A program made the translations under genes and the position numbers. Of a stretch of DNA of 64,000 nt, positions 1 through 64,000 are shown piece after piece. The stretch is from Oscillospiraceae bacterium (GTDB taxonomy: Bacteria; Bacillota; Clostridia; Oscillospirales; CAG-272). The notes beneath the pieces were generated by a model. The model saw nothing but the letters and a program-made list of their open reading frames with translations. It ran no database searches and was not told the origin of the DNA. Numbering within the stretch: the stretch's first letter is position 1; each line of letters opens with the position of its first letter. The stretch is from the NCBI GenBank assembly GCA_015064315.1, contig SVSL01000001.1, positions 15,801-79,800 of the forward strand, in the 5' to 3' direction.

Positions 1-1069
1 AAGGAACGGGAGCCTTGCCGCCTTCCTTGATAGCATCCAGGAAGGTACGGATCTTCAGATCGAAGAGTCCTTCCTTCATATTGATGATCGGGATCTCGGT
101 CTCGGTCTGCTGTCCGCAAACTTCCTTATACAGGATCATGGGACCGCCAACGGAGCCGTTCCAGCATCCGGTGGAAGGAATTCTGAGGCCACCCTTGGTA
201 CCAAGGATGATGGTATCGCCGGGAGTGTTGATGTTCATAGCCCATGCAATACGGAAGTCGAGGATGATGCCACCCTCCAGACGAACGAATGCAGCAGCGA
301 AATCATCTACGCCAAACTTCTCAGCGTACTCGGGATGACCGGTCTTTACGTAGTTGCAGTAGTTGGGATCGGTACCGAAGAAATTAGAGGTGTAGCCGGT
401 AACGGTCAGGGGCTTGGGATAGCCGATAGCGTTGAGTACCATATCCAGGGAGTAGCATCCGATATCGCCCAGTGCGCCGATACCGCCGGTGTCCTTCTCA
501 ATGAAGGTGGTGCCGTAAGGCGTGGGAATACCGCGCTGACGTCCGCCGCCGGTCTGGATGTAGTAGATCTGACCCAGCTCGCCGCTCTCGCAGATCTTCT
601 TGATCATCTTCATGTTGGCGTCCATTCTGGGCTGGAAGCCGATGGACAGGAGCTTGCCGCTCTCCTTCTCTGCCTTGCAAACGGCAACAGCCTCGTCAAG
701 GGTTACGGTGAAGGGCTTCTCAAGCAGTACGTTCAGACCGTTCTCCAGCGCATAGATTGCGGGAGCAGCGTGCTGACGGTTGTAGGTACAAATGGTAACG
801 GCATCAAGGTTCAGGCTCTTGTCGTCGATCATTTCCTTGTGGGATGCATAGTCGGTCTTTACACCCTCAACGCCAAACTTTTCAAAGAAAGCCTTAGCCT
901 TGCCGGGGATAATGTCCGCGCCTGCAACGATCTCAACGTCGGGCTGCTTCAAAAAAGACTTGATGTGAGACTCGGCGATCCAGCCGGTTCCGATAAAACC
1001 GATTCTCAGCTTCTTGCTGGCGTCAACGGTTTTTACCTCTTGGTTTTCCATAAAATCATTCAATCCCAT
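1..1069 (-). CDS. Gfo/Idh/MocA family NAD(P)-dependent oxidoreductase (3' end runs off the left edge)
   Basis: The ORF is open at the window edge, so it is absent from the ORF track. Reverse translation from ATG 1069 (AGGAGG about 10 nt upstream) reads MGLNDFMENQEVKTVDASKKLRIGFIGTGWIAESHIKSF...NVLLEKPF... The N-terminal Rossmann motif and the EKP motif are typical of the family. The listed + ORFs 15..338 and 335..1087 are its antisense. Confidence 0.8.
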   Translation of the reverse strand, partial: MGLNDFMENQEVKTVDASKKLRIGFIGTGWIAESHIKSFLKQPDVEIVAGADIIPGKAKAFFEKFGVEGVKTDYASHKEMIDDKSLNLDAVTICTYNRQHAAPAIYALENGLNVLLEKPFTVTLDEAVAVCKAEKESGKLLSIGFQPRMDANMKMIKKICESGELGQIYYIQTGGGRQRGIPTPYGTTFIEKDTGGIGALGDIGCYSLDMVLNAIGYPKPLTVTGYTSNFFGTDPNYCNYVKTGHPEYAEKFGVDDFAAAFVRLEGGIILDFRIAWAMNINTPGDTIILGTKGGLRIPSTGCWNGSVGGPMILYKEVCGQQTETEIPIINMKEGLFDLKIRTFLDAIKEGGKAPVP

Positions 1070-1092
1070 GATAATAAAACCTCCTAAAAATT

Positions 1093-1902
1093 TTATTTGT
1101 TAATGGTTTTTACGTAGTCAATGCTCTTCTTGGCGGATTCGAGAGGCGTCAGACCCATGGAGGGCTTATCCTGCTCAACAACGACCCAAAGAGCGCCGGC
1201 ATCCTTAGAAGCTGCCAGAATTGCGGGGAAATCCTGCTTGCCCGATCCTACGGGACGGAACTCAAAGCCCTCAGGACGAACGGGCTTGGTCTCAATACCG
1301 ATGAGCTCATACATATTCTCAGACTTTTCACCCCAGAAATCCTTGAGGTGAACCACAGGAGCGCGACCGGTGTACTTGCGAACGTACTCGGCGGGAACTA
1401 CGCCGCCAACGTTTGCCCAGCAGGTATCGATCTCGGTCTGCAAAAGCGATGCGGGAACAGTATCGTAAATAATATCCAAAGCATACTTGCCGTTAATGGT
1501 GGTATACTCAAAATCGTGATTGTGATAAAGAAGGGTCATACCGTTGGCATTTGCAGCCTCACCAAACTTGCTGAGATTTGCAACCATCTCGTCAAACTTG
1601 GGAGCGCCGGGACGGTATTCCTCGGTCAGATAAGGAACAACGATGTATTTGCATCCAAGCTTGGCATAATCAGCAAACACAGCGGGATTCTCCTCCATAT
1701 CCTTGTAAGGAACGTGAGCGGAAACAGCCTCCAGACCAATATCCCCAAGCATTTCCTTGATTTCTTCAACCTTGTGGTTGTGCAAGCCGGCAAATTCAAC
1801 GCCGTCATAGCCCATTTCTTTGATCTTTTTCAGAGTGCCGTAAAGATTTTCCTTGCATTCTTCTCTTACGGTAAAGAGCTGCAGAGCAACAGGAAAGGAC
1901 AT
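1093..1902 (-). CDS. sugar phosphate isomerase/epimerase (xylose-isomerase-like TIM barrel)
   Basis: ORF 1093..1965. The internal ATG at 1902 is preceded by AAAGGAGAA and is the likely start (MSFPVALQLFTVRE...). GYDGVEF, YHNHDFE and VVVEQD are family-typical. It is adjacent to a Gfo/Idh/MocA oxidoreductase, a common pairing. Confidence 0.75.
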   Translation of the reverse strand: MSFPVALQLFTVREECKENLYGTLKKIKEMGYDGVEFAGLHNHKVEEIKEMLGDIGLEAVSAHVPYKDMEENPAVFADYAKLGCKYIVVPYLTEEYRPGAPKFDEMVANLSKFGEAANANGMTLLYHNHDFEYTTINGKYALDIIYDTVPASLLQTEIDTCWANVGGVVPAEYVRKYTGRAPVVHLKDFWGEKSENMYELIGIETKPVRPEGFEFRPVGSGKQDFPAILAASKDAGALWVVVEQDKPSMGLTPLESAKKSIDYVKTINK

Positions 1903-1997
1903 TTTTTGTTCTCCTTTTACTAAAACAGATTGAAGCAATATACTTCTAACATTATTATAGGACAATTACTGCTTCAATTCAAGACACTTGTGGTTGT

Positions 1998-2522
1998 TTA
2001 CAAGACAAATATTGCTTTTTGATGTGCCAAAATTCGATCCATCAGCCCATCATCGGCAGAGATAAGCAGATAGGAGGTGTCTTCCCCCTCCAAAAAGGAG
2101 ATAAGACAGTGATCCGTCGGTTCCATTTGTGCCTGATAGCAATAGACTCTGCCCTTTCCCGTCTTTTTCAGAAGTGCCTTTCGATTCGCCCTTGTGATCC
2201 GCTCCGCAGACTGCACGTCGGACACTGCTATGCGGCATACCGTTCGCATTCTTTTTCCGGTCTTTTCCACGATCACAAGCTCCTCGGCGTCTCCGTAAGT
2301 CGATTCCTCCAATCGGTAGGAGAAGGATTTCACCAGATAACGCGAAACAAGATAAATGCAAGCGCCAAAGCCGGCAACCGAAAGCAATTGAAGCACCCAC
2401 GGAACGGGGAGCCCCGGAAAATACGCCGCGGCAAAGAACAGCACGGCAAGGCTGAAAAAGAACGCCGTGAGAAGCTTTTCCTTGCGTTTTTCGGGAGTGG
2501 GATGATATTCGTAAGGGGTCAT
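1998..2522 (-). CDS. hypothetical membrane protein, translationally coupled to gatB
   Basis: 174-aa ORF whose ATG overlaps the gatB stop (ATGA at 2519-2522). Two hydrophobic helices lie near the N-terminus (LLTAFFFSLAVLFFAAAYF, WVLQLLSVAGFGACIYLV), followed by a ~100-aa soluble part. No family recognised. Confidence 0.6.
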   Translation of the reverse strand: MTPYEYHPTPEKRKEKLLTAFFFSLAVLFFAAAYFPGLPVPWVLQLLSVAGFGACIYLVSRYLVKSFSYRLEESTYGDAEELVIVEKTGKRMRTVCRIAVSDVQSAERITRANRKALLKKTGKGRVYCYQAQMEPTDHCLISFLEGEDTSYLLISADDGLMDRILAHQKAIFVL

Positions 2523-3973
2523 GATTCAAGATTCTCCTTTCCGTTTTTGAGCGCCTCCAAGGAAGCCGTCAAAAGCTCTTCGGCAAGAACGGGATCGGCT
2601 CTTCCGCCGCTCTCCGCCATAATTTTTCCTTGCAGAGAACGCATTGCCGCATATCTTCCATGGAGCCAATCCTTCACTGCCTGCGGCATTTTTTGCATGG
2701 CGTTTTCCACCAGCAGCTGCAGTTGATCCGTATCGCGGATCTGCGCCAAGCCCTCCTTTGCAACGGTGTCGGCAGGCGAAAAATCATCCTTGATCAACCG
2801 CGACAAAAGCTTTTTTGCGGTGGCACTGTTGATCTCTCCCTCGCCCAAAAGCTCGGCAAGCTCCGCAAGTCTTGTCCAGGAAACGGGAGAGGAAAAGGGC
2901 TCGGAGGCGCAATGGGGCAAAAGCTCGGTCAAAAGCAGATTCAAGGCAATTTGAGGGAATCTCGTTTTTGCGGCGGCTGCCTCAAAAAAGTCTGATAACA
3001 AAAGCTCCGCCGAAAGGATCTCGGCATCCTTTTGCCGAATGCCGTAGGTCTCTGTCAAGCGTGTGATCTGGGCAGCTGGCAATTCGGGAAGTGTATCGGC
3101 AATTCTTTCGATCTCCTCCTCCGAAAGCCTGATGGCAAGCAGATCGGGCTCGGGAAGATAGCGATAATCCTCAGCGCTTTCCTTGGTTCGCATCAGCTCG
3201 GTAACGCCCTTTACGGAATCAAACCGACGGGTCTCCATGCAAATCTCTTCTCCACGCCTCAAAAGCTCTGTTTGACGGGTAATTTCATAATGGATCGCCT
3301 TTTCCACAAAGGCGAAGGAATTGATGTTTTTGATCTCCACGCGTGTTCCAAACGCCTCGCTTCCCATCTCTCGCAGAGAAATATTCACGTCACAACGCAA
3401 GGATCCCTCCTGCATTTTGCAATCCGAAACACCGCATCGAGAAAGGATGGCGCGAAGTGCTTTGAGATATGCCGCAGCCTCAGCCCCCGAACGCAGGTCG
3501 GGCTTGGAAACGATTTCGATCAAGGGAACGCCGCAGCGGTTGAAATCGATGCGAGTCTCATTCCCCGCATGGATCAGCTTGCCCGCATCCTCCTCAATAT
3601 GGATGCGCGCAATCCCGATCTCGCGCGAAAATCCGTCCATAGAAACGGTAAGTCTTCCGTTTTTGCAAAGGGGAATCTCATTTTGCGAGATCTGATACGC
3701 CTTGGGAAGATCGGGATAGAAATAGTGCTTTCGGTCGGTGCGACTCTGCCGTGCGATCTCACAATTCAAGGCAAGCCCTGCCCGAATTGCCAGCTCCACG
3801 GCGTGTCGGTTGAGAATGGGAAGGGTTCCCGGATGCCCCATACAAACGGGACAGCATTGGGTATTTTGGGGGGCGCCAAAGGTGGTGGGACAGGCGCAAA
3901 AGATCTTGGACGCGGTTTTCAGCTCGGCATGAACCTCCAAGCCGATGATCGCTTCGTATGAAATCTCACTCAT
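2519..3973 (-). CDS. gatB: Asp/Glu-tRNA(Asn/Gln) amidotransferase subunit B
   Basis: MSEISYEAIIGLEVHAELKT...CPVCMGHPGTLP... is typical GatB. ATG 3973 was chosen over the ORF-track start at 4021. It overlaps the gatA stop by 8 nt, and the gene order is gatC-gatA-gatB. Confidence 0.9.
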   Translation of the reverse strand: MSEISYEAIIGLEVHAELKTASKIFCACPTTFGAPQNTQCCPVCMGHPGTLPILNRHAVELAIRAGLALNCEIARQSRTDRKHYFYPDLPKAYQISQNEIPLCKNGRLTVSMDGFSREIGIARIHIEEDAGKLIHAGNETRIDFNRCGVPLIEIVSKPDLRSGAEAAAYLKALRAILSRCGVSDCKMQEGSLRCDVNISLREMGSEAFGTRVEIKNINSFAFVEKAIHYEITRQTELLRRGEEICMETRRFDSVKGVTELMRTKESAEDYRYLPEPDLLAIRLSEEEIERIADTLPELPAAQITRLTETYGIRQKDAEILSAELLLSDFFEAAAAKTRFPQIALNLLLTELLPHCASEPFSSPVSWTRLAELAELLGEGEINSATAKKLLSRLIKDDFSPADTVAKEGLAQIRDTDQLQLLVENAMQKMPQAVKDWLHGRYAAMRSLQGKIMAESGGRADPVLAEELLTASLEALKNGKENLES

Positions 3974-5393
3974 GGCTTGCCTCCTCCAAAATTCTCGCCG
4001 CCGCAAGCAAAAGCGCCTCACGGCAAGGGGCGGCAGTCAGTTGAATACCAAGGGGCGTTCCGTAGGCACTTGTTCCAAAGGGAACCGAAAGAGCAGGATT
4101 GCCCGCAAGATTGGCATAAACCGCACAAAGATCGGCTTCCCTTCTTTCGGCAGGCGTCTGCTTGGAACCTCTTGGGAAGGCCCCCGTGGGCGAGGTGGGA
4201 TTGAGGATCAGGTCAAAGGAGGAAAAAATCTCCTCCATCCGCTCTCTGATCTGATTTCTCGCGTAAGCAGCACGCTCCAGATAGATCTTGCGGCGTTCCT
4301 CAGTCAGCATACAGGTGCCGAAAAGAATACGGCGCTTGACCTCCATACCAAAGCCCTCCCCACGGCTGTTGGCGTAAAGATCGAACAGCGTATCGGCGTT
4401 TTTGCTTCTTCTTCCGTATCGGATGCCGTCGAATCTTGCTAAGTTTGAGGATGCCTCCACGGCGGAAAGCACACAGTATGCCGCAAGCGCGATCTGTGGC
4501 GACGGAAGGCTGATGGTTTGGATCTCGGCACCTTGCTTTGAAAAAGCATGGATTGCCCTTTGCACCGAAACACGAACCTCCTCCGAAACGCCTTCCCCCT
4601 CCAAAAGCTCTTTTACAACCGCGATCCGCAAGGGGTGGCGTAAAAGAGGCGTTTGCTGTGGATAATCCAGCGTGGTGGCATCGTGCGGATCCTTTCCCAC
4701 AAGCGCCGAAAAAACGGTCTCTGCGTCCGCGGCGTTTCGCGTCAGCAAGCCCACACAGTCAAAGGAGGGGGCAAAGCCGATAAGTCCATAGCGTGAAATG
4801 GCTCCGTAGGTCGGCTTGAGTCCGACCACACCGCAGAAGGCGGCGGGCTGGCGCACCGATCCTCCCGTATCACTTCCAAGGGCAAATGGCACCTCCAATG
4901 CCGCAACGGCGGCGGCAGATCCGCTTGACGAGCCTCCCGAAACCAGCGCGGGATGCAAGGGGTTAGCGGTTGCGCCAAAGATCGAAAGCTCTCCCGTAGA
5001 CCCCATGGCAAACTCGTCCATATTCAATTTTCCCAGTAAAACCGCGCCGCTCTCACGAAGGCGTGATACCGCAGTGGCATCATAGGGCGCGATATAATTT
5101 TCCAAAATTCTCGATGCGCAGGTAGTGCGCATTCCCTTTACACAGAGGTTATCCTTCACGGCATAGGGGATGCCGTCAAGCTGGCTCAACGCTGCTCCTC
5201 TGCGGCGTCTTTCGTCCGATGCCCAAGCCGCCTCCAATGCGCCCTTTGCATCGATCCATACAAATGCATTGACAGAAGCGTCATTCTCCGCAATGCGCTC
5301 AAGATAGGCATTGGTTAAGTCAACGGAGGAATATTCCCCTGCCTGCAATGCATTGATATGCTCCTGTAACGTGTATTCGATCAGCTTCTTCAT
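3966..5393 (-). CDS. gatA: Asp/Glu-tRNA(Asn/Gln) amidotransferase subunit A
   Basis: 475 aa with an amidase signature (GGSSSGSAAAVAA, GSDTGGSVRQPA). Flanked by gatC and gatB. Confidence 0.93.
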   Translation of the reverse strand: MKKLIEYTLQEHINALQAGEYSSVDLTNAYLERIAENDASVNAFVWIDAKGALEAAWASDERRRRGAALSQLDGIPYAVKDNLCVKGMRTTCASRILENYIAPYDATAVSRLRESGAVLLGKLNMDEFAMGSTGELSIFGATANPLHPALVSGGSSSGSAAAVAALEVPFALGSDTGGSVRQPAAFCGVVGLKPTYGAISRYGLIGFAPSFDCVGLLTRNAADAETVFSALVGKDPHDATTLDYPQQTPLLRHPLRIAVVKELLEGEGVSEEVRVSVQRAIHAFSKQGAEIQTISLPSPQIALAAYCVLSAVEASSNLARFDGIRYGRRSKNADTLFDLYANSRGEGFGMEVKRRILFGTCMLTEERRKIYLERAAYARNQIRERMEEIFSSFDLILNPTSPTGAFPRGSKQTPAERREADLCAVYANLAGNPALSVPFGTSAYGTPLGIQLTAAPCREALLLAAARILEEASHE

Positions 5394-5653
5394 CAGGTCT
5401 TCTCCATAACGGGAGGAACCGAAAAATCCTTCCCTGTATCCATCCGAGCACCGGCGACAACGACAACGTCCTCACGCAGCTCTGCCAGCGTGGCGACTCT
5501 TTCCGAGGAACCGTCAACCTGCGGAAGCAATTCCAGCACCGCGGACATTTCCAAAAGCGCGTTCAGATCGCGGCAAAGAATCTCGGTCTCGGATTGGTCA
5601 AAACTTACACGGGCAACCCTGCCCAATTCCTTGATTTCTTGGTTTGAAAGCAT
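5393..5653 (-). CDS. gatC: Asp/Glu-tRNA(Asn/Gln) amidotransferase subunit C
   Basis: 86-aa ORF immediately upstream of gatA, with a 1-nt stop/start overlap. Size and position fit GatC. Confidence 0.85.
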   Translation of the reverse strand: MLSNQEIKELGRVARVSFDQSETEILCRDLNALLEMSAVLELLPQVDGSSERVATLAELREDVVVVAGARMDTGKDFSVPPVMEKT

Positions 5654-5670
5654 TTTGATTCTATCCTTTT

Positions 5671-7065
5671 TTATTTTCCGACACAGAACTTGGAAAAGAT
5701 CTGCGCCACGATATCCTCGGAGACTGCACGTCCGTCGATCTCGGAGAGGGACGACATTGCCTCCTCGGCATCAATACAGCAAAGATCGATGGACGCCCCC
5801 GCCTCCAGTGCGAAGATCGCGCGGCGGACAGCCTCCAGTGCCTTGGTAGCGGCAGAATGCTGACGGGCATTGGTCAGGATCGCATCGTGACGAATGTCGA
5901 TCTCTCCCGCCGTAAACAGCCTCTCGGCAAGCGCGGTCAGCGCGTCCATTCCCACGCCGCTCTTGGCAGAAATTGAAACCGAATGGGCAAAGGCATTTTT
6001 ATAAAATTCATCCACCTCTTCCGTAACGGCGTCGGTCTTATTCAAAACTGCGATTACGGTGGCATCGCTTCCTTGCAGGCGCGAAACGAGAGCGCGATCC
6101 TCCTCGTCGGGAATGCGGCTCACGTCGAAGACGGCAAGGATCAATTCGGCATCCTCCAGCGCTCTTTCGGCTTTTTCGATACCAATACGCTCCACGGGAT
6201 TTTCGGTATCTCGCAATCCGGCGGTATCAAAAAGTCTCAGGGTTACACGTCCCAAGGATGCGCTCTCGGTCAGCACGTCACGGGTGGTACCCTCAATATC
6301 GGTAACAATGGCGGCTTCCCTGCCCAAAATGCGATTGTAAAGCGAGCTTTTGCCCGCGTTGGGTCTGCCGCAGATGACGGTGGCAATGCCCTCGGCAATG
6401 GCGTGTCCCGTATGGTAGCTGCCGGAAAGCTTGAAAATCGCCTTTTCACACGCTCTCAGCGATACAAGGATCTCCTCACGGCTCATATCCGCCAGATCCT
6501 CGTCCGGATAGTCGATAACGGCGTAGATGCTTGCCAGCACGTCGCGGATGGCGTTATAGATCTCTTCGCAGGCACCTTCTACCTTTCCTCCCATACCGGC
6601 GTATGCCAACGTCAGCTGCTCCTCGGTACGAGCCTCCAGAATATTGCCCAAAGCCTCAGCAGAGGAAAGGCCCATTTTGCCATTGAGGAACGCCCGACGG
6701 GTAAATTCTCCCGCCTCGGCAGGTCTTGCTCCCGCGGCGAACAAAGCGGTAAGCACCTTCTGCGTCAGCAAAACGCCGCCGTGACAACAGATCTCCACCG
6801 TATCCTCCCCCGTAAAAGATGCGGGACAAGGAAAATAGGTAGCGATGCCGTCATCAATGGCGCTCCATGCTCCGTCTGCGTCGGGAGCACAGATGCTGCC
6901 GTAAACAGCTGTTCGGGGAGTGATCTCCCCAAGCTTTTTTTGATTTTTAGGAAGAAAAACGCGCTCACAAACAGAGAGTGCCCGATCTCCCGAAACACGC
7001 AGAAGTGCCACGCCGCCCTTGCCGTAGGGTGTGCTGACTGCCGCAACGGTATCACCAAGTATCAT
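5671..7065 (-). CDS. mnmE: tRNA uridine-5-carboxymethylaminomethyl modification GTPase MnmE
   Basis: MILGDTVAAVSTPYGKGGVALLRVSG start. G-domain motifs GRPNAGKSSL, DTAG and NKTD are present, as is the C-terminal FCVGK. ATG 7065 has an AAAGGA RBS, whereas the ORF-track start at 7083 is TTG. Confidence 0.9.
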   Translation of the reverse strand: MILGDTVAAVSTPYGKGGVALLRVSGDRALSVCERVFLPKNQKKLGEITPRTAVYGSICAPDADGAWSAIDDGIATYFPCPASFTGEDTVEICCHGGVLLTQKVLTALFAAGARPAEAGEFTRRAFLNGKMGLSSAEALGNILEARTEEQLTLAYAGMGGKVEGACEEIYNAIRDVLASIYAVIDYPDEDLADMSREEILVSLRACEKAIFKLSGSYHTGHAIAEGIATVICGRPNAGKSSLYNRILGREAAIVTDIEGTTRDVLTESASLGRVTLRLFDTAGLRDTENPVERIGIEKAERALEDAELILAVFDVSRIPDEEDRALVSRLQGSDATVIAVLNKTDAVTEEVDEFYKNAFAHSVSISAKSGVGMDALTALAERLFTAGEIDIRHDAILTNARQHSAATKALEAVRRAIFALEAGASIDLCCIDAEEAMSSLSEIDGRAVSEDIVAQIFSKFCVGK

Positions 7066-7174
7066 AACCGAATATCCTTTCAAAAATAAGCGATGGAAGA
7101 CAAAAGGGAGAGTGAAAAACCATTTGAACAGTTTTTCTCTCTCCCCCTTAAAAGATCAATTCTTTAAAAGCCGA

Positions 7175-7825
7175 TCAAGCCTCAGTCTTGGTATCGTCCA
7201 AGAAGATCACGATACGGCGGTTATTCTCCGAGCCAATGGAATTGGTGGAAACACCCTCAATGCCCTGGATCTCAGAGTGAATGATGCGTCTCTCGTAAGG
7301 ATTCATGGGCTCCAGCATAACGCTCTTCTTGCCCTTTACAACCTTAGAAGCCATCTTTCTTGCAAGCTCACGAAGCTTTTGCTCTCTCTTTGCGCGGTAG
7401 CCCTCAATATCAAGGGTGATCTTTACGTACTCCTGCTTCTCGCCCTTTACCTTCTTGTTAGCGGCAAGGTTTGCAAGATACTGCAGAGAATCCATGGTCT
7501 CGCCGTGGTGACCGATGAGGAGACCTGCGCCCTCACCGTCAACGGTGATGAGGGTATCGTCGTTATCGCCATCCTTCATGGCAACGGTCAGATCCAGCTC
7601 CATGTCTTCTACAACCTTACGGATGAAATCCAGCGCAACGCCGGCTCTCTTCACGGTATAAACCGCAGAAATCTTTGCATCGGAGGCACCAATTCCGAGG
7701 AAGCCCTTTTTGCCCTCCTCCAGAACCGTGATCTCCAGCTCCTCAACAGAAACCTCCAGCTCGGCAGCAGCCTTTGCCTTGGCTTCCTCAACAGTCTTTG
7801 CTGTTACAATAATTTCCTTTTTCAC
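7175..7825 (-). CDS. jag: Jag/KhpB-type RNA-binding protein (KH + R3H domains)
   Basis: Lies between yidC and mnmE, as in most Firmicutes. IGHHGETMDSLQYL is KH-like and NPYERRIIH is the R3H motif. GTG 7825 follows a GGAGA RBS, whereas the ORF-track start at 7843 is TTG. Confidence 0.85.
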   Translation of the reverse strand: MKKEIIVTAKTVEEAKAKAAAELEVSVEELEITVLEEGKKGFLGIGASDAKISAVYTVKRAGVALDFIRKVVEDMELDLTVAMKDGDNDDTLITVDGEGAGLLIGHHGETMDSLQYLANLAANKKVKGEKQEYVKITLDIEGYRAKREQKLRELARKMASKVVKGKKSVMLEPMNPYERRIIHSEIQGIEGVSTNSIGSENNRRIVIFLDDTKTEA

Positions 7826-7849
7826 AATCGTTCTCCAATTCAAATTGAT

Positions 7850-9517
7850 TTATTCGTTGGCGGACTTGTCTTCTTTATCCTTTTTGTTTGGATTTTCTTC
7901 CTTTACGGGAGCCGCCTCAAAGGGGGTCTTGGCACTCTTTTGCGCTTCCTTTTCCTGCTCCTCAAGAGCCGCCTTACGCGCCAGAGCGCGCTCACGGGTG
8001 TCTTCAAAATCCTCGTCGTCGATATAATGCAAGGAACGAACCTTGCCTACGTTAGCAGATTTTTTAACAGGACGCTTGCCTGCCATTTCTCTTGCGGCAG
8101 CCTTATAATCCTCCTCGGTGAATTTGGGAAGAGGCATGATGCGAGAGATGATAAACTGTTTTCCAAAGCTTACGATGCTACGGAACATCCAATACACACC
8201 CACCAGCGCGGGAACCATAAAGGTAAAGACGGTGGACATTGCGGGCATGGTGATATCCATCATGGTATTGGAACAAGCAACCTGGCGGTCCTCCATTCCA
8301 CCGTTGGTGATGGGCTGAGAAACCAGCTTGCGATTCAACTTAGAGGTAACAAAGTAGGTGACAAACGTCAAAACAGGGATCAGAAGCAGGATCAGGTTAT
8401 CCCAGCTGGGCGTCAAACCAAGGTTGATGCCGCCAAGACTGAACTGCGGGATCTTATTGGCGACGTCGGAAATGGCTTCAAAGACCTCCTCACCGTTGGT
8501 GAAATACTTGAAATCCTTGAGTCCCTCCAGCACGTCTACGTTGTCACGGATCTTGGAAAGCAATGCGATGGAGCCGTTGCCCGAAACCGTACCGCCAAAG
8601 CCGCCTGCGGCAGCAGAAGTGGAATAATAGGTATTCAGTGCGGCAGAAAGCGTGCTCGCCTTACCCAACACGTAATGCAGGGGGTCGATGATGATGTTAT
8701 AAAGTGCCAGAATGATAGGCATCTGAATGAGGAGAGGCAGACATCCGCTGTAAGGACTGAAATTCTCACGCTGATAGAATTCCTGGATCTCCTGTTGCAT
8801 CTTCTGCATGGTCACCTGGTCGGTACGTCCCTTGTACTTATTGCGAATCGCCATCTCCTTGGGACGCAGAGTTGCCTGGCGAATGGAATGCTTCTGCTGC
8901 TTGATCGCAAAAGGAAGCATTACGATCTCAATAATGATCGCGAAGAGACAGATACCCAACAAATAGCTGTCAAAGCAGACGTAATGAATGAGCAGGTCCA
9001 AGCCCTTACCAATGGCAAGGAGGATGGGGTCAAACATACCGCCCTTGGCTTCAAGATCCACGCTTGCGCTGAACGCGTTGACCAGCGTTTGCAGGTCGTA
9101 TTCGTTCATTTTGGAATAATCCACGGTGATCTTGTTATCCTTCTTCAGCTTTTCGTTTACGGCATCCAGAACCTCCTTGGCATACTCCACGTTAGGACCC
9201 TTGTCCACACTGTAATCGGTGTCGGGGTTGGGGCTCTTAACGTCATCCATGCTATATCCGCGGGATGCTGCAACCAAGAATTCTCTGGAATTGAAATCCT
9301 TTGCGTAGGAATCGCCGATCTTTTCGGCAATCTCGTCCAGCTGATCTGCGGACAGATTGTTAAGATACTCGCCCTCGGCATTCGGATCCTCAATTCTCTT
9401 AACACTACCTGCCTCCAGGGTCGCCTTGGAGCCTCCGCAGCTTCCGAGGATACCGATCAGGATCAAGAGCATCAGAGCAATACAGACTCTTCTGATAAAA
9501 TTCGTTTTCTTGTTCAT
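7850..9517 (-). CDS. yidC: YidC/Oxa1-family membrane insertase, lipoprotein type, unusually long
   Basis: Core YidC motifs are present (MLPFAIKQQKHS, SGCLPLLIQMPIILALY). ATG 9517 gives the lipoprotein signal MNKKTNFIRRVCIALMLLILIGILGSC. The alternative GTG start at 9583 cannot be excluded. Confidence 0.85.
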   Translation of the reverse strand: MNKKTNFIRRVCIALMLLILIGILGSCGGSKATLEAGSVKRIEDPNAEGEYLNNLSADQLDEIAEKIGDSYAKDFNSREFLVAASRGYSMDDVKSPNPDTDYSVDKGPNVEYAKEVLDAVNEKLKKDNKITVDYSKMNEYDLQTLVNAFSASVDLEAKGGMFDPILLAIGKGLDLLIHYVCFDSYLLGICLFAIIIEIVMLPFAIKQQKHSIRQATLRPKEMAIRNKYKGRTDQVTMQKMQQEIQEFYQRENFSPYSGCLPLLIQMPIILALYNIIIDPLHYVLGKASTLSAALNTYYSTSAAAGGFGGTVSGNGSIALLSKIRDNVDVLEGLKDFKYFTNGEEVFEAISDVANKIPQFSLGGINLGLTPSWDNLILLLIPVLTFVTYFVTSKLNRKLVSQPITNGGMEDRQVACSNTMMDITMPAMSTVFTFMVPALVGVYWMFRSIVSFGKQFIISRIMPLPKFTEEDYKAAAREMAGKRPVKKSANVGKVRSLHYIDDEDFEDTRERALARKAALEEQEKEAQKSAKTPFEAAPVKEENPNKKDKEDKSANE

Positions 9518-9598
9518 GCTGTAAAAATAAAACTCCCTTCCAAATATTGGGATCTTGCGCCGTCGTTGCTCGTGTTCCCGCACGGCGCCGCGGTACTT

Positions 9599-9919
9599 TC
9601 ATTGTGCTTCCTTTTCTTCCTCTTTATCCGGCTCCAAGCCATAATCCTCGGGATAAAAATACTTTGTGATGGGGAACGCCCGAAATTTAGGATGTCTGAG
9701 TCCCTTTTCGGGAACCGGATCCCATCCGCCTACGCAGAATGGTTGGCATCGAAAGATGCGGGATACCGTTAGGATCATGCCTACGATAAAGCCGCGCTTT
9801 TGAAACGCCTCCATGGCATACGCTGAGCAGGTTGGAGTGAACCGACAGGTTGGTTGTCGTTTGAGGGGGGAAAGAACCTTTCTGTAAAAGCGGATCAACC
9901 AGACACAAAGGTATTTCAT
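9599..9919 (-). CDS. yidD: membrane protein insertion efficiency factor YidD
   Basis: LIRFYRKVLSPLKRQPTCRFTPTCSAYAMEAFQKRG matches the YidD signature. The start overlaps the rnpA stop (ATGA). Confidence 0.85.
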   Translation of the reverse strand: MKYLCVWLIRFYRKVLSPLKRQPTCRFTPTCSAYAMEAFQKRGFIVGMILTVSRIFRCQPFCVGGWDPVPEKGLRHPKFRAFPITKYFYPEDYGLEPDKEEEKEAQ

Positions 9920-10299
9920 TTCTGATCGCGCCCCAAAAACATATCCAGCTTGGCAAACCCGCGTCGCAGCTCTCGCTCAATATCGGTGGATTTTGCCGTG
10001 AGAATGGTATCTCTTGGGCTGATGACCACCAAAAAACCGGTTTTCAGCTCGGGCTCCACCGCGCGGTATCCCGCACGCAGGATGCGTTTGGCACGGCTTC
10101 TCTGCACCGCGCCGCCGACCCGCTTGGTCACCGAAAGACCAAACCGATTATAAGCTTTTTTCTCGGGATTCTCTTTTTTCAATCGCTTTGCGGCATAGTC
10201 CCGCAGAACGAAAACCGAAAGATACCTTCCCGAAAAACGGGCTCCTCTTTGGAACGTCTTGTTATACAAATGGTGTTCTTTTAAGGTTGTGTACTTCAT
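9916..10299 (-). CDS. rnpA: ribonuclease P protein component
   Basis: MKYTTLKEHHLYNKTFQRG...FGLSVTKRVGGAVQRSRAKRILR is typical RnpA. ATG 10299 was chosen over the ORF-track start at 10389. It lies downstream of rpmH. Confidence 0.85.
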   Translation of the reverse strand: MKYTTLKEHHLYNKTFQRGARFSGRYLSVFVLRDYAAKRLKKENPEKKAYNRFGLSVTKRVGGAVQRSRAKRILRAGYRAVEPELKTGFLVVISPRDTILTAKSTDIERELRRGFAKLDMFLGRDQK

Positions 10300-10388
10300 G
10301 TTGCCATCCTTTGCATTGCTTCCGTGTTTGTTTGTGTAAAAAATAAAATGTCTGTTTTTTGGGAAATACTTCCCAACAAATAAAAACA

Positions 10389-10426
10389 CCGACGGCGATG
10401 GGCGAAAACGCTTTTTCGGCAGTCGG
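10389..10426 (-). terminator. hairpin with flanking T-runs between rpmH and rnpA (terminator/attenuator)
   Basis: CCGACGGCG...CGGCAGTCGG is an imperfect inverted repeat followed by T-runs on both strands. It is located in the 185-nt rpmH-rnpA gap. Confidence 0.4.
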
Positions 10427-10483
10427 AGTTTTTATGGTTGGCAGCTTGGCGCTTGCCAATCGTCCCTTGAAATCAAACGACGA

Positions 10484-10618
10484 TTAGTAGGTCAGTCTTT
10501 TTCTGCCCTTTGCGCGTCTTCTCTTCAGTACGTTTCTGCCATCAGCAGTCTTCATTCTTTTTCTGAAGCCATGCTCCTTTTTTCTTTGACGCTTTTTAGG
10601 TTGATAAGTTCTCAGCAT
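10484..10618 (-). CDS. rpmH: 50S ribosomal protein L34
   Basis: Below the ORF-track size cutoff. Reverse translation gives [44 protein letters not shown] (44 aa). An AAAGGAGG RBS lies 7 nt upstream. Confidence 0.9.
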
Positions 10619-10699
10619 CGTATGCACCTCCTTTAGTTTAAATCGGAAGCGTTTTGCTCTCTCGGCAAATAAATACGCTTTTACACAATGACATCCTAT

Positions 10700-10728
10700 A
10701 TTATACCTTATTCTTCCCTTTTTGTCAA
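10700..10728 (-). promoter_or_regulatory. sigma-70-type promoter of rpmH
   Basis: On the minus strand: TTGACA (10728-10723), a 17-nt spacer, then TATAAT (10705-10700). Both hexamers are exact consensus. Confidence 0.6.
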
Positions 10729-10788
10729 GGCATTTTCAAATATTTTCTAAAAAAACTTTTTTATTTTTTATTTTCCCTACCGTAGATG

Positions 10789-10817
10789 TTGACGAATCCC
10801 CGAAAAGGTGGTATAAT
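10789..10817 (+). promoter_or_regulatory. sigma-70-type promoter of holA
   Basis: TTGACG (10789-10794), a 17-nt spacer ending in TGG (extended -10), then TATAAT (10812-10817). It sits about 30 nt upstream of ATG 10849. Confidence 0.6.
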
Positions 10818-10848
10818 GAGAGAAAGATTTGGAGAAAGGGGAAAAAGC

Positions 10849-11883
10849 ATGGAGCTGTTAAAGGACTCGGACCTTCGCAAGGAGCTGAAAAGCGCACCAC
10901 GCACGGGCTATTTCTTTTTTGGTGACGAGGATTATCTCAAGACCTTTGCCATCCAGCAAGCCAGAGACGCCGTTTGCCCCGATCCCGCATTTGCCGTATT
11001 CAACGAGCTTCGCATTGACGCGCTGGAATACACCCCGCAAAGGCTTTTGGATGCCCTCACGCCCCTTCCCATGATGACCGATCGCAAGCTTGTGATCCTC
11101 AACGGCTTGAATTTTAACACCATGCGTCCCGAGGAGCTGGATCATCTTTGCGACGTTTTGGACGAGCTGAAGATCTACGATTACAATCTGCTCATCGTAA
11201 ATGCGGCGGCAGATTGCTTTGATCCCGGGTATCTTCCCAAAAAGCCGAGCTCCGCATTCAAAAAGCTGACCGCGTATCTGACCCCCGTGCAGTTTGAGCG
11301 TTGCACCACCGCAAAGCTTTGCGCCTGGATTCAAAAGCATTTTGCCCACAACGGAATCGATGCTTCCCCCGCCCTTTGCACGGCGATGGCGGAATATTGC
11401 GGACACAGTATGTTCGTATTGGCAAACGAGATCGATAAGCTCAGCTACTATCTGCATTATCACGGTCAAGGCAAGGCGACCGAGGAAGCCATGCGCATCT
11501 GTTGTACCCCTGCCGCCGAATTTGACGCCTTTGCCTTTGCCAATGCCCTTCTTGCAGGCAAGCAGGATATTGCCCTTGCCATCCTCGCAGATTATCGCTT
11601 CCGTCGCATGGATCCCTTGATGGTTCTGGGAGAGGTGACCCGCGTGGTCTGCAATATGCTCAGCGTATATTCCATGACCGCCGACGGCATTCCCGCAGGA
11701 AGCATGACAACGGTGATCAAGATGACCGAATTTCAGATCGGACTTTATCAAAAGAGTTTGCGACAAGCCTCGGACAAGCGCTTGAAGCGCGCTTTGAAAG
11801 CCTGCCTTGACGCAGACAACGCAATGAAAAATTCCTACTCCAAGGACTACACGGCGCTGGAAAAGCTGATCTGTACCCTTTGA
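10849..11883 (+). CDS. holA: DNA polymerase III delta subunit
   Basis: MELLKDSDLRKELKS...YFFFGDEDYL...KLVILNG..., about 345 aa, collinear with HolA family proteins. ATG 10849 has a GGAGAAAGGGG RBS region. The ORF-track start at 10786 lies inside the promoter. Confidence 0.8.
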   Translation: MELLKDSDLRKELKSAPRTGYFFFGDEDYLKTFAIQQARDAVCPDPAFAVFNELRIDALEYTPQRLLDALTPLPMMTDRKLVILNGLNFNTMRPEELDHLCDVLDELKIYDYNLLIVNAAADCFDPGYLPKKPSSAFKKLTAYLTPVQFERCTTAKLCAWIQKHFAHNGIDASPALCTAMAEYCGHSMFVLANEIDKLSYYLHYHGQGKATEEAMRICCTPAAEFDAFAFANALLAGKQDIALAILADYRFRRMDPLMVLGEVTRVVCNMLSVYSMTADGIPAGSMTTVIKMTEFQIGLYQKSLRQASDKRLKRALKACLDADNAMKNSYSKDYTALEKLICTL

Positions 11884-11947
11884 TTCCATATTACAAGACG
11901 GCTTGAACGCTTCGTTCAAGCCGTCTTTCTTTATAGGATATGAAAAA

Positions 11948-12817
11948 TCACTTGTTCGTACCGTCAGAGGTGCTTTCCTCATCGCTCGTCGCGGGCGCGC
12001 TCATTCCGGGAATATAATCTATGGAAGCATCACCGTTTTGGAAAGCCTCGCCATCTACGCTCTGCACAGGCTTAACGGTAAGCTTTTTACGCAGGAAGAA
12101 ATACACGATGGCACCAACCGGTACTACGATCTTGGTGACAACCGAAAGAAGCGCGGGATCTGCCGCAACACTGCCGGTTTGAAGCATGATTCCAAATGAG
12201 AATTTGATGCCCGAATAATCGCCCAAGGAAAGAGTAACGGAGATGCCGAAAAAGATGAGAATTGCCCAAAGCACCTTAACCTTCACCTTGCGGCGCAGGC
12301 AGTCGATGAACATCCAGATCACAAAGGCGATCTCCAGAATCGAAACGACTATTACCGCAACGTTAAAAGCAGGAACAACCGTATCGGTGCGATTGACAAA
12401 CTCGGTGGCATCCGAAACGTGAAGACCTGCAATCCCCTCCACGTTATCAGCCGTGACCACGCGGAACAGAACGATCTTGTCGTTATCAAAATAGACCTGA
12501 TACGCCGTGGTAGAGGTCTTGACGCCATTTTTCACCGTCACGTTCCAGCCGATCTGCTCAAGCTCATAAGAGGAAGCCCCCTCGGCAAGCTCTCTGATAC
12601 CATCCCAGTAAACCTGAAAAGACTCGGCATCGCCAGCCCCTTTTACCATATCGTAAGCGGCATCGTAATTATTCGCAAGGACGTAATCCAAGAATTGCTC
12701 GCCCAGCTCGGTGTTGTTTCCAATCTCCCGGTCCGCGCGGCAGGAGGACATTGAAAAAAGCATCAGCAAGCAAAGAAGAATTACAAAGGCAGGTTTCCAA
12801 CATTTTATAATTTTCAT
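11948..12817 (-). CDS. hypothetical lipoprotein/polytopic membrane protein
   Basis: ATG 12817 has a GGAGGAG RBS. The signal-like N-terminus ends in MSSC. It is followed by a ~150-aa extracytoplasmic domain, several hydrophobic helices and an acidic Ser/Thr tail. No family recognised. Confidence 0.65.
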   Translation of the reverse strand: MKIIKCWKPAFVILLCLLMLFSMSSCRADREIGNNTELGEQFLDYVLANNYDAAYDMVKGAGDAESFQVYWDGIRELAEGASSYELEQIGWNVTVKNGVKTSTTAYQVYFDNDKIVLFRVVTADNVEGIAGLHVSDATEFVNRTDTVVPAFNVAVIVVSILEIAFVIWMFIDCLRRKVKVKVLWAILIFFGISVTLSLGDYSGIKFSFGIMLQTGSVAADPALLSVVTKIVVPVGAIVYFFLRKKLTVKPVQSVDGEAFQNGDASIDYIPGMSAPATSDEESTSDGTNK

Positions 12818-12922
12818 AACGATCTCCTCCAAATTTATAGCGTAGCAGAGCATTAAACGGGCTCGTGTTCAAATTCATTATACCACAAGGAATAAAAGTT
12901 GTCAAGAGCCTTTTCAAAAAAA

Positions 12923-12950
12923 CGCGTCGCCTCCGTTTGGAGGCGACGCG
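12923..12950 (-). terminator. rho-independent terminator of the GldG-type operon
   Basis: CGCGTCGCCTCC-GTTT-GGAGGCGACGCG is a perfect 12-bp stem, followed on the minus strand by TTTTTTT. It lies 24 nt after the stop at 12974. Confidence 0.7.
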
Positions 12951-12973
12951 CCACTTTTAAAATTTGAAAAGCA

Positions 12974-15622
12974 TTATCTTGCCTCGATAAGCTCTTGATT
13001 CATCAGCTTTTCAGCTGCCTCTGCAATGGTTTCGATATAATCGGAACGAACGTAGAAGCTGCAAGCCACGTTGGTGGGATCCGAAATGGGATTGCCGTCC
13101 TTATCGTACTTTTCAATCGTCTCAATGGTGAGCAGAGACTTTCTTTCGGAGTAACGGTAGAATCGAATGATCAGTTCCATCTCGTTATCCTCTTCCCATT
13201 CCTTTTCACCCTTGGAATTCTTGTGCTGATTCAGCACGGAGGCATAGTCCTTGACCTTTACCCGGATGGATGCCTGGCAAGCGTCCTCGCCCTGCGCGAT
13301 ATATTCCTCCATGGTCATTCCCTTCATGTTGGTCTTGAACTCATCGGGATCCACGTCGCCCTCAATGGTGAACCACAGGAACATCTGATAGAAGGTTCTG
13401 AAATTGTCAATACCGCTGATCTGCTCGAACTTTTCTTCACCCGAGTCATTGGTATAATGATGATCGATCACGTAATCCAGAAGCTTAAGCTCGTTGCCGT
13501 CCTCAGCGAAATACACGTCGATATTGGGAGAGCTTACCGTGATCTCATACTTTCCGTGTTCATCGGTGTAATAGATCTTTTGCTTCTCCATGGAGAATGC
13601 CTCCTTGTTGGAGAAATCAACCAGTCTCACGGCGTGCTTCTTGCCGTCCTTGGTGTAGGTGTAGCTTCCGTTCTCGTGCTTTTCAACACTTCCCTTTTCC
13701 AGATCGATCACAGCCCACTTGCCTGCGGACTTTTCATAGAAGCCGTAGGAAAGAGAGTTGTCAAAGGCAAAGTTGTAAGTCTTACCGCCATAGGTAAATT
13801 CCAGCTCCTGCAGATAAGCAAGGTTGTTGGAGAAGAAATACTCATCGTACCAGTCACTCTTTTCCCATTCCAGGAAGGAGAAATAGTGCTGATCCACCTC
13901 TACGATCATATCGCAGAGCAGAGATGCCACGTAGTAGGTTCCCTGAGGAGTCTTGGGGCTGATGATGAGCTGATTCTGAACGTATTCCTGCTCGCCCTTA
14001 TCGTTGGTTACGTTGGCGCCCTTGGAATCGATCAGCGGGGACAGATAGGACATATAGTAGATATCCTTATGCAGGTTATACTTCTTCATGACCTCGGTGT
14101 TCAGCATCTTGTTGCCCTTGTCATTGAGAACGTAATCCCCGTTCTCATCCACGAGATAGATGCCAAGCTTCTTACAGCCAACGAATTGCATCTCATACAT
14201 ATTTCCCAACACGGTAGACGCGTTGTTATCGTTGATGGAATATCCCTTGGTCAGGCTCTCATGAGAAATATAAGGCTTAGAGGTATAAATCGTGTTCAAG
14301 CGGCTTGCCAGATCCGAGAAGGAGAAGGATGCGATTACGTCCAGCTTTGCCTTGGAGGGATCTACGGAGCCCTCCTCCAGATTTGCCGTTCCCAAAACGA
14401 ATTCATATACCATCAGGTACTGGGTCAGCGTGGTGGGATAGGTGATCATGGGCATAACCATTGCTTCAACGGGCTGCAGAACGGTGGATTGAAGATCGGG
14501 GCTGACGATGTAAACCGCGTCACGCTTGTCGATCTCCTTGTGATAGCCATCTGCAGTCAGAACGCCCTTTTCCAGCTGTACGTAGTATCCGCCGTCGGAA
14601 AGGATGGGATCGCCAACCAAAACCGTGTACTCGGCGTGTACGTACTCATCGGCGCGAATCACGCCGTCGCCGTTGATATCCTTCAAATGCTTACCGCCAA
14701 TGGTAAAGCGTGCGGGCGTATAAGAAAGCTTACCGTCGGTACCGTAAAGGTCCGCCAAACCGTAAGCGGAATAATCGATGCTGCCGTTCTCCAGTCTGGG
14801 TGCCGAATCCAGCGTGAAATCCAGTTTTTGCATGGTCAACATATATCCTGTGCTGACGCAAAGGCTTGCGTACAGCTCGGCATCGTAATTAACCACGGCT
14901 TCCTCGGAGCCCTCGATCTTGACGTAACCGTCGTCATCGCGGTAGAACTTGTAGGTTCCGTGCTCGTTGGTAACCTCAATAAAGTCGGTATCCGACTGCT
15001 TGATCTGAGGGAACATCATAATACGGTCGCTAAAGCCCAAAGCCTCGCCGCCAACGGAATCGTAATCCACCACGGCATACAGAGAATATTCTCCGGTCTC
15101 GGGATCAATAAAATACTGATTTCCGCTCTTTGCAATGTGGTATCCGTCGGAGTTGACCTCCATTTTGTTTCCGTCCTTATCAAACAGGGCGTAAATGCCG
15201 TCAACCTTCTTTACGTAGTACTTTTCGGTGTACTTGGTACCGTCGTCGCCGAAATAAACGTCGTGCAGTCCGTAGATCGAGGTAAAATACTTTACAAGGA
15301 TCAAGGTGGCGATCAAAACCACTGTCAGGACCGACAGCACCGCCACGGCGATCTTTTGCTTTTTATACATGGTAACCTTTTTGGTGCCTGCCTTCTTGAC
15401 CCAACGGGCAACCAGGTAAAGATCCTCGTAGGAGGTGATCACGGTGGAGGTGGTAACAAGCTCCTCACCGAGATACCAGCCTGCGAAGGCAAAGCCGGGG
15501 CGGGTAGGCGTGGGAAGCTCTCCCACTGCCTTTCCCACCACCGCTTCTCGGCTGGCTACCGAGACTTCACCCTTGGTGGCATCAAAAATGATATTGATAA
15601 TGATTGTTTCTTCAATTCTCAT
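12974..15622 (-). CDS. large single-pass membrane protein, N-terminal InlB-B-repeat (Flg_new-like) module, possibly DUF4340-like ectodomain
   Basis: 882 aa. The N-terminal ~70 aa read FDATKGEVS...LPTPTRPGFAFAGWYLGEELV...YEDLYLVARW, the Listeria-Bacteroides repeat pattern. A Lys-rich stretch and one TM helix (IAVAVLSVLTVVLIATLILV) follow, then a ~780-aa Tyr/Asp-rich region. It is the last gene of the ABC/GldG operon. The DUF4340 assignment comes from genomic context only. Confidence 0.7.
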   Translation of the reverse strand: MRIEETIIINIIFDATKGEVSVASREAVVGKAVGELPTPTRPGFAFAGWYLGEELVTTSTVITSYEDLYLVARWVKKAGTKKVTMYKKQKIAVAVLSVLTVVLIATLILVKYFTSIYGLHDVYFGDDGTKYTEKYYVKKVDGIYALFDKDGNKMEVNSDGYHIAKSGNQYFIDPETGEYSLYAVVDYDSVGGEALGFSDRIMMFPQIKQSDTDFIEVTNEHGTYKFYRDDDGYVKIEGSEEAVVNYDAELYASLCVSTGYMLTMQKLDFTLDSAPRLENGSIDYSAYGLADLYGTDGKLSYTPARFTIGGKHLKDINGDGVIRADEYVHAEYTVLVGDPILSDGGYYVQLEKGVLTADGYHKEIDKRDAVYIVSPDLQSTVLQPVEAMVMPMITYPTTLTQYLMVYEFVLGTANLEEGSVDPSKAKLDVIASFSFSDLASRLNTIYTSKPYISHESLTKGYSINDNNASTVLGNMYEMQFVGCKKLGIYLVDENGDYVLNDKGNKMLNTEVMKKYNLHKDIYYMSYLSPLIDSKGANVTNDKGEQEYVQNQLIISPKTPQGTYYVASLLCDMIVEVDQHYFSFLEWEKSDWYDEYFFSNNLAYLQELEFTYGGKTYNFAFDNSLSYGFYEKSAGKWAVIDLEKGSVEKHENGSYTYTKDGKKHAVRLVDFSNKEAFSMEKQKIYYTDEHGKYEITVSSPNIDVYFAEDGNELKLLDYVIDHHYTNDSGEEKFEQISGIDNFRTFYQMFLWFTIEGDVDPDEFKTNMKGMTMEEYIAQGEDACQASIRVKVKDYASVLNQHKNSKGEKEWEEDNEMELIIRFYRYSERKSLLTIETIEKYDKDGNPISDPTNVACSFYVRSDYIETIAEAAEKLMNQELIEAR

Positions 15623-15670
15623 GGAATTCGTTCCGTTATTCCCTTTCTTATGGAATCATTCAAGTTCCGC

Positions 15671-17359
15671 TTACTTGCGGAATTTTCTTCTTACCAAAAC
15701 AACAATACCGGAAACCGCGCAGATCAAAGCAGGGATCGTAACGTGTACCGCCAGCTTGTTCATGGGCTTAGCCTCCACAACGTACTGCTGTCCCGCCAGT
15801 GCCGAATACATGGGCTTGAACTTAATACCCACGGGCTCGATCTCACGTCCGATTACGCGCAAGATCTCCAACAGGAGGTCGGTATTTCCGTAGGCGTTGG
15901 AGGAAAGCACCGCGTTGCTTGCAAAATCGGTGGAGCCGATTGCGCACACGTAAGATGCATCGTTTACACTGGTATATCCCTGTCCCTCACCGATGTAACG
16001 GCTCTCACGCGTCAGCGTCATCAGCTTGAAATTACCGGCGGTATCGGGGGTATCGGTAGCAATCACACCGTTCTGCTTCTGATAGATCAAAGAGGTCTCA
16101 CTCGAACGGAACACGTCATAGATCTCTCTGGTAATCTTATTACTGCTGTAATAGCCAAAGGAGAACGCGCCGGTTCCCTGTGTCTCGTCAGCCAAAACGT
16201 ATTCCATACCGTAGCTGTTGGAATAAGAGATGCCCATGACGTTGGAGAACACGATCTTGGGAGCGATTCCGTATTTTCGCATATCCTCGGTGATCGATCC
16301 GCCCAGTGCCTCGGTCTCATAGGTACCTACAAAGGAAGCCCCCTCGCCGTCCAGCGCATAGTCGGGATCGTACACAATACCGTTGGAATCCTCGTAACGG
16401 TTAAAGGAAATTCCCCACTCCTCGAGGAATTCCTCCAGATTGGTAAGCTTGGGGGTATCTGCATCGACAAAGATCATAAAGGAATATGCCTTTGCGATAA
16501 AGCCGTCCAGCTTTTTGATCTCGGATACCGCATCCGGATCGGTGCTGTTGAAGTTGGAGAGGAAATCGGTTTGAGGATCCAGGGTAACGATCAGTCTGCA
16601 GTTTTCAGGGATCTCATCCTTTTCCAAGTTGAGGAATCTCACGTCATAGCCTGCAGATTGAAGCACCTTGACGAAGGCACTGTATTCTGCCTTTCCCTCC
16701 TCGGTGGCAAAGGGCTCACCGTGGTTGGTGGTCAGGCAGGCAATGGGAGAATCGGCTTTGGTAACCGCGATAATCCCCTTGAGGAAGGTCTTTTCTCCGT
16801 TATACGCCCAAGGCGTTGTGTCGGTGGTCTCACTGTAAGTGTAAAAGGCTCTCTGATTGTAAACACGGAACTCGGTTCCGCTGGCAACGATCACGTTGGT
16901 CTGGTAGATCGAAGAGTAGGAGTTGGTTCTGTACGCGTTTACAGAAGAAGGATTTTCCCATACGTCCTTTGTGGAAACCTGAATGTATTCGGGGAAAGCC
17001 TTTTCCATTTCCAGCGCGGTGTAATAAATATAGCGCATATAGGTGTTTCCGCAAAGCAGGTCGGGGTCCGCGCAAAAGATGATATCAACCTTTACGTCCT
17101 CCCCTTCCCGATTGGCCTCAACGTCCGCAAAGGTCTTGCGCATCATATTTTTGGCAGCATCCGAAAGCGTATACATACCGCCGTAAAGAGGAATATCCTT
17201 TTCTCTGAAATGTCCGGTGGTCATATCGATAAACAATCTGTTGGACGTACAGAGGAAGGTCATCAGCGCATTGAGAAGGATCACAGCAGCAATCACGATG
17301 GCGCCAAGCCCCACCGAGAAGCTTCCGTGCTTTACTTTTCGGGAAATTCCGTTTTTCAT
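15671..17359 (-). CDS. GldG-like ABC-transporter auxiliary protein (paralog b)
   Basis: 562 aa with an N-terminal TM (FSVGLGAIVIAAVILLNALMTFL) and a C-terminal TM (VHVTIPALICAVSGIVVLVRRKFRK) around a large ectodomain. It is collinear with the upstream paralog and lies downstream of an ABC-2 permease, as gldG does. Confidence 0.72.
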   Translation of the reverse strand: MKNGISRKVKHGSFSVGLGAIVIAAVILLNALMTFLCTSNRLFIDMTTGHFREKDIPLYGGMYTLSDAAKNMMRKTFADVEANREGEDVKVDIIFCADPDLLCGNTYMRYIYYTALEMEKAFPEYIQVSTKDVWENPSSVNAYRTNSYSSIYQTNVIVASGTEFRVYNQRAFYTYSETTDTTPWAYNGEKTFLKGIIAVTKADSPIACLTTNHGEPFATEEGKAEYSAFVKVLQSAGYDVRFLNLEKDEIPENCRLIVTLDPQTDFLSNFNSTDPDAVSEIKKLDGFIAKAYSFMIFVDADTPKLTNLEEFLEEWGISFNRYEDSNGIVYDPDYALDGEGASFVGTYETEALGGSITEDMRKYGIAPKIVFSNVMGISYSNSYGMEYVLADETQGTGAFSFGYYSSNKITREIYDVFRSSETSLIYQKQNGVIATDTPDTAGNFKLMTLTRESRYIGEGQGYTSVNDASYVCAIGSTDFASNAVLSSNAYGNTDLLLEILRVIGREIEPVGIKFKPMYSALAGQQYVVEAKPMNKLAVHVTIPALICAVSGIVVLVRRKFRK

Positions 17360-17384
17360 ATTCGATTCACTTCCTTTCTCCGAA

Positions 17385-18926
17385 TTATGCGCGGCGGCGC
17401 TTCACCAAAATGACCACAGCGATCACGGTGATCAGAAGCGCGGGGGTGATGGAAAGCACCAGAGTCCACCTAAGCATTTGCGCGGTTGTGATAATACTGA
17501 TATCGGTGGAGGCGAAGGGCTTGATCACAAGTCCCTCGGTGGTCAGCTCCTTACCCATATGACGGAAGGTGCGCATCATGGCGTCATTGTTTCCGTAAAC
17601 GGCAGACTGCAGGAAGGTCTCCTCCGCAAAGTCTGCGGAAGCGATCACGCCCACGTAAGAGGAGCCGTTCTCAAATTTCTGTTCGGTCAAGGTCATGAGC
17701 ATGGTGTTTCCACCGTCTACCGCCTTGCCGTTTGCCCAACAGGAAGCACTCTTACTGCTCTGATAGAGGCTGTAAAGCGTGCGATTTCCCTTGGTATAGC
17801 TTCCGTCGCCGTTGTTCACAAAGCCCTGCGCCGCCTTGATGGCGGTGGCGTTCTTAAAGATCACGGGACGCTGCAGTCCTTCCAAAAGCTCCGCGGCGTG
17901 TCCCTTGCTTGCAGCCTCACCGTAAATGGTATAGCCGTCAGACGTCAAAGAGTTGGCGTTGTCCTGCACCATGTAGCGATAGTTTGCTTCGGTCTCGCGG
18001 TCGGTATAATAACTGAAATCAGCGCCCCAGCCCTCCAAAAACGCTTCGTACGCGGGAAGCATGGGGGTTCCGTTCTCCAGCATGACCAGGAAATTGTTGC
18101 CGGGAACCGACAAAAACTTCTCCAGCACCTCAACCTCGGACTTTTGGGAAACGCCGTCGGAAATAAGGTCCGAATTGGGATTGAAGCTAATGATCAAATT
18201 GCAATTTTCGGGAATCTCTTCCTTGTGCAGGTCGATGTAGCGGATGGTATATCCCGCGTCATCCAAAAGGTAGAGCAACTCAAAGTCGTAAAAGGTCTCG
18301 CCGTGATTGTTGGTCAGGCAAACGATCTGCTCCTCGGTGGAAACCGCGCGCATAATACCGGCGGCGATCTTCTTTTCTCCGTCGAACGCCCAGACCTGAT
18401 CGGTCATTCCGTCCTTGAACACGAAAAACTCCTCCAAGGAATAGGTACGGTGATAATTGCCGCTGGTGATGATCACCGAGGTGGACTTGATGCTCACCTG
18501 CACGTCCTCGCCCGTAAGAGGATTGACCATGGTCTTATACTTCTTTACGGGAACGGGATTGGTCCAGATATCGTAACAGGAAAGCTTGATATTTTCGGGA
18601 AAATGCTCGGCGATCTCAACCGCAGTCCGGTATACGTAGTTGAGCGTCATATCCTCCATGGCGTTCTCCTCATTGGGGAGATCGCAGAAAATGATCTCAA
18701 CGTCAGCGCCATCCTGCTCGTCAAACACCTTTTCCAAAAGCGCAAAGCAGTTTTCGGTCACGTCGTAAGACCCCTCGGCAGTCATGGGCGTGTACCATTT
18801 GAAGCGGTTTGACAGAACGCCGAAGACCGCGTTTGTGAGAACGGCGACCGTAATCACCAGTATCGTCAAAACCACGGTGATGCCGCCATAGCGCACCTTT
18901 CGGTTTCGGATAAACGATTTTTTCAT
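17385..18926 (-). CDS. GldG-like ABC-transporter auxiliary protein (paralog a)
   Basis: 513 aa with the same two-anchor topology (N-terminal YGGITVVLTILVITVAVLTNAVFGVL, C-terminal LVLSITPALLITVIAVVILVKRRRA). Shared motifs with paralog b include IIFCxxP, LTxNHGE and YDVRxIDL-like stretches. Confidence 0.72.
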   Translation of the reverse strand: MKKSFIRNRKVRYGGITVVLTILVITVAVLTNAVFGVLSNRFKWYTPMTAEGSYDVTENCFALLEKVFDEQDGADVEIIFCDLPNEENAMEDMTLNYVYRTAVEIAEHFPENIKLSCYDIWTNPVPVKKYKTMVNPLTGEDVQVSIKSTSVIITSGNYHRTYSLEEFFVFKDGMTDQVWAFDGEKKIAAGIMRAVSTEEQIVCLTNNHGETFYDFELLYLLDDAGYTIRYIDLHKEEIPENCNLIISFNPNSDLISDGVSQKSEVEVLEKFLSVPGNNFLVMLENGTPMLPAYEAFLEGWGADFSYYTDRETEANYRYMVQDNANSLTSDGYTIYGEAASKGHAAELLEGLQRPVIFKNATAIKAAQGFVNNGDGSYTKGNRTLYSLYQSSKSASCWANGKAVDGGNTMLMTLTEQKFENGSSYVGVIASADFAEETFLQSAVYGNNDAMMRTFRHMGKELTTEGLVIKPFASTDISIITTAQMLRWTLVLSITPALLITVIAVVILVKRRRA

Positions 18927-18950
18927 GAATCTTCTTCCTCCGTAGCTCGA

Positions 18951-19721
18951 TCAACCCCAACGGCGCTTCTCGTAAACACGAACGGTCAGGAACAGGAAGA
19001 CGAACGCAAGAGATACGTAATACAGAACAGCCGAGTAATCGAAAATGCCGTTTCTGAACGCTGCAAAGCGGCTCATCACGCAAACCCAGTCGATCACAAA
19101 GCGAACCGCGTAGTTGCTGATGATGGGTTGTCCGTCGCTATCCTTGAGCGCGTTCACGTAGCTGAGCAGAACCATTGCCGCAATGACGGCGATGGTAACC
19201 ACAGCCGCGGACAGCTGGTTCTCGGTCAGTGCGGAGATCAGCGTTCCCACCGCGATCAGTGCCGCGCCCATGAGGATCACCGCGATCAGGCTTCCCACGA
19301 TCTCACCGGTTACGGGACCGATGTGATTCAAGGAGCTGCTTGTTCCCGCGCGCTCTGCGGCGGCAATGGAATACAGGGGGATAAAGTTGATGCAGGAAAT
19401 CAGAACGCCGCTTACGAAAATGGTCAGCGCAGCCAGATACTTTCCAAGCACCATACCCGTAATGGTAACGGGTGCCGTCAGGAGAAGCTGCTCGGTACGG
19501 AGCTTTCTCTCCTCGGCAAAGAGTCTCATGGTGAGAATGGGGATCAGGATGATAAAGGTCAGAATCAAAAAGGTGAAGTAAGAGGAAGTATCATAGCTTC
19601 CTGCAACAATGGTGGTATAGCAGCACAGAAGTGCGGAGAACACCAGGAAAATTCCCATGTAGATGTAACCGATGGGATTGATGAAATAAGAGCGCATCTC
19701 TTTGCGATAGATGGCAAACAT
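18951..19721 (-). CDS. ABC-2 type permease (GldF-like)
   Basis: 256 aa with about 6 hydrophobic helices. MFAIYRKEMRSYFINPIGYIYMGIFL is typical of ABC-2/GldF permeases. It follows the ATPase. Confidence 0.8.
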   Translation of the reverse strand: MFAIYRKEMRSYFINPIGYIYMGIFLVFSALLCCYTTIVAGSYDTSSYFTFLILTFIILIPILTMRLFAEERKLRTEQLLLTAPVTITGMVLGKYLAALTIFVSGVLISCINFIPLYSIAAAERAGTSSSLNHIGPVTGEIVGSLIAVILMGAALIAVGTLISALTENQLSAAVVTIAVIAAMVLLSYVNALKDSDGQPIISNYAVRFVIDWVCVMSRFAAFRNGIFDYSAVLYYVSLAFVFLFLTVRVYEKRRWG

Positions 19722-19791
19722 AACGTAATTCCTTTCTTTGTCTTAACAGATTAGATCGCCTCGGAGCGGCATTGCCGTTGGCAGAATGAGA

Positions 19792-20886
19792 TCAAAGGTC
19801 GTCGTCCTCAACAACCGTGTTCATAGACTCGGCTCTTTGACGTTGCGCATCCTCGTACAGAGTTGCGCCCAGCTCCTGCTCCAGCGCATTCTTGTCCTTG
19901 CCGCGCTGACGTCTGGTAATACGGTTTCTCACGTTGGTTCTCACCTTGGATTCCTCGGACTTGTCCACAACGCTGATAAAGATATCCTCAAGGCTCATAC
20001 CAAGCGATTCCATACCAATGATCGCCCAGCCTCTCTCCGCCAGGGTGAAGAAAAGCTTTTTGCGGATATCCACGCCAAATTCGCTCTCCACCATGTAGGT
20101 GTAAGCATCTCCGTCACGCTCCGCCAAAGCCTCCACGTAGGAGATTCCCTGCATATTCTTGAGCAGTGCGAGGATGTCCTTCTGAGGACCCGAGATCTTG
20201 ATGTTAAAGCGGCGGTTGTTTGCCACCACGTTGGAAATGTTCTCGGTCTTCTCGTTTGCAACGATCTTACCCTTATTGATGATGATAATACGGTCGCAAA
20301 CCGCCTGAACCTCCTGCAGGATATGGGTGGAAAGAATAACGGTGTGATCCTTTCCGAGGCCGCGGATCAGGTTACGGATCTCAATGATCTGCTTGGGGTC
20401 AAGACCTACGGTGGGCTCGTCAAAGATAATAACCTTGGGGTTTCCGATCAGCGCCTGCGCGATCCCCACTCTTTGGCGGTATCCCTTGGACAGGGTGCGG
20501 ATCACCTTACGGTACACGTCCTTGATCTTTACGGTCTCACAAACCTGCTCCAGGTGAGCGGCGCGATCCAGCTTACAGCCCTTGAGCTCGTAATTGAAGT
20601 TGAGATACTCCTCTACGGTCATATCCAGATAGAGCGGAGGCTGCTCGGGAAGATATCCGATCAGCTTCTTTGCGCCGATGGGATTGCTCAGGATGTCGAT
20701 CCCGGCAATGGATGCCTTACCTGCGGTAGAGGAAAGATATCCCGTGAGGATGTTCATGGTCGTACTCTTGCCCGCACCGTTGGGGCCAAGGAAGCCGACG
20801 ATCTCGCCGGTCTCCACCTCAAAGCTGATGTCGTCCACCGCACAGTGGGATCCGTAGTTTTTTACAAGATGTTCAATTTTTATCAT
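19792..20886 (-). CDS. ABC transporter ATP-binding protein (GldA-like) with charged C-terminal extension
   Basis: Walker A GPNGAGKST, signature LSKGYRQR and Walker B IIFDEPTVGLD are present. About 130 aa follow the NBD, ending in the acidic tail VVEDDDL. Confidence 0.9.
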   Translation of the reverse strand: MIKIEHLVKNYGSHCAVDDISFEVETGEIVGFLGPNGAGKSTTMNILTGYLSSTAGKASIAGIDILSNPIGAKKLIGYLPEQPPLYLDMTVEEYLNFNYELKGCKLDRAAHLEQVCETVKIKDVYRKVIRTLSKGYRQRVGIAQALIGNPKVIIFDEPTVGLDPKQIIEIRNLIRGLGKDHTVILSTHILQEVQAVCDRIIIINKGKIVANEKTENISNVVANNRRFNIKISGPQKDILALLKNMQGISYVEALAERDGDAYTYMVESEFGVDIRKKLFFTLAERGWAIIGMESLGMSLEDIFISVVDKSEESKVRTNVRNRITRRQRGKDKNALEQELGATLYEDAQRQRAESMNTVVEDDDL

Positions 20887-21194
20887 GGAGAACAGAATTT
20901 CCTTTCTGTATTTTTTCTCTTTTGAAAAAGAAGGCAGTCTTTTTCACAATACATATTATTATATCACGTACATATGAACACATTATGAATACAACAAAAA
21001 ATATCAATTTTCCGTTTGAAAAATATGTGTTTTTTTCGTGTATTTTTTCAAAAAAAGGACCGTTTTTATTTTTGAAAAACTTTTTTGCTTCCCTGCATAA
21101 AGACGGCAGAAAAGGCAAAAATAAAATCAGCAGATTCGCGCGGGATTTTTCAGATCCTACGCGTGGCAATTTCATAAAAAAAGGAGTTCCGATT

Positions 21195-21911
21195 ATGTGG
21201 AAAAAATGGAAAGAATCCAAACTTTGTAGAAAGCTGAAGCAGGTAAAGATCAATCGCGTGGTCTATCTCTCCGCGGTCGTCATTCTCTTGGCGCTGGCGG
21301 TAGTGCTTGCCATTACCGCGGCAACCAATCGCGCAAAGCGCACCGAAGAGCCTACCCAGACCCCCGGCGGCATCACCACGTCCACCACCGAGCCCTCCCC
21401 CTCCGCTCCGGGCGATAACAACGATCAGCCCTCTGCCCTCATTCCCGAAATGTCAGCCCCCGTCTCCGGCAAGCTCTCCAAAGCGCACAGCGTAGACGTT
21501 CAGGTCTTTTCCGAGACCATGAAGGACTATCGCGTGCATCTGGGAATCGACATTCACACCGAAGCCAATGCCCAGGTTTTTGCGGTGGCAGACGGTAAGG
21601 TCTCCAAGATCTGGCAGGACCCCATGATGGGCTGGTGCGTTGCTCTCTCCCACAGCGGCGAATGTGTTACGGTCTATAAGAACCTGGCAAAGGAGCTTGC
21701 CGAAGGGCTTATCGAGGGCATCGCCGTGAAAAAGGGTCAGCTTCTGGGTCAGGTTGGTGACACGGCGCTCATGGAGATCGCGGACGAGCCTCATCTGCAC
21801 ATGGAAATGACGGTCAAGGGCTTGCAGGTCGATCCCATGGATTATTTCAGCCAAGCGGTGATCGCAAGCCTCTCCAAGGACACTGCGTTTGAGGAAGAAG
21901 CGGGAAAATAA
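21195..21911 (+). CDS. M23 family metallopeptidase, membrane anchored
   Basis: ATG 21195 follows an AAAGGAG RBS. The protein has an N-terminal TM (VVYLSAVVILLALAVVLAITAA), a Pro/Thr/Ser linker and M23 motifs (HLGIDI, LHMEM). The upstream part of the ORF-track ORF (20922-21194) is AT-rich promoter DNA. Confidence 0.85.
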   Translation: MWKKWKESKLCRKLKQVKINRVVYLSAVVILLALAVVLAITAATNRAKRTEEPTQTPGGITTSTTEPSPSAPGDNNDQPSALIPEMSAPVSGKLSKAHSVDVQVFSETMKDYRVHLGIDIHTEANAQVFAVADGKVSKIWQDPMMGWCVALSHSGECVTVYKNLAKELAEGLIEGIAVKKGQLLGQVGDTALMEIADEPHLHMEMTVKGLQVDPMDYFSQAVIASLSKDTAFEEEAGK

Positions 21912-21946
21912 AAAAGCCCCTCAAGGAAGCATAAAAACCGGCAATG

Positions 21947-22063
21947 GGAATCCGAACCCAAATTTGCGCTCCTTAGCCAAGTCAATTTTTTCTTCCGCGA
22001 GTCCGCGCAAATTAAGCAAATCGCAAGCGATTGCAGAAACCTATTCTTGGGTCATCTGCTCCA
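21947..22063. repeat. structured element A, paralog of element B, ending in a 13-nt copy of the tRNA-Gly 3' end (GTCATCTGCTCCA)
   Basis: Layout is GGGAATCCGAACCC, a 9-bp stem (AATTTGCGC/GCGCAAATT), an 8-nt palindromic hairpin (GCAATCGC..GCGATTGC) and GTCATCTGCTCCA. It is collinear with 23466-23551, with compensatory stem changes. Confidence 0.5.
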
Positions 22064-22102
22064 ATAGGAATGCCCCGACCGATTGGTCGGGGCATTCCTA
22101 TT
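22063..22102 (+). terminator. 18-bp perfect hairpin downstream of the M23 peptidase gene and element A (no clear U-tract)
   Basis: AATAGGAATGCCCCGACC-GATT-GGTCGGGGCATTCCTATT. There is no T-run on either side, so its role as a terminator is uncertain. Confidence 0.45.
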
Positions 22103-22229
22103 GTGAGTAATCTAAAATTTTGATACCTTTTTATCGTGGGTGCAAAATTTAGTATTATAGGTGCATTTCGTGAAAGGTGTTGCACCCATTTTTGTAGGCT
22201 TTACTTTAATAATACGAAACAACTACGTA

Positions 22230-23051
22230 CTAATCAGGTCTTGGATTATAAGCATAAAAAGCAGAGGCTGAAAGGGGTTGTGGGTCATTTGAATCATCAC
22301 TAATATACGTTGATGGGTCTATTGAAAAATATAAAAAGTCTCCCTTGTACTCGCTTAACTTTACAAATTCCATATTCTCGTTGATGATTACATATTCTGT
22401 TGTGTAAGCACAGTTTTTAATACGTTCTATACCGCCGCTTTCATTTCTTACGATATCTTCATCACTAACACCACGAATTTTTGTGTACATATAAAAAGTA
22501 TTTATAACTTCACCCTCAAAACATATTTGAGAAGGATAAGTTTCTAAAGACACAAACTCACCGTTGTGCTTGAAGACCAATTTATCGCCTGCTACTAAAG
22601 GAATTTTAGATTCTTCAAATTCAACGTTAAAAAAGAATCCATAGTTGAAGAGTTCAGTAACAGTATTCTCTACTATTCTTCCATAATCATAGGTTACGGT
22701 AAAAGCGTCCGTATGTTCGCTATGATATTTGAAGTAATGAATACCAAAGGAATCAAGGTCGCTGATTTTTATTTTTCCTTCGGCAAGCGCATCTTGCACA
22801 GTTTGCTCTGTCCCATCATTATAGTAAACGATAACATACATACTTCGAATGCTCGAAAAGTAATAATCGTAAGTATCATCTGAGTAGAACAACTCCAAAG
22901 CATCATCTGTAGGAAGATTATCTCTTTCTGCTATGTCTATTATGTTTTCGATTTCAACTGATTGCTTTGTTGCGGGATTGTTTAATACATTGCAACCAAC
23001 GAAAACAAACAAAGTGAATAGACATAAAAGAATAGCTATCACTTTTTTCAT
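22230..23051 (-). CDS. orphan lipoprotein in an AT-rich islet
   Basis: 273 aa. The signal peptide plus lipobox is MKKVIAILLCLFTLFVFVGC. The protein is Tyr/Asn/Glu-rich and its codon and base composition is visibly AT-rich compared with the neighbours. No family recognised. Confidence 0.7.
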   Translation of the reverse strand: MKKVIAILLCLFTLFVFVGCNVLNNPATKQSVEIENIIDIAERDNLPTDDALELFYSDDTYDYYFSSIRSMYVIVYYNDGTEQTVQDALAEGKIKISDLDSFGIHYFKYHSEHTDAFTVTYDYGRIVENTVTELFNYGFFFNVEFEESKIPLVAGDKLVFKHNGEFVSLETYPSQICFEGEVINTFYMYTKIRGVSDEDIVRNESGGIERIKNCAYTTEYVIINENMEFVKLSEYKGDFLYFSIDPSTYISDDSNDPQPLSASAFYAYNPRPD

Positions 23052-23255
23052 AACATTTACTCCTTTAAAATATCTTGTTTTGAGATATTAAATAATTTTT
23101 ATCGGTGAGTTTATTATAGCATAAAATCCAACCAAAGTCAAGGCGTTTCTTCGGCAATTCAATAATTGAACGATACCCCATAAGTTGAACGAAAGTGGTA
23201 TAAAGTGAACGATTTATCTTTGGCTGCTAAAAACAAAAAGACTTGCAGATTTAAT

Positions 23256-23417
23256 CACTTTCGCAGAAAGTGTATATAATCAGACACGAAGTGGCTGGAT
23301 ATCATCAATTTCGCAGAAATTGCATATCATCAAGTCGCAGAGTAATGCACCTTCGGTGATGATATACTCGCCTCAGGCGAGTTATACATTCAATGATATA
23401 CCAAGTCTGCGACTTGG
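23256..23417. repeat. array of short 7-bp-stem/3-nt-loop palindromes
   Basis: CACTTTC-GCA-GAAAGTG (23256-23272), CAATTTC-GCA-GAAATTG (23306-23322), CACC-TTC-GGTG (23348-23358), ACTCGCC-TCA-GGCGAGT (23366-23382) and CCAAGTC-TGC-GACTTGG (23401-23417). ATATAATCA/ATATCATCA-like spacers recur between them. Confidence 0.5.
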
Positions 23418-23420
23418 ATA

Positions 23421-23452
23421 AAAAAAGTCGTATCAAAATGATACGACTTTTT
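23421..23452 (-). terminator. rho-independent terminator directly 3' of element B
   Basis: GTCGTATCA-AAA-TGATACGAC is a 9-bp stem flanked by an A-run and a T-run. On the minus strand it follows ...GTCATCTGCTCCA exactly as the terminator at 23585-23616 follows the true tRNA. Confidence 0.6.
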
Positions 23453-23565
23453 TGGAGCAGATGACGGGAATCTGAACCCAAACGTGCGGTAACATGCGGT
23501 TATTATCCAAAGCCAGATATGCCGCACGTTCAAGCAAAGCTTGCGCTTTGCGGGGTTCAGATTCG
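23453..23565 (-). repeat. structured element B with a tRNA-Gly-like T-arm/acceptor/CCA 3' end (5'-truncated tRNA-like)
   Basis: The first 27 nt (TGGAGCAGATGACGGGAATCTGAACCC) match the 3' end of the tRNA at 23621 apart from one extra T. A 12-bp closing stem (GAATCTGAACCC/GGGTTCAGATTC) encloses a 9-bp hairpin and a 7-bp hairpin whose loop is GCAA on the minus strand. No 5' acceptor strand (GCAGATG) is present. Confidence 0.5.
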
Positions 23566-23584
23566 TAAAATGAACTCTAAAAAA

Positions 23585-23616
23585 GCCAAGGGAGCCTCGT
23601 TGAGGCTCCCTTGGCT
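23585..23616 (-). terminator. rho-independent terminator of tRNA-Gly
   Basis: GCCAAGGGAGCCTC-GTTG-GAGGCTCCCTTGGC is a 14-bp stem with a T-run on the minus strand, immediately 3' of the tRNA CCA end. Confidence 0.75.
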
Positions 23617-23620
23617 TTTT

Positions 23621-23694
23621 TGGAGCAGATGACGGGAATCGAACCCGCGTATTCGGCTTGGGAAGCGGACACTCTGCCATTGAGTTACATCTGC
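23621..23694 (-). tRNA. tRNA-Gly (anticodon CCC), CCA encoded
   Basis: The minus strand reads GCAGATGTAACTCAATGGCAGAGTGTCCGCTTCCCAAGCCGAATACGCGGGTTCGATTCCCGTCATCTGCTCCA. It folds by hand into a cloverleaf with a 7-bp acceptor stem, a 4-bp D stem, anticodon loop TTCCCAA and T-loop TTCGATT. There is one C-C mismatch in the anticodon stem. Confidence 0.85.
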
Positions 23695-23793
23695 GTGAGC
23701 GCCCCTTTATTATAATACACTTTCCCAAAAAAGTCAAGTATCTGTCTCCAACTTTTTCTTATTTTTCCTCGTCAAAAAATTCGATTTTTCGCC

Positions 23794-24570
23794 TTAAATC
23801 TCCACAAAGGCGCAAAGAGCGTTATGATCCGAGTAGTAGTGTCCGCAGGAATCGTCATCGGCGACCTTGTAGCTTTCCGCGGGATCGCTCGGCAGATTGC
23901 TGAAAATATAGTCGATCTTAACCGGCGTAAAGTTCTCTCTTCCAAATCCGTGGAAGGAATCGGGGATGGTTGCGGTCAGATCCACGGTTCCCAAAGCTTC
24001 TTTGGTCGAGAGGATCTGCTTGATGGAATCCGAATCGGGAACGGCGTTGAAATCGCCTGTGAGAACAAATTTGTAAGGACTTGCGGCGATGTCACGCATC
24101 AGAATGACGCTCTCCACAATCTTTGCCATCTCTCCTCTGTGGTCGCTGTGAATATTATAAAACGCGAAGGGTGTTTCACAATCCTTGTGGATCAGCTCGG
24201 TACAGGAGTAGACGCGGGGACACTTGCTCTGATCCAATCCCTTCAATACGCTGGCAGGCTTGTTCGGCTCCAGCGACAGCCATTCCTGGCGGAATCCGCA
24301 GAGTGAAAAGACATCCTTGCGGAAGGCAACGGGAGCCCCTTCCCCGTGGTAGCGGTCATCTCTTCCGTGTCCCAGAACGTAATACTCGGGAAGAGATTCC
24401 TTGAGGAAATCCAAGGTCCAGTCCACCGCCTCCTGAAAGCCGATGACGTCGGGCATTTCCTTGCGGATGGTTTCAACCACCTTGTTTTTACGGAGCTTGA
24501 AGTAATTGTTTTCGTCCACCTTAGAGGGGACTCTGAGATTAAAAGTCATGATTTTGATTTTTACAGACAT
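23794..24570 (-). CDS. endonuclease/exonuclease/phosphatase (EEP) family protein
   Basis: MSVKIKIMTFNLR..., IGFQE, GDFN and SDHNAL are EEP catalytic motifs. ATG 24570 has an AGAGGAA RBS. The ORF-track start at 24633 would abut the upstream stop codon. Confidence 0.8.
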   Translation of the reverse strand: MSVKIKIMTFNLRVPSKVDENNYFKLRKNKVVETIRKEMPDVIGFQEAVDWTLDFLKESLPEYYVLGHGRDDRYHGEGAPVAFRKDVFSLCGFRQEWLSLEPNKPASVLKGLDQSKCPRVYSCTELIHKDCETPFAFYNIHSDHRGEMAKIVESVILMRDIAASPYKFVLTGDFNAVPDSDSIKQILSTKEALGTVDLTATIPDSFHGFGRENFTPVKIDYIFSNLPSDPAESYKVADDDSCGHYYSDHNALCAFVEI

Positions 24571-24633
24571 ATTGATTCCTCTTTTCAAATAATGGGATAC
24601 CTCCAAAGAAGTATCCCATTTGATTTTGTTCAA

Positions 24634-26652
24634 TTACTCTGCGTCAGCGGGAGCTTCCTCTGCTGCATAATCCTCGGGCATAGCCTCTGCAGCTGCAGCA
24701 GCCTCCTCAAGGAGAGCGCGGATGGAAAGGCTTACCTTCTGCTTCTCATCGTCGATGTCGATGATGCGAGCGTCAACGATCTGATCGATTGCCAGAACGT
24801 CAGCGGGCTTAGCGATTCTCTGAGCAGCGATCTGAGAAATGTGAATCAGACCGTCAACACCGTCAATGATCTCTGCAAATGCGCCGAAGGGCATCATGCT
24901 AACGATCTTTACGGATGCGATATCGCCAACTGCATACTGAGACTTGAAGATGTTCCAAGGATTGCTCTCCTCGGTCTTGTAGCCCAGGGAGATTCTCTTC
25001 TTCTCAGCGTCAAAGCTCTTTACGAATACGGTAAGGTTCTGACCAATGGAAACAACCTCTGCGGGGTTCTTGATGTGCTTCCAGGAAAGCTCGGTTACGT
25101 GAACCATACCGTCAACACCACCAAGATCTACGAATGCGCCGTAAGAGGTCATGCTCTTAACAACACCGTTGTAGGTCTTGCCAACCTCAATACCTGCCCA
25201 GAACTCGGCCTCCTGTGCACGGCGAGCCTCACGCTGAACCATACGGATGGAGCCGATTGCCTTCTTGCCGGGCTTGGTCTCGATGATCTTGAACTGTACG
25301 GTGGTTCCAACGATGGAGGAAAGATCTCCGTCCTTGGGTACACCGGTCTGGGATGCGGGAACAAATACGCGGTTTGCGTTGCAGAAAATCACTACACCGC
25401 CCTTAACAGCCTCGGCAACCTTGCCCTCAAGCACGGTCTTTTCCTCACATGCCGCAACGATGTTGAGCCAGTTTCTGTCTGCGTCCACTCTCTTCTTGGA
25501 CAGCTCGGCAACGCCTTCGATATCGCTTACGCGAATGACAAAGGCTTCTACCTTGTCGCCGTTCTTGAAGTTCTCGGTCAACTTGAAAGCGGCATCGTCA
25601 GTGATCTGTTCCGCTTTGATGTAGCCGGTCACTCCCGCGCCAACGTCGAGCTGCAGCTCTGCGTCAGACACGTGTGTAACGGTTCCGATAACGACATCTC
25701 CTGTATTTAAAGTTAAGCATTGCGATTCGAGCATTTCTTCAAAATTCATTTCGCTCATGGTTTTATATACCTCCTCTATTTCCTCGCTGGGTGTCGATGC
25801 ACCCGCGACGATTCCAATGTTTTTGTGTCCCGAAAGCAGGGCTCGGTCAAGCTCCGATGCCGTTGCGATCCAAACGGTGTTGCCGCATTCCTTGCGACAA
25901 ATTTCGTAGAGCTTTGCGGTGTTGGAGCTTTCTCTGCCTCCGATCACCACCATGAAATCACACGCCGCGGCGAGTTCCCTCGCCTCGGTTTGACGCAATT
26001 CGGTCACTCTACATATTGTATCAAAAATTATTGCGTTTGTATATAGGTTTTTCATAATTTTTTGACATTCTTGCCAAATGCCCAAATTTTGAGTCGTTTG
26101 AGCCACCATAACGGGCGTTTTTTTGTGCAAGTTGTCGATAGGCACTGGTAAAATTGACGATTCCAGTTCTGAAGGAGATGAAAAAACATGCTTTTCTCCT
26201 TCAAAATAGCTCATAATCCCAACCACCTCCGGGTGATCCGCAGCGCCGATCAAGACAAAATTCTGCTTCTCGGCATCCGCCTCGGCGGCAATCTTATGGA
26301 TCTTCTTCACATAAGGACAAGTACAGTCGATCCAACGAAAATTTGGGTTCTCATCCGCCAGTCTTTCGAGAAGCGCGGCGGTCTCCTTGGTGCAACCGTG
26401 GGCGCGCACCAAAACCGACGCGGGGCTCTCCTTCGTGGCGGAATTTGCCACGGCAAAGATCTCGTCAAGAGAGATGGAGCGCACGCCGCGTCTTTCCAAG
26501 GACGCGTTATAAGCCTCGTTGTGGATCAGATGTCCCAGGGTATAGATCTTCTCTCCGGGCAGGGCGTTTCGGAGAGCGTTTTCCAGACTATCCGTGGCGC
26601 GCTTGACGCCGAAGCAGAAGCCTGCGTTTTTTGCAACGGTAACCTTTGGCAT
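24634..26652 (-). CDS. ispH: bifunctional 4-hydroxy-3-methylbut-2-enyl diphosphate reductase / S1-domain ribosomal protein
   Basis: The N-terminal ~280 aa are IspH-like (MPKVTVAKNAGFCFGVKRA...CPYV...). Four S1 repeats follow (GTVTHVSD.., GKVAEAVKGG.., GVVKSMTSYGAFVDLG.., VKIVSMMPFGAFAEI..), then an acidic tail. This fusion is widespread in Clostridia. Confidence 0.9.
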   Translation of the reverse strand: MPKVTVAKNAGFCFGVKRATDSLENALRNALPGEKIYTLGHLIHNEAYNASLERRGVRSISLDEIFAVANSATKESPASVLVRAHGCTKETAALLERLADENPNFRWIDCTCPYVKKIHKIAAEADAEKQNFVLIGAADHPEVVGIMSYFEGEKHVFSSPSELESSILPVPIDNLHKKTPVMVAQTTQNLGIWQECQKIMKNLYTNAIIFDTICRVTELRQTEARELAAACDFMVVIGGRESSNTAKLYEICRKECGNTVWIATASELDRALLSGHKNIGIVAGASTPSEEIEEVYKTMSEMNFEEMLESQCLTLNTGDVVIGTVTHVSDAELQLDVGAGVTGYIKAEQITDDAAFKLTENFKNGDKVEAFVIRVSDIEGVAELSKKRVDADRNWLNIVAACEEKTVLEGKVAEAVKGGVVIFCNANRVFVPASQTGVPKDGDLSSIVGTTVQFKIIETKPGKKAIGSIRMVQREARRAQEAEFWAGIEVGKTYNGVVKSMTSYGAFVDLGGVDGMVHVTELSWKHIKNPAEVVSIGQNLTVFVKSFDAEKKRISLGYKTEESNPWNIFKSQYAVGDIASVKIVSMMPFGAFAEIIDGVDGLIHISQIAAQRIAKPADVLAIDQIVDARIIDIDDEKQKVSLSIRALLEEAAAAAEAMPEDYAAEEAPADAE

Positions 26653-26655
26653 AGC

Positions 26656-27330
26656 TTACGCCCTTGCACCGGTTTTGGAAAGAACCAGCTCGGCAAGCTT
26701 TGCGGTGCATTCGTCGGGGGTCATCCAGGAGTTATCAAAGGTAACGGCATCGGGTGCCGCAACGGCGGGAGCCACCTCACGGGTACTGTCGGCACGGTCA
26801 CGCTCGATCATATCCGCAAGCACCTCCTCGTAAGAGGTCTCGATTCCCTTTGCCTTCAGCTCGTCGCATCTTCTCTGCGCGCGACATTCGTTGCTGGCGG
26901 TGAGATAGATCTTCACGTCAGCATTGGGGAGAATCACGGTACCGATATCACGTCCATCCATGATCACGCTGTTCTTCTTGGCGATATCTCTCTGGGTATC
27001 CAGAAGGAAGGCTCTGACCGCGGGAATTGCCGAAACGGCAGAAGCGTACATGGACATTTCGGGAGTGCGGATCTTATCGCCCAGATTTTCGCCGTTCAGG
27101 CAAACGATCTGCGTACCGTTCTCATATTTTAATTCGATCTCGATCTCGGGGAGCAGAGCCTCCACCGCAACGGGATCCTTGGGATCTACGTTCTTGGAGC
27201 GCACGTAGTAGCCGATGGTGCGATAAAGCGCACCCGTATCAACGTATACGATACCCAGCTTGGCGGCAAGCGCCTTGGCAACGGTGGATTTTCCGGCTCC
27301 GCTGGGGCCGTCAATGGCAATTTGAATCAT
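26656..27330 (-). CDS. cmk: cytidylate kinase
   Basis: MIQIAIDGPSGAGKSTVAKALAAKLGIVYVDTGALYR is typical Cmk. ATG 27330 was chosen. The 107-aa Arg/Ser-rich N-terminal extension of the ORF-track ORF is not credible. Confidence 0.9.
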   Translation of the reverse strand: MIQIAIDGPSGAGKSTVAKALAAKLGIVYVDTGALYRTIGYYVRSKNVDPKDPVAVEALLPEIEIELKYENGTQIVCLNGENLGDKIRTPEMSMYASAVSAIPAVRAFLLDTQRDIAKKNSVIMDGRDIGTVILPNADVKIYLTASNECRAQRRCDELKAKGIETSYEEVLADMIERDRADSTREVAPAVAAPDAVTFDNSWMTPDECTAKLAELVLSKTGARA

Positions 27331-27382
27331 GGTTTTATCCTGCCCTGCAAGCGCGGGGCGTATCCTTTCTTTTACTGATCTT

Positions 27383-28657
27383 TTACTGATCACCGTATGC
27401 CGCGGAGCTGCCCGCCAACGCACCGGTGGAAAACGCGATTTGAAGATTGAAGCCGCCGGTATAGGCGTCCACGTCGATGATCTCCCCCGCAAAATAAAGC
27501 CCTTGCACAAGCTTAGAGCCCATGGTCTTGGGGCTGATCTCCTTGACCGAAACGCCGCCGCGTGTGACGATCGCCTCCTCGATGGGACGGAAGCCCTTGA
27601 TGGAAACACTGATATCCTTGAGCGTTCTGACCATTTTCTCGCGCTCCTCACGAGTGATGGAATTCACCTTTTTCCGGGGATCGATTCCGCAAAGCGCGAT
27701 AAAAGGCTCGATCATCTTCTGGGGCAAGAGATCGTCCAAGGAGTTGATCAGATCCTTATTTTTATATTTGGAAAAATCCGAAAGCAATCTCGCGTCCAGC
27801 GTTTTTTCATCCAACGCGGGCTTGAGGTCAATATGCGCGGTGTATTTTCCGGGAGCCATGTTCTTCAAGTGAGCAGACGCCGAGAGGATCAGCGGTCCCG
27901 TCAGACCGAAATGGGTAAACATCATCTCCCCAAAATCCTCATACACAGCCTTTCCGCTTTGGGTATCCGTAATACAGAGCGCCACGTTTTTCAAAGAAAG
28001 CCCTTGCATGGAAGCGCAAAGCTTTCCATCGGCAACCAAGGGAACGAGCGAGCCGAACAAAGGCTCCACACGATGTCCCAGCGCCTCGGCAAAGCGATAT
28101 CCGTCACCGTCCGAGCCGGTCAAGGGGTAGGATTTTCCGCCCGTACAAAGGATCACCGCATCGGCGCGATCCTCGGCATTGCCCGAAAGCGCCACACCAA
28201 CGGCACAACCGTCCTCAAAAAGGATTCTCTGCACCCTGCGGTGAAGAATCTCCACGTCGCTCTCACGGCATTTCTTCTCCATGGCGAAAACGATATCCCC
28301 TGCTCTGTCGGAAACCGGAAAAACACGCTGTCCGCGCTCGGTCTTGAGGGGAACGCCCAAGCCTTCAAAGAACGCCATGGTATCGGCGGTGGAAAGATGC
28401 GAAAGCGGCGCATAGAGAAAACGGGGATTGGTGGGCACGTTGGAAAGGAAGGTGTTCAGATCACAGTCGTTGGTCACGTTACAGCGCCCCTTGCCCGTGA
28501 TGCGAAGCTTCTTGCCCATGCGGTCATTCCGCTCGTAAAGCGTTACGCGGGCACCGCATTCCGCAGCCGTAATAGCCGCCATCATGCCTGCCGCGCCGCC
28601 GCCGATGACAATGACGTGGCGCATACCGTCAGTCTCGTTTTTTGTCATAAACTTCAT
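27383..28657 (-). CDS. NAD(P)/FAD-dependent oxidoreductase (HI0933/BaiN-like flavoprotein)
   Basis: VIVIGGGAAGMMAA is a dinucleotide-binding motif and GKKLRITGKGRCNVTN is typical of the HI0933 family. The start is uncertain: 28657, or 28624 (MRHVIVIGGG). Confidence 0.8.
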   Translation of the reverse strand: MKFMTKNETDGMRHVIVIGGGAAGMMAAITAAECGARVTLYERNDRMGKKLRITGKGRCNVTNDCDLNTFLSNVPTNPRFLYAPLSHLSTADTMAFFEGLGVPLKTERGQRVFPVSDRAGDIVFAMEKKCRESDVEILHRRVQRILFEDGCAVGVALSGNAEDRADAVILCTGGKSYPLTGSDGDGYRFAEALGHRVEPLFGSLVPLVADGKLCASMQGLSLKNVALCITDTQSGKAVYEDFGEMMFTHFGLTGPLILSASAHLKNMAPGKYTAHIDLKPALDEKTLDARLLSDFSKYKNKDLINSLDDLLPQKMIEPFIALCGIDPRKKVNSITREEREKMVRTLKDISVSIKGFRPIEEAIVTRGGVSVKEISPKTMGSKLVQGLYFAGEIIDVDAYTGGFNLQIAFSTGALAGSSAAYGDQ

Positions 28658-29492
28658 ACCGATCCCAAACCTCCTCCAGAATGCGGAGACGTTCGGTCAC
28701 TTCCTTTTGCTTTTTACGGGAAACCGCCATGACGATGGCGTTGATGATGCTAAGAGGTGCTACCAAGGAGTCCACAAAGGAGATCATATCGCTCTGCGCA
28801 ATGAGAAGCTCGTCGGCGTGTGCCGCAATGGGAGCCACCTTACTGTCGGTAAGCGCCACCACGTTTGCCTTTCTGCTTCTGGCATATTCCACGGCATTGA
28901 TGATACGCTTGGAATATCGGGGGAAGCTGATGGCGATCATCACGTCGCCCTCCCCAATCTGCATGATCTGCTCAAACATTTCACTTCCCGAGGTGGTCTG
29001 AATGAACTTGACGTTATCAAAGATCATTTGGAAATTGAAATTCAAAAAGCTTGCCAGAGAGGACGAGGAGCGCACACCGATGATATAGATCCGCTTTGCA
29101 GAGGTGATCCGCTCAATGGCTCTCTCAAAGGAAGCCTGATCCACCTCTTCAAGGGTTCTGCGGATCTTTTCGGCATCCGAAATCAGAACACGCTCCAGAA
29201 TATTTTCGTCACCGATGAGGCTATTGGTCACCTCAATGCGCTGAAAAGAGGTCAGGCGGTTGCGCATGATCTCCTGAAGCGCGTGTTGAAATTCCGGGTA
29301 TCCCTCAAAGCCCAGCTCAATGGCAAAGCGTACCACGGTAGACTCGGATACTCCCACGTAGGCACCCAGCTTGGAGGCAGTGAGATACGCCGCCTTATCA
29401 TAGTGGTCGAGAATATAATTGGCAATCAGCTTTTGTCCTTTTGAGAAGGAGCCCATGCCGTTTTCTATTTTTTTTAATACGTCGCAATTCAT
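28629..29492 (-). CDS. MurR/RpiR family transcriptional regulator
   Basis: N-terminal HTH (LTASKLGAYVGVSESTVVRFAIELGFEGYPEF) plus a C-terminal SIS-like domain (IYIIGVRSSSSLA). Confidence 0.85.
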   Translation of the reverse strand: MNCDVLKKIENGMGSFSKGQKLIANYILDHYDKAAYLTASKLGAYVGVSESTVVRFAIELGFEGYPEFQHALQEIMRNRLTSFQRIEVTNSLIGDENILERVLISDAEKIRRTLEEVDQASFERAIERITSAKRIYIIGVRSSSSLASFLNFNFQMIFDNVKFIQTTSGSEMFEQIMQIGEGDVMIAISFPRYSKRIINAVEYARSRKANVVALTDSKVAPIAAHADELLIAQSDMISFVDSLVAPLSIINAIVMAVSRKKQKEVTERLRILEEVWDRYEVYDKKRD

Positions 29493-29646
29493 ATCTCAAG
29501 ATCCCCTTTACAGGTCTTCGTTTTTTTGCATACATATTATTATACCTCAAAAAAACCGAAATGTCAACTCTTTTTTGGAAAACCGAGCGCGTAATTTTTG
29601 GAATTTTGGAACGCATCAAAAAAGCTGCTACTTTGAATCAAAGCTC

Positions 29647-29675
29647 TTGATTTCTTTTCAAAAGTGTGTTATACT
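29647..29675 (+). promoter_or_regulatory. putative promoter of the DtxR/MntR-family gene
   Basis: TTGATT (29647-29652), a 17-nt spacer, then TATACT (29670-29675). It lies about 28 nt upstream of ATG 29704. Confidence 0.5.
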
Positions 29676-29703
29676 AATACTATCACGACAAGGAGGTGAA
29701 CCA

Positions 29704-30063
29704 ATGAAAACAACAGAATCTGCCGAAATGTATCTGGAAACCATTCTGCTTTTGCAGGAAAAGCATCCGCAGGTGCGTTCCATTGACATCGTTCACCAAA
29801 CGGGATATTCCAAGCCCAGCGTCAGCCGTGCCGTGGGACTTCTGAAGCAAAGAAGCCTCATCGACGTGGATTTTGGCGGCTACATTTCCCTGACAGCTGA
29901 CGGAAAAGCCCTTGCCGCCAAGGTTCTGGAGCGTCACCGCATCATCACCGATTTTTTGATCGACTTGGGTGTATCCCCCGAGATCGCCGCCGAGGATGCC
30001 TGCAAAATGGAGCATATCATCAGCGACGAGGTATTCAACCGAATGAAAGAGCGCTTGAAATAA
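29704..30063 (+). CDS. mntR: DtxR/MntR family metal-dependent transcriptional repressor
   Basis: MKTTESAEMYLETILLLQEKHPQVRSIDIVHQTGYSKPSVSRAVGLLK...LERHRIITDFL...EDACKMEHIIS is typical MntR/IdeR. ATG 29704 follows AAGGAGGTG. No metal transporter is adjacent. Confidence 0.85.
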   Translation: MKTTESAEMYLETILLLQEKHPQVRSIDIVHQTGYSKPSVSRAVGLLKQRSLIDVDFGGYISLTADGKALAAKVLERHRIITDFLIDLGVSPEIAAEDACKMEHIISDEVFNRMKERLK

Positions 30064-30073
30064 CGGCAAAAAT

Positions 30074-30106
30074 CACGGACTCCCTGCAAAATGCAAGGAG
30101 TCCGTG
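30074..30106. terminator. bidirectional terminator between convergent mntR and GT8-acyltransferase genes
   Basis: CACGGACTCCCTGC-AAAA-TGCAAGGAGTCCGTG is an imperfect 14-bp stem, followed by ATTTTATTTTT on the + strand. Confidence 0.7.
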
Positions 30107-30115
30107 ATTTTATTT

Positions 30116-31912
30116 TTACACCTCTGCTTCAAGAAGCGCAGGCTCTGCCGTATCGTATCGCAGAGGAATTCCGTATTCTCTCTCGTAAATTTCCTTCCAG
30201 ACACGGTAATTCTCCGAAAGCATCCAAGCGGTATTGGCACTCACCGACTGTCCCTCTTTGGGGTAGATGGGCTCGGAAATGTGAATGGTGTATTCCTGCA
30301 CGGGGAAGCCGTCCTCCCCTACTCTGTCGCTATCCCGCATGGTGATGAAGCAAGGGATCACGGGCACGCCGCTCTTGGCGGCAAAGTAGAAGCCGCCATC
30401 CTTGAGAGGCTTGGGCTTGCGGTAATTCCACCACATGCTCTGCTCGGGATAGATCAAAATGAAATGTCCATCCTTCAGAAGCGTATCGGTAGCATGGAAG
30501 AACTCACGCATGGTCTTTCGGTTGGAGGAAAGCGGCAGCGTGTGATGATGTCGCATCAAAAAACCGAAAAAGCCCGGGAATGAGGTATAGTTTCCCTCGC
30601 GGATCACGCGGTAAAAGTTTTTCTTTTTTTCTCTCTGCCCCGAATATTCATATGCCATCTGAATGGCAAAGCTGTCAAAGGCGTTGAAATGATTGCAGGT
30701 GATCACGGCACCGCTCTCCATGGATGCGAGGTGCTTCATCCCCACGATATCCTTGATGATCAGCTTTTCCTGATCCATCAGATTGTAAACGTAGCGTCTG
30801 GCAAGAGAATGGGAAAAACGGAACAAAAGGCGGCTGCTCCATTTTTTTCCCAGATAATCTACCTCGCCCGGCATGATCTGACGGGAAGGCGGATCGTTTT
30901 CCACGTCCAGATCGAATTTTCCCTGCTTTTCCAGCGCGTTGATCTTATCAAGAATCTCCAATCTGCCCGCGTCTCTGCCCGCGTTCTTTCGGTTGAGATA
31001 GTTGTCGGGACGGTTGGTCTCCTCCTGCGCCAGTGCCGCAAGACGGCGGCAGGATTCCTCATCGGCGGCGCGCTTTTCGTCGGTGTAAGCGTCCAGAATC
31101 GCCTTGATCTCTTCGTAAACCGCGGTCTTTTTGGCAGCCTTCCAGAACAGATCGCCCCAACGGCAATCGGCATAATGCCAGGGCTTGGAGGTCATGATAT
31201 AGTGAATCACCTTGGCGTCGTGCTTCTCCACACCGATCTCGCCAAAGACCTCGGTGTTCCAGCATTGGGGCAGAAAACGAACGTGATCCTTGCAGATGAC
31301 GTTGAGATAATCCTCGTCCTGGGTCACGCGGAAATCGTACTCCTCCAAAAGCTTTGCAAAGGCATCCAAAACCTTTCTTTCACGGAAGCGGCGACAGTTG
31401 ATCAGAAGCACGCCTGCGTTGAAATAAGCATCGCGATCAATGCCAAGGCATTTTTCCACGTAAGTACCAAAGACGTCCTCCTGCACCATTGCCTGCTCGT
31501 GGCAAGCACCCAGATCCCAATCCTCAATATCGTAATCAAAAAGCTCGGCAATATTCCCCTCTACCACGGTATCGCTATCAATGTAGATGGCTTTATCCAG
31601 CTCGGGGAACATCTCGGCAATGAACATACGGTAATAGGTGGTCTTGCTGTAATAGTCACGGATCGGCATTTTGGAGCTGATGGACTGCAGATAGGAGGTA
31701 ACGTCGTCGAAAATGATGGAAAAATTCTCATTCTCCATTTTGCGGACCTCTTTTTGGGTCATGATATCGATATCGGTATGCAAAATATGAATCTCATAGA
31801 AACGGTCAAGAACGGCGTTTTCCATCATGGACGCCAGAGACACCATGGTAAACTTTACAAAATTACAGTCGCACGCGTAAAAAATCGGAATGACCTTGGA
31901 TGCTTTTTTCAT
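30116..31912 (-). CDS. fusion protein: family 8 glycosyltransferase (N-terminal) + PlsC/LPLAT-type acyltransferase (C-terminal)
   Basis: ATG 31912 follows AAGGAGGAAAAG. GT8 motifs are IPIFYACDCNFV, IYIDSDTVV (DxD), YFNAGVLLIN and SKPWHY. C-terminal acyltransferase motifs are NHFNAFD (HX4D) and IYPEQS. No TM helix is seen. Confidence 0.75.
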   Translation of the reverse strand: MKKASKVIPIFYACDCNFVKFTMVSLASMMENAVLDRFYEIHILHTDIDIMTQKEVRKMENENFSIIFDDVTSYLQSISSKMPIRDYYSKTTYYRMFIAEMFPELDKAIYIDSDTVVEGNIAELFDYDIEDWDLGACHEQAMVQEDVFGTYVEKCLGIDRDAYFNAGVLLINCRRFRERKVLDAFAKLLEEYDFRVTQDEDYLNVICKDHVRFLPQCWNTEVFGEIGVEKHDAKVIHYIMTSKPWHYADCRWGDLFWKAAKKTAVYEEIKAILDAYTDEKRAADEESCRRLAALAQEETNRPDNYLNRKNAGRDAGRLEILDKINALEKQGKFDLDVENDPPSRQIMPGEVDYLGKKWSSRLLFRFSHSLARRYVYNLMDQEKLIIKDIVGMKHLASMESGAVITCNHFNAFDSFAIQMAYEYSGQREKKKNFYRVIREGNYTSFPGFFGFLMRHHHTLPLSSNRKTMREFFHATDTLLKDGHFILIYPEQSMWWNYRKPKPLKDGGFYFAAKSGVPVIPCFITMRDSDRVGEDGFPVQEYTIHISEPIYPKEGQSVSANTAWMLSENYRVWKEIYEREYGIPLRYDTAEPALLEAEV

Positions 31913-32180
31913 TGGCTTTTCCTCCTTAAAATCAATTCTTGGGAAATACTTTTTTCTATAATTCGTTTTAAAAATCATCTTCTTCATCTCAAAAGCCTCT
32001 TGATGTGGTTTTCAATACTATATTAGCACACCTTGGAGACTTTGTCAAGATGTTTTTTCAATATTTTTCAAAAAAAAGAAAAAGGAAGGCTCAGAGAGTC
32101 TGCAAAATTAGCGGTAAAATTGAAATGAGTCACCACGTTTTTCGTGGTGGCTTTTTGATATGCGGAAAACAAAGAAGAAG

Positions 32181-32198
32181 CCCCGCCGAAGCGGGGCA
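32181..32198 (-). terminator. terminator of the XRE-family gene
   Basis: GCCCCGC-CGAA-GCGGGGC is followed on the minus strand by TTCTTCTTTGTTTT. It lies 5 nt after the stop at 32203. Confidence 0.5.
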
Positions 32199-32202
32199 AG
32201 AA

Positions 32203-33012
32203 TTAAAACTGTATAGGATAATCACCGTAACCCATACAACACGAAATTCCTTTTAATGAATAGCGTTGCATTTCAAGGGTTGCAAAAAGAATGCACAGAC
32301 AAGTATGATACATTTCGTTGATTTCATAGGTAAAGCCTAAAGATTTATGCTTGGATTTCTTTTCAATTACAACGTTAACAGCAATCAATTCATCAAGAGC
32401 TTCACGTAATGTGTTTTCCTCAAAACTCAATTTTTCTTTCATTTCTCCAAAGCTGATGTCGCTCATGGATATGATAGCCAAACAAACGAGGATATTGTTT
32501 TTCTTTGAAAATGTGGGGAGAATTGTTTGTGCAAATTCCACCGTATCTTGGTTTACATTTTCATAAAACTTTCTTGTAACAAGCGCGCCGTAGCCCTTAC
32601 CCGATAGCAGTGACAACCCATTTTCACCAGAAATGTGTGCAGGCTGATCATACATTACCGTATTTTTTCCTCTAAGATTACCACAAGAAATGCCGTGATG
32701 AGCAGAGGCAAATATTTTCAGAGCGTCTTCATAAGATGCCATACTCATTTGTGCGTGTTCTGCTACTTTGTCAAAAACCTTATTATAGATGTCATTATAG
32801 ACATAGTCCTCACCGTAGAAAAGATAGTCTATACTTACTTCAAAGTATGTAGCTATCAGAGGAAGCGTTTGCACATCAGGAAAAGATGTATTGGTTTCCC
32901 ATTTCGAAATAGCTTGGGGAGAAATGTTCAGCGCACTTGCCAACTGCTCTTGGGTAATGCCCTTACGTTTCCTGAGATCTGCTATATTTTTTGAAATGTT
33001 TATTTCTTTCAT
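32203..33012 (-). CDS. XRE-family HTH transcriptional regulator with uncharacterised C-terminal domain
   Basis: MKEINISKNIADLRKRKGITQEQLASALNISPQAISKWETNTSFPDVQTLPLIATYFEVSIDYLF is a canonical HTH_3 domain. ATG 33012 has an AAAGGAAAC RBS. The gene is visibly AT-rich relative to its flanks. Confidence 0.75.
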   Translation of the reverse strand: MKEINISKNIADLRKRKGITQEQLASALNISPQAISKWETNTSFPDVQTLPLIATYFEVSIDYLFYGEDYVYNDIYNKVFDKVAEHAQMSMASYEDALKIFASAHHGISCGNLRGKNTVMYDQPAHISGENGLSLLSGKGYGALVTRKFYENVNQDTVEFAQTILPTFSKKNNILVCLAIISMSDISFGEMKEKLSFEENTLREALDELIAVNVVIEKKSKHKSLGFTYEINEMYHTCLCILFATLEMQRYSLKGISCCMGYGDYPIQF

Positions 33013-33261
33013 AATCAAGTTTCCTTTTCGAATTTCACCGCGAGCTCTTCGGTTGTGATTAAATTATATCACAAAAACAGCAAGAAGTAAACAACTTGTT
33101 CGGATTGCATATCAACTCACAGTTGTTCGTCACTTGTCAGAATAGATATTCAGTTGTTTTGCGCTTTCCCGACGCTCGCGTCTGGGGCAAGCATAGCGCG
33201 TGGATGTCCACGCACCATCGGGCAGAAGCCCGTACCCACTGTCCGCAGAGGAACAAACGGT

Positions 33262-33456
33262 TGTAGGACAGGGGCTTGCTCCCGCCGAACTGAAGGCATT
33301 TACAAATTCAAAAACGGGCGACCGCCGGTCGCCCCTACAAATAAACACCTAACCAATGTAGGGGCGAACACTGTTCGCCCGTGTGCTTCAAGGAATGCCT
33401 CTCAATAAATCATCTTATTATGAAAACGAACGGCGGGAGCAAGCCCCCGCCCTACG
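33262..33456. repeat. cluster 1 of REP-like palindromic units (TGTAGG-hairpin type), nested inverted arrangement
   Basis: Four units: 33262-33290 (+), 33314-33339 (-), 33357-33382 (+) and 33428-33456 (-). The outer pair share the core GGGGCTTGCTCCCGCCG. The inner pair share the arms TGTAGGGGCGA/TCGCCCGT. Confidence 0.6.
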
Positions 33457-33561
33457 TTATGAAATTGTTTTCTCCGCTAAAGTTACAGAGACGACGAAGA
33501 GCTTTCCTTTTTTGCAGCCGCAAATTCTTTAGCTGCTTTTTTGATTTAACGCTTCTCTTTT

Positions 33562-34200
33562 TTAAAAATGCTTCAAAAGGTCGCCAAAGGTGTCCAGCGA
33601 GATCTTTGCCAAGGGTGAGGAGTGGGCGCTTCCGATGGCAACGGGAAGCATCTTCCCTGCCACCGCGCCCTCAAGACCTGCCTCGGCATCCTCAATAACG
33701 GCGCAAGCCTCGGGAGCAAGTCCGACAAATTCCGCTGCCTTGAGGAAGACCTCGGGATCGGGCTTGGACTTGGTAATGTTGTTACCGTCGGAAATAGCAT
33801 CAAAATAGCTTGTCATCTCGGTGCGCTCCAGAATGAAGCCCGCATTTTTGCTGGAGGAGCCAACCGCCAGCTTGTAGCCCTTTTCGCGCAATGCCTTCAA
33901 AGTGTCGCGAACCTCCTCGGAGACATCGGCAGGGGTCATTTTTTGCAGATAGGTGCGGTAAAGCTCGTTCTTTTGCGTAGCGTATTTTTCCTTCTCCTCC
34001 TCGGTCAGCTTCAGCTCGGGCTTGTTGGCGAGAATGATCTCAAAGCTTGCCATACGGCTCACACCGCGAAGCTTTTCGTTGTCCTTTTCGGTAAAGGGGA
34101 TATTCAGTTCATCGGCAAGGCTCTTCCATGCCAAGTAGTGAAAATGATCGGTGGAAAGCACCACGCCGTCCAGATCAAAGATAATGCCTTTTACATTCAT
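33562..34200 (-). CDS. pgmB: beta-phosphoglucomutase (HAD superfamily IA)
   Basis: FDLDGVVLSTD, LRGVSR, KPDPEVFLKAAE and IEDAEAGLEG match beta-PGM motifs. 212 aa. Confidence 0.75.
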   Translation of the reverse strand: MNVKGIIFDLDGVVLSTDHFHYLAWKSLADELNIPFTEKDNEKLRGVSRMASFEIILANKPELKLTEEEKEKYATQKNELYRTYLQKMTPADVSEEVRDTLKALREKGYKLAVGSSSKNAGFILERTEMTSYFDAISDGNNITKSKPDPEVFLKAAEFVGLAPEACAVIEDAEAGLEGAVAGKMLPVAIGSAHSSPLAKISLDTFGDLLKHF

Positions 34201-34224
34201 CTGTATGTATTCCTTTCGGTAAAA

Positions 34225-35973
34225 TCACTGAATTTTTTCAAGATCGAGAGAGGGGCCGTAGGAAAGTCGGGTCTCCCACTTTCCGCAGAAGGGATCTACG
34301 GGAGAGATTCCCTCAAATTTGCTGTTGCCCAGCAGCTTTTGGATCAGCGACTCCATGACGTTCTTGCTGTCGCCGTAGCAGTTGATATAGGTTCTCATGT
34401 GGGGGATATCCAAAAGATAATAGGGATTTTCAAAGGAAACGAAGACCGTGGGAATGGTGTGGTTGTAGGTGGGGATGTTTGCGCCCAGAGGATCCGCCCA
34501 GCGGATACGCGACACAGGCTGATAGCGCACGCGCTTGGACGCGGCGTAAAGAATGAGATCGTACTTCTCCTTCATTTCATCCACCGAGGTCATGGCGCCC
34601 TCCTTGCCCTGATTCGCTTCAAACACCGTCATCTCAAAGCCTGCCTCCTGCAAGAGCTTAAAGAATTTATAGTTGACGTTGCCCGCCGACTCAAAGGGCT
34701 CCGCCTTCTGTCCGAGATGATCCATGGGACAGAACAAAATACGGGGGAAGCGCTTGGGAGTTAAGGGGAAGACCCCCTTCTCTTCCTTGACCAGCGTAAT
34801 GGCACGGTCGGCGCACTCACGGCTCCACTCCTTGAAGGTTGCGTTGCCCAGCACCTTCTTGGCGTCCTCATAGGAAGGAACAAGGGTACCCTTCTTTTGC
34901 TTTTCGGGAAGCCCCAAGGATGCCTTGAGGGCGAGGATTCTTGTCACTGCCTCGTCAAGGCGCGCACGATCGAACACGCCCTTCTCATAGCCACGGCGCA
35001 TGAATTCCAGATCCTCCTCCAGATTCTTGGTAAAGAGGAACATATCGCAGCCTGCCGCAATGGTCATGGGAACGGTGTCCTCACGGGGGAGGAAGAGCGC
35101 CAGTCCCGCCATGGCGGAGGAATCGGTGATAATGAGTCCGTTAAAGCCCAGCTTCTCACGCAGAAGCCCCGTTACAAGAGCCTTATTGACCGATGCGGGA
35201 AGCATTTCTTCATCCCGTGTGTCGGGGGCAAAATATTTGGTGTACGCAGGCTGCAGGATGTGACCGATCATAACGGTTTTGGTTCCCGCCTCAATGCCTG
35301 CGCGGTAAATCTCGCCGTAGGTGGCATCCCACTCCTCGCAGGAGCAGGTGTTGATGGAAATGGCAACGTGCTGATCTCTTTCGTCACAGCCATCCCCCGG
35401 AAAATGCTTGATACAAGCCGCAACACCGTGCTTTTGGATCTCCTCCACGTATGCCACGCCCATTGCCTTGACCTTTTCGGGATCCGAGCCAAAGGTGCGT
35501 ACGTTGGTAATGGGATTGCGCCAGTTGGTGTCAATGTCCACAATGGGAGCGAACGCCCAGTTTGCGCCCACGGCACTTCCCTCCACGCCGCAGATCTCAC
35601 CCAAACGGCGGGCATATTCGGCATCGGTGGTAGCACCGATCTGCATAGGCTTTGCATAGGAGGTTCCGTCCTTGGCAAGCCCGTTTCCTCCCGCCTCCAG
35701 ATTGGCGGCAACCAACAGGGGGATCTTGGAGTACCGTTGCATTCTTTCCACGGCGGAAATACATTGCTCAGCCTTCATGGGGCGTCCCATAAAGCCGCCT
35801 GGACGGATCTCCTCACCGATATAGCGGCAGTATTCCTCGTTATCGTCGTAAGTCACCAAGCAAAACAGATGGCGAAGCTTATCATCCTCGGTCATGGATG
35901 CCAGCGTATTCTCAACCCACGCAACCTGCTCATCGTTCAGATCAAAGGGCTTGGCGCGTAAATTTACAGACAT
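34225..35973 (-). CDS. glycoside hydrolase family 3 protein (NagZ/BglX-like), cytoplasmic
   Basis: KHFPGDG and GLIITDSSAMAG are GH3 N-terminal domain motifs. 582 aa with no signal peptide. Confidence 0.8.
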   Translation of the reverse strand: MSVNLRAKPFDLNDEQVAWVENTLASMTEDDKLRHLFCLVTYDDNEEYCRYIGEEIRPGGFMGRPMKAEQCISAVERMQRYSKIPLLVAANLEAGGNGLAKDGTSYAKPMQIGATTDAEYARRLGEICGVEGSAVGANWAFAPIVDIDTNWRNPITNVRTFGSDPEKVKAMGVAYVEEIQKHGVAACIKHFPGDGCDERDQHVAISINTCSCEEWDATYGEIYRAGIEAGTKTVMIGHILQPAYTKYFAPDTRDEEMLPASVNKALVTGLLREKLGFNGLIITDSSAMAGLALFLPREDTVPMTIAAGCDMFLFTKNLEEDLEFMRRGYEKGVFDRARLDEAVTRILALKASLGLPEKQKKGTLVPSYEDAKKVLGNATFKEWSRECADRAITLVKEEKGVFPLTPKRFPRILFCPMDHLGQKAEPFESAGNVNYKFFKLLQEAGFEMTVFEANQGKEGAMTSVDEMKEKYDLILYAASKRVRYQPVSRIRWADPLGANIPTYNHTIPTVFVSFENPYYLLDIPHMRTYINCYGDSKNVMESLIQKLLGNSKFEGISPVDPFCGKWETRLSYGPSLDLEKIQ

Positions 35974-36169
35974 AAAAGCTCTCCTTTCGGATTATATACA
36001 AAACAAACAGATCGTTTCGTTACCATTATACAGAAAAGAAAAGAAAAAGTCAAGGGCTTTTAAAAGAATACAAAAAAATCCCCAAAAACCGATTGCTTTT
36101 TGAGGCGTTTTGTGATATGATATAAGTGAGGAACAAAATTACCCTTTTCACGGAAGGAGAGCTTACACC

Positions 36170-37222
36170 GTGGCTGATCAACGCTTGAACGTCGCCGTCT
36201 TTTTTGGCGGCTTTTCCTCCGAATACAGCGTCTCCTTGGAGTCTGCCTATTCGGTCATTTGCAATCTGAATCCGCAAAAATACCGCCCCTTGCCCGTGGG
36301 CATTACCCGTGAGGGAAAATGGCTTTATTTTGATGGAGAGTTTCAAAAAATCCCTGTGGACGAGTGGCAAAACGATGCCGATTGCACCCCCGCGTTCCTT
36401 TCCCCCGAAAGAGGAAGCAAAACGCTCTATCTGATCAAAAAAGAAGGACTTGAAACCATCCCCGTAGACGTTGCCTTCCCCGTCATGCACGGAAAATTCG
36501 GTGAGGACGGAACGATTCAGGGGCTGATTGAGCTTGCCGGCATTCCCTTGGTAGGATGCGGTGTGCTTTCCTCGGCACTTTGCATGGATAAGGATCGCGC
36601 CCACAAGCTTGCCGAGTATGCGGGGATCACGGTTCCCAAATCCATGGCTTTGAAATCGGGATACAACAAGCTTGCTCTTGAAAATTTTGCCGAAAAGACG
36701 GGATACCCCTTGTTTGTAAAGCCCATCAAATCGGGCTCCTCCTACGGTGTAACCAAGGTGTCCGAGCCGAAGGAGCTTTTCCCTGCCGTGGAATTCGCCT
36801 TTGAATTTGACGACGAGGTATTGGTGGAGGAAGGCATTGCGGGCTTTGAGGTTTCCTGCGCCGTCATGGGCAACGACGCGCTTTTGGTGGGAGAGGTTGC
36901 CGAGATCGAAATCATGGGAGATCTCTTTGATTTCAACGAAAAATACACCCACGCAAGCACCGTCGTTCACGTTCCCGCGCGGCTTTCTCCCAAGCTTACG
37001 CAAGAGGTGAAGGAAATTGCCAAGGTGCTTTACCGCGCCCTTGCCTGCCGCGGATTTGCAAGAGTGGATCTCTTCATCACACCCGACGAGAGAATCGTCT
37101 TCAATGAGATCAACACCATCCCCGGCTTCACCGAGCACAGCCTCTACCCCGGTATGATGAAAGCCATCGGGATCTCCTTTCCCGAGGTCGTGGAACGGCT
37201 TGTGGAGCTGGCGGCAGAGTAA
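36170..37222 (+). CDS. ddl: D-alanine--D-alanine ligase (long, Van-ligase-like clade)
   Basis: GTG start. NVAVFFGGFSSEYSVSLES, FPVMHGKFGEDGTIQGLLE-like, EVSCAVMGN and NEINTIPGFT are present. 350 aa. The 393-aa minus ORF 36050..37231 is its antisense. Confidence 0.9.
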   Translation: MADQRLNVAVFFGGFSSEYSVSLESAYSVICNLNPQKYRPLPVGITREGKWLYFDGEFQKIPVDEWQNDADCTPAFLSPERGSKTLYLIKKEGLETIPVDVAFPVMHGKFGEDGTIQGLIELAGIPLVGCGVLSSALCMDKDRAHKLAEYAGITVPKSMALKSGYNKLALENFAEKTGYPLFVKPIKSGSSYGVTKVSEPKELFPAVEFAFEFDDEVLVEEGIAGFEVSCAVMGNDALLVGEVAEIEIMGDLFDFNEKYTHASTVVHVPARLSPKLTQEVKEIAKVLYRALACRGFARVDLFITPDERIVFNEINTIPGFTEHSLYPGMMKAIGISFPEVVERLVELAAE

Positions 37223-37243
37223 TGCAAACATAAGACGTTACAT

Positions 37244-37464
37244 CGTAGGGGCGATTCAAGGCTGTTCGCCATCGCCCGCCCCTTGTTTGGACGAACTCCC
37301 TTAGCCACTTTTTCTTTTGACACCATTGGCGCAATTCAATTGTAGGGGTCGACGTCCTCGACGACCCGAAAACGAACAAATTTCCGCTCGCAATCGACAT
37401 GCTCGCCTTGTTCGCCCGCCCTTAAATCGCCTAAATTCCTTAGCCACTTTTCTTTTTGACACCA
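37244..37464. repeat. cluster 2 of REP-like units plus a 27-28-nt direct repeat
   Basis: CGTAGGGGCGAT...ATCGCCCGCCCC (37244-37282) and TGTAGGGGTCGACGTCCTCGACGACCCG (37341-37368) are REP-like units. The direct repeat CCTTAGCCACTTTT(T)CTTTT(T)GACACCA occurs at 37298-37325 and 37437-37464. Confidence 0.55.
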
Positions 37465-37624
37465 CAGGCGCAAAAAGAAAAGCTCGCAAAAGAAAAACGC
37501 CGAGGATATTTCGCGCTCTGCGGAGCGCGAGGAGGCTTTCGCAGCCTCCACTGCGCAAGCTTTTGAAAAAGCTTGACCAAAACTTTCACGCGAGGCTTGT
37601 GCGAACATTTCTAATAAAAATTAT

Positions 37625-37650
37625 GGCTCTGACGCGTTGGCGTCAGAGCC
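37625..37650. terminator. bidirectional rho-independent terminator (ddl side and GH127-ThuA gene)
   Basis: GGCTCTGACGC-GTTG-GCGTCAGAGCC is a perfect 11-bp stem, with T-runs after it on both strands. It lies 8 nt from the stop at 37658. Confidence 0.75.
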
Positions 37651-37657
37651 GTATTTT

Positions 37658-40390
37658 TTACTGATTAAATTCATCCACGGTCTTTTCGAGAATGTGGGGG
37701 CAATCGTTCTTGATTTCGTAAACAATTTGATTGGGAGCCGCCCAACGAACCGCGTTGGTAATAACCCTTTGTACGTAAGGATTGTAGAAGGACTTGCAGG
37801 TCTCGTGTCCGGGCTGGAAGTAGAATACCTTGCCCGCGCCGCGATGGAAGCAAGCACCCGCACGCATAATGTGACCGTCCTCAAACCACGCGCCAAATAC
37901 CAGCGCATCGGGCTGAGGAATGTAGAAGGGCTCGCTGTAAAGCTCCTCTTCCTCCAGAAGGAAATGATCGGGAATGCCTGCGGCGATCTCGTGAGAAGGC
38001 ATCAAGTTCCACATGATCTCCTTTTGATTTCTGCCCCAGGACAGGTTTCCGTTGGTACCAACAATCGCCTTGAAGGGCTTGGAGTGATGCGCCGAGTGAA
38101 GTGCCACAAAGCCCATCTTGCCAAGATATACGCGGTTGCGGATCTTTTCCACCAGCTTGTCATCTACCTTGTTATGGGCAACGTGTCCCCACCAGATCAG
38201 TACGTCGGTGTTGTTCAAAACCTCATCGGGAAGTCCTTGATCGGGATCGCACAGTGCCGCCAGACGGATCTCCATGTCCTCATTCTTCTTCAAGAAGTCG
38301 CGAACAAAGCCATGAATGCCATCGGGATAGAGCGCTCTTACGGATTCCTTTTTCTTTTCATGAACATACTCGTTCCAAACGGTAACGCGGATCACGTTGC
38401 GCTTTTGCTTATGAATTGCCTTCAAGGGCATCCAAACCTCGTGCAAGGACTGTTCGTCCCAAGTCTTACCCGCGCTGGAGAAGTCCACCAAGGTCATGCT
38501 CTCATCGTTGAAAAGTGCCACCTTAACCGCGCAAACCGTCTCAAAATCAACGGCATCGGCTTCCAAAAGCTCGGTGATGGCATATCCGTCCGCATCCACA
38601 AGGATGTGTACGGGATCAAAGCTGTTGCCCTTGATCCGTGCGTCACGCGCCAGCATCAAAGGACCGCGGCGAAGAGCAAAGAAGTTCCTGTCGCTGGGAT
38701 CCTCGCGCACCTCGATCACCTTCTGACCGTTGCGGATCACGTCTCTGCCCCAAGAATCGGGACGGTAAAGCTCGGTTCTCATATCCAAGGAAAGGCTGAT
38801 CTCGTCTCCATTCTTCCACAAACGATCGATCACGGTATAGCCCGGCGTTACCTCTACAGCTTCCCCGCCAACCGAAAGAGTCGTCTGAACGCTCCACGTG
38901 GGAATACGCAAAGCAATGGAGAACGCTTCCTTCTTGCGAAGCTTCAATGCAATCTTGATCTCGCCCTTTCGAGGATATCCACCACTGATGGAAAGCCCCA
39001 GCTTGTTGCCCTCGGGCGTCTTTGTCTCCATATCGCAATCCGAATAGAGATTGAGCGCAATGCCGCCCTCTGCCTTCATCAAAGCAATATGACCGACCAA
39101 GCCCGCGCCCGCCGCGCCGATACAAGCGCAACAGCCGTAGTAGGTATGATCCGCTGCAAATTGCTGGAGTCCTCCCACCTGTCTGCCGCGGACGTTGAGA
39201 CGCATCTCGCTGTAGCTGTCAAAGGGCAGATAAGTCAGCGTAGGATTCTTGTATTGCATCAGATCGGAATCCACCTGATGCGCGGGAAGAACCACGTTCT
39301 GATTGGTATTCAATGCACCTGCATAAGCGTTGTAGAGAGATTGCTCAAAGCAATCGGCATACTTGGGATCTCCCGTCAAAATCAGCATACGGAGGCAGAA
39401 CTTCATCCACGTCACGGTCACGCAGGTCTCCTGCTTGATGCCTGTGAAATAAGAAGACGTTTGACGTGCTCCCGAATGGTCGAAAAGCTCGTGGGTCATG
39501 CCCGCACAGCCAATGACGGTAATATCCGATTCCAGCACGCGCTTCCCAAAGTTTTCTACCGCCTTGCGGTATTTTTCCTCGCCTGTTACAAAGGAGTATT
39601 CCAAAACGCCCTCAAAGAAGGAGATCATTTCGTATGCCTTGGTCACGGGATACTGATAGGGGTAGAGGTTATCCTGCATGGAAAGCGCCAGAATGTTCCC
39701 CCAGGTAGAGCCGCCGCAGGAAATGATATGATGGGCAAGCTCCAGGTAATTTTCTTTCTTTGTCAGCTTATAAAGCAGCATCACGGGCTCGAGGATTGAG
39801 GACGCGTTGAGTCCGCCCCAATGCTTGACGTTTTTGGTGATGGGACGCTTTCCGTCCTTCTCGTCGCCAAACTTTTCGGCAATATAGTCGGCGTGAGCAA
39901 TGACCTTTTCAAGGATCTCGGCCTTCAGTGCCTCGTCACGGCAGATCTCCATGAAATAGATGAGAGAGAGCATAATATACTTTCTGCCCCAGGTATCCCA
40001 CTTGGTAAACTCGTTTTCTACCGTGTAGGAGGAAATGCGTCCGTAGCCGTCGGCAGTGGAAATCAGATCGCGCACGGTCTTTTCCAAAACCCGATAGAGC
40101 TTCAGATCCTGCGTGATCGAATAAACGTAAACCGCGCCGCGCATCATCTTTCCCCAGTACTCGCAGCGCCAGCCGCCAACCGTCAGGTCATCCTCATGGG
40201 TGCGGAAGGGAGAAACAAAGCGCTCCCACATCTTTTTATCCATCAACTGGGTCTCGGTGATAAAACGGAGCATCTGCTCCACCTGTCCGTGATAGTGAAC
40301 CGTCTTATCGCGGTCAAAGGCTACCGTGGGAAGGCATTTGGCATTTGCTGCCTCATGTCTTAAAAAAATCGGATTTTTCATAGTCTTCAC
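37658..40390 (-). CDS. fusion protein: GH127/DUF1680-like glycoside hydrolase + C-terminal ThuA-like domain
   Basis: 910 aa. The N-terminal ~660 aa carry QETCVTV and YYGCCACIG (ETC and GCC Cys motifs, as in beta-L-arabinofuranosidase HypBA1). The C-terminal ~240 aa carry RVTVWNEYVHEK, LIWWGHVAH and VALHSAHHSKPF, which are ThuA-like. No signal peptide. Confidence 0.72.
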   Translation of the reverse strand: MKTMKNPIFLRHEAANAKCLPTVAFDRDKTVHYHGQVEQMLRFITETQLMDKKMWERFVSPFRTHEDDLTVGGWRCEYWGKMMRGAVYVYSITQDLKLYRVLEKTVRDLISTADGYGRISSYTVENEFTKWDTWGRKYIMLSLIYFMEICRDEALKAEILEKVIAHADYIAEKFGDEKDGKRPITKNVKHWGGLNASSILEPVMLLYKLTKKENYLELAHHIISCGGSTWGNILALSMQDNLYPYQYPVTKAYEMISFFEGVLEYSFVTGEEKYRKAVENFGKRVLESDITVIGCAGMTHELFDHSGARQTSSYFTGIKQETCVTVTWMKFCLRMLILTGDPKYADCFEQSLYNAYAGALNTNQNVVLPAHQVDSDLMQYKNPTLTYLPFDSYSEMRLNVRGRQVGGLQQFAADHTYYGCCACIGAAGAGLVGHIALMKAEGGIALNLYSDCDMETKTPEGNKLGLSISGGYPRKGEIKIALKLRKKEAFSIALRIPTWSVQTTLSVGGEAVEVTPGYTVIDRLWKNGDEISLSLDMRTELYRPDSWGRDVIRNGQKVIEVREDPSDRNFFALRRGPLMLARDARIKGNSFDPVHILVDADGYAITELLEADAVDFETVCAVKVALFNDESMTLVDFSSAGKTWDEQSLHEVWMPLKAIHKQKRNVIRVTVWNEYVHEKKKESVRALYPDGIHGFVRDFLKKNEDMEIRLAALCDPDQGLPDEVLNNTDVLIWWGHVAHNKVDDKLVEKIRNRVYLGKMGFVALHSAHHSKPFKAIVGTNGNLSWGRNQKEIMWNLMPSHEIAAGIPDHFLLEEEELYSEPFYIPQPDALVFGAWFEDGHIMRAGACFHRGAGKVFYFQPGHETCKSFYNPYVQRVITNAVRWAAPNQIVYEIKNDCPHILEKTVDEFNQ

Positions 40391-40518
40391 CTTTCTGTTT
40401 CAACGCCTCATAAGCGTTTTGGTTTACAAAAAAAGTATAAATCATTTTTGCACGGATTGCAAGTTACCGTTTGTTTTATAAAGGACAAAAATTGCTGTTC
40501 TAAGAAAACACTCCCGAA

Positions 40519-42690
40519 TCAGTCAATCGCGGTCAAGGTAAACAGAACCGCCTCAAAATCCTTGGGCATACGTTCCAGATAAATGCCCACGTTACAAAGA
40601 ACCGAGCCGCTCAGAACGGTATCCAGCTCCTCAATGCGATAATGCTTATCGGGATCAAGACCTGCCGCACGGGCGATGAGATCACTGTTGTGCGGATTGA
40701 GTGCCTGATAGAAGACCATCATTGCCCGCTTCTTGTCCTTGGAAACCACAGTCTGCGACATAAAGTTACTGTGAAGTCGATTCTCACGGCGGTAAAGATC
40801 GCCCTCCAGAATCAGCTTTTCGGTGCTTCTGTGCTTCTTGATATTCTCGGCAATGGTGGAAAGCTCCTCCTCGGAAACGCGCAAAGGATCAAATTCATAT
40901 CCCAACACGCCCTGCCTTGCAATATTGGTACGGGCGCGCACCGATGCGGCTCTGCCGTTGCGGATATTGGGGGAAGCAGACACGTGGCAGGAGATTGAGC
41001 TCAAGGGGAAACAAAGGCTTGTACCGTACTGGATCTCGGTGCGGTCGTTGGTATCGGTGTTGTCGCTGGTCCAGTATTGGGGGAAGAACTTGAGCATGGC
41101 GCCGTCAAAGCGTCCACCGCCTCCGGAGCAGCCCTCAAAGATAATCTCGGGAAAGCTTTCGGTCAGATACTTCGCCAATTCATAAACACCGAGGATATAG
41201 CGATGCTGAACCTCTCCCTGTCTGTCTGCGGGAAGCAGACGCGACCAGTTCTCGGTCATGTGGCGGTTACAATCCCACTTGATGTAGTTGGCTCCGCTCT
41301 CGCTGATCACGCGGTACATGGATGCCTTGATATAATCCAACACGTCGCGACGGGTCAGGTCGAGAATACATTGGTTACGGGAAACCACGGGCTTGCGATC
41401 GGGAGAGGAAATGATCCAATCGGGATGGGCGCGATAAAGGTCGCTATCGGGGTTGATCATTTCGGGCTCGATCCAAAGGCCGAAGTTCATGCCTGCGGCG
41501 TGACAGTGATCCGAGATCTCCTTGAGTCCGCCGGGCAGCTTTTGCGTGTTGACGAACCAGTCACCAAGTCCGGCAAAAGCGTTGTTACGCGCGCCGAACC
41601 AGCCGTCGTCCAAAACAAAGGTATCAATTTCGCTTCCCTTGATGGCATCAATAGCATCCAGGAGGCGTTTGTTGTCAAATTTAAAGTGCATTCCCTCCCA
41701 GCTGTTGAGAACCACGGGTCTGGGACGGTACACAAAATTGGGATTGATCACGTAATTGCGGTAAAAATCGTGATAGGAACGGCTCATTTTGCCAAGTCCC
41801 TCGTTGGAGTAGCAAAGAACCGCCTCGGGAGTCTCAAAGGTCTCGCCGCTCTCCAGCTTCCAGGTAAAGGTATCGGGACGGATGCCTGCTAAAAGTCTGG
41901 TCTTTCCGTACTGATCCACCTCTACGCATTCATAGTGAGAGCTGCTGTACATGAGGCTGCAAGCAAACACGTCCCCGGTCTCCTCGGTCACGTTTGGACG
42001 AAGGAGGGCTACAAAGGGAGAATGCTGATGGGAGGAGTTTCCGCGGCAGTTGCCCACTACGATCTGTCCGTAATTGGCAGGGGTAATACACTCGCGGCGC
42101 TCCTCGTGGTGTCCGCCCGGAAGGGTCAGCACGTTGAAATCATGATCCCAAAAATCCAAGGAAGCAGACAGGGCGCGGCGCAGCTTTACAAAGTCCTTGC
42201 CAAGGTTTTGGATCTCGGCGCGGCGAGTGATAATGTTCTCATCCTCGTAAACCGTGTAATAAAGCTTCACGCGAAGAGAAAGCACCTCGTCCCAAAGTGA
42301 GACGACCAGCGTTTCTCCGCCACGGGCGGTGGGAATTCCGGATCCGATCTCGGGCTTCGTCGAAAGGATCTCAAATCCCTCATAGCGCAGATCCGTCACG
42401 GGACATCCCTTGGCATCCTCCACGCAAATGGCGTAGTCTCGGAACTCTCCGTAGTTTGCCACGGGATATTCGGGAAAAATGGAGGAGTAGCGATCCTGCT
42501 CCCCATCGATCTGAGCGGTATAGTCGTTGTAAACGTGAGATTTGTAAAAATACCGCAGATCGGCATCCTCACCAAGACGCGCGCCGTAATATTTATGGCA
42601 CAAATAATTGAAGCGATCGGCCCCCATCACGTAGGAAAAATCCTTTCCTCTGAGATGGAATTGCTTTTGATCGATCTGAATAATACTCAT
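40519..42690 (-). CDS. alpha-galactosidase, GH36
   Basis: 723 aa. FVLDDGWFGARN, IKWDCNR and CSGGGGRFD are GH36 catalytic-region motifs. Confidence 0.85.
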   Translation of the reverse strand: MSIIQIDQKQFHLRGKDFSYVMGADRFNYLCHKYYGARLGEDADLRYFYKSHVYNDYTAQIDGEQDRYSSIFPEYPVANYGEFRDYAICVEDAKGCPVTDLRYEGFEILSTKPEIGSGIPTARGGETLVVSLWDEVLSLRVKLYYTVYEDENIITRRAEIQNLGKDFVKLRRALSASLDFWDHDFNVLTLPGGHHEERRECITPANYGQIVVGNCRGNSSHQHSPFVALLRPNVTEETGDVFACSLMYSSSHYECVEVDQYGKTRLLAGIRPDTFTWKLESGETFETPEAVLCYSNEGLGKMSRSYHDFYRNYVINPNFVYRPRPVVLNSWEGMHFKFDNKRLLDAIDAIKGSEIDTFVLDDGWFGARNNAFAGLGDWFVNTQKLPGGLKEISDHCHAAGMNFGLWIEPEMINPDSDLYRAHPDWIISSPDRKPVVSRNQCILDLTRRDVLDYIKASMYRVISESGANYIKWDCNRHMTENWSRLLPADRQGEVQHRYILGVYELAKYLTESFPEIIFEGCSGGGGRFDGAMLKFFPQYWTSDNTDTNDRTEIQYGTSLCFPLSSISCHVSASPNIRNGRAASVRARTNIARQGVLGYEFDPLRVSEEELSTIAENIKKHRSTEKLILEGDLYRRENRLHSNFMSQTVVSKDKKRAMMVFYQALNPHNSDLIARAAGLDPDKHYRIEELDTVLSGSVLCNVGIYLERMPKDFEAVLFTLTAID

Positions 42691-42738
42691 TTGCAGTTCC
42701 TTTCATGCTTGTTATCGAAAAAAACATCTTTTTGAAGA

Positions 42739-42769
42739 TACCGCCGCAGCCGCTATGCGGCCGCGGCGG
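42739..42769 (-). terminator. GC-rich terminator after PHP-domain paralog 1
   Basis: ACCGCCGCAGCCGC-TAT-GCGGCCGCGGCGGT, followed on the minus strand by a T-rich tract. It lies 25 nt after the stop at 42794. Confidence 0.65.
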
Positions 42770-42793
42770 TTGATGAATCCTATCGTTTGGGGA

Positions 42794-45712
42794 TCAGCCA
42801 AGTGTTTTGATCGTCTCGGCAACCATATCTGCCAAGCACTGCGCACCTGCGCAAGAAAGCTCGTCAACCTTCTTGACCGTTACGATCATACCCTCGGCCT
42901 GCGATGCGGTAAAGTAATCCACAACGGGAAGCTTGCGCTCCTTGGCGATCTCATTCACCGTCTCGATCATGCCGCCATCCTCATAGAGAACCTTCTTGCG
43001 GACGTCATCAATGATACGCGCAAAGGGCGTGACTACAATATTCTTGGCGCCCCACTCCTCAAAGGTCTTGAGGATCTCGTGATAGCCCTCGATGAAAGCA
43101 GGCTTATAGGTATCCCAATGTGCGGAATTGGAACGGGACAGATCCGAGCATCCAAACCAGGATACCACGATCTGAGGCGCAAACTTCTTCATCGCCTTGA
43201 CGTTGACCCGTGCATTTTCCAGGAAGTAGGTCTCAGAGGTGGTAGCCGCTCTTGCCTTGATCTTGGAATAAACACGAACGTCGTATCCGTCACCCAGAGC
43301 GATCTGCAGCAAGGAAGCGTAGGAAGGAACCATGGAGCTGCCCTCGCAGAATTGGTCGCCTACAATGGCAACGCGGATCGCATCCTCACGGGGAACGATT
43401 CTCTCCATCTCGATCATCTCGCTCGCGGGAATGATCTCCTCGGGCATGCCGACGATCTCGCCGCCAAGGGTGTTTGCAACCGTCTTGATATGGTGCACCA
43501 GCATATTCTCCTCGGGAGCCTGCTCCTCGGTGAGAATGGAGGTGGTGAAGAAGAGAGGCATGTTGCGTACATAGAAGCCGCGGGTCAGGTTGACGGCAAC
43601 GGTGGAGTATGAAGTGTAGTTGCGGTTGAACCAATCGGCTCTCTTTTTGCCCAGATCGTTTGCGCCAACGGCAATCAGAATGGCGTCGGGCTTGGTGTCA
43701 ACGATATCCAGGAGCAGCTTTTCGGCAGTATTGAACATGTAAGCGTGCAATCCCTTGGCACCGTCATTCTCACCTGCGAACATCAGGATCTCCTTGGCGT
43801 CGGGGAACAACGCGCGTGCCTTTGCCTCCAGCGCGGGAAGATCCAAGCATCCGTCGGTAAACACTGCCAAACGGTTGATTGCCTTCTCGGCAGGCGCCTC
43901 AAAGGTTGCCAATGCCTGACCCTTGGGGAGGTCGAGCTTTACAGGCTCAAAGATAAAGCTTTCCTGCGGCATTGCCGTCTCTCTCAGCTCCAGAACCTCC
44001 AGCGTGGAGCAATTCTGATTCCACCTGTAACGGAAGCAGCCCTTGGGCTGAACGTCGACACCGTGATAGCCCTCTCCGCGGATATAGGCGCGGCAGGTAA
44101 CCTCGTCACCGTAGCAGATCGCCAGCTTTCTGGTAGCATCCTCAACGTTCAGCTTTTCAGCGCAAATATAAACGTCGGACTTCTTGAGAGAAGTGCCAAA
44201 GTATTCGTTGAAATCATCCAGCGTGTTGGAGCCGCTCTTGCCTCTGAGCCAAACAGTCAGCGTGCTGTGTGCCTTGATCTTGGCGTTGATGCGGAATTCC
44301 TGATGCAGACCGCAGTTGTAGATACGGAACTGATACTCGGAAACGTCAACGGTAGCATCGGTCTGATTGAACAGATCGAAGCAGCAATAGGGCTGCTTGG
44401 TATATCCCTGAGACAAATAGCTCTTGGTATTGGAGAAGAGCTGGGTAATGGTCAAGGGAGAGAGATAAACCACCTTGTTTACAGAAACGGTCTGTCCCTT
44501 ATAGGTACCGCGAACGGCGGCAATCAAACGGGTATCGCGGGCACGGATGGGAGCGGTATAGCCGGCGCGTGCCGTCTTCCCTGCTTCAATATCGCCAAGA
44601 ACGGACAGGAAGGGCTTGGACTTTCTCTCCACACTCATGCAAGCGGGATACCAAGAAACCTGAACGTCTTCAAGCTCTGCGTCTCCGAGATTCTTCACGT
44701 CGGCAACAGCCACCAGCTTGCCACCCTGATAGTTGGTTTGGATCTCAACCTCAACAGGGGCATCCTGCTCTACGAAGATCGCACCCGAAATTGCGTAGTG
44801 CATTCCGGAGATACGCTTTACGTAGGTATATTTCTGATCGTCGGGAATAGTGATCTCCCAACGGAAGCTCTTTTCTCTGCCTGCGTCCACCTGTGCCAGC
44901 ACGATGTTGTGCTCACCGATCAGCTGAAGAACGCCAACGCCGCATTCCTTTTCGGTGGTGGCATCGATCTCTACCTTGAGAGAGCCGGTCTTCTTCAGTC
45001 TGGAGCCGATCCACTCGCCGTTTGCCTTGTAGAACATCTTGAAGGAGCGGTCGGTGGTGGCATAGGTCCGATTCTTGCGCATACCGTCGAGAATGTTTTC
45101 ACGGGTCAGCTCCTCTGCCATAACGGCACCCGTCTCCTCGCGTCCCGTGGTCCAGTTGGCACCGTGGGTATCCTCGTTACTGACGGGGCTGATGTGCCAG
45201 CCCATACGCAGTGCGCGGTCGTATTCCTCCTCGATGCAGGAAATGCCGTATTCGGTGATACGGATCTCCATGATGCTGAAGATATCATCCATACGGGGAT
45301 CGAATTTGAAATCGTTGAAGTTACCCCACTTATCGCCGGGATGGTTGAACTGGCCAACGCCGGTCTCGCCAACCTTAGCCATTTCCTCATACCACTCGTC
45401 GAGCGTGAGATTGGTTCTGAAGATCGCCTTAGGAGGAATGATGTTTGCGTGTCCGTAGAAGCCGGTGCCGGCACCGTAGGTCATTTCATAGCCGTAAAGA
45501 GCAGCAAACTTGCCGTCCTCGTTCTTTTCCTCTGCCAGAGAAGGCATTACCGAGAAAAACTTTTCATCGGTCAGCTTGGGACCGTTGTGGTCGGTAACCG
45601 AAAAGTAATCTACCTTACCAACGTTACGGGCATAATCGTATGCTTCGGGGGGAGTGCCTCTACCGTCGGAAAAATCGGTATGCGCATGAACTTCACCGTT
45701 AAAAATTTTCAT
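42794..45712 (-). CDS. PHP-domain metallohydrolase with uncharacterised middle region and two degenerate SGNH-like modules (paralog 1)
   Basis: 972 aa with no signal peptide or TM helix. PHP motifs are EVHAHTDFSDG, TDHN, NHPG and SNEDTH. The C-terminal third has GANDLGKK (SGNH block III-like) but TDGC/GDQF where GDS is expected. Confidence 0.72.
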   Translation of the reverse strand: MKIFNGEVHAHTDFSDGRGTPPEAYDYARNVGKVDYFSVTDHNGPKLTDEKFFSVMPSLAEEKNEDGKFAALYGYEMTYGAGTGFYGHANIIPPKAIFRTNLTLDEWYEEMAKVGETGVGQFNHPGDKWGNFNDFKFDPRMDDIFSIMEIRITEYGISCIEEEYDRALRMGWHISPVSNEDTHGANWTTGREETGAVMAEELTRENILDGMRKNRTYATTDRSFKMFYKANGEWIGSRLKKTGSLKVEIDATTEKECGVGVLQLIGEHNIVLAQVDAGREKSFRWEITIPDDQKYTYVKRISGMHYAISGAIFVEQDAPVEVEIQTNYQGGKLVAVADVKNLGDAELEDVQVSWYPACMSVERKSKPFLSVLGDIEAGKTARAGYTAPIRARDTRLIAAVRGTYKGQTVSVNKVVYLSPLTITQLFSNTKSYLSQGYTKQPYCCFDLFNQTDATVDVSEYQFRIYNCGLHQEFRINAKIKAHSTLTVWLRGKSGSNTLDDFNEYFGTSLKKSDVYICAEKLNVEDATRKLAICYGDEVTCRAYIRGEGYHGVDVQPKGCFRYRWNQNCSTLEVLELRETAMPQESFIFEPVKLDLPKGQALATFEAPAEKAINRLAVFTDGCLDLPALEAKARALFPDAKEILMFAGENDGAKGLHAYMFNTAEKLLLDIVDTKPDAILIAVGANDLGKKRADWFNRNYTSYSTVAVNLTRGFYVRNMPLFFTTSILTEEQAPEENMLVHHIKTVANTLGGEIVGMPEEIIPASEMIEMERIVPREDAIRVAIVGDQFCEGSSMVPSYASLLQIALGDGYDVRVYSKIKARAATTSETYFLENARVNVKAMKKFAPQIVVSWFGCSDLSRSNSAHWDTYKPAFIEGYHEILKTFEEWGAKNIVVTPFARIIDDVRKKVLYEDGGMIETVNEIAKERKLPVVDYFTASQAEGMIVTVKKVDELSCAGAQCLADMVAETIKTLG

Positions 45713-45809
45713 AATGTTTTACCTCTTTTTTCTTTTCACAAATATTTTGATCTCAAGGGGTGCGGAGCGCCTCTCGCCCCCCCCCTTGAAAAAAGGTCTT
45801 GAAAATACG

Positions 45810-48743
45810 TTATGCGTACATTGCTTTGAGCTTTTCAGCTACCATTTCCGCAAGATGCTTGATACCTGCAAGAGAAGGATAATCCATATCTCTCTGCAGC
45901 TCTACCAAGCCCTCCTGCTCGTGGGTATCCTGAAAGAAATCAACAACCTCGGCACCGCAGTCGGCGGCAATGGCAATGACCATATCCTTAACGCCGCCCT
46001 CTTGACGGAGAACGGTACGGCGACTGTCATCCACGTTGCGACGGTCAAAGGGAGTGATCACGACGTTCTTTGCGCCGATATCCGAGAATGCCTGCAGGGT
46101 TTCTCTCAAGCCCTCGTCAAAGTCCTGGCGATAGCCCGAGGTCTCCCATTCGTCGGCAACCGCGTGACGCAGGTCGGCACATCCGAACATGGAAACGATC
46201 ACGTTCATCTTCTGCTCCTTCATTTCCTTGAGGAAGGAAGCGGAATTCTCCAGATAATTTTTGGGAGCGCGCTTGGAGGCTCTTGCCGTATCCTTGGCGT
46301 AAAGATATACGTCAAAGCCGTCTCCCAAAAGCTCCTGCAAGAAGAATGCGTAGGAGGGACCCTTGGGAGTCTTATCGCTGAACTGGTCGCCTACCACGGC
46401 AACGCGGATCGCGTCGGCGCGAGGCGTTACGGTGGAGGGATTTTCCACGACCTTGGAAAGCGGAACGGTCTCCTCGGGAACGCCTGCAAACGGAGCGTAA
46501 AGCGTGCGAGCTGTGCTCTTGAGAATGTGCACGAATACGTTTTCATCCACCTTTTGCTCCTCATTCAGCTCGGGCATGGTGAAGATGAGGGGGATGTTAC
46601 GAACGTAAAGGCCGCGGGTAGCATTTACCAGCACGGTGGAACAGGACACGAAGTTGCGGGTAAACCAATCGGTACGCTTCTTTCCGCAATCGTTGGCACC
46701 CATGCAGACCAGTACGGCATCGGGCTTGGCGTCAACGGCACGCGTCAACAGCGACCAGCCACTCCAGAACAGGTAGTTGTGGAGGCCCTTGGAGCCGTCG
46801 TTTTCGCCTGCGATCATGATGATCTCCTTTGCCTCGGGAACAATGGCTTGCGCCTTCTTCTCAAGGGCGGCAAGATCGGCGCAGCCGTCGGTAAGAACCA
46901 CGAGGCGCTCAATCTTGGGAGCGGTGGGCTCGGCGTACGTAGCCAAAGCCTTGCCCTCGGGCATTACAACAGCGGCAGGAATTGCGGGAACAAACGCTCT
47001 GGGCTTTTCGTTTCTGCGCAATCCCAGCACCTTCATTGTGGAAACCTCGTTGGTCCACTCATAATCAAAGCAATCGTTCCCCGCAACGTCGGCGCCGTGG
47101 TATCCGTCGGAGCGGATCCATGCACGGCAAGCAACCTCATCACCGTATCCGATGGTCAGCTTGCGGGTATAAGCATCGGGATCGAACTTCAGGGGACAAC
47201 AGTAAACCTCGTCCTCGGTCAGCGCGGTTCCGTAGAACTCGTTGAAATCTGCCATGGTCTTAGCAGATTCAGCGCCTCTGAACCAAATGGTGAGCATTCC
47301 GTGAGGTGCGATCTTGCGCGGCACGGTAAACTCCTTGTAGGTACCGAAGATGTAGTAACGGAAGGTATATTCCGAGGCATCGATCTCCACGTCGGTGTTG
47401 TTATATACGTCGTAGCAGCAGAAGGGCTGCTTCTGAAATTTAGCGATCTGAGAGATTCTGGAGTTGCAGAAAAATCTCTGAATGGTCAAAGGAGCAAGGT
47501 AAACCACACGGCTCAAGGTCACGGGCTCACCGTCGCACATACCGCGAACGATTGCCACAAGTCGGGTGTGCTTTGCCAGCACGGGGGAGGAGAAGCCTGC
47601 CAGCGTATCGGCACCGGCATCCAAATCACCCAGCTCGGAAACGTAGGGCTTTGCGCCCAGCTCAATGCTGACGCAAGCAGGATACCATTCGACCGACAGA
47701 TCGGTGATCTTCTTGTCTCCGATATTCTTGACGCAAGCCGATGCAACGGTCTTGCCGTTCTGATATCCGGTTTTGATCTCCATCTCCACAGGAGGATTCT
47801 GCTCTACGAAGATGGCGCCCGAAATGGCGTAGTGCATTCCGGAAATGCGCTTGACGTAGGTATATCTCTGATCGTCCGGAAGGGTGATCTCCCAATGATA
47901 GGTCTTTGCCGCGCCGACGTCAACCTGTGCCAGCACACGGTTGTGCTCGCCAACCAGCTGCAGCACGCCAAGTCCGCACTCCTTTTCGGTGGAGGCATCG
48001 ATCACCACGTTGAGCGCGCCGGTCTTCTTCAATCTGGAGCCGATCCACTCGCCGTTTGCCTTGTAGTAAAGCTGAAGGGTACGGTCGGTGGTGGAGAAGG
48101 TGCGATTCTTGCGCATTCCGTCGATGATATTCTCGCGGGTCAGCGACTCGGCAAGCACGCCTCCAGTCTCCTCTCGGTTGGTGGTCCAATATTTGTTGTG
48201 CGCATCCTCGTTGCTCACGGGGCTGATGTGCCAGCCCATGCGCAATGCGCGATCGTACTCCTCCTCAATGCAGGAAATGCCGTACTCGGTGATACGGATC
48301 TCCATGAGCTTGAAAATATCATCCATACGGGGATCGTAAACGAAATCGTTGAAGTTACCCCATTTGTCGCCGGGATGGTTGAACTGACCGATTCCCTTCT
48401 CTCCCGCCTTTGCCATTCCGTCATAAAAGCGATCCAGCGTGTAGGAGGTGGGGAAGAAAGCAGTGGGCTGCAGAATATTGATATGTCCGTAGTGACCCGT
48501 GGTAATATCGTACGTCATCTCATAGCCGTGAAGCGCCGCATACTTGCCGTCCTCATTGAAGGTCTCGGCAGTCTCGCCAACCAGCTTTACGCGGGTCTGA
48601 TCATAGCGTCCAAGATTGTGGTCGGTGGTAGCAAAGTAGTCAACGTGTCCTACGTCACGGGCATACGTGTACGCCTCGGCAACGGTTCCCTGACCGTCGG
48701 ATTCCGTGGAATGGGCGTGCACCTCACCGTAAAAGCATTTCAT
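45810..48743 (-). CDS. PHP-domain metallohydrolase with two degenerate SGNH-like modules (paralog 2)
   Basis: 977 aa, collinear with 42794..45712. Long identical runs include GQFNHPGDKWGNFNDF, MEIRITEYGISCIEEEYDRALRMGWHISPVSNED and YTYVKRISGMHYAISGAIFVEQ. Confidence 0.72.
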   Translation of the reverse strand: MKCFYGEVHAHSTESDGQGTVAEAYTYARDVGHVDYFATTDHNLGRYDQTRVKLVGETAETFNEDGKYAALHGYEMTYDITTGHYGHINILQPTAFFPTSYTLDRFYDGMAKAGEKGIGQFNHPGDKWGNFNDFVYDPRMDDIFKLMEIRITEYGISCIEEEYDRALRMGWHISPVSNEDAHNKYWTTNREETGGVLAESLTRENIIDGMRKNRTFSTTDRTLQLYYKANGEWIGSRLKKTGALNVVIDASTEKECGLGVLQLVGEHNRVLAQVDVGAAKTYHWEITLPDDQRYTYVKRISGMHYAISGAIFVEQNPPVEMEIKTGYQNGKTVASACVKNIGDKKITDLSVEWYPACVSIELGAKPYVSELGDLDAGADTLAGFSSPVLAKHTRLVAIVRGMCDGEPVTLSRVVYLAPLTIQRFFCNSRISQIAKFQKQPFCCYDVYNNTDVEIDASEYTFRYYIFGTYKEFTVPRKIAPHGMLTIWFRGAESAKTMADFNEFYGTALTEDEVYCCPLKFDPDAYTRKLTIGYGDEVACRAWIRSDGYHGADVAGNDCFDYEWTNEVSTMKVLGLRRNEKPRAFVPAIPAAVVMPEGKALATYAEPTAPKIERLVVLTDGCADLAALEKKAQAIVPEAKEIIMIAGENDGSKGLHNYLFWSGWSLLTRAVDAKPDAVLVCMGANDCGKKRTDWFTRNFVSCSTVLVNATRGLYVRNIPLIFTMPELNEEQKVDENVFVHILKSTARTLYAPFAGVPEETVPLSKVVENPSTVTPRADAIRVAVVGDQFSDKTPKGPSYAFFLQELLGDGFDVYLYAKDTARASKRAPKNYLENSASFLKEMKEQKMNVIVSMFGCADLRHAVADEWETSGYRQDFDEGLRETLQAFSDIGAKNVVITPFDRRNVDDSRRTVLRQEGGVKDMVIAIAADCGAEVVDFFQDTHEQEGLVELQRDMDYPSLAGIKHLAEMVAEKLKAMYA

Positions 48744-48946
48744 AAATCATTCCCTCTTTTCTTTGAATTGCAAAATGCATTTTCGAACGGAGGGCTCTTC
48801 AGCATCCCGTTCACCGTAAAAAATTACATTTTATATTTTACAACAAAAAGATATATTTTGCAATACTTTTTCTAAAAAAACAAAGCATTTTTTTTGCAAA
48901 ATGTTCAAAAAGAATCGGTTTTGAGCAAGCCTTTTTCAAAAAACTA

Positions 48947-48975
48947 TTGATTTTTGATCGCAACCGTGATATAAT
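48947..48975 (+). promoter_or_regulatory. sigma-70-type promoter of the AraC-family gene
   Basis: TTGATT (48947-48952), a 17-nt spacer ending in TGA (extended -10), then TATAAT (48970-48975). Confidence 0.55.
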
Positions 48976-49023
48976 GGGTACAGCTTGGCGGTATCTGCCG
49001 CTTTACGGAAGGAGGCGAGGGGC

Positions 49024-49869
49024 TTGAAAATCACGGTACAACAAATAGATCCGGCAGTTTTGTCGGTGCAGGGATTACAGTCCCTTCCCGAGGAGCTTCT
49101 ATCCGAGGGTCGTGCCGCACAGTTTTCGCATTATTGTCTGTTATATGCGGTGGACGGAATCTTTGAGATTCACTGGGAGCATAAAAGCCTGCTGATTCCC
49201 GAAAACAGCGCCTTCCTGTTTTTTCCGACCAAGGAATACACCGCACAGATCGTTCAAGCACCGTTGCACCTGATCGATATTCGGTTTGATTTTTCCGGAA
49301 AAGCAGTCTCGGGCACGGCACTGAAGAAAGCGACGAAGCAGCTTGACGATACCATTGCGTTTTTGGATCAAACGGCTCTCAATTCCCCCTTGGTGTTGCG
49401 TCCGTCCGCACAGGCGCGAAAGCTGTTGGAAGCGATCCTTTGGGAATGCCAGAAAAATCTGTTGTTCTCGCAAGAGATCGTCAATCTTTACATGAAAGCC
49501 TTCCTTTTGGAAATCTTTCGTGACAATATGGATCCGCACAACGCCGATTCTCCCAATACGGCGGAAAAGATCATGCGCTACGTGCACGAGCATATTACGG
49601 AGGTGCTTCCCAACGAGGCGGTAGCGCAGGCACTTTCCTATCATCCCAATTACGTCAATCGCGTAATCAAAAAAAGTACCGGCATGACGTTTCACAAATA
49701 CGTGGTGGACGAAAAGCTGTACTATGCCTCTACGTTGCTGATCAATACGAGCAAGAGCATTACCGACATTGCGTATGACCTTTCCTTCAATACCTCCTCC
49801 CATTTCAGCAACCTCTTTACCGAAAAATATCACTGCACGCCCTCTCAATACCGAAAAAAATACAGATAA
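49024..49869 (+). CDS. AraC family transcriptional regulator
   Basis: The C-terminal double HTH is AraC-type (ALSYHPNYVNRVIKKSTGMTFHKY...ITDIAYDLSFNTSSHFSNLFTEKYHCTPSQYR). TTG 49024 follows GGAAGGAGG and lies downstream of the predicted promoter. The ORF-track start at 48985 sits at the predicted transcription start. Confidence 0.8.
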   Translation: MKITVQQIDPAVLSVQGLQSLPEELLSEGRAAQFSHYCLLYAVDGIFEIHWEHKSLLIPENSAFLFFPTKEYTAQIVQAPLHLIDIRFDFSGKAVSGTALKKATKQLDDTIAFLDQTALNSPLVLRPSAQARKLLEAILWECQKNLLFSQEIVNLYMKAFLLEIFRDNMDPHNADSPNTAEKIMRYVHEHITEVLPNEAVAQALSYHPNYVNRVIKKSTGMTFHKYVVDEKLYYASTLLINTSKSITDIAYDLSFNTSSHFSNLFTEKYHCTPSQYRKKYR

Positions 49870-49967
49870 AAAGGGGCTGTCTCATCAAGAACACCTCAAA
49901 ACCGAAAGATAGCGTAGCCTTGAAGTTATTTCATGGCTACGCTATCTCTTTGAATGACCCAAAAACT

Positions 49968-50171
49968 TGTAGGGACCGGCGTAGCAAAGCGGCGCGAGCG
50001 TAATGAATGACACCACGGTGTGGTGTCAGAACGGGAGCGTGACCGAGTCGCAACGAGAACTCGACTGTCCGGAAAGCAACAAATTTTGCTTTTTAAACGG
50101 CTATTGGTATGCAGCCACACGCAAAGCAAACGCTTTTTCTTCTCGGACCGTCGGGGACGCCGGTCCCTACA
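49968..50171. repeat. cluster 3: REP-like unit with a distal inverted 15-mer
   Basis: A complete unit lies on the minus strand at 50143-50171 (TGTAGGGACCGGCGTCCCCGACGGTCCGA). Its first 15 nt, TGTAGGGACCGGCGT, recur in inverted orientation at 49968-49982, enclosing 174 nt. Confidence 0.5.
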
Positions 50172-50286
50172 CCGATAAATTGAATTTTTCGGTTTGTCGT
50201 TTTATTCTGTAAATACAGGTATTTGTTGAAAAAACTTTGAAAATGCTTTGAATAAGGGGCTTTCTTAATGAGACAGCCTCTTTTCT

Positions 50287-51263
50287 TTATTCCGCCAATA
50301 CGCAGAGCGCGTCAGAAAGCGGAACGCGATCGGTCAAAGTCGCTTTCATCTCCGCATCCAGCGCAAGAACGGTCAGGTCACCGCTCCGCTCGTTGGCGCA
50401 AAGGATAAATTTCTCATCCGGCGTCAGGATCATATCTCTGGGACCTCTGCCGCCGCAAGGGATATTGTGAAGCAGCGCAAGGCTTCTGCCATCCTCGGAC
50501 ACCGAAAATACGCTTACGGTATCGGCACCGCGATGGGAAACAAAGAGATGCCTTGCATTCCGCGTCAAACGGATCGCCGCCGCAGTATTTCCCTCCATGG
50601 AAACGCCGCAGGAATAGAGGAAAGGCATTTTAATTCATGCGCTTCCGCATCGTATTTCAGCACACTGACAGTGGACATCAGCTCGTTGACGGCGTAATAA
50701 AAGCCGTTTCTTCCCGCCACCAGATGACGCACGCCGTGTCCCTTGGGCATCTGACACTTGGAGAGCAGATTGAGATCAAGATCGTAAACAAAAACCGTAT
50801 CCAAGCCGAGATCGGTGCAGAACAAGGCATCCCCCTCCTCGGTGGGAATCACACAATGGGTGTGAGGGGCATCCTGCCGTCCGGGCTGATGATTCTCCGC
50901 AGGCGCGTGGGTCACTTCCCCGCCGCCGATCATGGAAAGATTGCCGGAAAGATAGTTTACCGCATAAATCCGATCTCCTACCTTGCAGAGGTGGCAAGCC
51001 ACAATGCCTTGGGTAGAAATCGGCTCGGATGCCGCGGTCAGCTCCGCGTTCACCTTGATATAGCCGCTCTTGCCGTCAAGCCCCTCGGGGGCACGCAAAA
51101 GCGTATGGAGCGTCTCGCCCTCCTTAACAAAATACATGGGGCGGTCAAGAGATAGAAAAGAACACCGAGAGAGCTTTCCCTCGGCGTTCAATTCATACTG
51201 CGCGATCCCACCGTCGGGTGCGCAGGACGCCGCCCAGACCTTACAGAGCGGTTTGTGTGTCAT
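50287..51263 (-). pseudogene. lactonase (7-bladed beta-propeller, 6-phosphogluconolactonase-like) interrupted by a frameshift
   Basis: ORFs 50565..51422 and 50287..50628 overlap in different frames. Together they read as one lactonase (...YYAVNELMSTVSVLKYDAEAHELK // ...EGNTAAAIRLTRNARHLFVSHRGADTVSVFSV...). The likely start, ATG 51263, follows a GGAGA RBS. Confidence 0.65.
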
Positions 51264-52143
51264 TGGGATCTCCGTTTCTGGCAAGCTCGTATTCCTCGGT
51301 CCAGTCAAGATCTCTGTATTCCTCACCGCGGGGATCGTTCTTGATCCAATCGGTAAGCAGATCCAGCATCTCCTCGGTCCAGGTAGCTCTGTCGATCTGC
51401 GCGGTGGTAAACTTGCCCTCACCGATCATTTCAAAGCCGAAATCGTCCTTGACGTGGGTCTTTGCCGCGCCCTCTACCACCTCTTGAACCAGGTGTGCGG
51501 GAATGAACAGAACACCGCCGCCGGCACCGAATACGATGTCACCGGGGAGGACGGTAGCCTTACCGATACGGGTAATGCTGTTAAAGTCCTTCATAATAAA
51601 CTCACGGATGGGAGTGGGATCAATGCCGCGGTAGTAGACCTGAACGCCCTCGTGGGTTACCATCTGCTCCACGTCACGGATACCGCCCCAGATCACGGCA
51701 CCGCCGGTCTTGGTGCGGGTCTTGATCGCCTTGGTCAGGTTGCCGCCAAGGAAGGTTCCCTTAAAGATCTTATCGTACATATCGGCAACTACAACGTCGC
51801 CCTCCACCAGAGAGTCGATGACCCACTGGTTGTAATTTCCCTTTCTTCCCTCCTCGGCACCGGTGGCAAAAGCAACCTCATGCAGGTCGGGTCTGGTAGG
51901 AACGAAGGAGCAGGTTACGGCACGTCCGATCAGCTTTCTGCCATCGTTGTGCAGGGTCTTGAGGTCGCCCTCAAACTGACTGATGTATCCCTTGACGAAA
52001 ATGGGCTTCCAAAGCTCCTCAAGGGTCATTTTGCGCATTGCCTCCAGATACTTATCCGGAACACGGGGACGTCCGTCGGGAAAGCGCTCGCCCTTCCATT
52101 CGGGAGTCAGCGCAATGATCTCTTCTCTGCAATTAAATTTCAT
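51241..52143 (-). CDS. RraA-family protein (putative class II pyruvate aldolase / oxaloacetate decarboxylase-like), long form
   Basis: GGNLTKAIKTRTKTGGAVIWGGIRDVEQM matches the RraA/HMG-aldolase core pattern. At 300 aa it has N- and C-terminal extensions beyond a ~160-aa core. Confidence 0.7.
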   Translation of the reverse strand: MKFNCREEIIALTPEWKGERFPDGRPRVPDKYLEAMRKMTLEELWKPIFVKGYISQFEGDLKTLHNDGRKLIGRAVTCSFVPTRPDLHEVAFATGAEEGRKGNYNQWVIDSLVEGDVVVADMYDKIFKGTFLGGNLTKAIKTRTKTGGAVIWGGIRDVEQMVTHEGVQVYYRGIDPTPIREFIMKDFNSITRIGKATVLPGDIVFGAGGGVLFIPAHLVQEVVEGAAKTHVKDDFGFEMIGEGKFTTAQIDRATWTEEMLDLLTDWIKNDPRGEEYRDLDWTEEYELARNGDPNDTQTAL

Positions 52144-52156
52144 GTCAATTCTCCTT

Positions 52157-53638
52157 TTATTCGGTAATCATGATCAAATAGGTGCTGTTCGCCGTCAGAT
52201 TCAAGGTCAGGGGCTCATCACCCTTTTGTACGGCAACAGGCTTGAGATTGCCCTCCTCGCGAAGCTTGGAAAGCATTTCCCCGTCCATTTCTCCCATGCC
52301 CAGCTTTTCGTAGAGGCGATAGGGATTGGTGTGGGTCTTATCGATACAGTATACGGTGACAGTCCTGCCGCTCACATCCTCGTCAAAGGCAACGGTTTCC
52401 TGCTTTGCGGGAAGATTCTCCTCAAAGCACTCGGAGGAATAGGAAAGCAGCACGGCATAGTCCCCCTTTTCGTTCTTGGTGGGAACCACGAAAATATTTT
52501 CATCGTCAACCTTAGCGTCCATCAGATCCTCGCCCAGCTTGGAGGCAAGAATGAAAGCGTTGTAGATCGGCTTCTTGATGAAATTGAGGGTAAAGAAGTT
52601 GCGGAAGCCCGAAAAATCGGTTACCATTTCATGCTGTCCCGACAGACACAGCAGCATCTTGGTAGGCTTATGCTTGGTGCGCAGGAAGGTATGGATCAGC
52701 TTGACGTAATACGCCGCATAGACCTCGTTTTCACGGAAGATCAGCGAGGGGCTCTCCTCCATGTTGTGGTAGCCGTGGCTGGATGCGCCCCATTCGTCGT
52801 AGACCAGCTCTACGTCTCCAAAGCCCTTCTCCACGATGATGTCCATGTATTCCTTTTCGCGGACGAGATGATTGTTTACTGTCAGCGGAATACTCCCCTC
52901 ATTGAGGAAGGTGGGAGAGGTGCCGTAGTTATGCAGGGCAAGATAGTCCAGCTTCAGATTTTTCTCCTTGACGTAGTCCAGAAAAGGAGGGAGAAACGCG
53001 GGACGGTGCGCCAGCGTAGGACCGCCGACACGAATGCGCTCGGAAACGCGACGAACACCCTTTTGGAATGCCTCGTACATCTTGTTGTATTCCAAAGCGC
53101 GCTCTACGGATGCCTCTCTGGGAAGCTCACCCATAAAGAAGGTGCGGATATCGGGCTCGTTGAAGCATTGGCAATACCAGGTGGATACGCGCTCAATGCC
53201 GTATCGCTTCACGATATGCTTGGTATATTCGTAGCAAAGCTCTTCCCAAAGTGAAAGATCGGCAGGAGGAGAGGTGTTCCACATCTTCCCCTTATAACGA
53301 GTCTTTCCCTTTGCGGCAGAATTTTTGCTGTCGGTGCTTCTCGCAATGCAGTCGGGCATTCCGCCGTAGGCGAGGATCAGATCGTAGCCCTTCTCCAAAA
53401 GGTAATCCATACGGAGATCGCTCAGGCGGAAATCATACAGCAGCTTTCCCGTTTCGTCCTGATAGACGATATCCTCAAACATGGTGTAAATGCGAACGGT
53501 TCTGATGGCACCGTCCTCTGCCATGCGGTCAAGGATGCGTCTGCCCCAAGGATCCTCCACGGCGTCGGTGGGATGGAACAAACAGTGGTTCCAGAAGTTG
53601 GTTTGCTTACGGATCAGATCGTTGGTAATGCGAATCAT
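52157..53638 (-). CDS. GH39-like (clan GH-A) glycoside hydrolase, cytoplasmic
   Basis: ATG 53638 (MIRITNDL...). CQCFNEPD is an NEP acid/base-like motif and VYDEWG is nucleophile-like. The overall length fits GH39 xylosidase/iduronidase-like enzymes. The family call is by eye only. Confidence 0.62.
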   Translation of the reverse strand: MIRITNDLIRKQTNFWNHCLFHPTDAVEDPWGRRILDRMAEDGAIRTVRIYTMFEDIVYQDETGKLLYDFRLSDLRMDYLLEKGYDLILAYGGMPDCIARSTDSKNSAAKGKTRYKGKMWNTSPPADLSLWEELCYEYTKHIVKRYGIERVSTWYCQCFNEPDIRTFFMGELPREASVERALEYNKMYEAFQKGVRRVSERIRVGGPTLAHRPAFLPPFLDYVKEKNLKLDYLALHNYGTSPTFLNEGSIPLTVNNHLVREKEYMDIIVEKGFGDVELVYDEWGASSHGYHNMEESPSLIFRENEVYAAYYVKLIHTFLRTKHKPTKMLLCLSGQHEMVTDFSGFRNFFTLNFIKKPIYNAFILASKLGEDLMDAKVDDENIFVVPTKNEKGDYAVLLSYSSECFEENLPAKQETVAFDEDVSGRTVTVYCIDKTHTNPYRLYEKLGMGEMDGEMLSKLREEGNLKPVAVQKGDEPLTLNLTANSTYLIMITE

Positions 53639-53749
53639 AATCAAAATCCTCTCTTGCGTAATAATTGCGATACTTTTATTATACAGAAAGAAGAACGAAG
53701 ATGCAATCTCAAAAAACGACAAAAATATGCGATTTCTTTACATTATGAA

Positions 53750-54466
53750 TCAAAGACGCAGTCCGCCGTCCATAACGATATCGCTCCCCGTGATGTAAGC
53801 GCCCGCATCCGAGCACAGAAGCAGAACCGCACCAACGCAATCCTCGGGCTGACCGAAGCGTCCCATGGGAATGGAGGATTCCACCGCTCTTCTCTTTTCG
53901 TCATCCTCGTAGATCGCCGCGTTTCTGGGCGTTGCGATGGCACCGGGAGCAATATTGTTGACGGTCACACCAAAGGGTGCTACCTGCTTGGCGATATTCT
54001 TGACAAGGCTCATCACCGCGCATTTGGTAGCGGCATACATGGGAAGCTCGGGATGGTTGCGGTATTGATTGGTGCTTCCAACCGTTACGATGCGTCCCCA
54101 TCCCTGCTCCTTCATGGCAGGATAATATGCCTGCATCAGCAAGAGACTGCTCTTGACGTTGACGGTAAATTGCAGATCCATGCTTTCCTCGTCGATCTCA
54201 TCCCAGCGTTGCTTATTTTGCACGCTGGCGTTGAGAACCAGACAATCCACCGCTCCGGTCTTGGTAACAAGCTCCTTGACCTCTTCGGGCTTGGAAAAAT
54301 CCGCAGTTACTGCCTTCCACGCGCCGATCTCGGTCTTAATGCGCTCAGCCTTTTCCAAATTGGAGGTGCAATGAACGATCACGTCGTAGCCCTCCCTTAC
54401 AAATGCCGCCGCCATGGCTTTTCCAATGCCTTGGGTGGAGCCTGTAATCAGTATTTTCTTTTTCAT
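53750..54466 (-). CDS. SDR family oxidoreductase
   Basis: ATG 54466 (MKKKILITGSTQGIGKA...). Has the TGxxxGIG cofactor motif and the YAATK catalytic YxxxK. Confidence 0.85.
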   Translation of the reverse strand: MKKKILITGSTQGIGKAMAAAFVREGYDVIVHCTSNLEKAERIKTEIGAWKAVTADFSKPEEVKELVTKTGAVDCLVLNASVQNKQRWDEIDEESMDLQFTVNVKSSLLLMQAYYPAMKEQGWGRIVTVGSTNQYRNHPELPMYAATKCAVMSLVKNIAKQVAPFGVTVNNIAPGAIATPRNAAIYEDDEKRRAVESSIPMGRFGQPEDCVGAVLLLCSDAGAYITGSDIVMDGGLRL

Positions 54467-54470
54467 ATTC

Positions 54471-55829
54471 TTACGACCATTCTCTGTCGTTTGCCCATTC
54501 GTCGTTCCAGAAATCGGTGGGCTCCCACTGACCGGGATACTTCTTGTGCAGATGCTCACGGATCAGCTCCTCGTTGAGTGCCTCAATACCCAAACCGGGC
54601 GTATCGGGAACCTTTGCAAAGCCATCCACAATCAGAGGATTATCAATGCCAAAGGCAAGGTCGTTCCACTTGGGGCAATCGGTGGAGTGATACTCTACGG
54701 CAAGCACGTTCTGAACAGCGGCAGCGGCATGAATTGCAGCCATCATACCGATAGGAGACTCCGCCATATGAATTGCCATGGCAACGCCGTATTTGTCGCA
54801 AAGGTTGGCAACCTTCTTCAATTCACCAAAGCCGCCAATGGTCAGCATATCGGGGTGGATCACCTGAACGGCGCCTGCCTGCATCAGAGGCTCAAAGTTC
54901 TCGGCAAGGTAGATGTCCTCGCCGGTGCATACGGGAACGGTGGTATGCTCGGCAAGCTTTTTGAAGTGGTTGGTGTACTGCCAGGGAGAAATATCCTCCA
55001 TCCAAGCAATGTTGTACTTTTCAAGTCTCTTTGCAAAGCGGATGCAGTCCTCAACGGCAACGTGACCAAAGTGGTCGATGGCAAGGGGAACCTCGTAGCC
55101 GATGACGTCACGAACCTCTTTTACGTAGTTCTCCAGATAATCCATGCCCTTCTCGGTCACGTGAATGCCGGTAGCGTAGTGAGGAATGGTGAAGATCTCG
55201 TAGTTCTTGCCCAGCATCATATCGCGGTCGATGGAGCCCTTCTGATGGTTGATTGCCTTCATGGAGTACTTCTTAATATCCTCCAGCATACCCGAGGGAG
55301 CGTTGAGACAGCCGGGCTCGTCCAGCATCAGCTCGATGCCAAGGTCCATTTTGAGGAAGGTGTAGCCCATTTCCATTCTCTTCTTGAGGGCGTTACCCAT
55401 ATCGGTACCCGTGTGCTTGCCGTCCACGTCGGTATCGCAGTAGATGCGGATCTTATCGCGGTACTTACCGCCCAAAAGCTGATATACGGGAACACCGTAA
55501 GCCTTACCCACAATATCCCAAAGAGCGATCTCAATACCCGATACACCGCCGCCCTGACGGCTGTGACCGCCAAACTGCTTGATGCGGCGGAAGAGCTTTT
55601 CTACGTTGAGGGGATTCTCACCGATCAAGCGGCTCTTGAGCATGAGGGCGTAGGTTGCGCTGGATGCGTCTCTGACCTCGCCGTAGCCAACGATGCCCTG
55701 GTTGGTGTAAACCTTGATGAGAATGCAATGCTTGGGGATTCCGTCGATGTTACAAACGCGGATGTCGGTGATCTTGAGCTCGGAGGGAGCCGAGCAACGG
55801 TTTACCGATTCGGGGGTGTAATTCTTCAT
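54471..55829 (-). CDS. enolase-superfamily sugar-acid dehydratase (mandelate racemase/galactonate-mannonate dehydratase-like)
   Basis: ITDIRV..., GYGEV, GIEIALWDIVGKAYGVPVYQLLGG, and conserved AIDHFGH, WMED and HPD stretches are typical of MR-subgroup acid-sugar dehydratases. Confidence 0.82.
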   Translation of the reverse strand: MKNYTPESVNRCSAPSELKITDIRVCNIDGIPKHCILIKVYTNQGIVGYGEVRDASSATYALMLKSRLIGENPLNVEKLFRRIKQFGGHSRQGGGVSGIEIALWDIVGKAYGVPVYQLLGGKYRDKIRIYCDTDVDGKHTGTDMGNALKKRMEMGYTFLKMDLGIELMLDEPGCLNAPSGMLEDIKKYSMKAINHQKGSIDRDMMLGKNYEIFTIPHYATGIHVTEKGMDYLENYVKEVRDVIGYEVPLAIDHFGHVAVEDCIRFAKRLEKYNIAWMEDISPWQYTNHFKKLAEHTTVPVCTGEDIYLAENFEPLMQAGAVQVIHPDMLTIGGFGELKKVANLCDKYGVAMAIHMAESPIGMMAAIHAAAAVQNVLAVEYHSTDCPKWNDLAFGIDNPLIVDGFAKVPDTPGLGIEALNEELIREHLHKKYPGQWEPTDFWNDEWANDREWS

Positions 55830-55856
55830 AATTCTTCTCCTCTATGTATTCTTGAA

Positions 55857-57260
55857 TTAAATTTTCAGTTCCTGTGCGGAGGGATCCTTCTTGTGCAAGC
55901 CGAATTTTGCCGTCTTGCCGTTCATCTCCGCGGTATAATCTCCGTAGAAGCCACGGAAGGTGATCTCACCGTTTTCATCGGTGGTGAGCTCTGCCTCGGT
56001 GTGCCATTCCTCGGTAAAGAGGCGCTTGAGCTCCAGCGCCGCCTTCTTGGGGGTCAGATCGCGGTGGAAGATTCCTCCGCGCACGCGGTTTTCATCGCTG
56101 GCACCGTCGGGACGGCGATACGCCATGCCCTCTACGGTATTCCAGTAGACCAAAGTCTCCATGGCGGGAACCGAGAACCATACGTGGTAGAGTCGGTTCA
56201 ACAGATCTGCCTGCAGCTGCTCTGCCTCCTCGCCCTCTCCGAAGGTGGGAATGGTGATCTCGGTGATCTCCAGCGGCTTGCCGAACTCGGCAAGGTACCC
56301 AAGGCCGTTGAGCAGCTTTTCGGGATCGAAATACTGGAGGTAATTCCAGATCACGTCCTCCTGCTTGAATCTGGTGCTGCAGAAAATGTGGTTCTGAATA
56401 CCGATCTTATCAATGGAAGCCCCCTTGGCGAGCAGGCCGTCGATGAAGAGGAAATAGGGGCTGCGGTAGTCCTGCTCTCCGATCTCGGGGGTGCGGTTGG
56501 ATTCGTTGATCACCAGCGTCTCCTCGGGGAAATACTTTCTTGCAAGCTCATACGCCCAAAGAGGGGTGTCGCGCTTGGAGCAAAGCACCGACTGCGCATC
56601 CCACTTCCATTCATCGAGAAGCTCGTTGGTCACCTCAAACTCGTACATCTTGCCCTTGTAGCGCTCAGCGATCTCGGCAAAGCGCTTTTCGTAAAGACGC
56701 TTCATCTCTGCCTCGTCCTGCTTGGGAAGCCAATCGGGAATGAATTTATCGTAGAACAGGCAATGGAGCTTGGGCAGAATGCCCTTCTCCTCGCAATACT
56801 CCACGCAAAGGTCGGGAGCGGGACGGCGATGAATCTTGTAGCTGTCCGCCGCGTATCTCGGCTTGTCCTGCTCGGGCTCCAGCTCCTTCCAGTAGAACGG
56901 AACGGTTGCCAGATTAAAATACTGATGGAAGAACTCGCGGTACTTGACGTTTTCTTCCTCGGTAGAAAACTCATCCAACAAAAAAATGTTGGCACCGTAC
57001 TTGAAATCGTGACCGATCTGATTGATCCTGACCTTTTGATTCTTCAGGGGATTTCCCTTGTCATCGGTCAGGCGCAGGGTCATATCACCCTTGCGGTATT
57101 TTTCAATGTTAGGCTCTACGCGGTTTTGGAAAAGCTCCTCGGCGGCTTCAAATTTTTCCATGCAAAGCGCGCGAAAGGCAGCAATTCTGGTGGATTGATC
57201 CTCGGATGCCAGCATCTCCTTGATGCGGTCCTTATCCAAGGGCTTACGAACAGTCTCCAT
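55857..57260 (-). CDS. GH10-like (clan GH-A) glycoside hydrolase, cytoplasmic
   Basis: FEVTNE (acid/base-like) and LEITEITIP (nucleophile-like) have GH10-type spacing. 467 aa with an N-terminal ~90-aa extension and no signal peptide. The family call is by eye only. Confidence 0.58.
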   Translation of the reverse strand: METVRKPLDKDRIKEMLASEDQSTRIAAFRALCMEKFEAAEELFQNRVEPNIEKYRKGDMTLRLTDDKGNPLKNQKVRINQIGHDFKYGANIFLLDEFSTEEENVKYREFFHQYFNLATVPFYWKELEPEQDKPRYAADSYKIHRRPAPDLCVEYCEEKGILPKLHCLFYDKFIPDWLPKQDEAEMKRLYEKRFAEIAERYKGKMYEFEVTNELLDEWKWDAQSVLCSKRDTPLWAYELARKYFPEETLVINESNRTPEIGEQDYRSPYFLFIDGLLAKGASIDKIGIQNHIFCSTRFKQEDVIWNYLQYFDPEKLLNGLGYLAEFGKPLEITEITIPTFGEGEEAEQLQADLLNRLYHVWFSVPAMETLVYWNTVEGMAYRRPDGASDENRVRGGIFHRDLTPKKAALELKRLFTEEWHTEAELTTDENGEITFRGFYGDYTAEMNGKTAKFGLHKKDPSAQELKI

Positions 57261-57368
57261 AGAATCTCCTCCTAAATGAATAAATCGTTCTCAAAGATGA
57301 AAGCGCTTTTTTTCAATTATACCAATTTTTACAGGTGCATTCTACCATTATGTTCCAAAAAACCGATA

Positions 57369-58262
57369 CTATGTTACGATTTCTTTCAAAAAATGCGTTC
57401 TGCGATATACGGAAGGTGACGTACCGACGATCCGCAAAAACATCCTGTTAAAATTGGAAAGATTCTCATAACCGCAGCGCTGTGCCACCTCAATGATCGG
57501 AAGGTCTGTCTTGCGAAGCAGCTCACAGCTCCGCTCGATGCGACGAATGGTGATATAATCCCACGTGGTAAGTCCGTTGAGCTCGGTAAACAGGGTGGAA
57601 AAATAGGTTCTTGTAAATCCTGCCACCGAAGCGATCTCCTCCAAGGAGAGCGGCGCATCCAAATGTCCGTTGATATAAGTCATGGCTTGATCCATGCCGA
57701 AAAGGCTTCTTTGGCGCGCACCGTCGGCAGGCTCCTCAAAGGAAACGCCGCAGCCGCGGATCAGTTCCCCGATGATCTGGTAAAGGTACGCCTTGATCAT
57801 CAGCTGATAACCCACGTTTTTGGCTTGGTTTTCCTGCATGATCTGCTTCATAATACGGGCAATACGAGCCGTGGAGTCGGCAAACGGATCCAACCGCTCG
57901 CATTTGCCGTTGAAGAATTGCAAATACCTTTCGTTGAGCATATCGGAAAGAGGCGACCAGATCAATCTCGACTCAAATTGCAGATTGAACAAAAGCATGG
58001 GGGTTTCGGGATCTCGGTCGGTAATACAGTGCACCTGATTGGCACCGAACAAAAATACGTCCCCCTCCTTGATCATACAGGCGCCGTCTCGCAAGGCGTA
58101 TAAGCCGTTTCCCGAAACGATGTAGGAAAACTCAAAGTCCGAATGCTTATGATAAAAAAAATCGCGGTGGGTAAAATCCACGCTGCTTTCGTACAGGCGC
58201 ACCGTGTAACGGCTGTTCCGATCACTGCCCGCATAGTGGATCAAGGTCTCGTTTTGGCGCAT
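57369..58262 (-). CDS. AraC family transcriptional regulator (cupin + double HTH)
   Basis: The N-terminal cupin-like region contains YHKHSDFEFSYIVSG. The C-terminal part (LEEIASVAGFTRTYFSTLF...IIEVAQRCGYENLSNFNRMF) is the AraC HTH. Confidence 0.85.
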   Translation of the reverse strand: MRQNETLIHYAGSDRNSRYTVRLYESSVDFTHRDFFYHKHSDFEFSYIVSGNGLYALRDGACMIKEGDVFLFGANQVHCITDRDPETPMLLFNLQFESRLIWSPLSDMLNERYLQFFNGKCERLDPFADSTARIARIMKQIMQENQAKNVGYQLMIKAYLYQIIGELIRGCGVSFEEPADGARQRSLFGMDQAMTYINGHLDAPLSLEEIASVAGFTRTYFSTLFTELNGLTTWDYITIRRIERSCELLRKTDLPIIEVAQRCGYENLSNFNRMFLRIVGTSPSVYRRTHFLKEIVT

Positions 58263-58374
58263 TGTTTCGCTCCCTTCAAGCTGATACTTTTCTTGGATTT
58301 ATTATACGCCCAAAAAAGAAATTTGTCAATAGAAAAAGACGATACTACCGTAACGCAGTATCGTCTTTTTTTCA

Positions 58375-60630
58375 TTATTTCGCAATGATGTAGGTGGCGT
58401 AGGCAAAATTCTGATTGTTTACAAAATCATAGCCCTCAAACACAATGCAGTCCTCATACACGCGGACAAGATATCCCTCGGAACGGTTCTTAGCGTCCGA
58501 AAGTCCCGTGCCCGAACGGGTCGCCGCCACGGAAGGAATATGTACCATAGTGGCAAATGCGCCGTTATTGTTATCAATGTTGGTGTAAAGGTTGGATTTA
58601 TCTCCTGCCTTTTCCTTCATAAACTGCAGGTCAAAGGATTGGTGGGAGTGTCCACTGAAATAAACCACGTTCTTGTACTTGGTAAACAGCTCGTTGAAGC
58701 GCTTGTACTCCACGGTTCCGGAGATCAGAGGCAGGCCGTATTCCTTGCCCGTGTGGGTGGATGCGTCGCCGGCTTCCTCATCAATAAAGGTATGGAAGAA
58801 CAGGAACACGGTGCGATCCTTATACTTTTCCAGCTGCTGCTCCAGCCATACAATCTGGTAATCATCCAGCAAACGGGAGGTCGTCTTTCCGTAATCGTAA
58901 TAGATCTGATTGAGATAAAGCATTACGCTACCGTCGGGAAGCTCAATGGCAAAGTCCAGATCGTTGCCCGATTCAAAGATGGGAAGCAGGTCGGTATCGT
59001 AATCCACCACGTTGCGGGAGTATTTGAGGAACCATTCCTTGGAAAATCCGGTGTATTTGCACTCGTGGTTACCGCTGGTGGTATAAATGGGAAGCTTGGG
59101 ATTAAAGGCATAAAGCTCCTTGATCGCCTTGGCGTGAAGCTGATATTCAAATTCCTCGTTTTCATAGGAGAAATCTCCGCTCATACCGATCATCAAGGCG
59201 CCCATATTGGAAAGATCCTTGACCGCGTCGATAAAATGATTGTAAGGAATCGATTGGCTTCCGTAGCGGTTTCCTTGGTGAGAATCCGACAGCGCGCCGA
59301 AGGAATAGAGCTGTTCCTTATCGAAGAGTCGCTCAGCGGGAATATCATAAGTATAGGTCGTTCTCTTATCGGCGCTGACCGCAAGCAGCTTGGTTGCGCC
59401 CTTGGGAATGGCGGTGAAGGATTGAATGGTAATTTCCGCCTCTTGATTGGCAATAAAGAGATCGGAATACAGCATGGTGTAGTTTGCCAGCTGACCGTTG
59501 GAATCTCCCCAATAGAAGGTGTAGGTATCGCTATGCTCGGGGTAGAAGGAAACGGTACCTCCCGCAAAGCCGGGCTGATCGTACAGGAAATCATAGTAAA
59601 GAATGCCTGCCGGCTGATCCTTTCTGCCACAGACCGTGCAGGTCGCGTCTACAAAGTTATGAAGTCCCGTAGCGGGGATCACCTTACTGCAGGTCAATCC
59701 GCAAGCACACGTTGCTTCGGATCTTCCCTCCTTGGCACAGGTGCTCTGCTTTTTCACCGTCTCATTTTCATAAACGTGGTGATGGATCTCTCCCACCTTT
59801 ACGAAATAAAAATCTCTGAAGTGCTGGGTCTTTTCGCAGGAATCCGCTTGATCGATCCTGATGATATTCTCGCCCTTTTTCAGATTGACCGTGATACCGT
59901 ACATATAAGATGTAACTGTAGAAGCGTCTCTAACTGCCTCATATCCGGTTCCGGTAAAGCTATGAGACGTTTCAAATACCTGCTCGTTCTCGGTTCCGCC
60001 GTTGATGGTATATTTGGCACCGCGAAGCTGCCCGTCCTTCATGCGGAAATGGATCGCCATTTCGTAAAGTCCATCTTCGGGAACGTTGATGCGATAAACG
60101 ATGTACTCTCCATTACCGTACGTAACGTACCAATGGGGGAGCTTTACCTCCGCCTCACTCGAGGTGGAGGTGCTGACGGTAGACGAGGAAAGCTTGGTAT
60201 CATAATCCCCAGCCCATACATGTACCGCACCGTCAAAACGATCGGTCAGAAGAGGAGAAAAATAATACGTATCGTTTCTACCGTCGCCGTTGGCATCATA
60301 GATCGAGGGGACTGCCGTCAACGGGATCTGACTTTGTCCGCATCCTATGCAAGCACCGTTCCTGAAAATATGCTCACCGGTAGCGGGAAGCGAAACCGTG
60401 ATCTTCTCCCCGCAGGAGTCGCAGGTTCTTTCGCCCTCCCCTGCAACAATGCAGAATTGCTTTGTAATGACAGTAGGCCGGAAGGAGTGCTCGTGCGGCT
60501 TTTCCTCGGTGGGGACCGACGTAGATACGCTTGTAGCATCGGTCTCCGCGGTTTTTTCTCTGTTTTGGCAAGCGACAACGCTCATCAAAAGAGCGAGGGT
60601 CAGCAAAAGTGCCAAAATGCGATGTTTCAT
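58375..60630 (-). CDS. secreted lipoprotein: Cys-rich ribbons + CBM-like beta-sandwich + calcineurin-like metallophosphoesterase
   Basis: Signal peptide plus lipobox is MKHRILALLLTLALLMSVVAC. Two CxxC...PATGxHxF...CxxCG modules are present. C-terminal metallophosphoesterase motifs are SDSHQG, GDFS, SGNHE and GHSH. Confidence 0.75.
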   Translation of the reverse strand: MKHRILALLLTLALLMSVVACQNREKTAETDATSVSTSVPTEEKPHEHSFRPTVITKQFCIVAGEGERTCDSCGEKITVSLPATGEHIFRNGACIGCGQSQIPLTAVPSIYDANGDGRNDTYYFSPLLTDRFDGAVHVWAGDYDTKLSSSTVSTSTSSEAEVKLPHWYVTYGNGEYIVYRINVPEDGLYEMAIHFRMKDGQLRGAKYTINGGTENEQVFETSHSFTGTGYEAVRDASTVTSYMYGITVNLKKGENIIRIDQADSCEKTQHFRDFYFVKVGEIHHHVYENETVKKQSTCAKEGRSEATCACGLTCSKVIPATGLHNFVDATCTVCGRKDQPAGILYYDFLYDQPGFAGGTVSFYPEHSDTYTFYWGDSNGQLANYTMLYSDLFIANQEAEITIQSFTAIPKGATKLLAVSADKRTTYTYDIPAERLFDKEQLYSFGALSDSHQGNRYGSQSIPYNHFIDAVKDLSNMGALMIGMSGDFSYENEEFEYQLHAKAIKELYAFNPKLPIYTTSGNHECKYTGFSKEWFLKYSRNVVDYDTDLLPIFESGNDLDFAIELPDGSVMLYLNQIYYDYGKTTSRLLDDYQIVWLEQQLEKYKDRTVFLFFHTFIDEEAGDASTHTGKEYGLPLISGTVEYKRFNELFTKYKNVVYFSGHSHQSFDLQFMKEKAGDKSNLYTNIDNNNGAFATMVHIPSVAATRSGTGLSDAKNRSEGYLVRVYEDCIVFEGYDFVNNQNFAYATYIIAK

Positions 60631-60657
60631 AGTTGGTACTTCCTTTCTTATCTTCGT

Positions 60658-63042
60658 TTACTTCAATTCCACAATGGTAACGCCGCCGTCACCCTCGCCG
60701 TATTTTCCAATGCGGAAGGATGCGATGCGACGATCGGTTCGCAAATGCTGCCACAGAGCATTTTTGAGCGCTCCCGTTCCCTTTCCGTGAATCAGACGCA
60801 CACGGGGGAAATTGGCGATCATGGCTTCATCCAGATATTTATCCACTGCCAGCCACGCCTCGTCGCCAAGCAGTCCTCGCAGATCGATCTCGTCACGGAA
60901 ATTGCGATCCACCTCCACGTGGAAGTCGGATGCCGCCTTTTTCTGCTTTCCGCTGATGACCTGCGTCTTCTCCTCAATGAGCTGCAGATTGGAAAGCTTG
61001 GTACGGGTCTTGAGGATCCCCGCCTGCACCATGACCGATCCGCTCTTGTCGGGGGTCTCCAACAGGATCCCCTCCTTATCGATGTTGACGATATAGACCT
61101 TGTCGCCCTTTTTCAGATCTCTGGGAAGCACGTATCTTTCGTTCTTCTTTTCCTCCACGGGGTTGACCTTGTCCTCGTTCTCCCGAATGGCAAGACGAAC
61201 GGCGCGTCGGGTCTGTTCCAGCTCCTCGGCAAGTCTGCCTGCCTCCTGGGCCTTTTTGGCTTTTTCCAGCTGGGCAAAGATGAAGTCACTGGATGCCTTG
61301 GCACTTTCCAGCATTTGCTGTGCCTTTTTGCGATTCTGCTCCACCTCCTGCTGGGCGCGGAAGAAGCGGGTCTTGATCTCCTTTTCGGCATCCGTACGCA
61401 TTTTTTCGTATTCCGCCTTAATGCGTGCCGTCTCCTCGCGATTGCGATCCGCCTCCAGGCGAGATGCCTCCAGCTGCTCAATGACCTCCTCAAATCGACG
61501 GTGATCGGTGCTGACGTGCTCCTTGGCAAGCGCAATGATTTCCTCGGGAAGTCCCAGCTTTGCAGAGATTGCAAAGGCGTTGGATTTGCCGGGGGTGCCG
61601 ATCATCAGTCGATACGTGGGCTTGAGGGTGGAAACGTCGAACTCACAGGACGCGTTTTGCACGCCGGGGGTATCCAGCGCGTAGGTCTTGAGCTCGGTGT
61701 AGTGGGTGGTCGCCATGCACATCGCGCCCGCGCGGCGAACCGACTCAATAATGGCAACCGCCAGAGCCGCACCCTCCACAGGGTCGGTTCCCGCCCCAAG
61801 CTCGTCAAAAAGGCAAAGGGAACGGGCATCCACCTTCTCCATGATCCCCACGATGTTGACCATGTGTGAGGAAAAGGTAGAGAGAGATTGCTCAATGCTC
61901 TGCTCGTCACCGATATCCACCAGCACGTTATCAAAAATGCAAATGGAGGATTCGGGCTCGGCAGGAATATGCAGACCCGACTGGGTCATCAGGGCAAAAA
62001 GCCCCAGAGTTTTCATGGTAACCGTCTTACCGCCCGTGTTGGGTCCCGTGATGATAAGGGTATCGTATTCCCCGCCGATCTCTATGTGGATGGGAACGAC
62101 ACGCTTTTTATCGATCAAGGGATGACGGGCTCTGACAAGACGAAGTGAACGGTCTCCCGATATCTGCGGTTCACTTCCGTTCATGCGATAGGAAAGCTCG
62201 GCACAGGCAAAGCAGAACGCCAGCTCGGTAATGTTCAGATAGTTCAGGCGCAAGGATTCGGATGCCGCGCTGACCTCGGCGGAAAGCGCGAAGAGGATCC
62301 GTTCGATCTCATGCTCCTCCTTGGACTGCAGAACGCGAAGCTCGTTGTTTGCCTCCACCACCGCCATAGGCTCCACGAAAATGGTAGCCCCCGACGACGA
62401 GGTGTCATGGATCAGACCCTTCATCTCGTTTTTGCATTCCGCCTTTACGGGAATGACGTATCTGCCGTTTCGCATGGTGACCAGATTGTCCTGCAGAATT
62501 TTGGAGTAAGAGCCGTTGATGTAATGCTGCAGGGTCTCCTTGATGCGGTTGTTGGCGTCGCGGATCTTTCGACGGATCTCGGCAAGCTCGCGGCTGGCTT
62601 CATCGGCGATCATATCCTCGGATAGAATGGAGCGTGTGATCTTATCCTCCAAAAATCGGTTGGGAAGAAGACGCTCGAACAGCTCGTCCAGCACGGTCTC
62701 AAAGGGCTTGTTGTTTTTCAGATAGTCCACAAGCCCCCTGGCGGATCGCAGCACCTGCGCGATTTCAAGAAGCTCTCTTGTGGTCAGCATTGCCCCCTTG
62801 ACGGCGCGCTCACAAGCGGCAGAAACGTCCTTAACGCTTCCAAAGGGAGGCATTCCCTTAACGTCACAAAGGCGCTTGGCGTCGGAGGTCCTGCGCAAGC
62901 GGCGCAAAACCGAGGTGATATCCGAGGAGGGCATCAAAAGCCCCGCCATGGTTTTTGCGCCCTCGGTGGGGGCACATTCCGCCAGCATGGCGCAAATTTT
63001 ATCAAATTCCAGTGTGTTTCTTGTTTTTTCGGAAAATTTCAT
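60658..63042 (-). CDS. mutS2: endonuclease MutS2 (MutS domain + C-terminal Smr)
   Basis: Walker A GPNTGGKT, DELGAGTDP, a long coiled-coil region, and a C-terminal Smr domain (DLRGLLGDEA...IHGKGTGALK). Confidence 0.9.
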   Translation of the reverse strand: MKFSEKTRNTLEFDKICAMLAECAPTEGAKTMAGLLMPSSDITSVLRRLRRTSDAKRLCDVKGMPPFGSVKDVSAACERAVKGAMLTTRELLEIAQVLRSARGLVDYLKNNKPFETVLDELFERLLPNRFLEDKITRSILSEDMIADEASRELAEIRRKIRDANNRIKETLQHYINGSYSKILQDNLVTMRNGRYVIPVKAECKNEMKGLIHDTSSSGATIFVEPMAVVEANNELRVLQSKEEHEIERILFALSAEVSAASESLRLNYLNITELAFCFACAELSYRMNGSEPQISGDRSLRLVRARHPLIDKKRVVPIHIEIGGEYDTLIITGPNTGGKTVTMKTLGLFALMTQSGLHIPAEPESSICIFDNVLVDIGDEQSIEQSLSTFSSHMVNIVGIMEKVDARSLCLFDELGAGTDPVEGAALAVAIIESVRRAGAMCMATTHYTELKTYALDTPGVQNASCEFDVSTLKPTYRLMIGTPGKSNAFAISAKLGLPEEIIALAKEHVSTDHRRFEEVIEQLEASRLEADRNREETARIKAEYEKMRTDAEKEIKTRFFRAQQEVEQNRKKAQQMLESAKASSDFIFAQLEKAKKAQEAGRLAEELEQTRRAVRLAIRENEDKVNPVEEKKNERYVLPRDLKKGDKVYIVNIDKEGILLETPDKSGSVMVQAGILKTRTKLSNLQLIEEKTQVISGKQKKAASDFHVEVDRNFRDEIDLRGLLGDEAWLAVDKYLDEAMIANFPRVRLIHGKGTGALKNALWQHLRTDRRIASFRIGKYGEGDGGVTIVELK

Positions 63043-63863
63043 GGATTGTTCCCTTTGGGGATAGACTCCCCTTTCATGGTATGGTAAAAATTCAGCGAAT
63101 CAAAGCCGCGCCCCAAATGGGAGAGCAGATAGCTCTCCGCGGTCCTCGAAAAGACTTCCGCATCCTCTGCGTCCTTCAGCTCAAAGGAAAAGATCCTTTC
63201 CAAGGGCGCGTGTGCGGCATAGCGCAAGGCAGCCAGCACGGACGGTGACAAAGGACATAGCAGCTCCGCCTCGCGGATCTCGTCATAGCTCGCGGTGCTG
63301 ATCCTTTTTGGCTCCTGCCGATGCAGACAATCGGCGCAAAGAAGCGCGCCGTTCATCACGTCCAGATACACGGTATTGGCGTGATCCTTTCCGCAGCGTG
63401 CGCATTCCCCAAGATCGGGAGCATATCCCGAAAGGGTTGCCGCTCGCATTTCAAACGCCCCCTTGATCAGCTCCTTGGGATAGAGATCCCGACTGATGGC
63501 GTAGAGTGAATTCAAAAGCAGTCGAAGCATCTCTCCCGCAGGCTCACCCTCGTCGGTCACCTCGGTTGCCACCTCACAAAGATACGCCGCAAGATTCATG
63601 CGGTCAAGATCGGCACAAAGGGCGTAAAAGGATTGAATGGGAGAGCCTCCCTTGAGGATATTGAAATCCCCGCGCTTGTAATATTCAAAATTGCCGTAGG
63701 TATAAAGCTGACTGACCGCGGTCTGCCCTCCCTTGAGGGAACGGCTACCCTTGGCAAGCATGGAGATTCGCCCACGCTCGGCAGTCAGGATAGAAAGATA
63801 TCTGTCGTGATCTCCCGTATCCCGCACGCGTACCACAACGCCGTCGATGCTTTCGTGCTGCAT
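63039..63863 (-). CDS. recO: DNA repair protein RecO
   Basis: ATG 63863 follows AAAGGAGAG. MQHESIDGVVVRVRDTGDHDRYLSILT... is the OB fold and CARCGK...CADC is the zinc finger. The stop overlaps the mutS2 start by 4 nt. Confidence 0.85.
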   Translation of the reverse strand: MQHESIDGVVVRVRDTGDHDRYLSILTAERGRISMLAKGSRSLKGGQTAVSQLYTYGNFEYYKRGDFNILKGGSPIQSFYALCADLDRMNLAAYLCEVATEVTDEGEPAGEMLRLLLNSLYAISRDLYPKELIKGAFEMRAATLSGYAPDLGECARCGKDHANTVYLDVMNGALLCADCLHRQEPKRISTASYDEIREAELLCPLSPSVLAALRYAAHAPLERIFSFELKDAEDAEVFSRTAESYLLSHLGRGFDSLNFYHTMKGESIPKGNNP

Positions 63864-64000
63864 GGGTGCTCTCCTTTCTTTATGTGGAATGATAAGTGTC
63901 TGTTCGTTCAGAAGAACATTTAGAAAGCGTGTCACACGGGCGCCCCGTAGATTCCGCTTCGGCGTGCCGCCTTGCGCTTTTTCCACCGTGTCACCCTGAG

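Follow-up and report, generated by a model that had tools for sequence, protein, structure and literature searches.

Apparently undescribed hairpin-rich non-coding repeats of about 100 bases behind tRNA and tmRNA genes of uncultured gut Clostridia

The DNA analyzed in this study is a window of 64 kb (64,000 nucleotides) from an Oscillospiraceae bacterium. The locus of interest extends from the stop codon of an M23 peptidase gene at 21911 to a tRNA-Gly(CCC) gene on the minus strand (23621-23694), which has a promoter-like site on the same strand (23709-23737; TTGACT, 17-nt spacer, TATAAT) and a bidirectional terminator (23575-23625, arms 23575-23598 and 23602-23625). The 3′ block of this gene, nt 57-76 of the tRNA, is the segment found repeated at the locus. 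Two elements, here termed unit A and unit B, are located between the two genes and are separated by an AT-rich segment with ~30-38% GC compared to ~50-56% in the flanks, as described in an earlier note made from the sequence alone.

The existence of unit A, collinear with unit B according to nhmmer, was recognized correctly in the earlier note, while its start was placed at 21947 and is in fact at 21946, one base earlier. Directly behind the M23 stop codon, its decayed outer flank (21912-21945) consists of a weak A-run/hairpin and a degenerate antisense acceptor remnant (..CCGGCAAT), with a terminator-like site on the minus strand (21930-21916); its position corresponds to that of the acceptor copy and terminator left of other units. 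The left arm GGGAATCCGAACCC (21946-21959) copies the tRNA T-arm in antisense and has one additional base. The long stem P3 (21961-22013) pairs AATTTGCGC (21961-21969) with GCGCAAATT (22005-22013) across a 35-nt loop, and its haplotype was also found in L009, L017, L019, L020, and L011. The short hairpin P2 (22016-22034), GCAAATCG-CAAG-CGATTGC, contains one bulged A that had been left out when the short hairpins of both units were first noticed. A 16-nt spacer replaces the right T-arm copy expected next, followed on the plus strand by a sense copy of the acceptor 3′ strand and CCA of tRNA-Gly (GTCATCTGCTCCA; 22051-22063) and by a perfect hairpin of terminator type (22062-22103; CAATAGGAATGCCCCGACC / GGTCGGGGCATTCCTATTG). 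An A-like unit in L009 has the same ending, and its hairpin has the same start CCAATA.

The AT-rich module (22104-23420), a secondary insertion, carries a lipoprotein-like ORF of 273 aa without Pfam family on the minus strand (22230-23051), the promoter-like site of this ORF (23113-23141), and a hairpin/ATATCAT repeat array (about 23240-23420). Next to it, an A-run/hairpin/T-run hairpin, AAAAAAGTCGTATCA-AAA-TGATACGACTTTTTT, is present at 23421-23453. It had been taken for the terminator of unit B; as it resembles the terminator, TATCC and hairpin array beside the same gene in L045, we assigned it to the islet module instead.

Unit B starts with an outer att-like block (TGGAGCAGATGACGGGAATC on the plus strand; 23453-23472), a direct repeat of tRNA-Gly nt 57-76. 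Its core (23466-23564; profile score 70.3 bits) is a three-way junction closed by the arms GGGAATCTGAACCC (23466-23479) and GGGTTCAGATTC (23553-23564), and contains P3 (23481-23489 paired with 23522-23530) and P2 (23534-23551). A degenerate sense copy of acceptor strand and CCA follows on the plus strand (GTAAAATGAACTCTA; 23565-23579), in contrast to units keeping a perfect copy. Nearly all sequence details claimed for the two units were reproduced: the 26-mer CTTTTTTGGAGCAGATGACGGGAATC is found twice, at 23447-23472 and at 23615-23640, so that unit B indeed begins with a copy of the tRNA-Gly 3′ end, with one T inserted (T-GAACCC in the unit, GAACCC in the tRNA), and the long stems AATTTGCGC/GCGCAAATT of unit A and AACGTGCGG/CCGCACGTT of unit B are both perfect and differ by three compensated pairs. 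The inverted 13-mer reported for the two units is present as well and is one base longer; this 14-mer, GTCATCTGCTCCAA, lies at 22051-22064 and has its inverted matches at 23452-23465 and 23620-23633 (three matches observed, shuffle mean 0.14).

The 27 nt of unit B matching the tRNA 3′ end could suggest ordinary pseudo-tRNAs, decayed tandem tRNA copies, or a chance similarity. ARAGORN and the Rfam tRNA model RF00005 called only 23621-23694, with units A and B uncalled even at an E-value of 10; unit B lacks the 5′ acceptor strand, as already noted earlier, and also D-arm and anticodon arm; one and the same non-tRNA core is located behind six different genes; and shuffles expect only 0-0.14 matches. 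For practical purposes, this reading is refuted. Searches of the window and 14 loci with Rfam 15, at the gathering threshold and at an E-value of 10, returned only tRNA, tmRNA, and one T-box, and in the same set neither ARAGORN nor Rfam called the units themselves a tmRNA, two-piece forms included. By inspection, further candidates were rejected: hammerhead and other small ribozymes (junctions of 1-3 nt, conserved cores absent), T-boxes (wrong order of elements), retrons or DGRs (no reverse transcriptase nearby), and IS200/IS605-type ends, which leave the tRNA-derived arms unexplained.

Elements A and B are true members of a family of hairpin-rich, non-coding repeats of ~100 bases, apparently undescribed; full-text literature searches gave no description of such elements. 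That the two are paralogous with compensatory stem changes was thereby confirmed, and many further copies exist. Using an nhmmer profile in place of a covariance model, 36 units were detected across 24 loci, and a search with a 23-nt pattern matched 16 genome loci, all of them in metagenome-assembled genomes (MAGs) of uncultured Clostridia. The family is confined to the immediate 3′ flank of certain tRNA and tmRNA genes of uncultured gut Clostridia, and in each locus where such a gene is present, the units are located 3′ of it and antisense to it. The genes concerned are tRNA-Gly(CCC), Thr(GGT), Glu(TTC), Glu(CTC), Arg(CCT), and tmRNA, the latter in L011, L019, and L020 (ARAGORN, Rfam). All are stand-alone genes with the T-arm GGGTTCGATTCCC; since the left arm was fixed in the search pattern, the apparent restriction to this T-arm is partly an effect of ascertainment. 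Units are 93-115 nt in size with uniform architecture and orientation, the nearest unit end is 54-60 nt away from the gene end (85 nt in one variant), and tandem arrays of up to four units with a period of ~160 nt are frequent.

A unit contains two copies of the T-arm, one antisense and one sense, both of them with an additional base. Their pairing closes a three-way junction containing the long stem-loop P3 and the short hairpin P2. The units thus have terminal inverted repeats (GAATCTGAACCC x GGGTTCAGATTC), the arms being lengthened by copies of acceptor strand and CCA that are decayed to varying degree, and a bidirectional terminator hairpin comes after the junction core. The three-way junction was the minimum-free-energy fold of 20 of 22 units. 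For unit B, it was obtained with z = −6 on either strand, while unit A alone folds no better than shuffles because its closing arm is missing. P3 occurs in six fully complementary haplotypes and P2 in at least 12 different perfect hairpins. RNAalifold on a MAFFT alignment recovered P3 only, as P1 and P2 were misaligned; therefore, stems were parsed directly and pairs were counted on a cleaner alignment. There, 90.4% of the cells were paired compared to 76.7% in shuffles, double-change cells amounted to 38 versus 12.5 expected (reached in 0 of 500 shuffles), and in slid registers 22-47% of the cells pair. The extra T-loop base is also compensated between the arms: most units have T/A, the L022 type has A/T. 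The stems are the conserved part, and little sequence is conserved in loops and junctions.

Stem pairs are almost all Watson-Crick, with less than 3% G-U. A strand test by folding energies and G-U counts leaned slightly towards the tRNA-antisense strand, with tmRNA units leaning to the opposite one; this result was inconsistent across units and was not counted as evidence. The idea of a small structured RNA, also raised at the outset, gained no support, G-U pairs being rare and neither strand consistently favored. A possible, though somewhat doubtful, explanation is a host element with a function in transcription or RNA metabolism, either a multi-hairpin bidirectional terminator/insulator or a structured read-through trailer RNA, which could mature like a tRNA precursor because a unit ends with acceptor, CCA, and terminator. 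Compensatory maintenance of stems over species-level divergence at orthologous loci, as in Thr units with a P2 change from T-A to C-G, and the constant spacing of 54-60 nt would fit such a function; almost exclusively Watson-Crick stems are what a hairpin working in both directions of transcription would need. Also, A- and T-runs accompany the hairpins after the window tRNA on either strand, and some arrays are directly downstream of a convergent gene (M23 in the window; EEP in L016 and L028). Against it, a U-run is missing from the three-way junction core itself, the sparse sequence conservation of loops and junctions is hard to reconcile with such a role, and no promoter fits between terminator and unit on either strand. 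In L006, the array is bordered on its outer side by a T-box gene in divergent orientation, which leaves no convergent transcript to be terminated. Several loci with the same tRNA-Gly(CCC) 3′ half (45-nt pattern) do without units, and presence/absence and cassette swaps occur inside one species. Across MAGs, units of the same tRNA type mostly group together, with 77-88% identity among Thr units; this clustering fits long vertical residence, which would leave room for a host function. Unit B, at 66-67% identity to Glu(CTC) units and 45-49% to other Gly units, points to movement between tRNA types.

The boundaries of the units would fit recombination at the DNA level. Direct repeats of tRNA nt 57-76 flank the units, always with the fixed edge directly after GGGAATC and with an outward reach of 8-26 nt; the repeat comprises 26 nt for unit B and 20 nt (nt 57-76) for the L046/L047 pair. 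In a prophage with a tyrosine integrase, the att identity block is exactly the same 20 nt, ending at the same GGGAATC edge. L048, L049, and L051 yielded the attP form, and relatives with other tRNA blocks were recovered as well. The T-loop is a known sublocation of tyrosine integrases. The T-loop integrase phages using the block as att core came from one metagenome (3300045988), and a relative of that phage is located at a tRNA-Gly(CCC) gene identical in sequence to that of the window. The units themselves contain no ORF. Four tyrosine recombinases used as tblastn queries had no match in the 64-kb window or beside the arrays, and the 16 genome loci and the viral, phage, and plasmid collections yielded no autonomous parent sharing the unit core. 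In the viral collection, the strict pattern gave no match and a relaxed one gave a single match, apparently host flank beside a prophage; blastn of unit B against phages and plasmids gave short tRNA-like matches only.

Comparison of related loci revealed turnover and exchange. In an empty/occupied pair with the same prophage and the same host flank, terminator and unit form a precise 215-nt indel flanked by the 20-nt block, and the distribution of the two block variants is compatible with insertion or deletion. The window segment 23448-23694, comprising unit B, terminator, and tRNA, is 100% identical to L028 over 247 nt, compared to 86.8% identity of the flanking genes; at that level, the 173 non-tRNA bases of this cassette should show about 23 differences, and none was seen. 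By this comparison, the tRNA terminator (23575-23625) evidently travels with unit B as one cassette. Conversely, L028 and L016 have flanks that are 98.6% identical and differ in the tRNA-proximal unit and terminator, with 91.6% identity in the stretch from tRNA to unit and about 86% in the part of the second unit. Presence/absence and swapping of cassettes thus occur within one species.

Some of these features could be passive by-products of palindromes, arising without dedicated enzyme and without function. Template switching at terminator hairpins would copy the tRNA 3′ end in inverted form, quasi-palindrome correction would keep the stems perfect, and unequal crossing-over between 3′ blocks would build, shrink, and swap arrays. 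This agrees with nested inverted copies of the local tRNA's acceptor end on both sides of terminators, with perfect stems, rare G-U pairs, and lack of strand bias, with symmetric multi-base changes at the hairpin tips of the near-identical units L007b and L015a, with the greatest likeness being found among units of one array, and with microhomology deletions inside units (L025 versus L026). We nevertheless regard it as unlikely. The same P3/P2 core with its junctions behind six different genes implies one origin of the core, which then moved between loci, and the uniform architecture, size, and orientation, a repeat boundary coinciding exactly with the phage att block, and an identical cassette in species with 87% identical flanking genes would not be expected of local by-products.

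The AT-rich islet is, as comparison of the loci indicates, an independent accessory module and a separate later insertion. It recurs in unrelated surroundings; in L044 and L045, its homology extends no further than 22101-22105, the foot of the unit A terminator hairpin. The opposite assumption, that a single mobile or invertible element carries the AT-rich gene and has units A and B as its ends, be it as inverted 13-mers or as attL/attR, appears highly improbable and is already contradicted by the comparative data. In its favor are the inverted 14-mer on both sides of the islet, the AT-richness of the islet and the position of its gene next to recombinases elsewhere, and a rearrangement of the region, the block from B to the tRNA being inverted relative to the flanks compared to L016 and L028. 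However, L028 is a two-unit array with B and another unit and without islet, which also speaks against a functional bracketing of the islet by the two elements; the homology with L044 and L045 leaves out A and B; and the islet of L016 is a different one and sits in the loop of the terminator between the units. The inverted 13-mers, previously seen as possible insertion ends, are not such ends and belong to the inverted acceptor copy, a built-in part of the units whose partners are the unit B copy and the tRNA's own 3′ end. The same feature was found in L009, L011, L017, L019, and L042, and it occurs in many loci without cargo.

Taken together, we favor the reading, with a probability of roughly 45%, that the units are non-coding palindromic cassettes that recombine as DNA at the tRNA 3′ block, and we infer the mechanism as follows. 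The units would act as DNA and not as a dedicated RNA gene. A cassette would consist of unit plus terminator, bounded by direct repeats of tRNA nt 57-76, and recombination at this block would insert, swap, duplicate, or delete cassettes. The putative agent is either a T-loop tyrosine integrase acting in trans, with phages possibly ferrying cassettes between hosts, or homologous recombination. With an integrase, each event would provide a new tRNA 3′ end and terminator, while the old 3′ end would be pushed outward and decay. Hairpin integrity may be maintained by selection or by palindrome-correcting mutation. In the window, an array that once held two units (A, terminator, B, terminator, tRNA-Gly) would then have been split by the 1.35-kb AT-rich module, which presumably entered between the unit A terminator and the outer block of unit B. 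The lack of an integrase beside any array or in the window counts against this reading, as does the lack of an autonomous parent and of a phage-borne copy in the pattern searches, and so does the grouping of units by tRNA type. Moreover, a simple integrase model does not need the inverted sense arm or the extra T-loop base, and homologous recombination between the repeated blocks could yield every rearrangement without a site-specific enzyme.

A more specific proposal, which we consider quite unlikely, makes the units parasites of integrases, i.e., gene-less, att-only mini-elements of ~150-215 bp. The tRNA 3′ block, present in them as two inverted copies, would let the DNA fold into a dumbbell mimicking the target duplex. 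Insertion would be the work of T-loop integrases, or else T-loop phages would acquire and deliver the units by using the outer block in place of the inner one. With every insertion, the tRNA or tmRNA gene would have its 3′ end and terminator rewritten, and integron-like arrays of non-coding units would build up.

The cassette reading can be compared with known systems. CIMEs, known from the ICESt1 literature, are cis-mobilizable, integrase-less derivatives bounded by att sites. Like these and other attL/attR elements, the units have inserted DNA flanked by direct repeats of a tRNA 3′ end, an inner boundary in the T-loop, a fixed orientation, tandem accretion at one tRNA, and displaced 3′ ends that decay outward, and the phage from metagenome 3300045988 uses a 20-nt block identical to theirs. 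They differ in a content of only ~150-215 bp that is gene-free and non-random, with a covarying three-way junction and a second att block copy in inverted orientation, and their cognate integrase is only putative. With MITEs, they share small size, lack of coding capacity, strong folding, occurrence in multiple copies, absence of an own transposase, and terminal inverted repeats (12 bp, extendable to ~27 bp). However, these repeats reproduce the 3′ end of the very tRNA that is targeted, insertion is seen at a single position and in a single orientation, always behind tRNA/tmRNA genes, the flanking repeat of 8-26 nt has one fixed edge instead of a fixed-length target-site duplication, and no parent insertion sequence was found in the collections searched. 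Two suggestions of the earlier note, a MITE-like element with tRNA-derived ends and relics of tRNA-targeted integration, both come close to the comparative data.

REP/BIME elements of enterobacteria are intergenic palindromes clustered at gene 3′ ends, with a conserved head and a link to RAYT transposases; their stems are kept by compensatory change, and they act at the DNA and RNA level, possibly as terminators or stabilizers. The units resemble them in being intergenic palindromes that cluster at gene 3′ ends and have compensated stems, but they lack a GTAG-type head, are larger and branched, and are strictly tied to the tRNA/tmRNA 3′ block. The attC site of integrons is a folded site with R''/L''/L'/R' boxes recognized by IntI, and CTX-type elements integrate as folded single strands at dif. 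Arrays of short units beside a fixed site and conservation of structure over sequence are similar here, and, by analogy, the paired arms of a unit would rebuild the target-site duplex if the DNA were single-stranded; with integron cassettes, however, the units, being without ORF, have only the array-like layout in common. R/L boxes, extrahelical bases, or other integron features were not noticed in the loci, and the units are not known to be linked to IntI or Xer. The hairpins between units and after the tRNA have the A-run/GC-stem/T-run organization of intrinsic bidirectional terminators, from which the unit core P1/P2/P3 differs by having no U-run and by being homologous across different genes.

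The 3′ ends of tRNA and tmRNA genes are classic landing sites of genomic islands, and short tRNA fragments found there are normally read as scars. Here, the DNA between the fragments is not random; it is conserved, covarying, arrayed, and exchanged between species. If mobilized by integrases, the units would be minimal hitch-hikers on site-specific recombination and markers of T-loop phage activity in uncultured gut Clostridia. If they are host devices, they would represent a new type of terminator/insulator module for stand-alone tRNA genes. In practice, they can be mistaken for island boundaries or pseudo-tRNAs and they break metagenome assemblies; the contigs L001, L002, L004, L005, L007, L009, and L012 stop in or beside units.

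Elements A and B belong to a family of palindromic units that flank tRNA and tmRNA genes, have covarying stems, occur in arrays and keep a fixed position and orientation. In the window, the sole tRNA gene, tRNA-Gly(CCC), is located on the minus strand at 23621-23694; the M23 peptidase gene ends at 21911, and the surrounding genes include an endonuclease/exonuclease/phosphatase (EEP) gene and an ispH-S1 fusion gene. The 26-mer CTTTTTTGGAGCAGATGACGGGAATC is present in two copies (23447-23472 and 23615-23640), followed by TGAACCC in B and GAACCC in the tRNA, which agrees with the earlier description of B as a copy of the tRNA 3′ end with one inserted T. The collinearity of A with B was also found, while the core of A begins at 21946 instead of 21947. 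The inverted 13-mer of the earlier note is present as the 14-mer GTCATCTGCTCCAA at 22051-22064, inverted relative to 23452-23465 and 23620-23633. Such repeat matches were essentially absent from shuffles, and this one is explained as the sense acceptor copy belonging to the unit, which is perfect in A and in an A-like unit of locus L009. For B, folding gives a three-way junction in which GAATCTGAACCC pairs with GGGTTCAGATTC as the closing arm (z about −6 for each strand), whereas A, from which the closing arm is absent, folds no better than shuffles. Searching the window against Rfam with E-values up to 10 returned the tRNA alone, which contradicts a reading of A and B as pseudo-tRNAs.

On the plus strand of the window, a unit starts with an antisense copy of the acceptor strand and CCA of the neighboring tRNA, decayed to a variable extent, followed by the antisense T-arm with one extra base (GGGAATC-T-GAACCC), the long stem P3 (AAAYKTGCGS) with a loop of 25-38 nt, the hairpin P2 of 7-17 bp with highly variable sequence, the sense T-arm GGGTTC(A)GATTC, and a sense copy of the acceptor strand and CCA. 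An A-run/hairpin/T-run terminator completes the cassette, and either another unit or the tRNA gene itself comes after it. The three-way junction was the minimum-free-energy fold in 20 of 22 units, with six fully complementary haplotypes of P3 and at least 12 perfect P2 hairpins. On the unit alignment, 90.4% of the cells were paired compared with 76.7% in shuffles, and slid registers reached only 22-47%. The compensatory stem changes noticed earlier are backed by 38 double-change cells against 12.5 expected, a number reached by none of 500 shuffles. The extra base, too, has its complement in the opposite arm, as T/A in most units and as A/T in the type of locus L022. With G-U making up less than 3% of stem pairs and no consistent difference in stability between the strands, the stem pattern points to a constraint acting on DNA or on both transcripts, or else to palindrome-correcting mutation, and speaks against a one-strand RNA gene.

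Using the pattern GGGAATCYGAACCCAAANNTGCG against one genome per species, 16 loci were matched, all in MAGs of uncultured Clostridia, Eubacteriales or Oscillospiraceae; at 12 of them the units lie on the strand opposite to an intact tRNA or tmRNA gene, shortly beyond its 3′ end. The genes bearing units are tRNA-Gly(CCC), tRNA-Thr(GGT), tRNA-Glu(TTC), tRNA-Glu(CTC), tRNA-Arg(CCT) and tmRNA. At L006 and L021, the array abuts a 46-nt tRNA-Thr 3′ fragment followed by a tyrosine integrase gene; this integrative element (L006 5571-6900, L021 4783-6090; integrase of 379-398 aa) in the anticodon loop of tRNA-Thr(GGT) is an ordinary anticodon-loop island, and the units remained with their native 3′ flank. 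The loci L009 and L012 break off in a unit at a contig edge and include no gene. A unit profile detected 36 copies at 24 loci, all on the 3′ side and the opposite strand where a gene is on the locus, with 54-60 nt between gene end and nearest unit and 85 nt in a single variant. Units often stand in tandem, 2-4 per array; A and B are the only units in the 64-kb window. Scanning with the tRNA-Gly(CCC) 3′ half revealed variant subfamilies at some sites, a degenerate unit at one, and only a terminator at several others, some of which were found prophage-occupied. Seven metagenome or MAG contigs (L001, L002, L004, L005, L007, L009, L012) end inside or beside units, suggesting that the repeats break assemblies.

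Presence and absence of units are precisely bounded by tRNA nucleotides 57-76, and exchange occurs between species. The loci L028 and L016 represent one species (98.6% identity over 3.9 kb) and differ in the tRNA-proximal unit and terminator, the tRNA-to-unit stretch being 91.6% and the second-unit part ~86% identical. Window positions 23448-23694 are 100% identical over 247 nt to the proximal unit, terminator and tRNA of L028, although the flanking EEP and ispH genes are only 86.8% identical; at that level of divergence, the 173 non-tRNA bases of the shared cassette should differ at about 23 positions. In view of this identity despite diverged flanks, unit and terminator were exchanged between species as one block delimited by the two copies of the 3′ segment. 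When the bases set by the search pattern are left aside, B shares 66-67% identity with Glu(CTC) units and 45-49% with other Gly units, and Thr units from three MAGs share 77-88%; residence is vertical for the most part, and units occasionally move from one tRNA type to another. Units of one array resemble each other most closely, which fits unequal exchange.

The direct repeat common to the outer side of a unit and the tRNA always ends directly after GGGAATC, between tRNA positions 56 and 57, and reaches 8-26 nt outward from there. The one match in the viral collection is apparently host flank beside a prophage, whose att identity block comprises 20 nt from tmRNA position 57 to CCA and adjoins a tyrosine integrase gene. 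Related viral contigs (L048, L049, L051) contain the attP form, and L052-L054, with 88% identical integrase, carry other 20-nt tRNA blocks. In the empty alleles L047 and L050, GATTCCCATCACTTCCACCA is directly followed by TATGAAG; in the occupied allele L046, 215 nt of terminator and unit core separate the same block from GATTCCCATCATCTCCACCA and TATGAAG, a difference that may be an insertion or a deletion. A relative of this phage occupies a tRNA-Gly(CCC) gene with exactly the window's sequence, and its P arm in L040 (7068-7558) is 87% identical over 490 nt. Thus, the unit-bearing genes are targets of T-loop integrases via the identical block. Across this phage family (L046-L054 from IMG/VR, metagenome 3300045988, and L040), integrase and P arm are constant and the 20-nt att block (tRNA nucleotides 57-76) is swapped, which lets the phages target tmRNA, tRNA-Gly(CCC) and other tRNAs.

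We infer that the units are DNA cassettes recombining at the tRNA 57-76 block, most likely through a T-loop tyrosine integrase acting in trans; phages possibly carry cassettes by way of the outer block, and homologous recombination would be an alternative or additional route. Several points weaken this reading: neither a cognate integrase nor a parent element turned up for the units, the inverted arm and the extra base lie outside its account, and the long vertical residence is compatible with the main rival, a host function as terminator, insulator or trailer RNA. Passive palindrome growth is a third option. Repeats of tRNA fragments at integration sites are well known. The libraries searched contained no matching Rfam family, similar phage or plasmid sequence or published description, and the conserved, structured, arrayed and gene-free cassette between the tRNA fragments is, to the extent of these libraries, undescribed.

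The AT-rich islet has a separate history. It contains a 273-aa lipoprotein-like ORF on the minus strand within a segment of 30-38% GC (GC also dips to 0.29 at 20850-21150, in the 5′ part of the M23 peptidase ORF and the stretch ahead of it). The earlier note let A and B bracket this islet, a view that does not hold in a functional sense: L028 has the order unit, terminator, B, terminator, tRNA without the islet, and homologs of the ORF (87-92% identical) occur in other contexts. A single element of A, islet and B with cargo is likewise contradicted by L028. L016 carries a different 1.4-kb insert (2760-4140), which lies within the inter-unit terminator's loop and encodes a C-terminal ABC ATPase fragment and a 184-aa membrane protein; CCTCTT or CTCTT (5-6 bp) is duplicated at its junctions, and L028 is the matching empty site. 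In L043 (1043-5633), an 87%-identical ORF homolog immediately precedes genes for a tyrosine recombinase of 329 aa and two large serine recombinases, so the lipoprotein gene travels with mobile DNA elsewhere; in L044 a homolog adjoins a polyprenyl synthase. DNA homology to the window stops at 22101-22105, the foot of A's terminator hairpin, and in each context the gene has its own terminator after ...ATTACTCACA. The hairpin at 23421-23453, formerly taken as B's terminator, and the hairpin/ATATCAT array resemble the flanks of the islet gene in L045 and are thus assigned to the module, whose point of entry was accordingly between the terminator of A and the outer block of B. Upstream of the ORF (23240-23420, minus strand), the short hairpins AAGTCGCAGACTT, CTCGCCTGAGGCGAG, AATTTCTGCGAAATT and ACTTTCTGCGAAAGT and a motif of 9-10 nt, which reads TATATCAT(T/C) or, as the complement, GATGATATC, alternate in a period of 25 nt. 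A like array flanks the homologous gene in L045 (1-120, 1290-1400), and L044 (1-145) has the variant motif GGATTTCATC.

In comparison to the corresponding stretches of L016 (2465-2733) and L028 (228-498), the block of B, terminator, tRNA and ~25 nt upstream (window 23447-23719) has the opposite orientation with respect to the M23 and EEP/ispH flanks, and two L016 genes between M23 and tRNA are missing from the window. In L001 (1518-1788), a 1.8-kb JGI contig, a gene for a GGDEF-domain protein is joined by its 3′ end, at window position 21886, to A and the islet, and its final codons (EEEAGK, stop) are those of the window's M23 peptidase; this join reflects either a genuine rearrangement inside the terminal part of the coding sequence or an assembly chimera.

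Follow-up and report, generated by a model that had tools for sequence, protein, structure and literature searches.

Closest described systems

CehA of Rhizobium sp. AC100 and McbA of Pseudomonas sp. C5pp are carbaryl hydrolases, both of them exported xenobiotic enzymes that cleave carbamates, not phosphoesters, and that carry neither lamin-tail (LTD) nor SGNH modules; most characterised PHP enzymes are phosphoesterases. The proteins analysed here, A and B, match the whole CehA/McbA domain model NF038032 with their N-terminal 315 residues (a barrel and a first sandwich), but unlike CehA and McbA they are predicted to be cytoplasmic, are ~975 aa long, carry four further domains and lie in glycoside-hydrolase operons. 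The PHP phosphoesterases BAD_1165 (3o0f/3e0f), RNase AM (7ug9), PolX (3au2) and EndoQ (5zb8) have the fold and the first HxH...D...DH motifs in common with A and B; they differ in being single-domain or polymerase-fused, and the sequence likeness covers ~40 residues. A longer stretch, the first 55–60% of A (PHP, two sandwiches and the LTD-like region), is shared at 31–38% identity with uncharacterised PHP-Ig-LTD surface proteins of Clostridia (P0033–P0063, 870–1200 aa), which, unlike A and B, carry either a lipobox-containing signal peptide or C-terminal anchors together with extra N-terminal domains, and lack the pair of C-terminal modules termed M1 and M2 here. The fold of M2 resembles SGNH/GDSL carbohydrate esterases (AlAXEase 7ddy, Axe2 4jko, 3rjt, 4rsh and 1yzf; target-normalised TM 0.6–0.72), with which its blocks I, III and V can be aligned, and M1 is a truncated version of the same fold (TMq ~0.5); unlike these esterases, M2 has its Ser, oxyanion Asn and His replaced and M1 lacks blocks I and V.

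Searches of the PDB, Foldseek and the literature yielded neither a solved structure nor a characterised enzyme, nor a publication, that matches the whole architecture. At the sequence level, A matched no PDB chain at E ≤ 1, and literature searches on CehA/McbA with PHP, on DUF3604, on PHP with glycoside hydrolases and on LTD with PHP returned nothing on this family. The initial sequence-only reading, which knew of no characterised enzyme with this architecture, is upheld, since neither protein matched a characterised family or structure over its full length.

A tandem paralog pair in a putative glycoside-hydrolase operon

Within the window (the whole stretch of 64,000 nucleotides that was analysed, from an uncultured gut member of the Clostridia), the pair and its surroundings are laid out as follows:

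48985..49869, plus strand: divergent AraC-family regulator (Pfam HTH_18 and HTH_AraC)
48835..48863, minus strand: promoter-like site TTGCAA-17-TAAAAT upstream of B (consensus match only)
45810..48743, minus strand: gene B (ORF and translation), 977 aa, PHP-Ig-Ig-LTD-pseudoSGNH-pseudoSGNH; first gene of the putative operon
42794..45712, minus strand: gene A (ORF and translation), 972 aa, paralog of B with the same architecture
40519..42690, minus strand: melibiase-type GH36, 723 aa (Pfam GH36N, Melibiase and GH36C, E = 5e-135), 103 bp downstream of A
37658..40390, minus strand: GH127-ThuA fusion, 910 aa (Pfam); last gene of the putative operon
37625..37650, minus strand: strong terminator-like hairpin (11–14 bp stem and T-run) directly after GH127-ThuA

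The two adjacent same-strand ORFs that had been described from the letters were recovered on the minus strand at the lengths first given, and their standing as paralogs was borne out by a collinear BLASTP alignment with 56% identity across the full length (E = 0). The identical runs quoted in support of this relationship, GQFNHPGDKWGNFNDF and MEIRITEYGISCIEEEYDRALRMGWHISPVSNED, each occur in both proteins, as do the quoted motifs at their respective positions (EVHAHxxxSDG, TDHN, NHPG, SNEDxH, TDGC, GDQF, GANDLGKK/GANDCGKK and DELS/DYPS). The DNA encoding the two identical peptides differs at 3/48 and 8/102 positions, respectively. The possibility that gene conversion had recently acted on the pair was considered and rejected, given DNA identities of 71–79% over repeated stretches and synonymous differences within identical peptides. 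A is 100% identical to P0001, from a Ruminococcaceae/Oscillospiraceae MAG, and its AF2 model has a pLDDT of 88.4 and a pTM of 0.85. In neither protein was a signal peptide or a hydrophobic or transmembrane segment detected (maximum Kyte-Doolittle value over 19 residues, 1.3), which fits the cytoplasmic location proposed earlier.

Based on gene spacing, the promoter-like site and the terminator-like hairpin, B, A, GH36 and GH127/ThuA appear to form one operon with a divergent AraC regulator, the GH36 and AraC neighbours being those that the first reading had named. The ATG of B is preceded by a GAGGGA ribosome-binding site, and a strong hairpin occurs in the putative operon only after GH127-ThuA. 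No transporter gene was found beside the putative operon in the window, which is rich in hemicellulose genes (GH10, GH39 and GH3). A defence role was also considered and was rejected, since PADLOC gave no defence-system match.

A PHP barrel with invariant putative ligands, followed by beta-sandwiches and a lamin-tail-like domain

The order of domains in A and B is well supported: a CehA/McbA-type PHP barrel, an Ig-like sandwich, a variable sandwich, an LTD-like domain, M1 (a truncated SGNH-like module) and M2 (a full SGNH-like module). These map to the window as follows:

45005..45712, minus strand: PHP (CehA/McbA-type) metal-hydrolase barrel of A, residues 1–236 (NF038032, invariant ligands, Foldseek)
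48039..48743, minus strand: PHP barrel of B, residues 1–235 (NF038032, ligands as in A)
43958..45004, minus strand: residues 237–585 of A, comprising sandwich 1 (237–316), sandwich 2 (317–418) and a lamin-tail-like domain (419–585) (model, Foldseek, LTD mapping)
43433..43879, minus strand: M1 of A, residues 612–760, truncated SGNH-like, without nucleophile Ser and without block V
46467..46913, minus strand: M1 of B, residues 611–759, pseudo-SGNH (family alignments)
42797..43381, minus strand: M2 of A, residues 778–972, complete SGNH fold with catalytic residues replaced (GDQ, GCSD, VDEL)
45813..46412, minus strand: M2 of B, residues 778–977, pseudo-SGNH (GDQ, GCAD, DMDY)

The N-terminal PHP module proposed from motifs proved real and could be placed in the CehA/McbA branch. 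Residues 5–315 of A match NF038032 at 86.6 bits (cut-off 80; model positions 4–315 of 315), and B scores 71.9 bits, slightly below that cut-off, with coverage as for A. A Foldseek search with the AF2 model of A returned the PHP structures 3o0f and 5zb8 at probability 1.00. The Pfam PHP model PF02811 matched neither protein at E ≤ 0.1, marking A and B as a divergent PHP branch; the matches of a PHP-region profile to the PDB are confined to a ~40-residue motif (E = 0.1–2), and the first PHP motifs of A and B align with those of the PolX and RNase AM PHP domains. Several homologs in the family already carry the automatic NCBI name 'CehA/McbA family metallohydrolase'.

To describe conservation we used an alignment of 26 family members at 35–100% identity. 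Ten putative metal ligands, identified by sequence alignment and forming the pattern HxH, D, H, E, H, H, DxH (H9, H11, D16, H42, E76, H88, H124, H173, D181 and H183), are invariant in all 26 sequences, together with further columns of the barrel (73/236 invariant overall), and the PHP barrel and first Ig-like sandwich are the most conserved parts of the proteins (~66% mean identity). Given these invariant ligands, the PHP barrel is the presumed catalytic domain.

The middle region, which had been left unassigned as possibly beta-sandwich or lamin-tail-like, resolves into both, namely two Ig-like sandwiches and a probable LTD. Its secondary structure in the AF2 model of A is all-beta, and Foldseek matched MG, FnIII and transglutaminase barrels. 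Sandwich 1 is Ig-like and forms part of the NF038032 model, and sandwich 2 is variable. A itself reaches 15.3 bits against Pfam LTD (PF00932; gathering score 34.3); the A-homologous region in the relatives P0033, P0039, P0036 and P0058 scores 30–50 bits, aligning to residues ~420–520 of A, onto which the Pfam LTD of P0033 (residues 704–800) also maps.

Two SGNH-derived modules with degenerate catalytic positions

Both C-terminal modules belong to the SGNH fold, as first suggested, M2 by sequence and Foldseek and M1 by hhalign and a stand-alone model. M2 scores 30–31 bits against Pfam Lipase_GDSL_2 (A, 30.4), slightly below the gathering score of 32.9; its profile matches 7ddy (E = 3e-5) and 1yzf in the PDB, and its Foldseek matches are GDSL esterases with TMt 0.6–0.72. 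Matches of the same profile to RGLG vWA domains were set aside as generic alpha/beta similarity, not functional homology. M1 aligns by hhalign to M2 and to the SGNH set with 92–93% probability, and the best Foldseek matches of its stand-alone model (pLDDT 91.8) are all SGNH esterases at TMq ~0.5; no relatives of M1 were found outside this family.

The loss of Ser and His holds family-wide. At M2 position 787 (the block I nucleophile) the 26 members have Q (13), R (6), K (3), H, L, A or G (one each) and never Ser, and at position 856 (block III oxyanion) A (14), S (4), G (4), P (2), E (1) or T (1) and never Asn; position 951 (block V His) is E in A and Tyr in B, with His in 2/26 members. Intact SGNH relatives aligned alongside M2 keep GDS, GTND and DGxHP. 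In M1, block I is deleted or degenerate (reading TDG) and the module ends before block V (hhalign and model); the GxND-like GANDxG is kept in A and B, with only G683 and D686 invariant across the family. Two details of the original assignment needed adjustment. For block V, read as DELS/DYPS, the absence of His stood and the register was off by one, the canonical His aligning with E951 (A) or Tyr (B), the residue just before 'LS/PS', and not with the S. For block I, read as GDQF and TDGC, GDQ in M2 was upheld, and TDG in M1 may be positionally non-equivalent to GDS in view of the deletion in the hhalign alignment. Mean identity is 38% in both modules, with 4 (M1) and 6 (M2) invariant columns among the 26 members, and M2 keeps the family-specific conserved residues R899, D903 and R905. 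With the catalytic positions of M2 replaced and blocks I and V missing from M1, both modules are probably fossil esterases, incapable of Ser-His chemistry.

Family spread and conserved neighbourhood

The M1+M2 pair is found only in the A/B family, a small one of ~30 protein clusters whose sources are without exception MAGs of gut Clostridia. In the family tree, A-type and B-type proteins form sister clades with single-copy outgroups, B falling in the B-type clade with P0013–P0021, and the pair probably arose by duplication inside one subclade. An intact PHP site in both copies suggests two substrate specificities or a hetero-oligomer.

The link to carbohydrate genes that had been read from this single locus is kept around homologs, with GH36, GH127 or GH94/GH2 adjoining family genes in 8/9 genomes examined. 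GH36 is adjacent in six of the nine, GH127 in four, a divergent AraC gene in five and GH94/GH2 in two. In L001, L005, L015 and L016 the next gene after the homolog is GH36, and in L017 a GH94 gene intervenes between the two; GH127 also lies beside homologs in L001, L015 and L009, and the divergent AraC gene is likewise present in L001, L002/3, L004 and L017. This linkage to GH36/GH127/AraC spans 35–100% identity, with gaps of 19–130 bp.

Genes of phosphoesterase type recur near the family: in L015 the homolog's own gene string includes genes for an EEP-like protein and a GDPD, and an NAGPA gene lies nearby, L009 has an EEP gene and a metallophosphoesterase gene near the homolog, and a metallophosphoesterase lipoprotein gene (751 aa in the window) occurs both in the window, beyond the AraC gene and beside mutS2, and in L001. 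Next to distant homologs, in L002/3, L004, L016 and L017, there is a conserved MBL-fold lipoprotein gene, and L005 has a gene for a 712-aa lipoprotein that resembles it. The 751-aa metallophosphoesterase lipoprotein of the window was rejected as a homolog of the MBL-fold lipoprotein, the likeness being in the signal peptides only.

Proposed function and alternative readings

From family membership and gene neighbours, we infer the chemistry of A and B and a role in glycan or phospho-sugar processing. The best explanation as a whole, to which we give an even chance, is that the PHP domain carries out a hydrolysis in the cytoplasm, on a glycan fragment that the cell has imported, and that the SGNH modules are non-catalytic. 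Within the PHP superfamily, A and B would be paralogous metal-dependent hydrolases from the CehA/McbA branch, with catalysis at the His/Asp/Glu metal cluster of the N-terminal barrel, as the invariant ligands suggest, and with two Ig-like sandwiches, the lamin-tail-like domain and two SGNH-derived modules in non-catalytic roles, M1 and M2 most likely serving in substrate binding or scaffolding. Co-transcribed with GH36 and GH127-ThuA from a promoter shared with the divergent AraC regulator, they would act inside the cell on imported glycan fragments containing alpha-galactoside or arabinofuranoside residues and take off some non-glycosidic decoration, either one that obstructs the glycosidases or one that is dealt with after they have acted.

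A phosphomonoester or phosphodiester is the likeliest decoration, because nearly all characterised PHP enzymes act on phosphoesters; an ester or carbamate, as for CehA and McbA, is less likely. The repeated proximity of the family to phosphoesterase-type genes counts for a phosphoester; against it, those genes differ in family between genomes, and some may be bystanders. A more specific form of this proposal, which we consider speculative and on the whole unlikely, is a new kind of cytoplasmic glycan-processing enzyme whose PHP metal centre would strip phosphodiester or phosphomonoester groups off glycoconjugate fragments that are imported and bear alpha-galactoside or beta-L-arabinofuranoside residues, the fossil SGNH domains serving in substrate recognition; teichoic-acid-like polymers or phospho-glycolipid head groups would then be candidate sources.

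A doubtful but credible alternative is that the barrel removes ester, acyl or carbamoyl groups from carbohydrates by ester or carbamate chemistry like that of CehA/McbA, and that the fossil SGNH modules, still having affinity for acylated sugars, deliver these to its metal site. The only characterised NF038032 members hydrolyse a carbamate ester, M2 derives from SGNH proteins that resemble acetylxylan esterases (it matches NCBIfam AxeA1 weakly, besides the hits to AlAXEase 7ddy and Axe2 4jko), and the abundance of hemicellulose genes in the window would suit such a substrate; however, PHP enzymes are mostly phosphoesterases, the recurrent neighbours are of phosphoesterase type and not acetyl-related, and the residues lining the SGNH pocket vary freely. 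The barrel might instead act as a nuclease or nucleotide phosphodiesterase, like the PolX PHP domain, EndoQ and RNase AM, in which case the substrate would be a nucleic acid or nucleotide, not a glycan, and the glycosidase neighbours coincidental. Foldseek and HMM matches to EndoQ 5zb8, PolX, RNase AM 7ug9 and 3o0f point in this direction, the wider relatives P0065, P0070 and P0075/76 join this PHP-LTD core to nucleic-acid-binding OB-fold domains and SLH anchors, and LTDs are frequent companions of bacterial extracellular nucleases. Coincidence is difficult to reconcile with a GH36/GH127/AraC linkage that persists in 8/9 genomes down to 35% identity at such short spacing, the OB-fold relatives differ at the C-terminus and are secreted or located at the surface, and Pfam finds no OB-fold or other nucleic-acid-binding domain in A or B, so that we regard this reading as distinctly improbable.

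Two further readings concern the role of the accessory modules. Continued catalysis by the SGNH-like modules through a non-canonical mechanism, making A and B bifunctional esterases and PHP hydrolases, could draw on the block I Gly-Asp, the block III Asp and R899, D903 and R905 retained in M2, and on the block V His of two members, with a full DxxH in P0022. It seems very unlikely to us, as the nucleophile position never holds Ser, Thr or Cys, the oxyanion Asn of M2 is missing in all 26 members, M1 has no block V and conservation of both modules is low overall; the lack of conservation at the catalytic positions argues against a substitute mechanism. Alternatively, A and B may be non-enzymes, sensors or scaffolds that, for example, bind an inducer and act with the AraC regulator, whose gene adjoins theirs and in whose product Pfam recognises no ligand-binding domain; much of each protein is indeed made of non-catalytic modules. 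The ten putative metal ligands and the invariant columns of the barrel are typical of a selected active site, and to this last reading we attach the slightest probability of all.

Implications

On the speculative reading in which the PHP centre removes phospho-decorations from imported glycoconjugates, A and B, together with the conserved secreted MBL-fold lipoprotein and GLUG-motif proteins, would define a Gram-positive locus, so far undescribed, by which a phosphorylated glycan is used. The practical value of A and B is modest until a substrate is found. They nevertheless offer a clear case in which two successive catalytic domains have decayed to pseudoenzyme modules beside a different active centre that was kept, and are useful for work on the re-use of dead enzyme domains. 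Among gut Clostridia, those of the Oscillospiraceae/Ruminococcaceae type are abundant, most have not been cultured, and much of their glycan metabolism depends on genes that lack annotation. The A/B family, which is conserved and uncharacterised, partners GH36 and GH127 enzymes and points to a step of non-glycosidic processing that escapes carbohydrate-enzyme annotation in its present form.

Domain anatomy of the tandem pair

The two neighbouring paralogs, here A and B, are encoded on the same strand and separated by 97 bp:

42794-45712, minus strand, A, ORF of 972 aa
45810-48743, minus strand, B, ORF of 977 aa

Over their full length the proteins share 56% identity and 72% positives with only six gap positions (BLASTP, E = 0), and every peptide string quoted by the sequence-only reading was recovered from the translations. 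The coding DNA of two long identical peptides differs at 3/48 and 8/102 positions, compared with 71-79% identity across the rest of the paralogous DNA, which indicates protein-level constraint rather than a recent copy. The 102 nt encoding an identical 34-residue peptide (MEIRITEY...SNED; A 45173-45271, B 48204-48302) are 92% identical, within 300-nt repeats of 78-79% identity; this is the mark either of very strong constraint that extends to codon choice or of local gene conversion long ago. Neither protein contains a signal peptide or hydrophobic segment.

Pfam yielded only sub-threshold matches for A and B (a C-terminal Lipase_GDSL_2, short DUF3604 stretches and a faint lamin-tail domain, LTD). 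NCBIfam identified a PHP-type CehA/McbA metallohydrolase domain (NF038032) at residues 5-315, covering the whole model, with A above (86.6 bits) and B below (71.9 bits) the 80-bit cut-off. An AlphaFold2 model of A, built from a 26-sequence family alignment spanning 35-100% identity to A, was confident (pLDDT 88.4, pTM 0.85).

Domains of A in the AlphaFold2 model
Residues 1 to about 236, alpha/beta barrel (PHP)
Residues about 237-316, 317-418 and 419-585, three all-beta domains
Residues about 612-760, alpha/beta module M1
Residues 778-972, alpha/beta module M2

Foldseek comparison of this model to the PDB gave matches at the domain level only, with no target covering more than about 17% of A by TM-score: GDSL/SGNH esterases (3rjt, 4rsh, Axe2 4jko and AlAXEase 7ddy; target-normalised TM 0.6-0.72), macroglobulin, FnIII and transglutaminase sandwiches, and the PHP proteins 3o0f and EndoQ (5zb8). 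In four relatives (P0033, P0036, P0039 and P0058) Pfam scores an LTD at 30-50 bits, the one in P0033 (residues 704-800) aligning to A residues about 420-520, and the third sandwich of A is, by this homology, most probably a lamin-tail domain.

Conservation is highest in the PHP barrel and first sandwich (about 66% mean pairwise identity), with 73 of 236 barrel columns invariant. H9, H11, D16, H42, E76, H88, H124, H173, D181 and H183 are retained in all 26 sequences, and the first PHP motifs have aligned counterparts in the PHP domains of PolX, RNase AM and BAD_1165. Judged from these residues, the PHP site looks alive.

Loss of catalytic residues in the SGNH-like modules

Where M2 aligns with ordinary SGNH relatives drawn from an exhaustive search, the latter retain GDS, GTND and DGxHP blocks, in place of which A and B carry GDQ, GC[S/A]D and VDEL/MDYP. 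Among the 26 family members, the M2 nucleophile position is occupied by Q (13), R (6), K (3) and H, L, A or G (one each), and the oxyanion Asn by Asn in none. The loss of Ser and His proposed from sequence alone was borne out at M2, Ser never occurring and His being present in only 2/26; the DELS/DYPS register given for the His was off by one, as alignment to 1yzf places the catalytic His before "LS". Such free variation at catalytic positions argues against a substitute mechanism. Residues R899, D903 and R905 of M2 are conserved and family-specific.

An exhaustive search detected no relatives of M1 outside the A/B family. Profile-profile comparison supported its homology to M2 and SGNH proteins (probability 92-93%, E about 5e-7), in an alignment that has a gap at block I and stops before block V, and the five best PDB matches of a stand-alone M1 model (pLDDT 91.8) were SGNH esterases (TMq about 0.5). 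Both modules average 38% identity, with four (M1) and six (M2) invariant columns. M1 and M2 thus appear to be fossil SGNH modules; three of the four features that define SGNH hydrolases are lacking in A and B, and an esterase annotation should be avoided.

Distribution of the architecture

P0001, a hypothetical protein from a Ruminococcaceae/Oscillospiraceae MAG, has the same sequence as A (100% identity). Relatives that match over the full length group into about 31 clusters at 90% identity and about 10 representatives at the 50% level among 1.84 billion proteins; a scan of one genome per species found five full-length loci, each in a gut Clostridia MAG of human or roe deer origin. In a neighbour-joining tree, A-type and B-type proteins are sister clades, and single-copy homologs serve as outgroups. 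Homolog locus L001 carries the tandem pair too, and the pairs P0005/P0016 and P0010/P0017, whose members come from contigs of matching length, suggest the same arrangement elsewhere. The first 55-60% of A (PHP, sandwiches and LTD) is common to a broader set of Clostridia proteins (870-1200 aa), which differ in being lipoproteins or surface-anchored and in lacking M1 and M2.

Genomic context

Upstream of B are a promoter-like site and a ribosome-binding site, and an AraC regulator gene diverges from B. In the putative operon B-A-GH36-GH127/ThuA, successive intergenic gaps are 97, 103 and 128 bp, and the only strong terminator-like hairpin (37625-37650) directly follows GH127-ThuA. Among homolog loci, L004 alone has no adjacent glycoside hydrolase.

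Neighbours of A/B homologs in other genomes
L001, L005, L015, L016: GH36 directly downstream
L017: GH36 after a GH94 gene
L001, L015, L009: GH127
L002/L003: GH94 plus GH2
L001, L002/3, L004, L017: divergent AraC

The window's GH127 protein (37658-40390, minus strand, 910 aa) has a C-terminal ThuA-like domain and in NCBIfam comes closest, with a weak score, to aceric acid hydrolase. The fusion recurs in L001 (905 aa); GH127 proteins beside the PHP protein in L015 and L009 (652-664 aa) are without ThuA. Directly downstream of the terminator, between the GH127-ThuA and GH3 genes, lies a 393-aa ORF (36050-37231, minus strand) with no Pfam or NCBIfam match.

Phosphoesterase-type genes recur near homologs, but their kind varies by genome. 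In L015, which carries P0011, the PHP-SGNH, GH36 and GH127 string runs on into genes for an EEP-like protein of 265 aa and a GDPD glycerophosphodiesterase. Opposing the string is a gene for a NAGPA (phosphodiester glycosidase) protein of 936 aa, and two further GDPD genes lie upstream (L015 17115-18648 and 18736-21546). EEP and metallophosphoesterase genes lie near the homolog in L009. A metallophosphoesterase lipoprotein gene is present in the window and in L001, in both between mutS2 and AraC; the window copy (58375-60630, minus strand, 751 aa) pairs a C-terminal calcineurin-like domain with a long N-terminal region that has no assignment.

Also counted among these phosphoesterase-type neighbours is a conserved secreted MBL-fold lipoprotein (685-700 aa) of L002/3, L004, L016 and L017, to which a 712-aa lipoprotein in L005 is similar; in several of these loci it is accompanied by secreted GLUG-motif proteins (480-510 aa) and a solute-binding protein. 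It adjoins single-copy homologs and, in most copies, combines an unassigned N-terminal half with an MBL-fold C-terminal half. The window has no counterpart of the lipoprotein or the GLUG-motif proteins.

Positions of the 685-712-aa lipoprotein
L002/L003, 3828-5888
L004, 4752-6809
L005, 4705-6843
L016, 429-2531
L017, 3562-5640

Compared with the close relative L001 (5794-6968), the window holds about 8 kb extra (49900-58262) in the interval from the metallophosphoesterase lipoprotein gene to the divergent AraC gene. Encoded in this block are a second AraC, GH10, an enolase-superfamily dehydratase, an SDR, GH39, an RraA-like aldolase and a lactonase, and the block has the appearance of a sugar-acid/xylan module that was inserted next to the operon. 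A 7-bladed lactonase gene (50287-51422, minus strand) is split into two overlapping ORFs, which may mark it as frameshifted, as a pseudogene or as misassembled:

50565-51422, minus strand, Pfam Lactonase positions 12-235
50287-50628, minus strand, Pfam Lactonase positions 243-342

GC content falls to 0.386 at 22001-24000 (about 0.51 elsewhere), where the window's sole tRNA gene lies (23624-23694, minus strand), and to 0.436 at 32001-34000, close to a gene for an HTH_3 regulator.

Discussion

Alongside the directly supported observations (architecture, intact PHP ligand set, SGNH residue loss, narrow distribution and glycoside-hydrolase linkage), we infer that the PHP barrel would be the sole catalytic centre, that M1 and M2 would serve in substrate binding or as scaffold, and that the enzyme would take a non-glycosidic group off an imported glycan fragment. 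The target bond is most likely a phosphoester, given that almost all PHP enzymes of established function are phosphoesterases and that phosphoesterase genes lie nearby. The main alternative is an ester or carbamate, as CehA and McbA, the carbaryl hydrolases that give NF038032 its name, hydrolyse carbamates. LTD and OB-fold combinations in secreted relatives could point instead to a nuclease, a role made less likely by the conserved glycosidase operon.

Searches of the PDB, family databases and literature turned up neither a solved structure nor a curated family nor a paper for the whole architecture. At the domain level A and B belong to the CehA/McbA metallohydrolases, a named but barely studied family whose NCBI name some homologs already bear; new here is a narrowly distributed architecture within this PHP branch, with two pseudoenzyme modules. 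Nothing found on the pair contradicts established principles, and the family lends itself well to functional discovery in the glycan metabolism of gut Clostridia.
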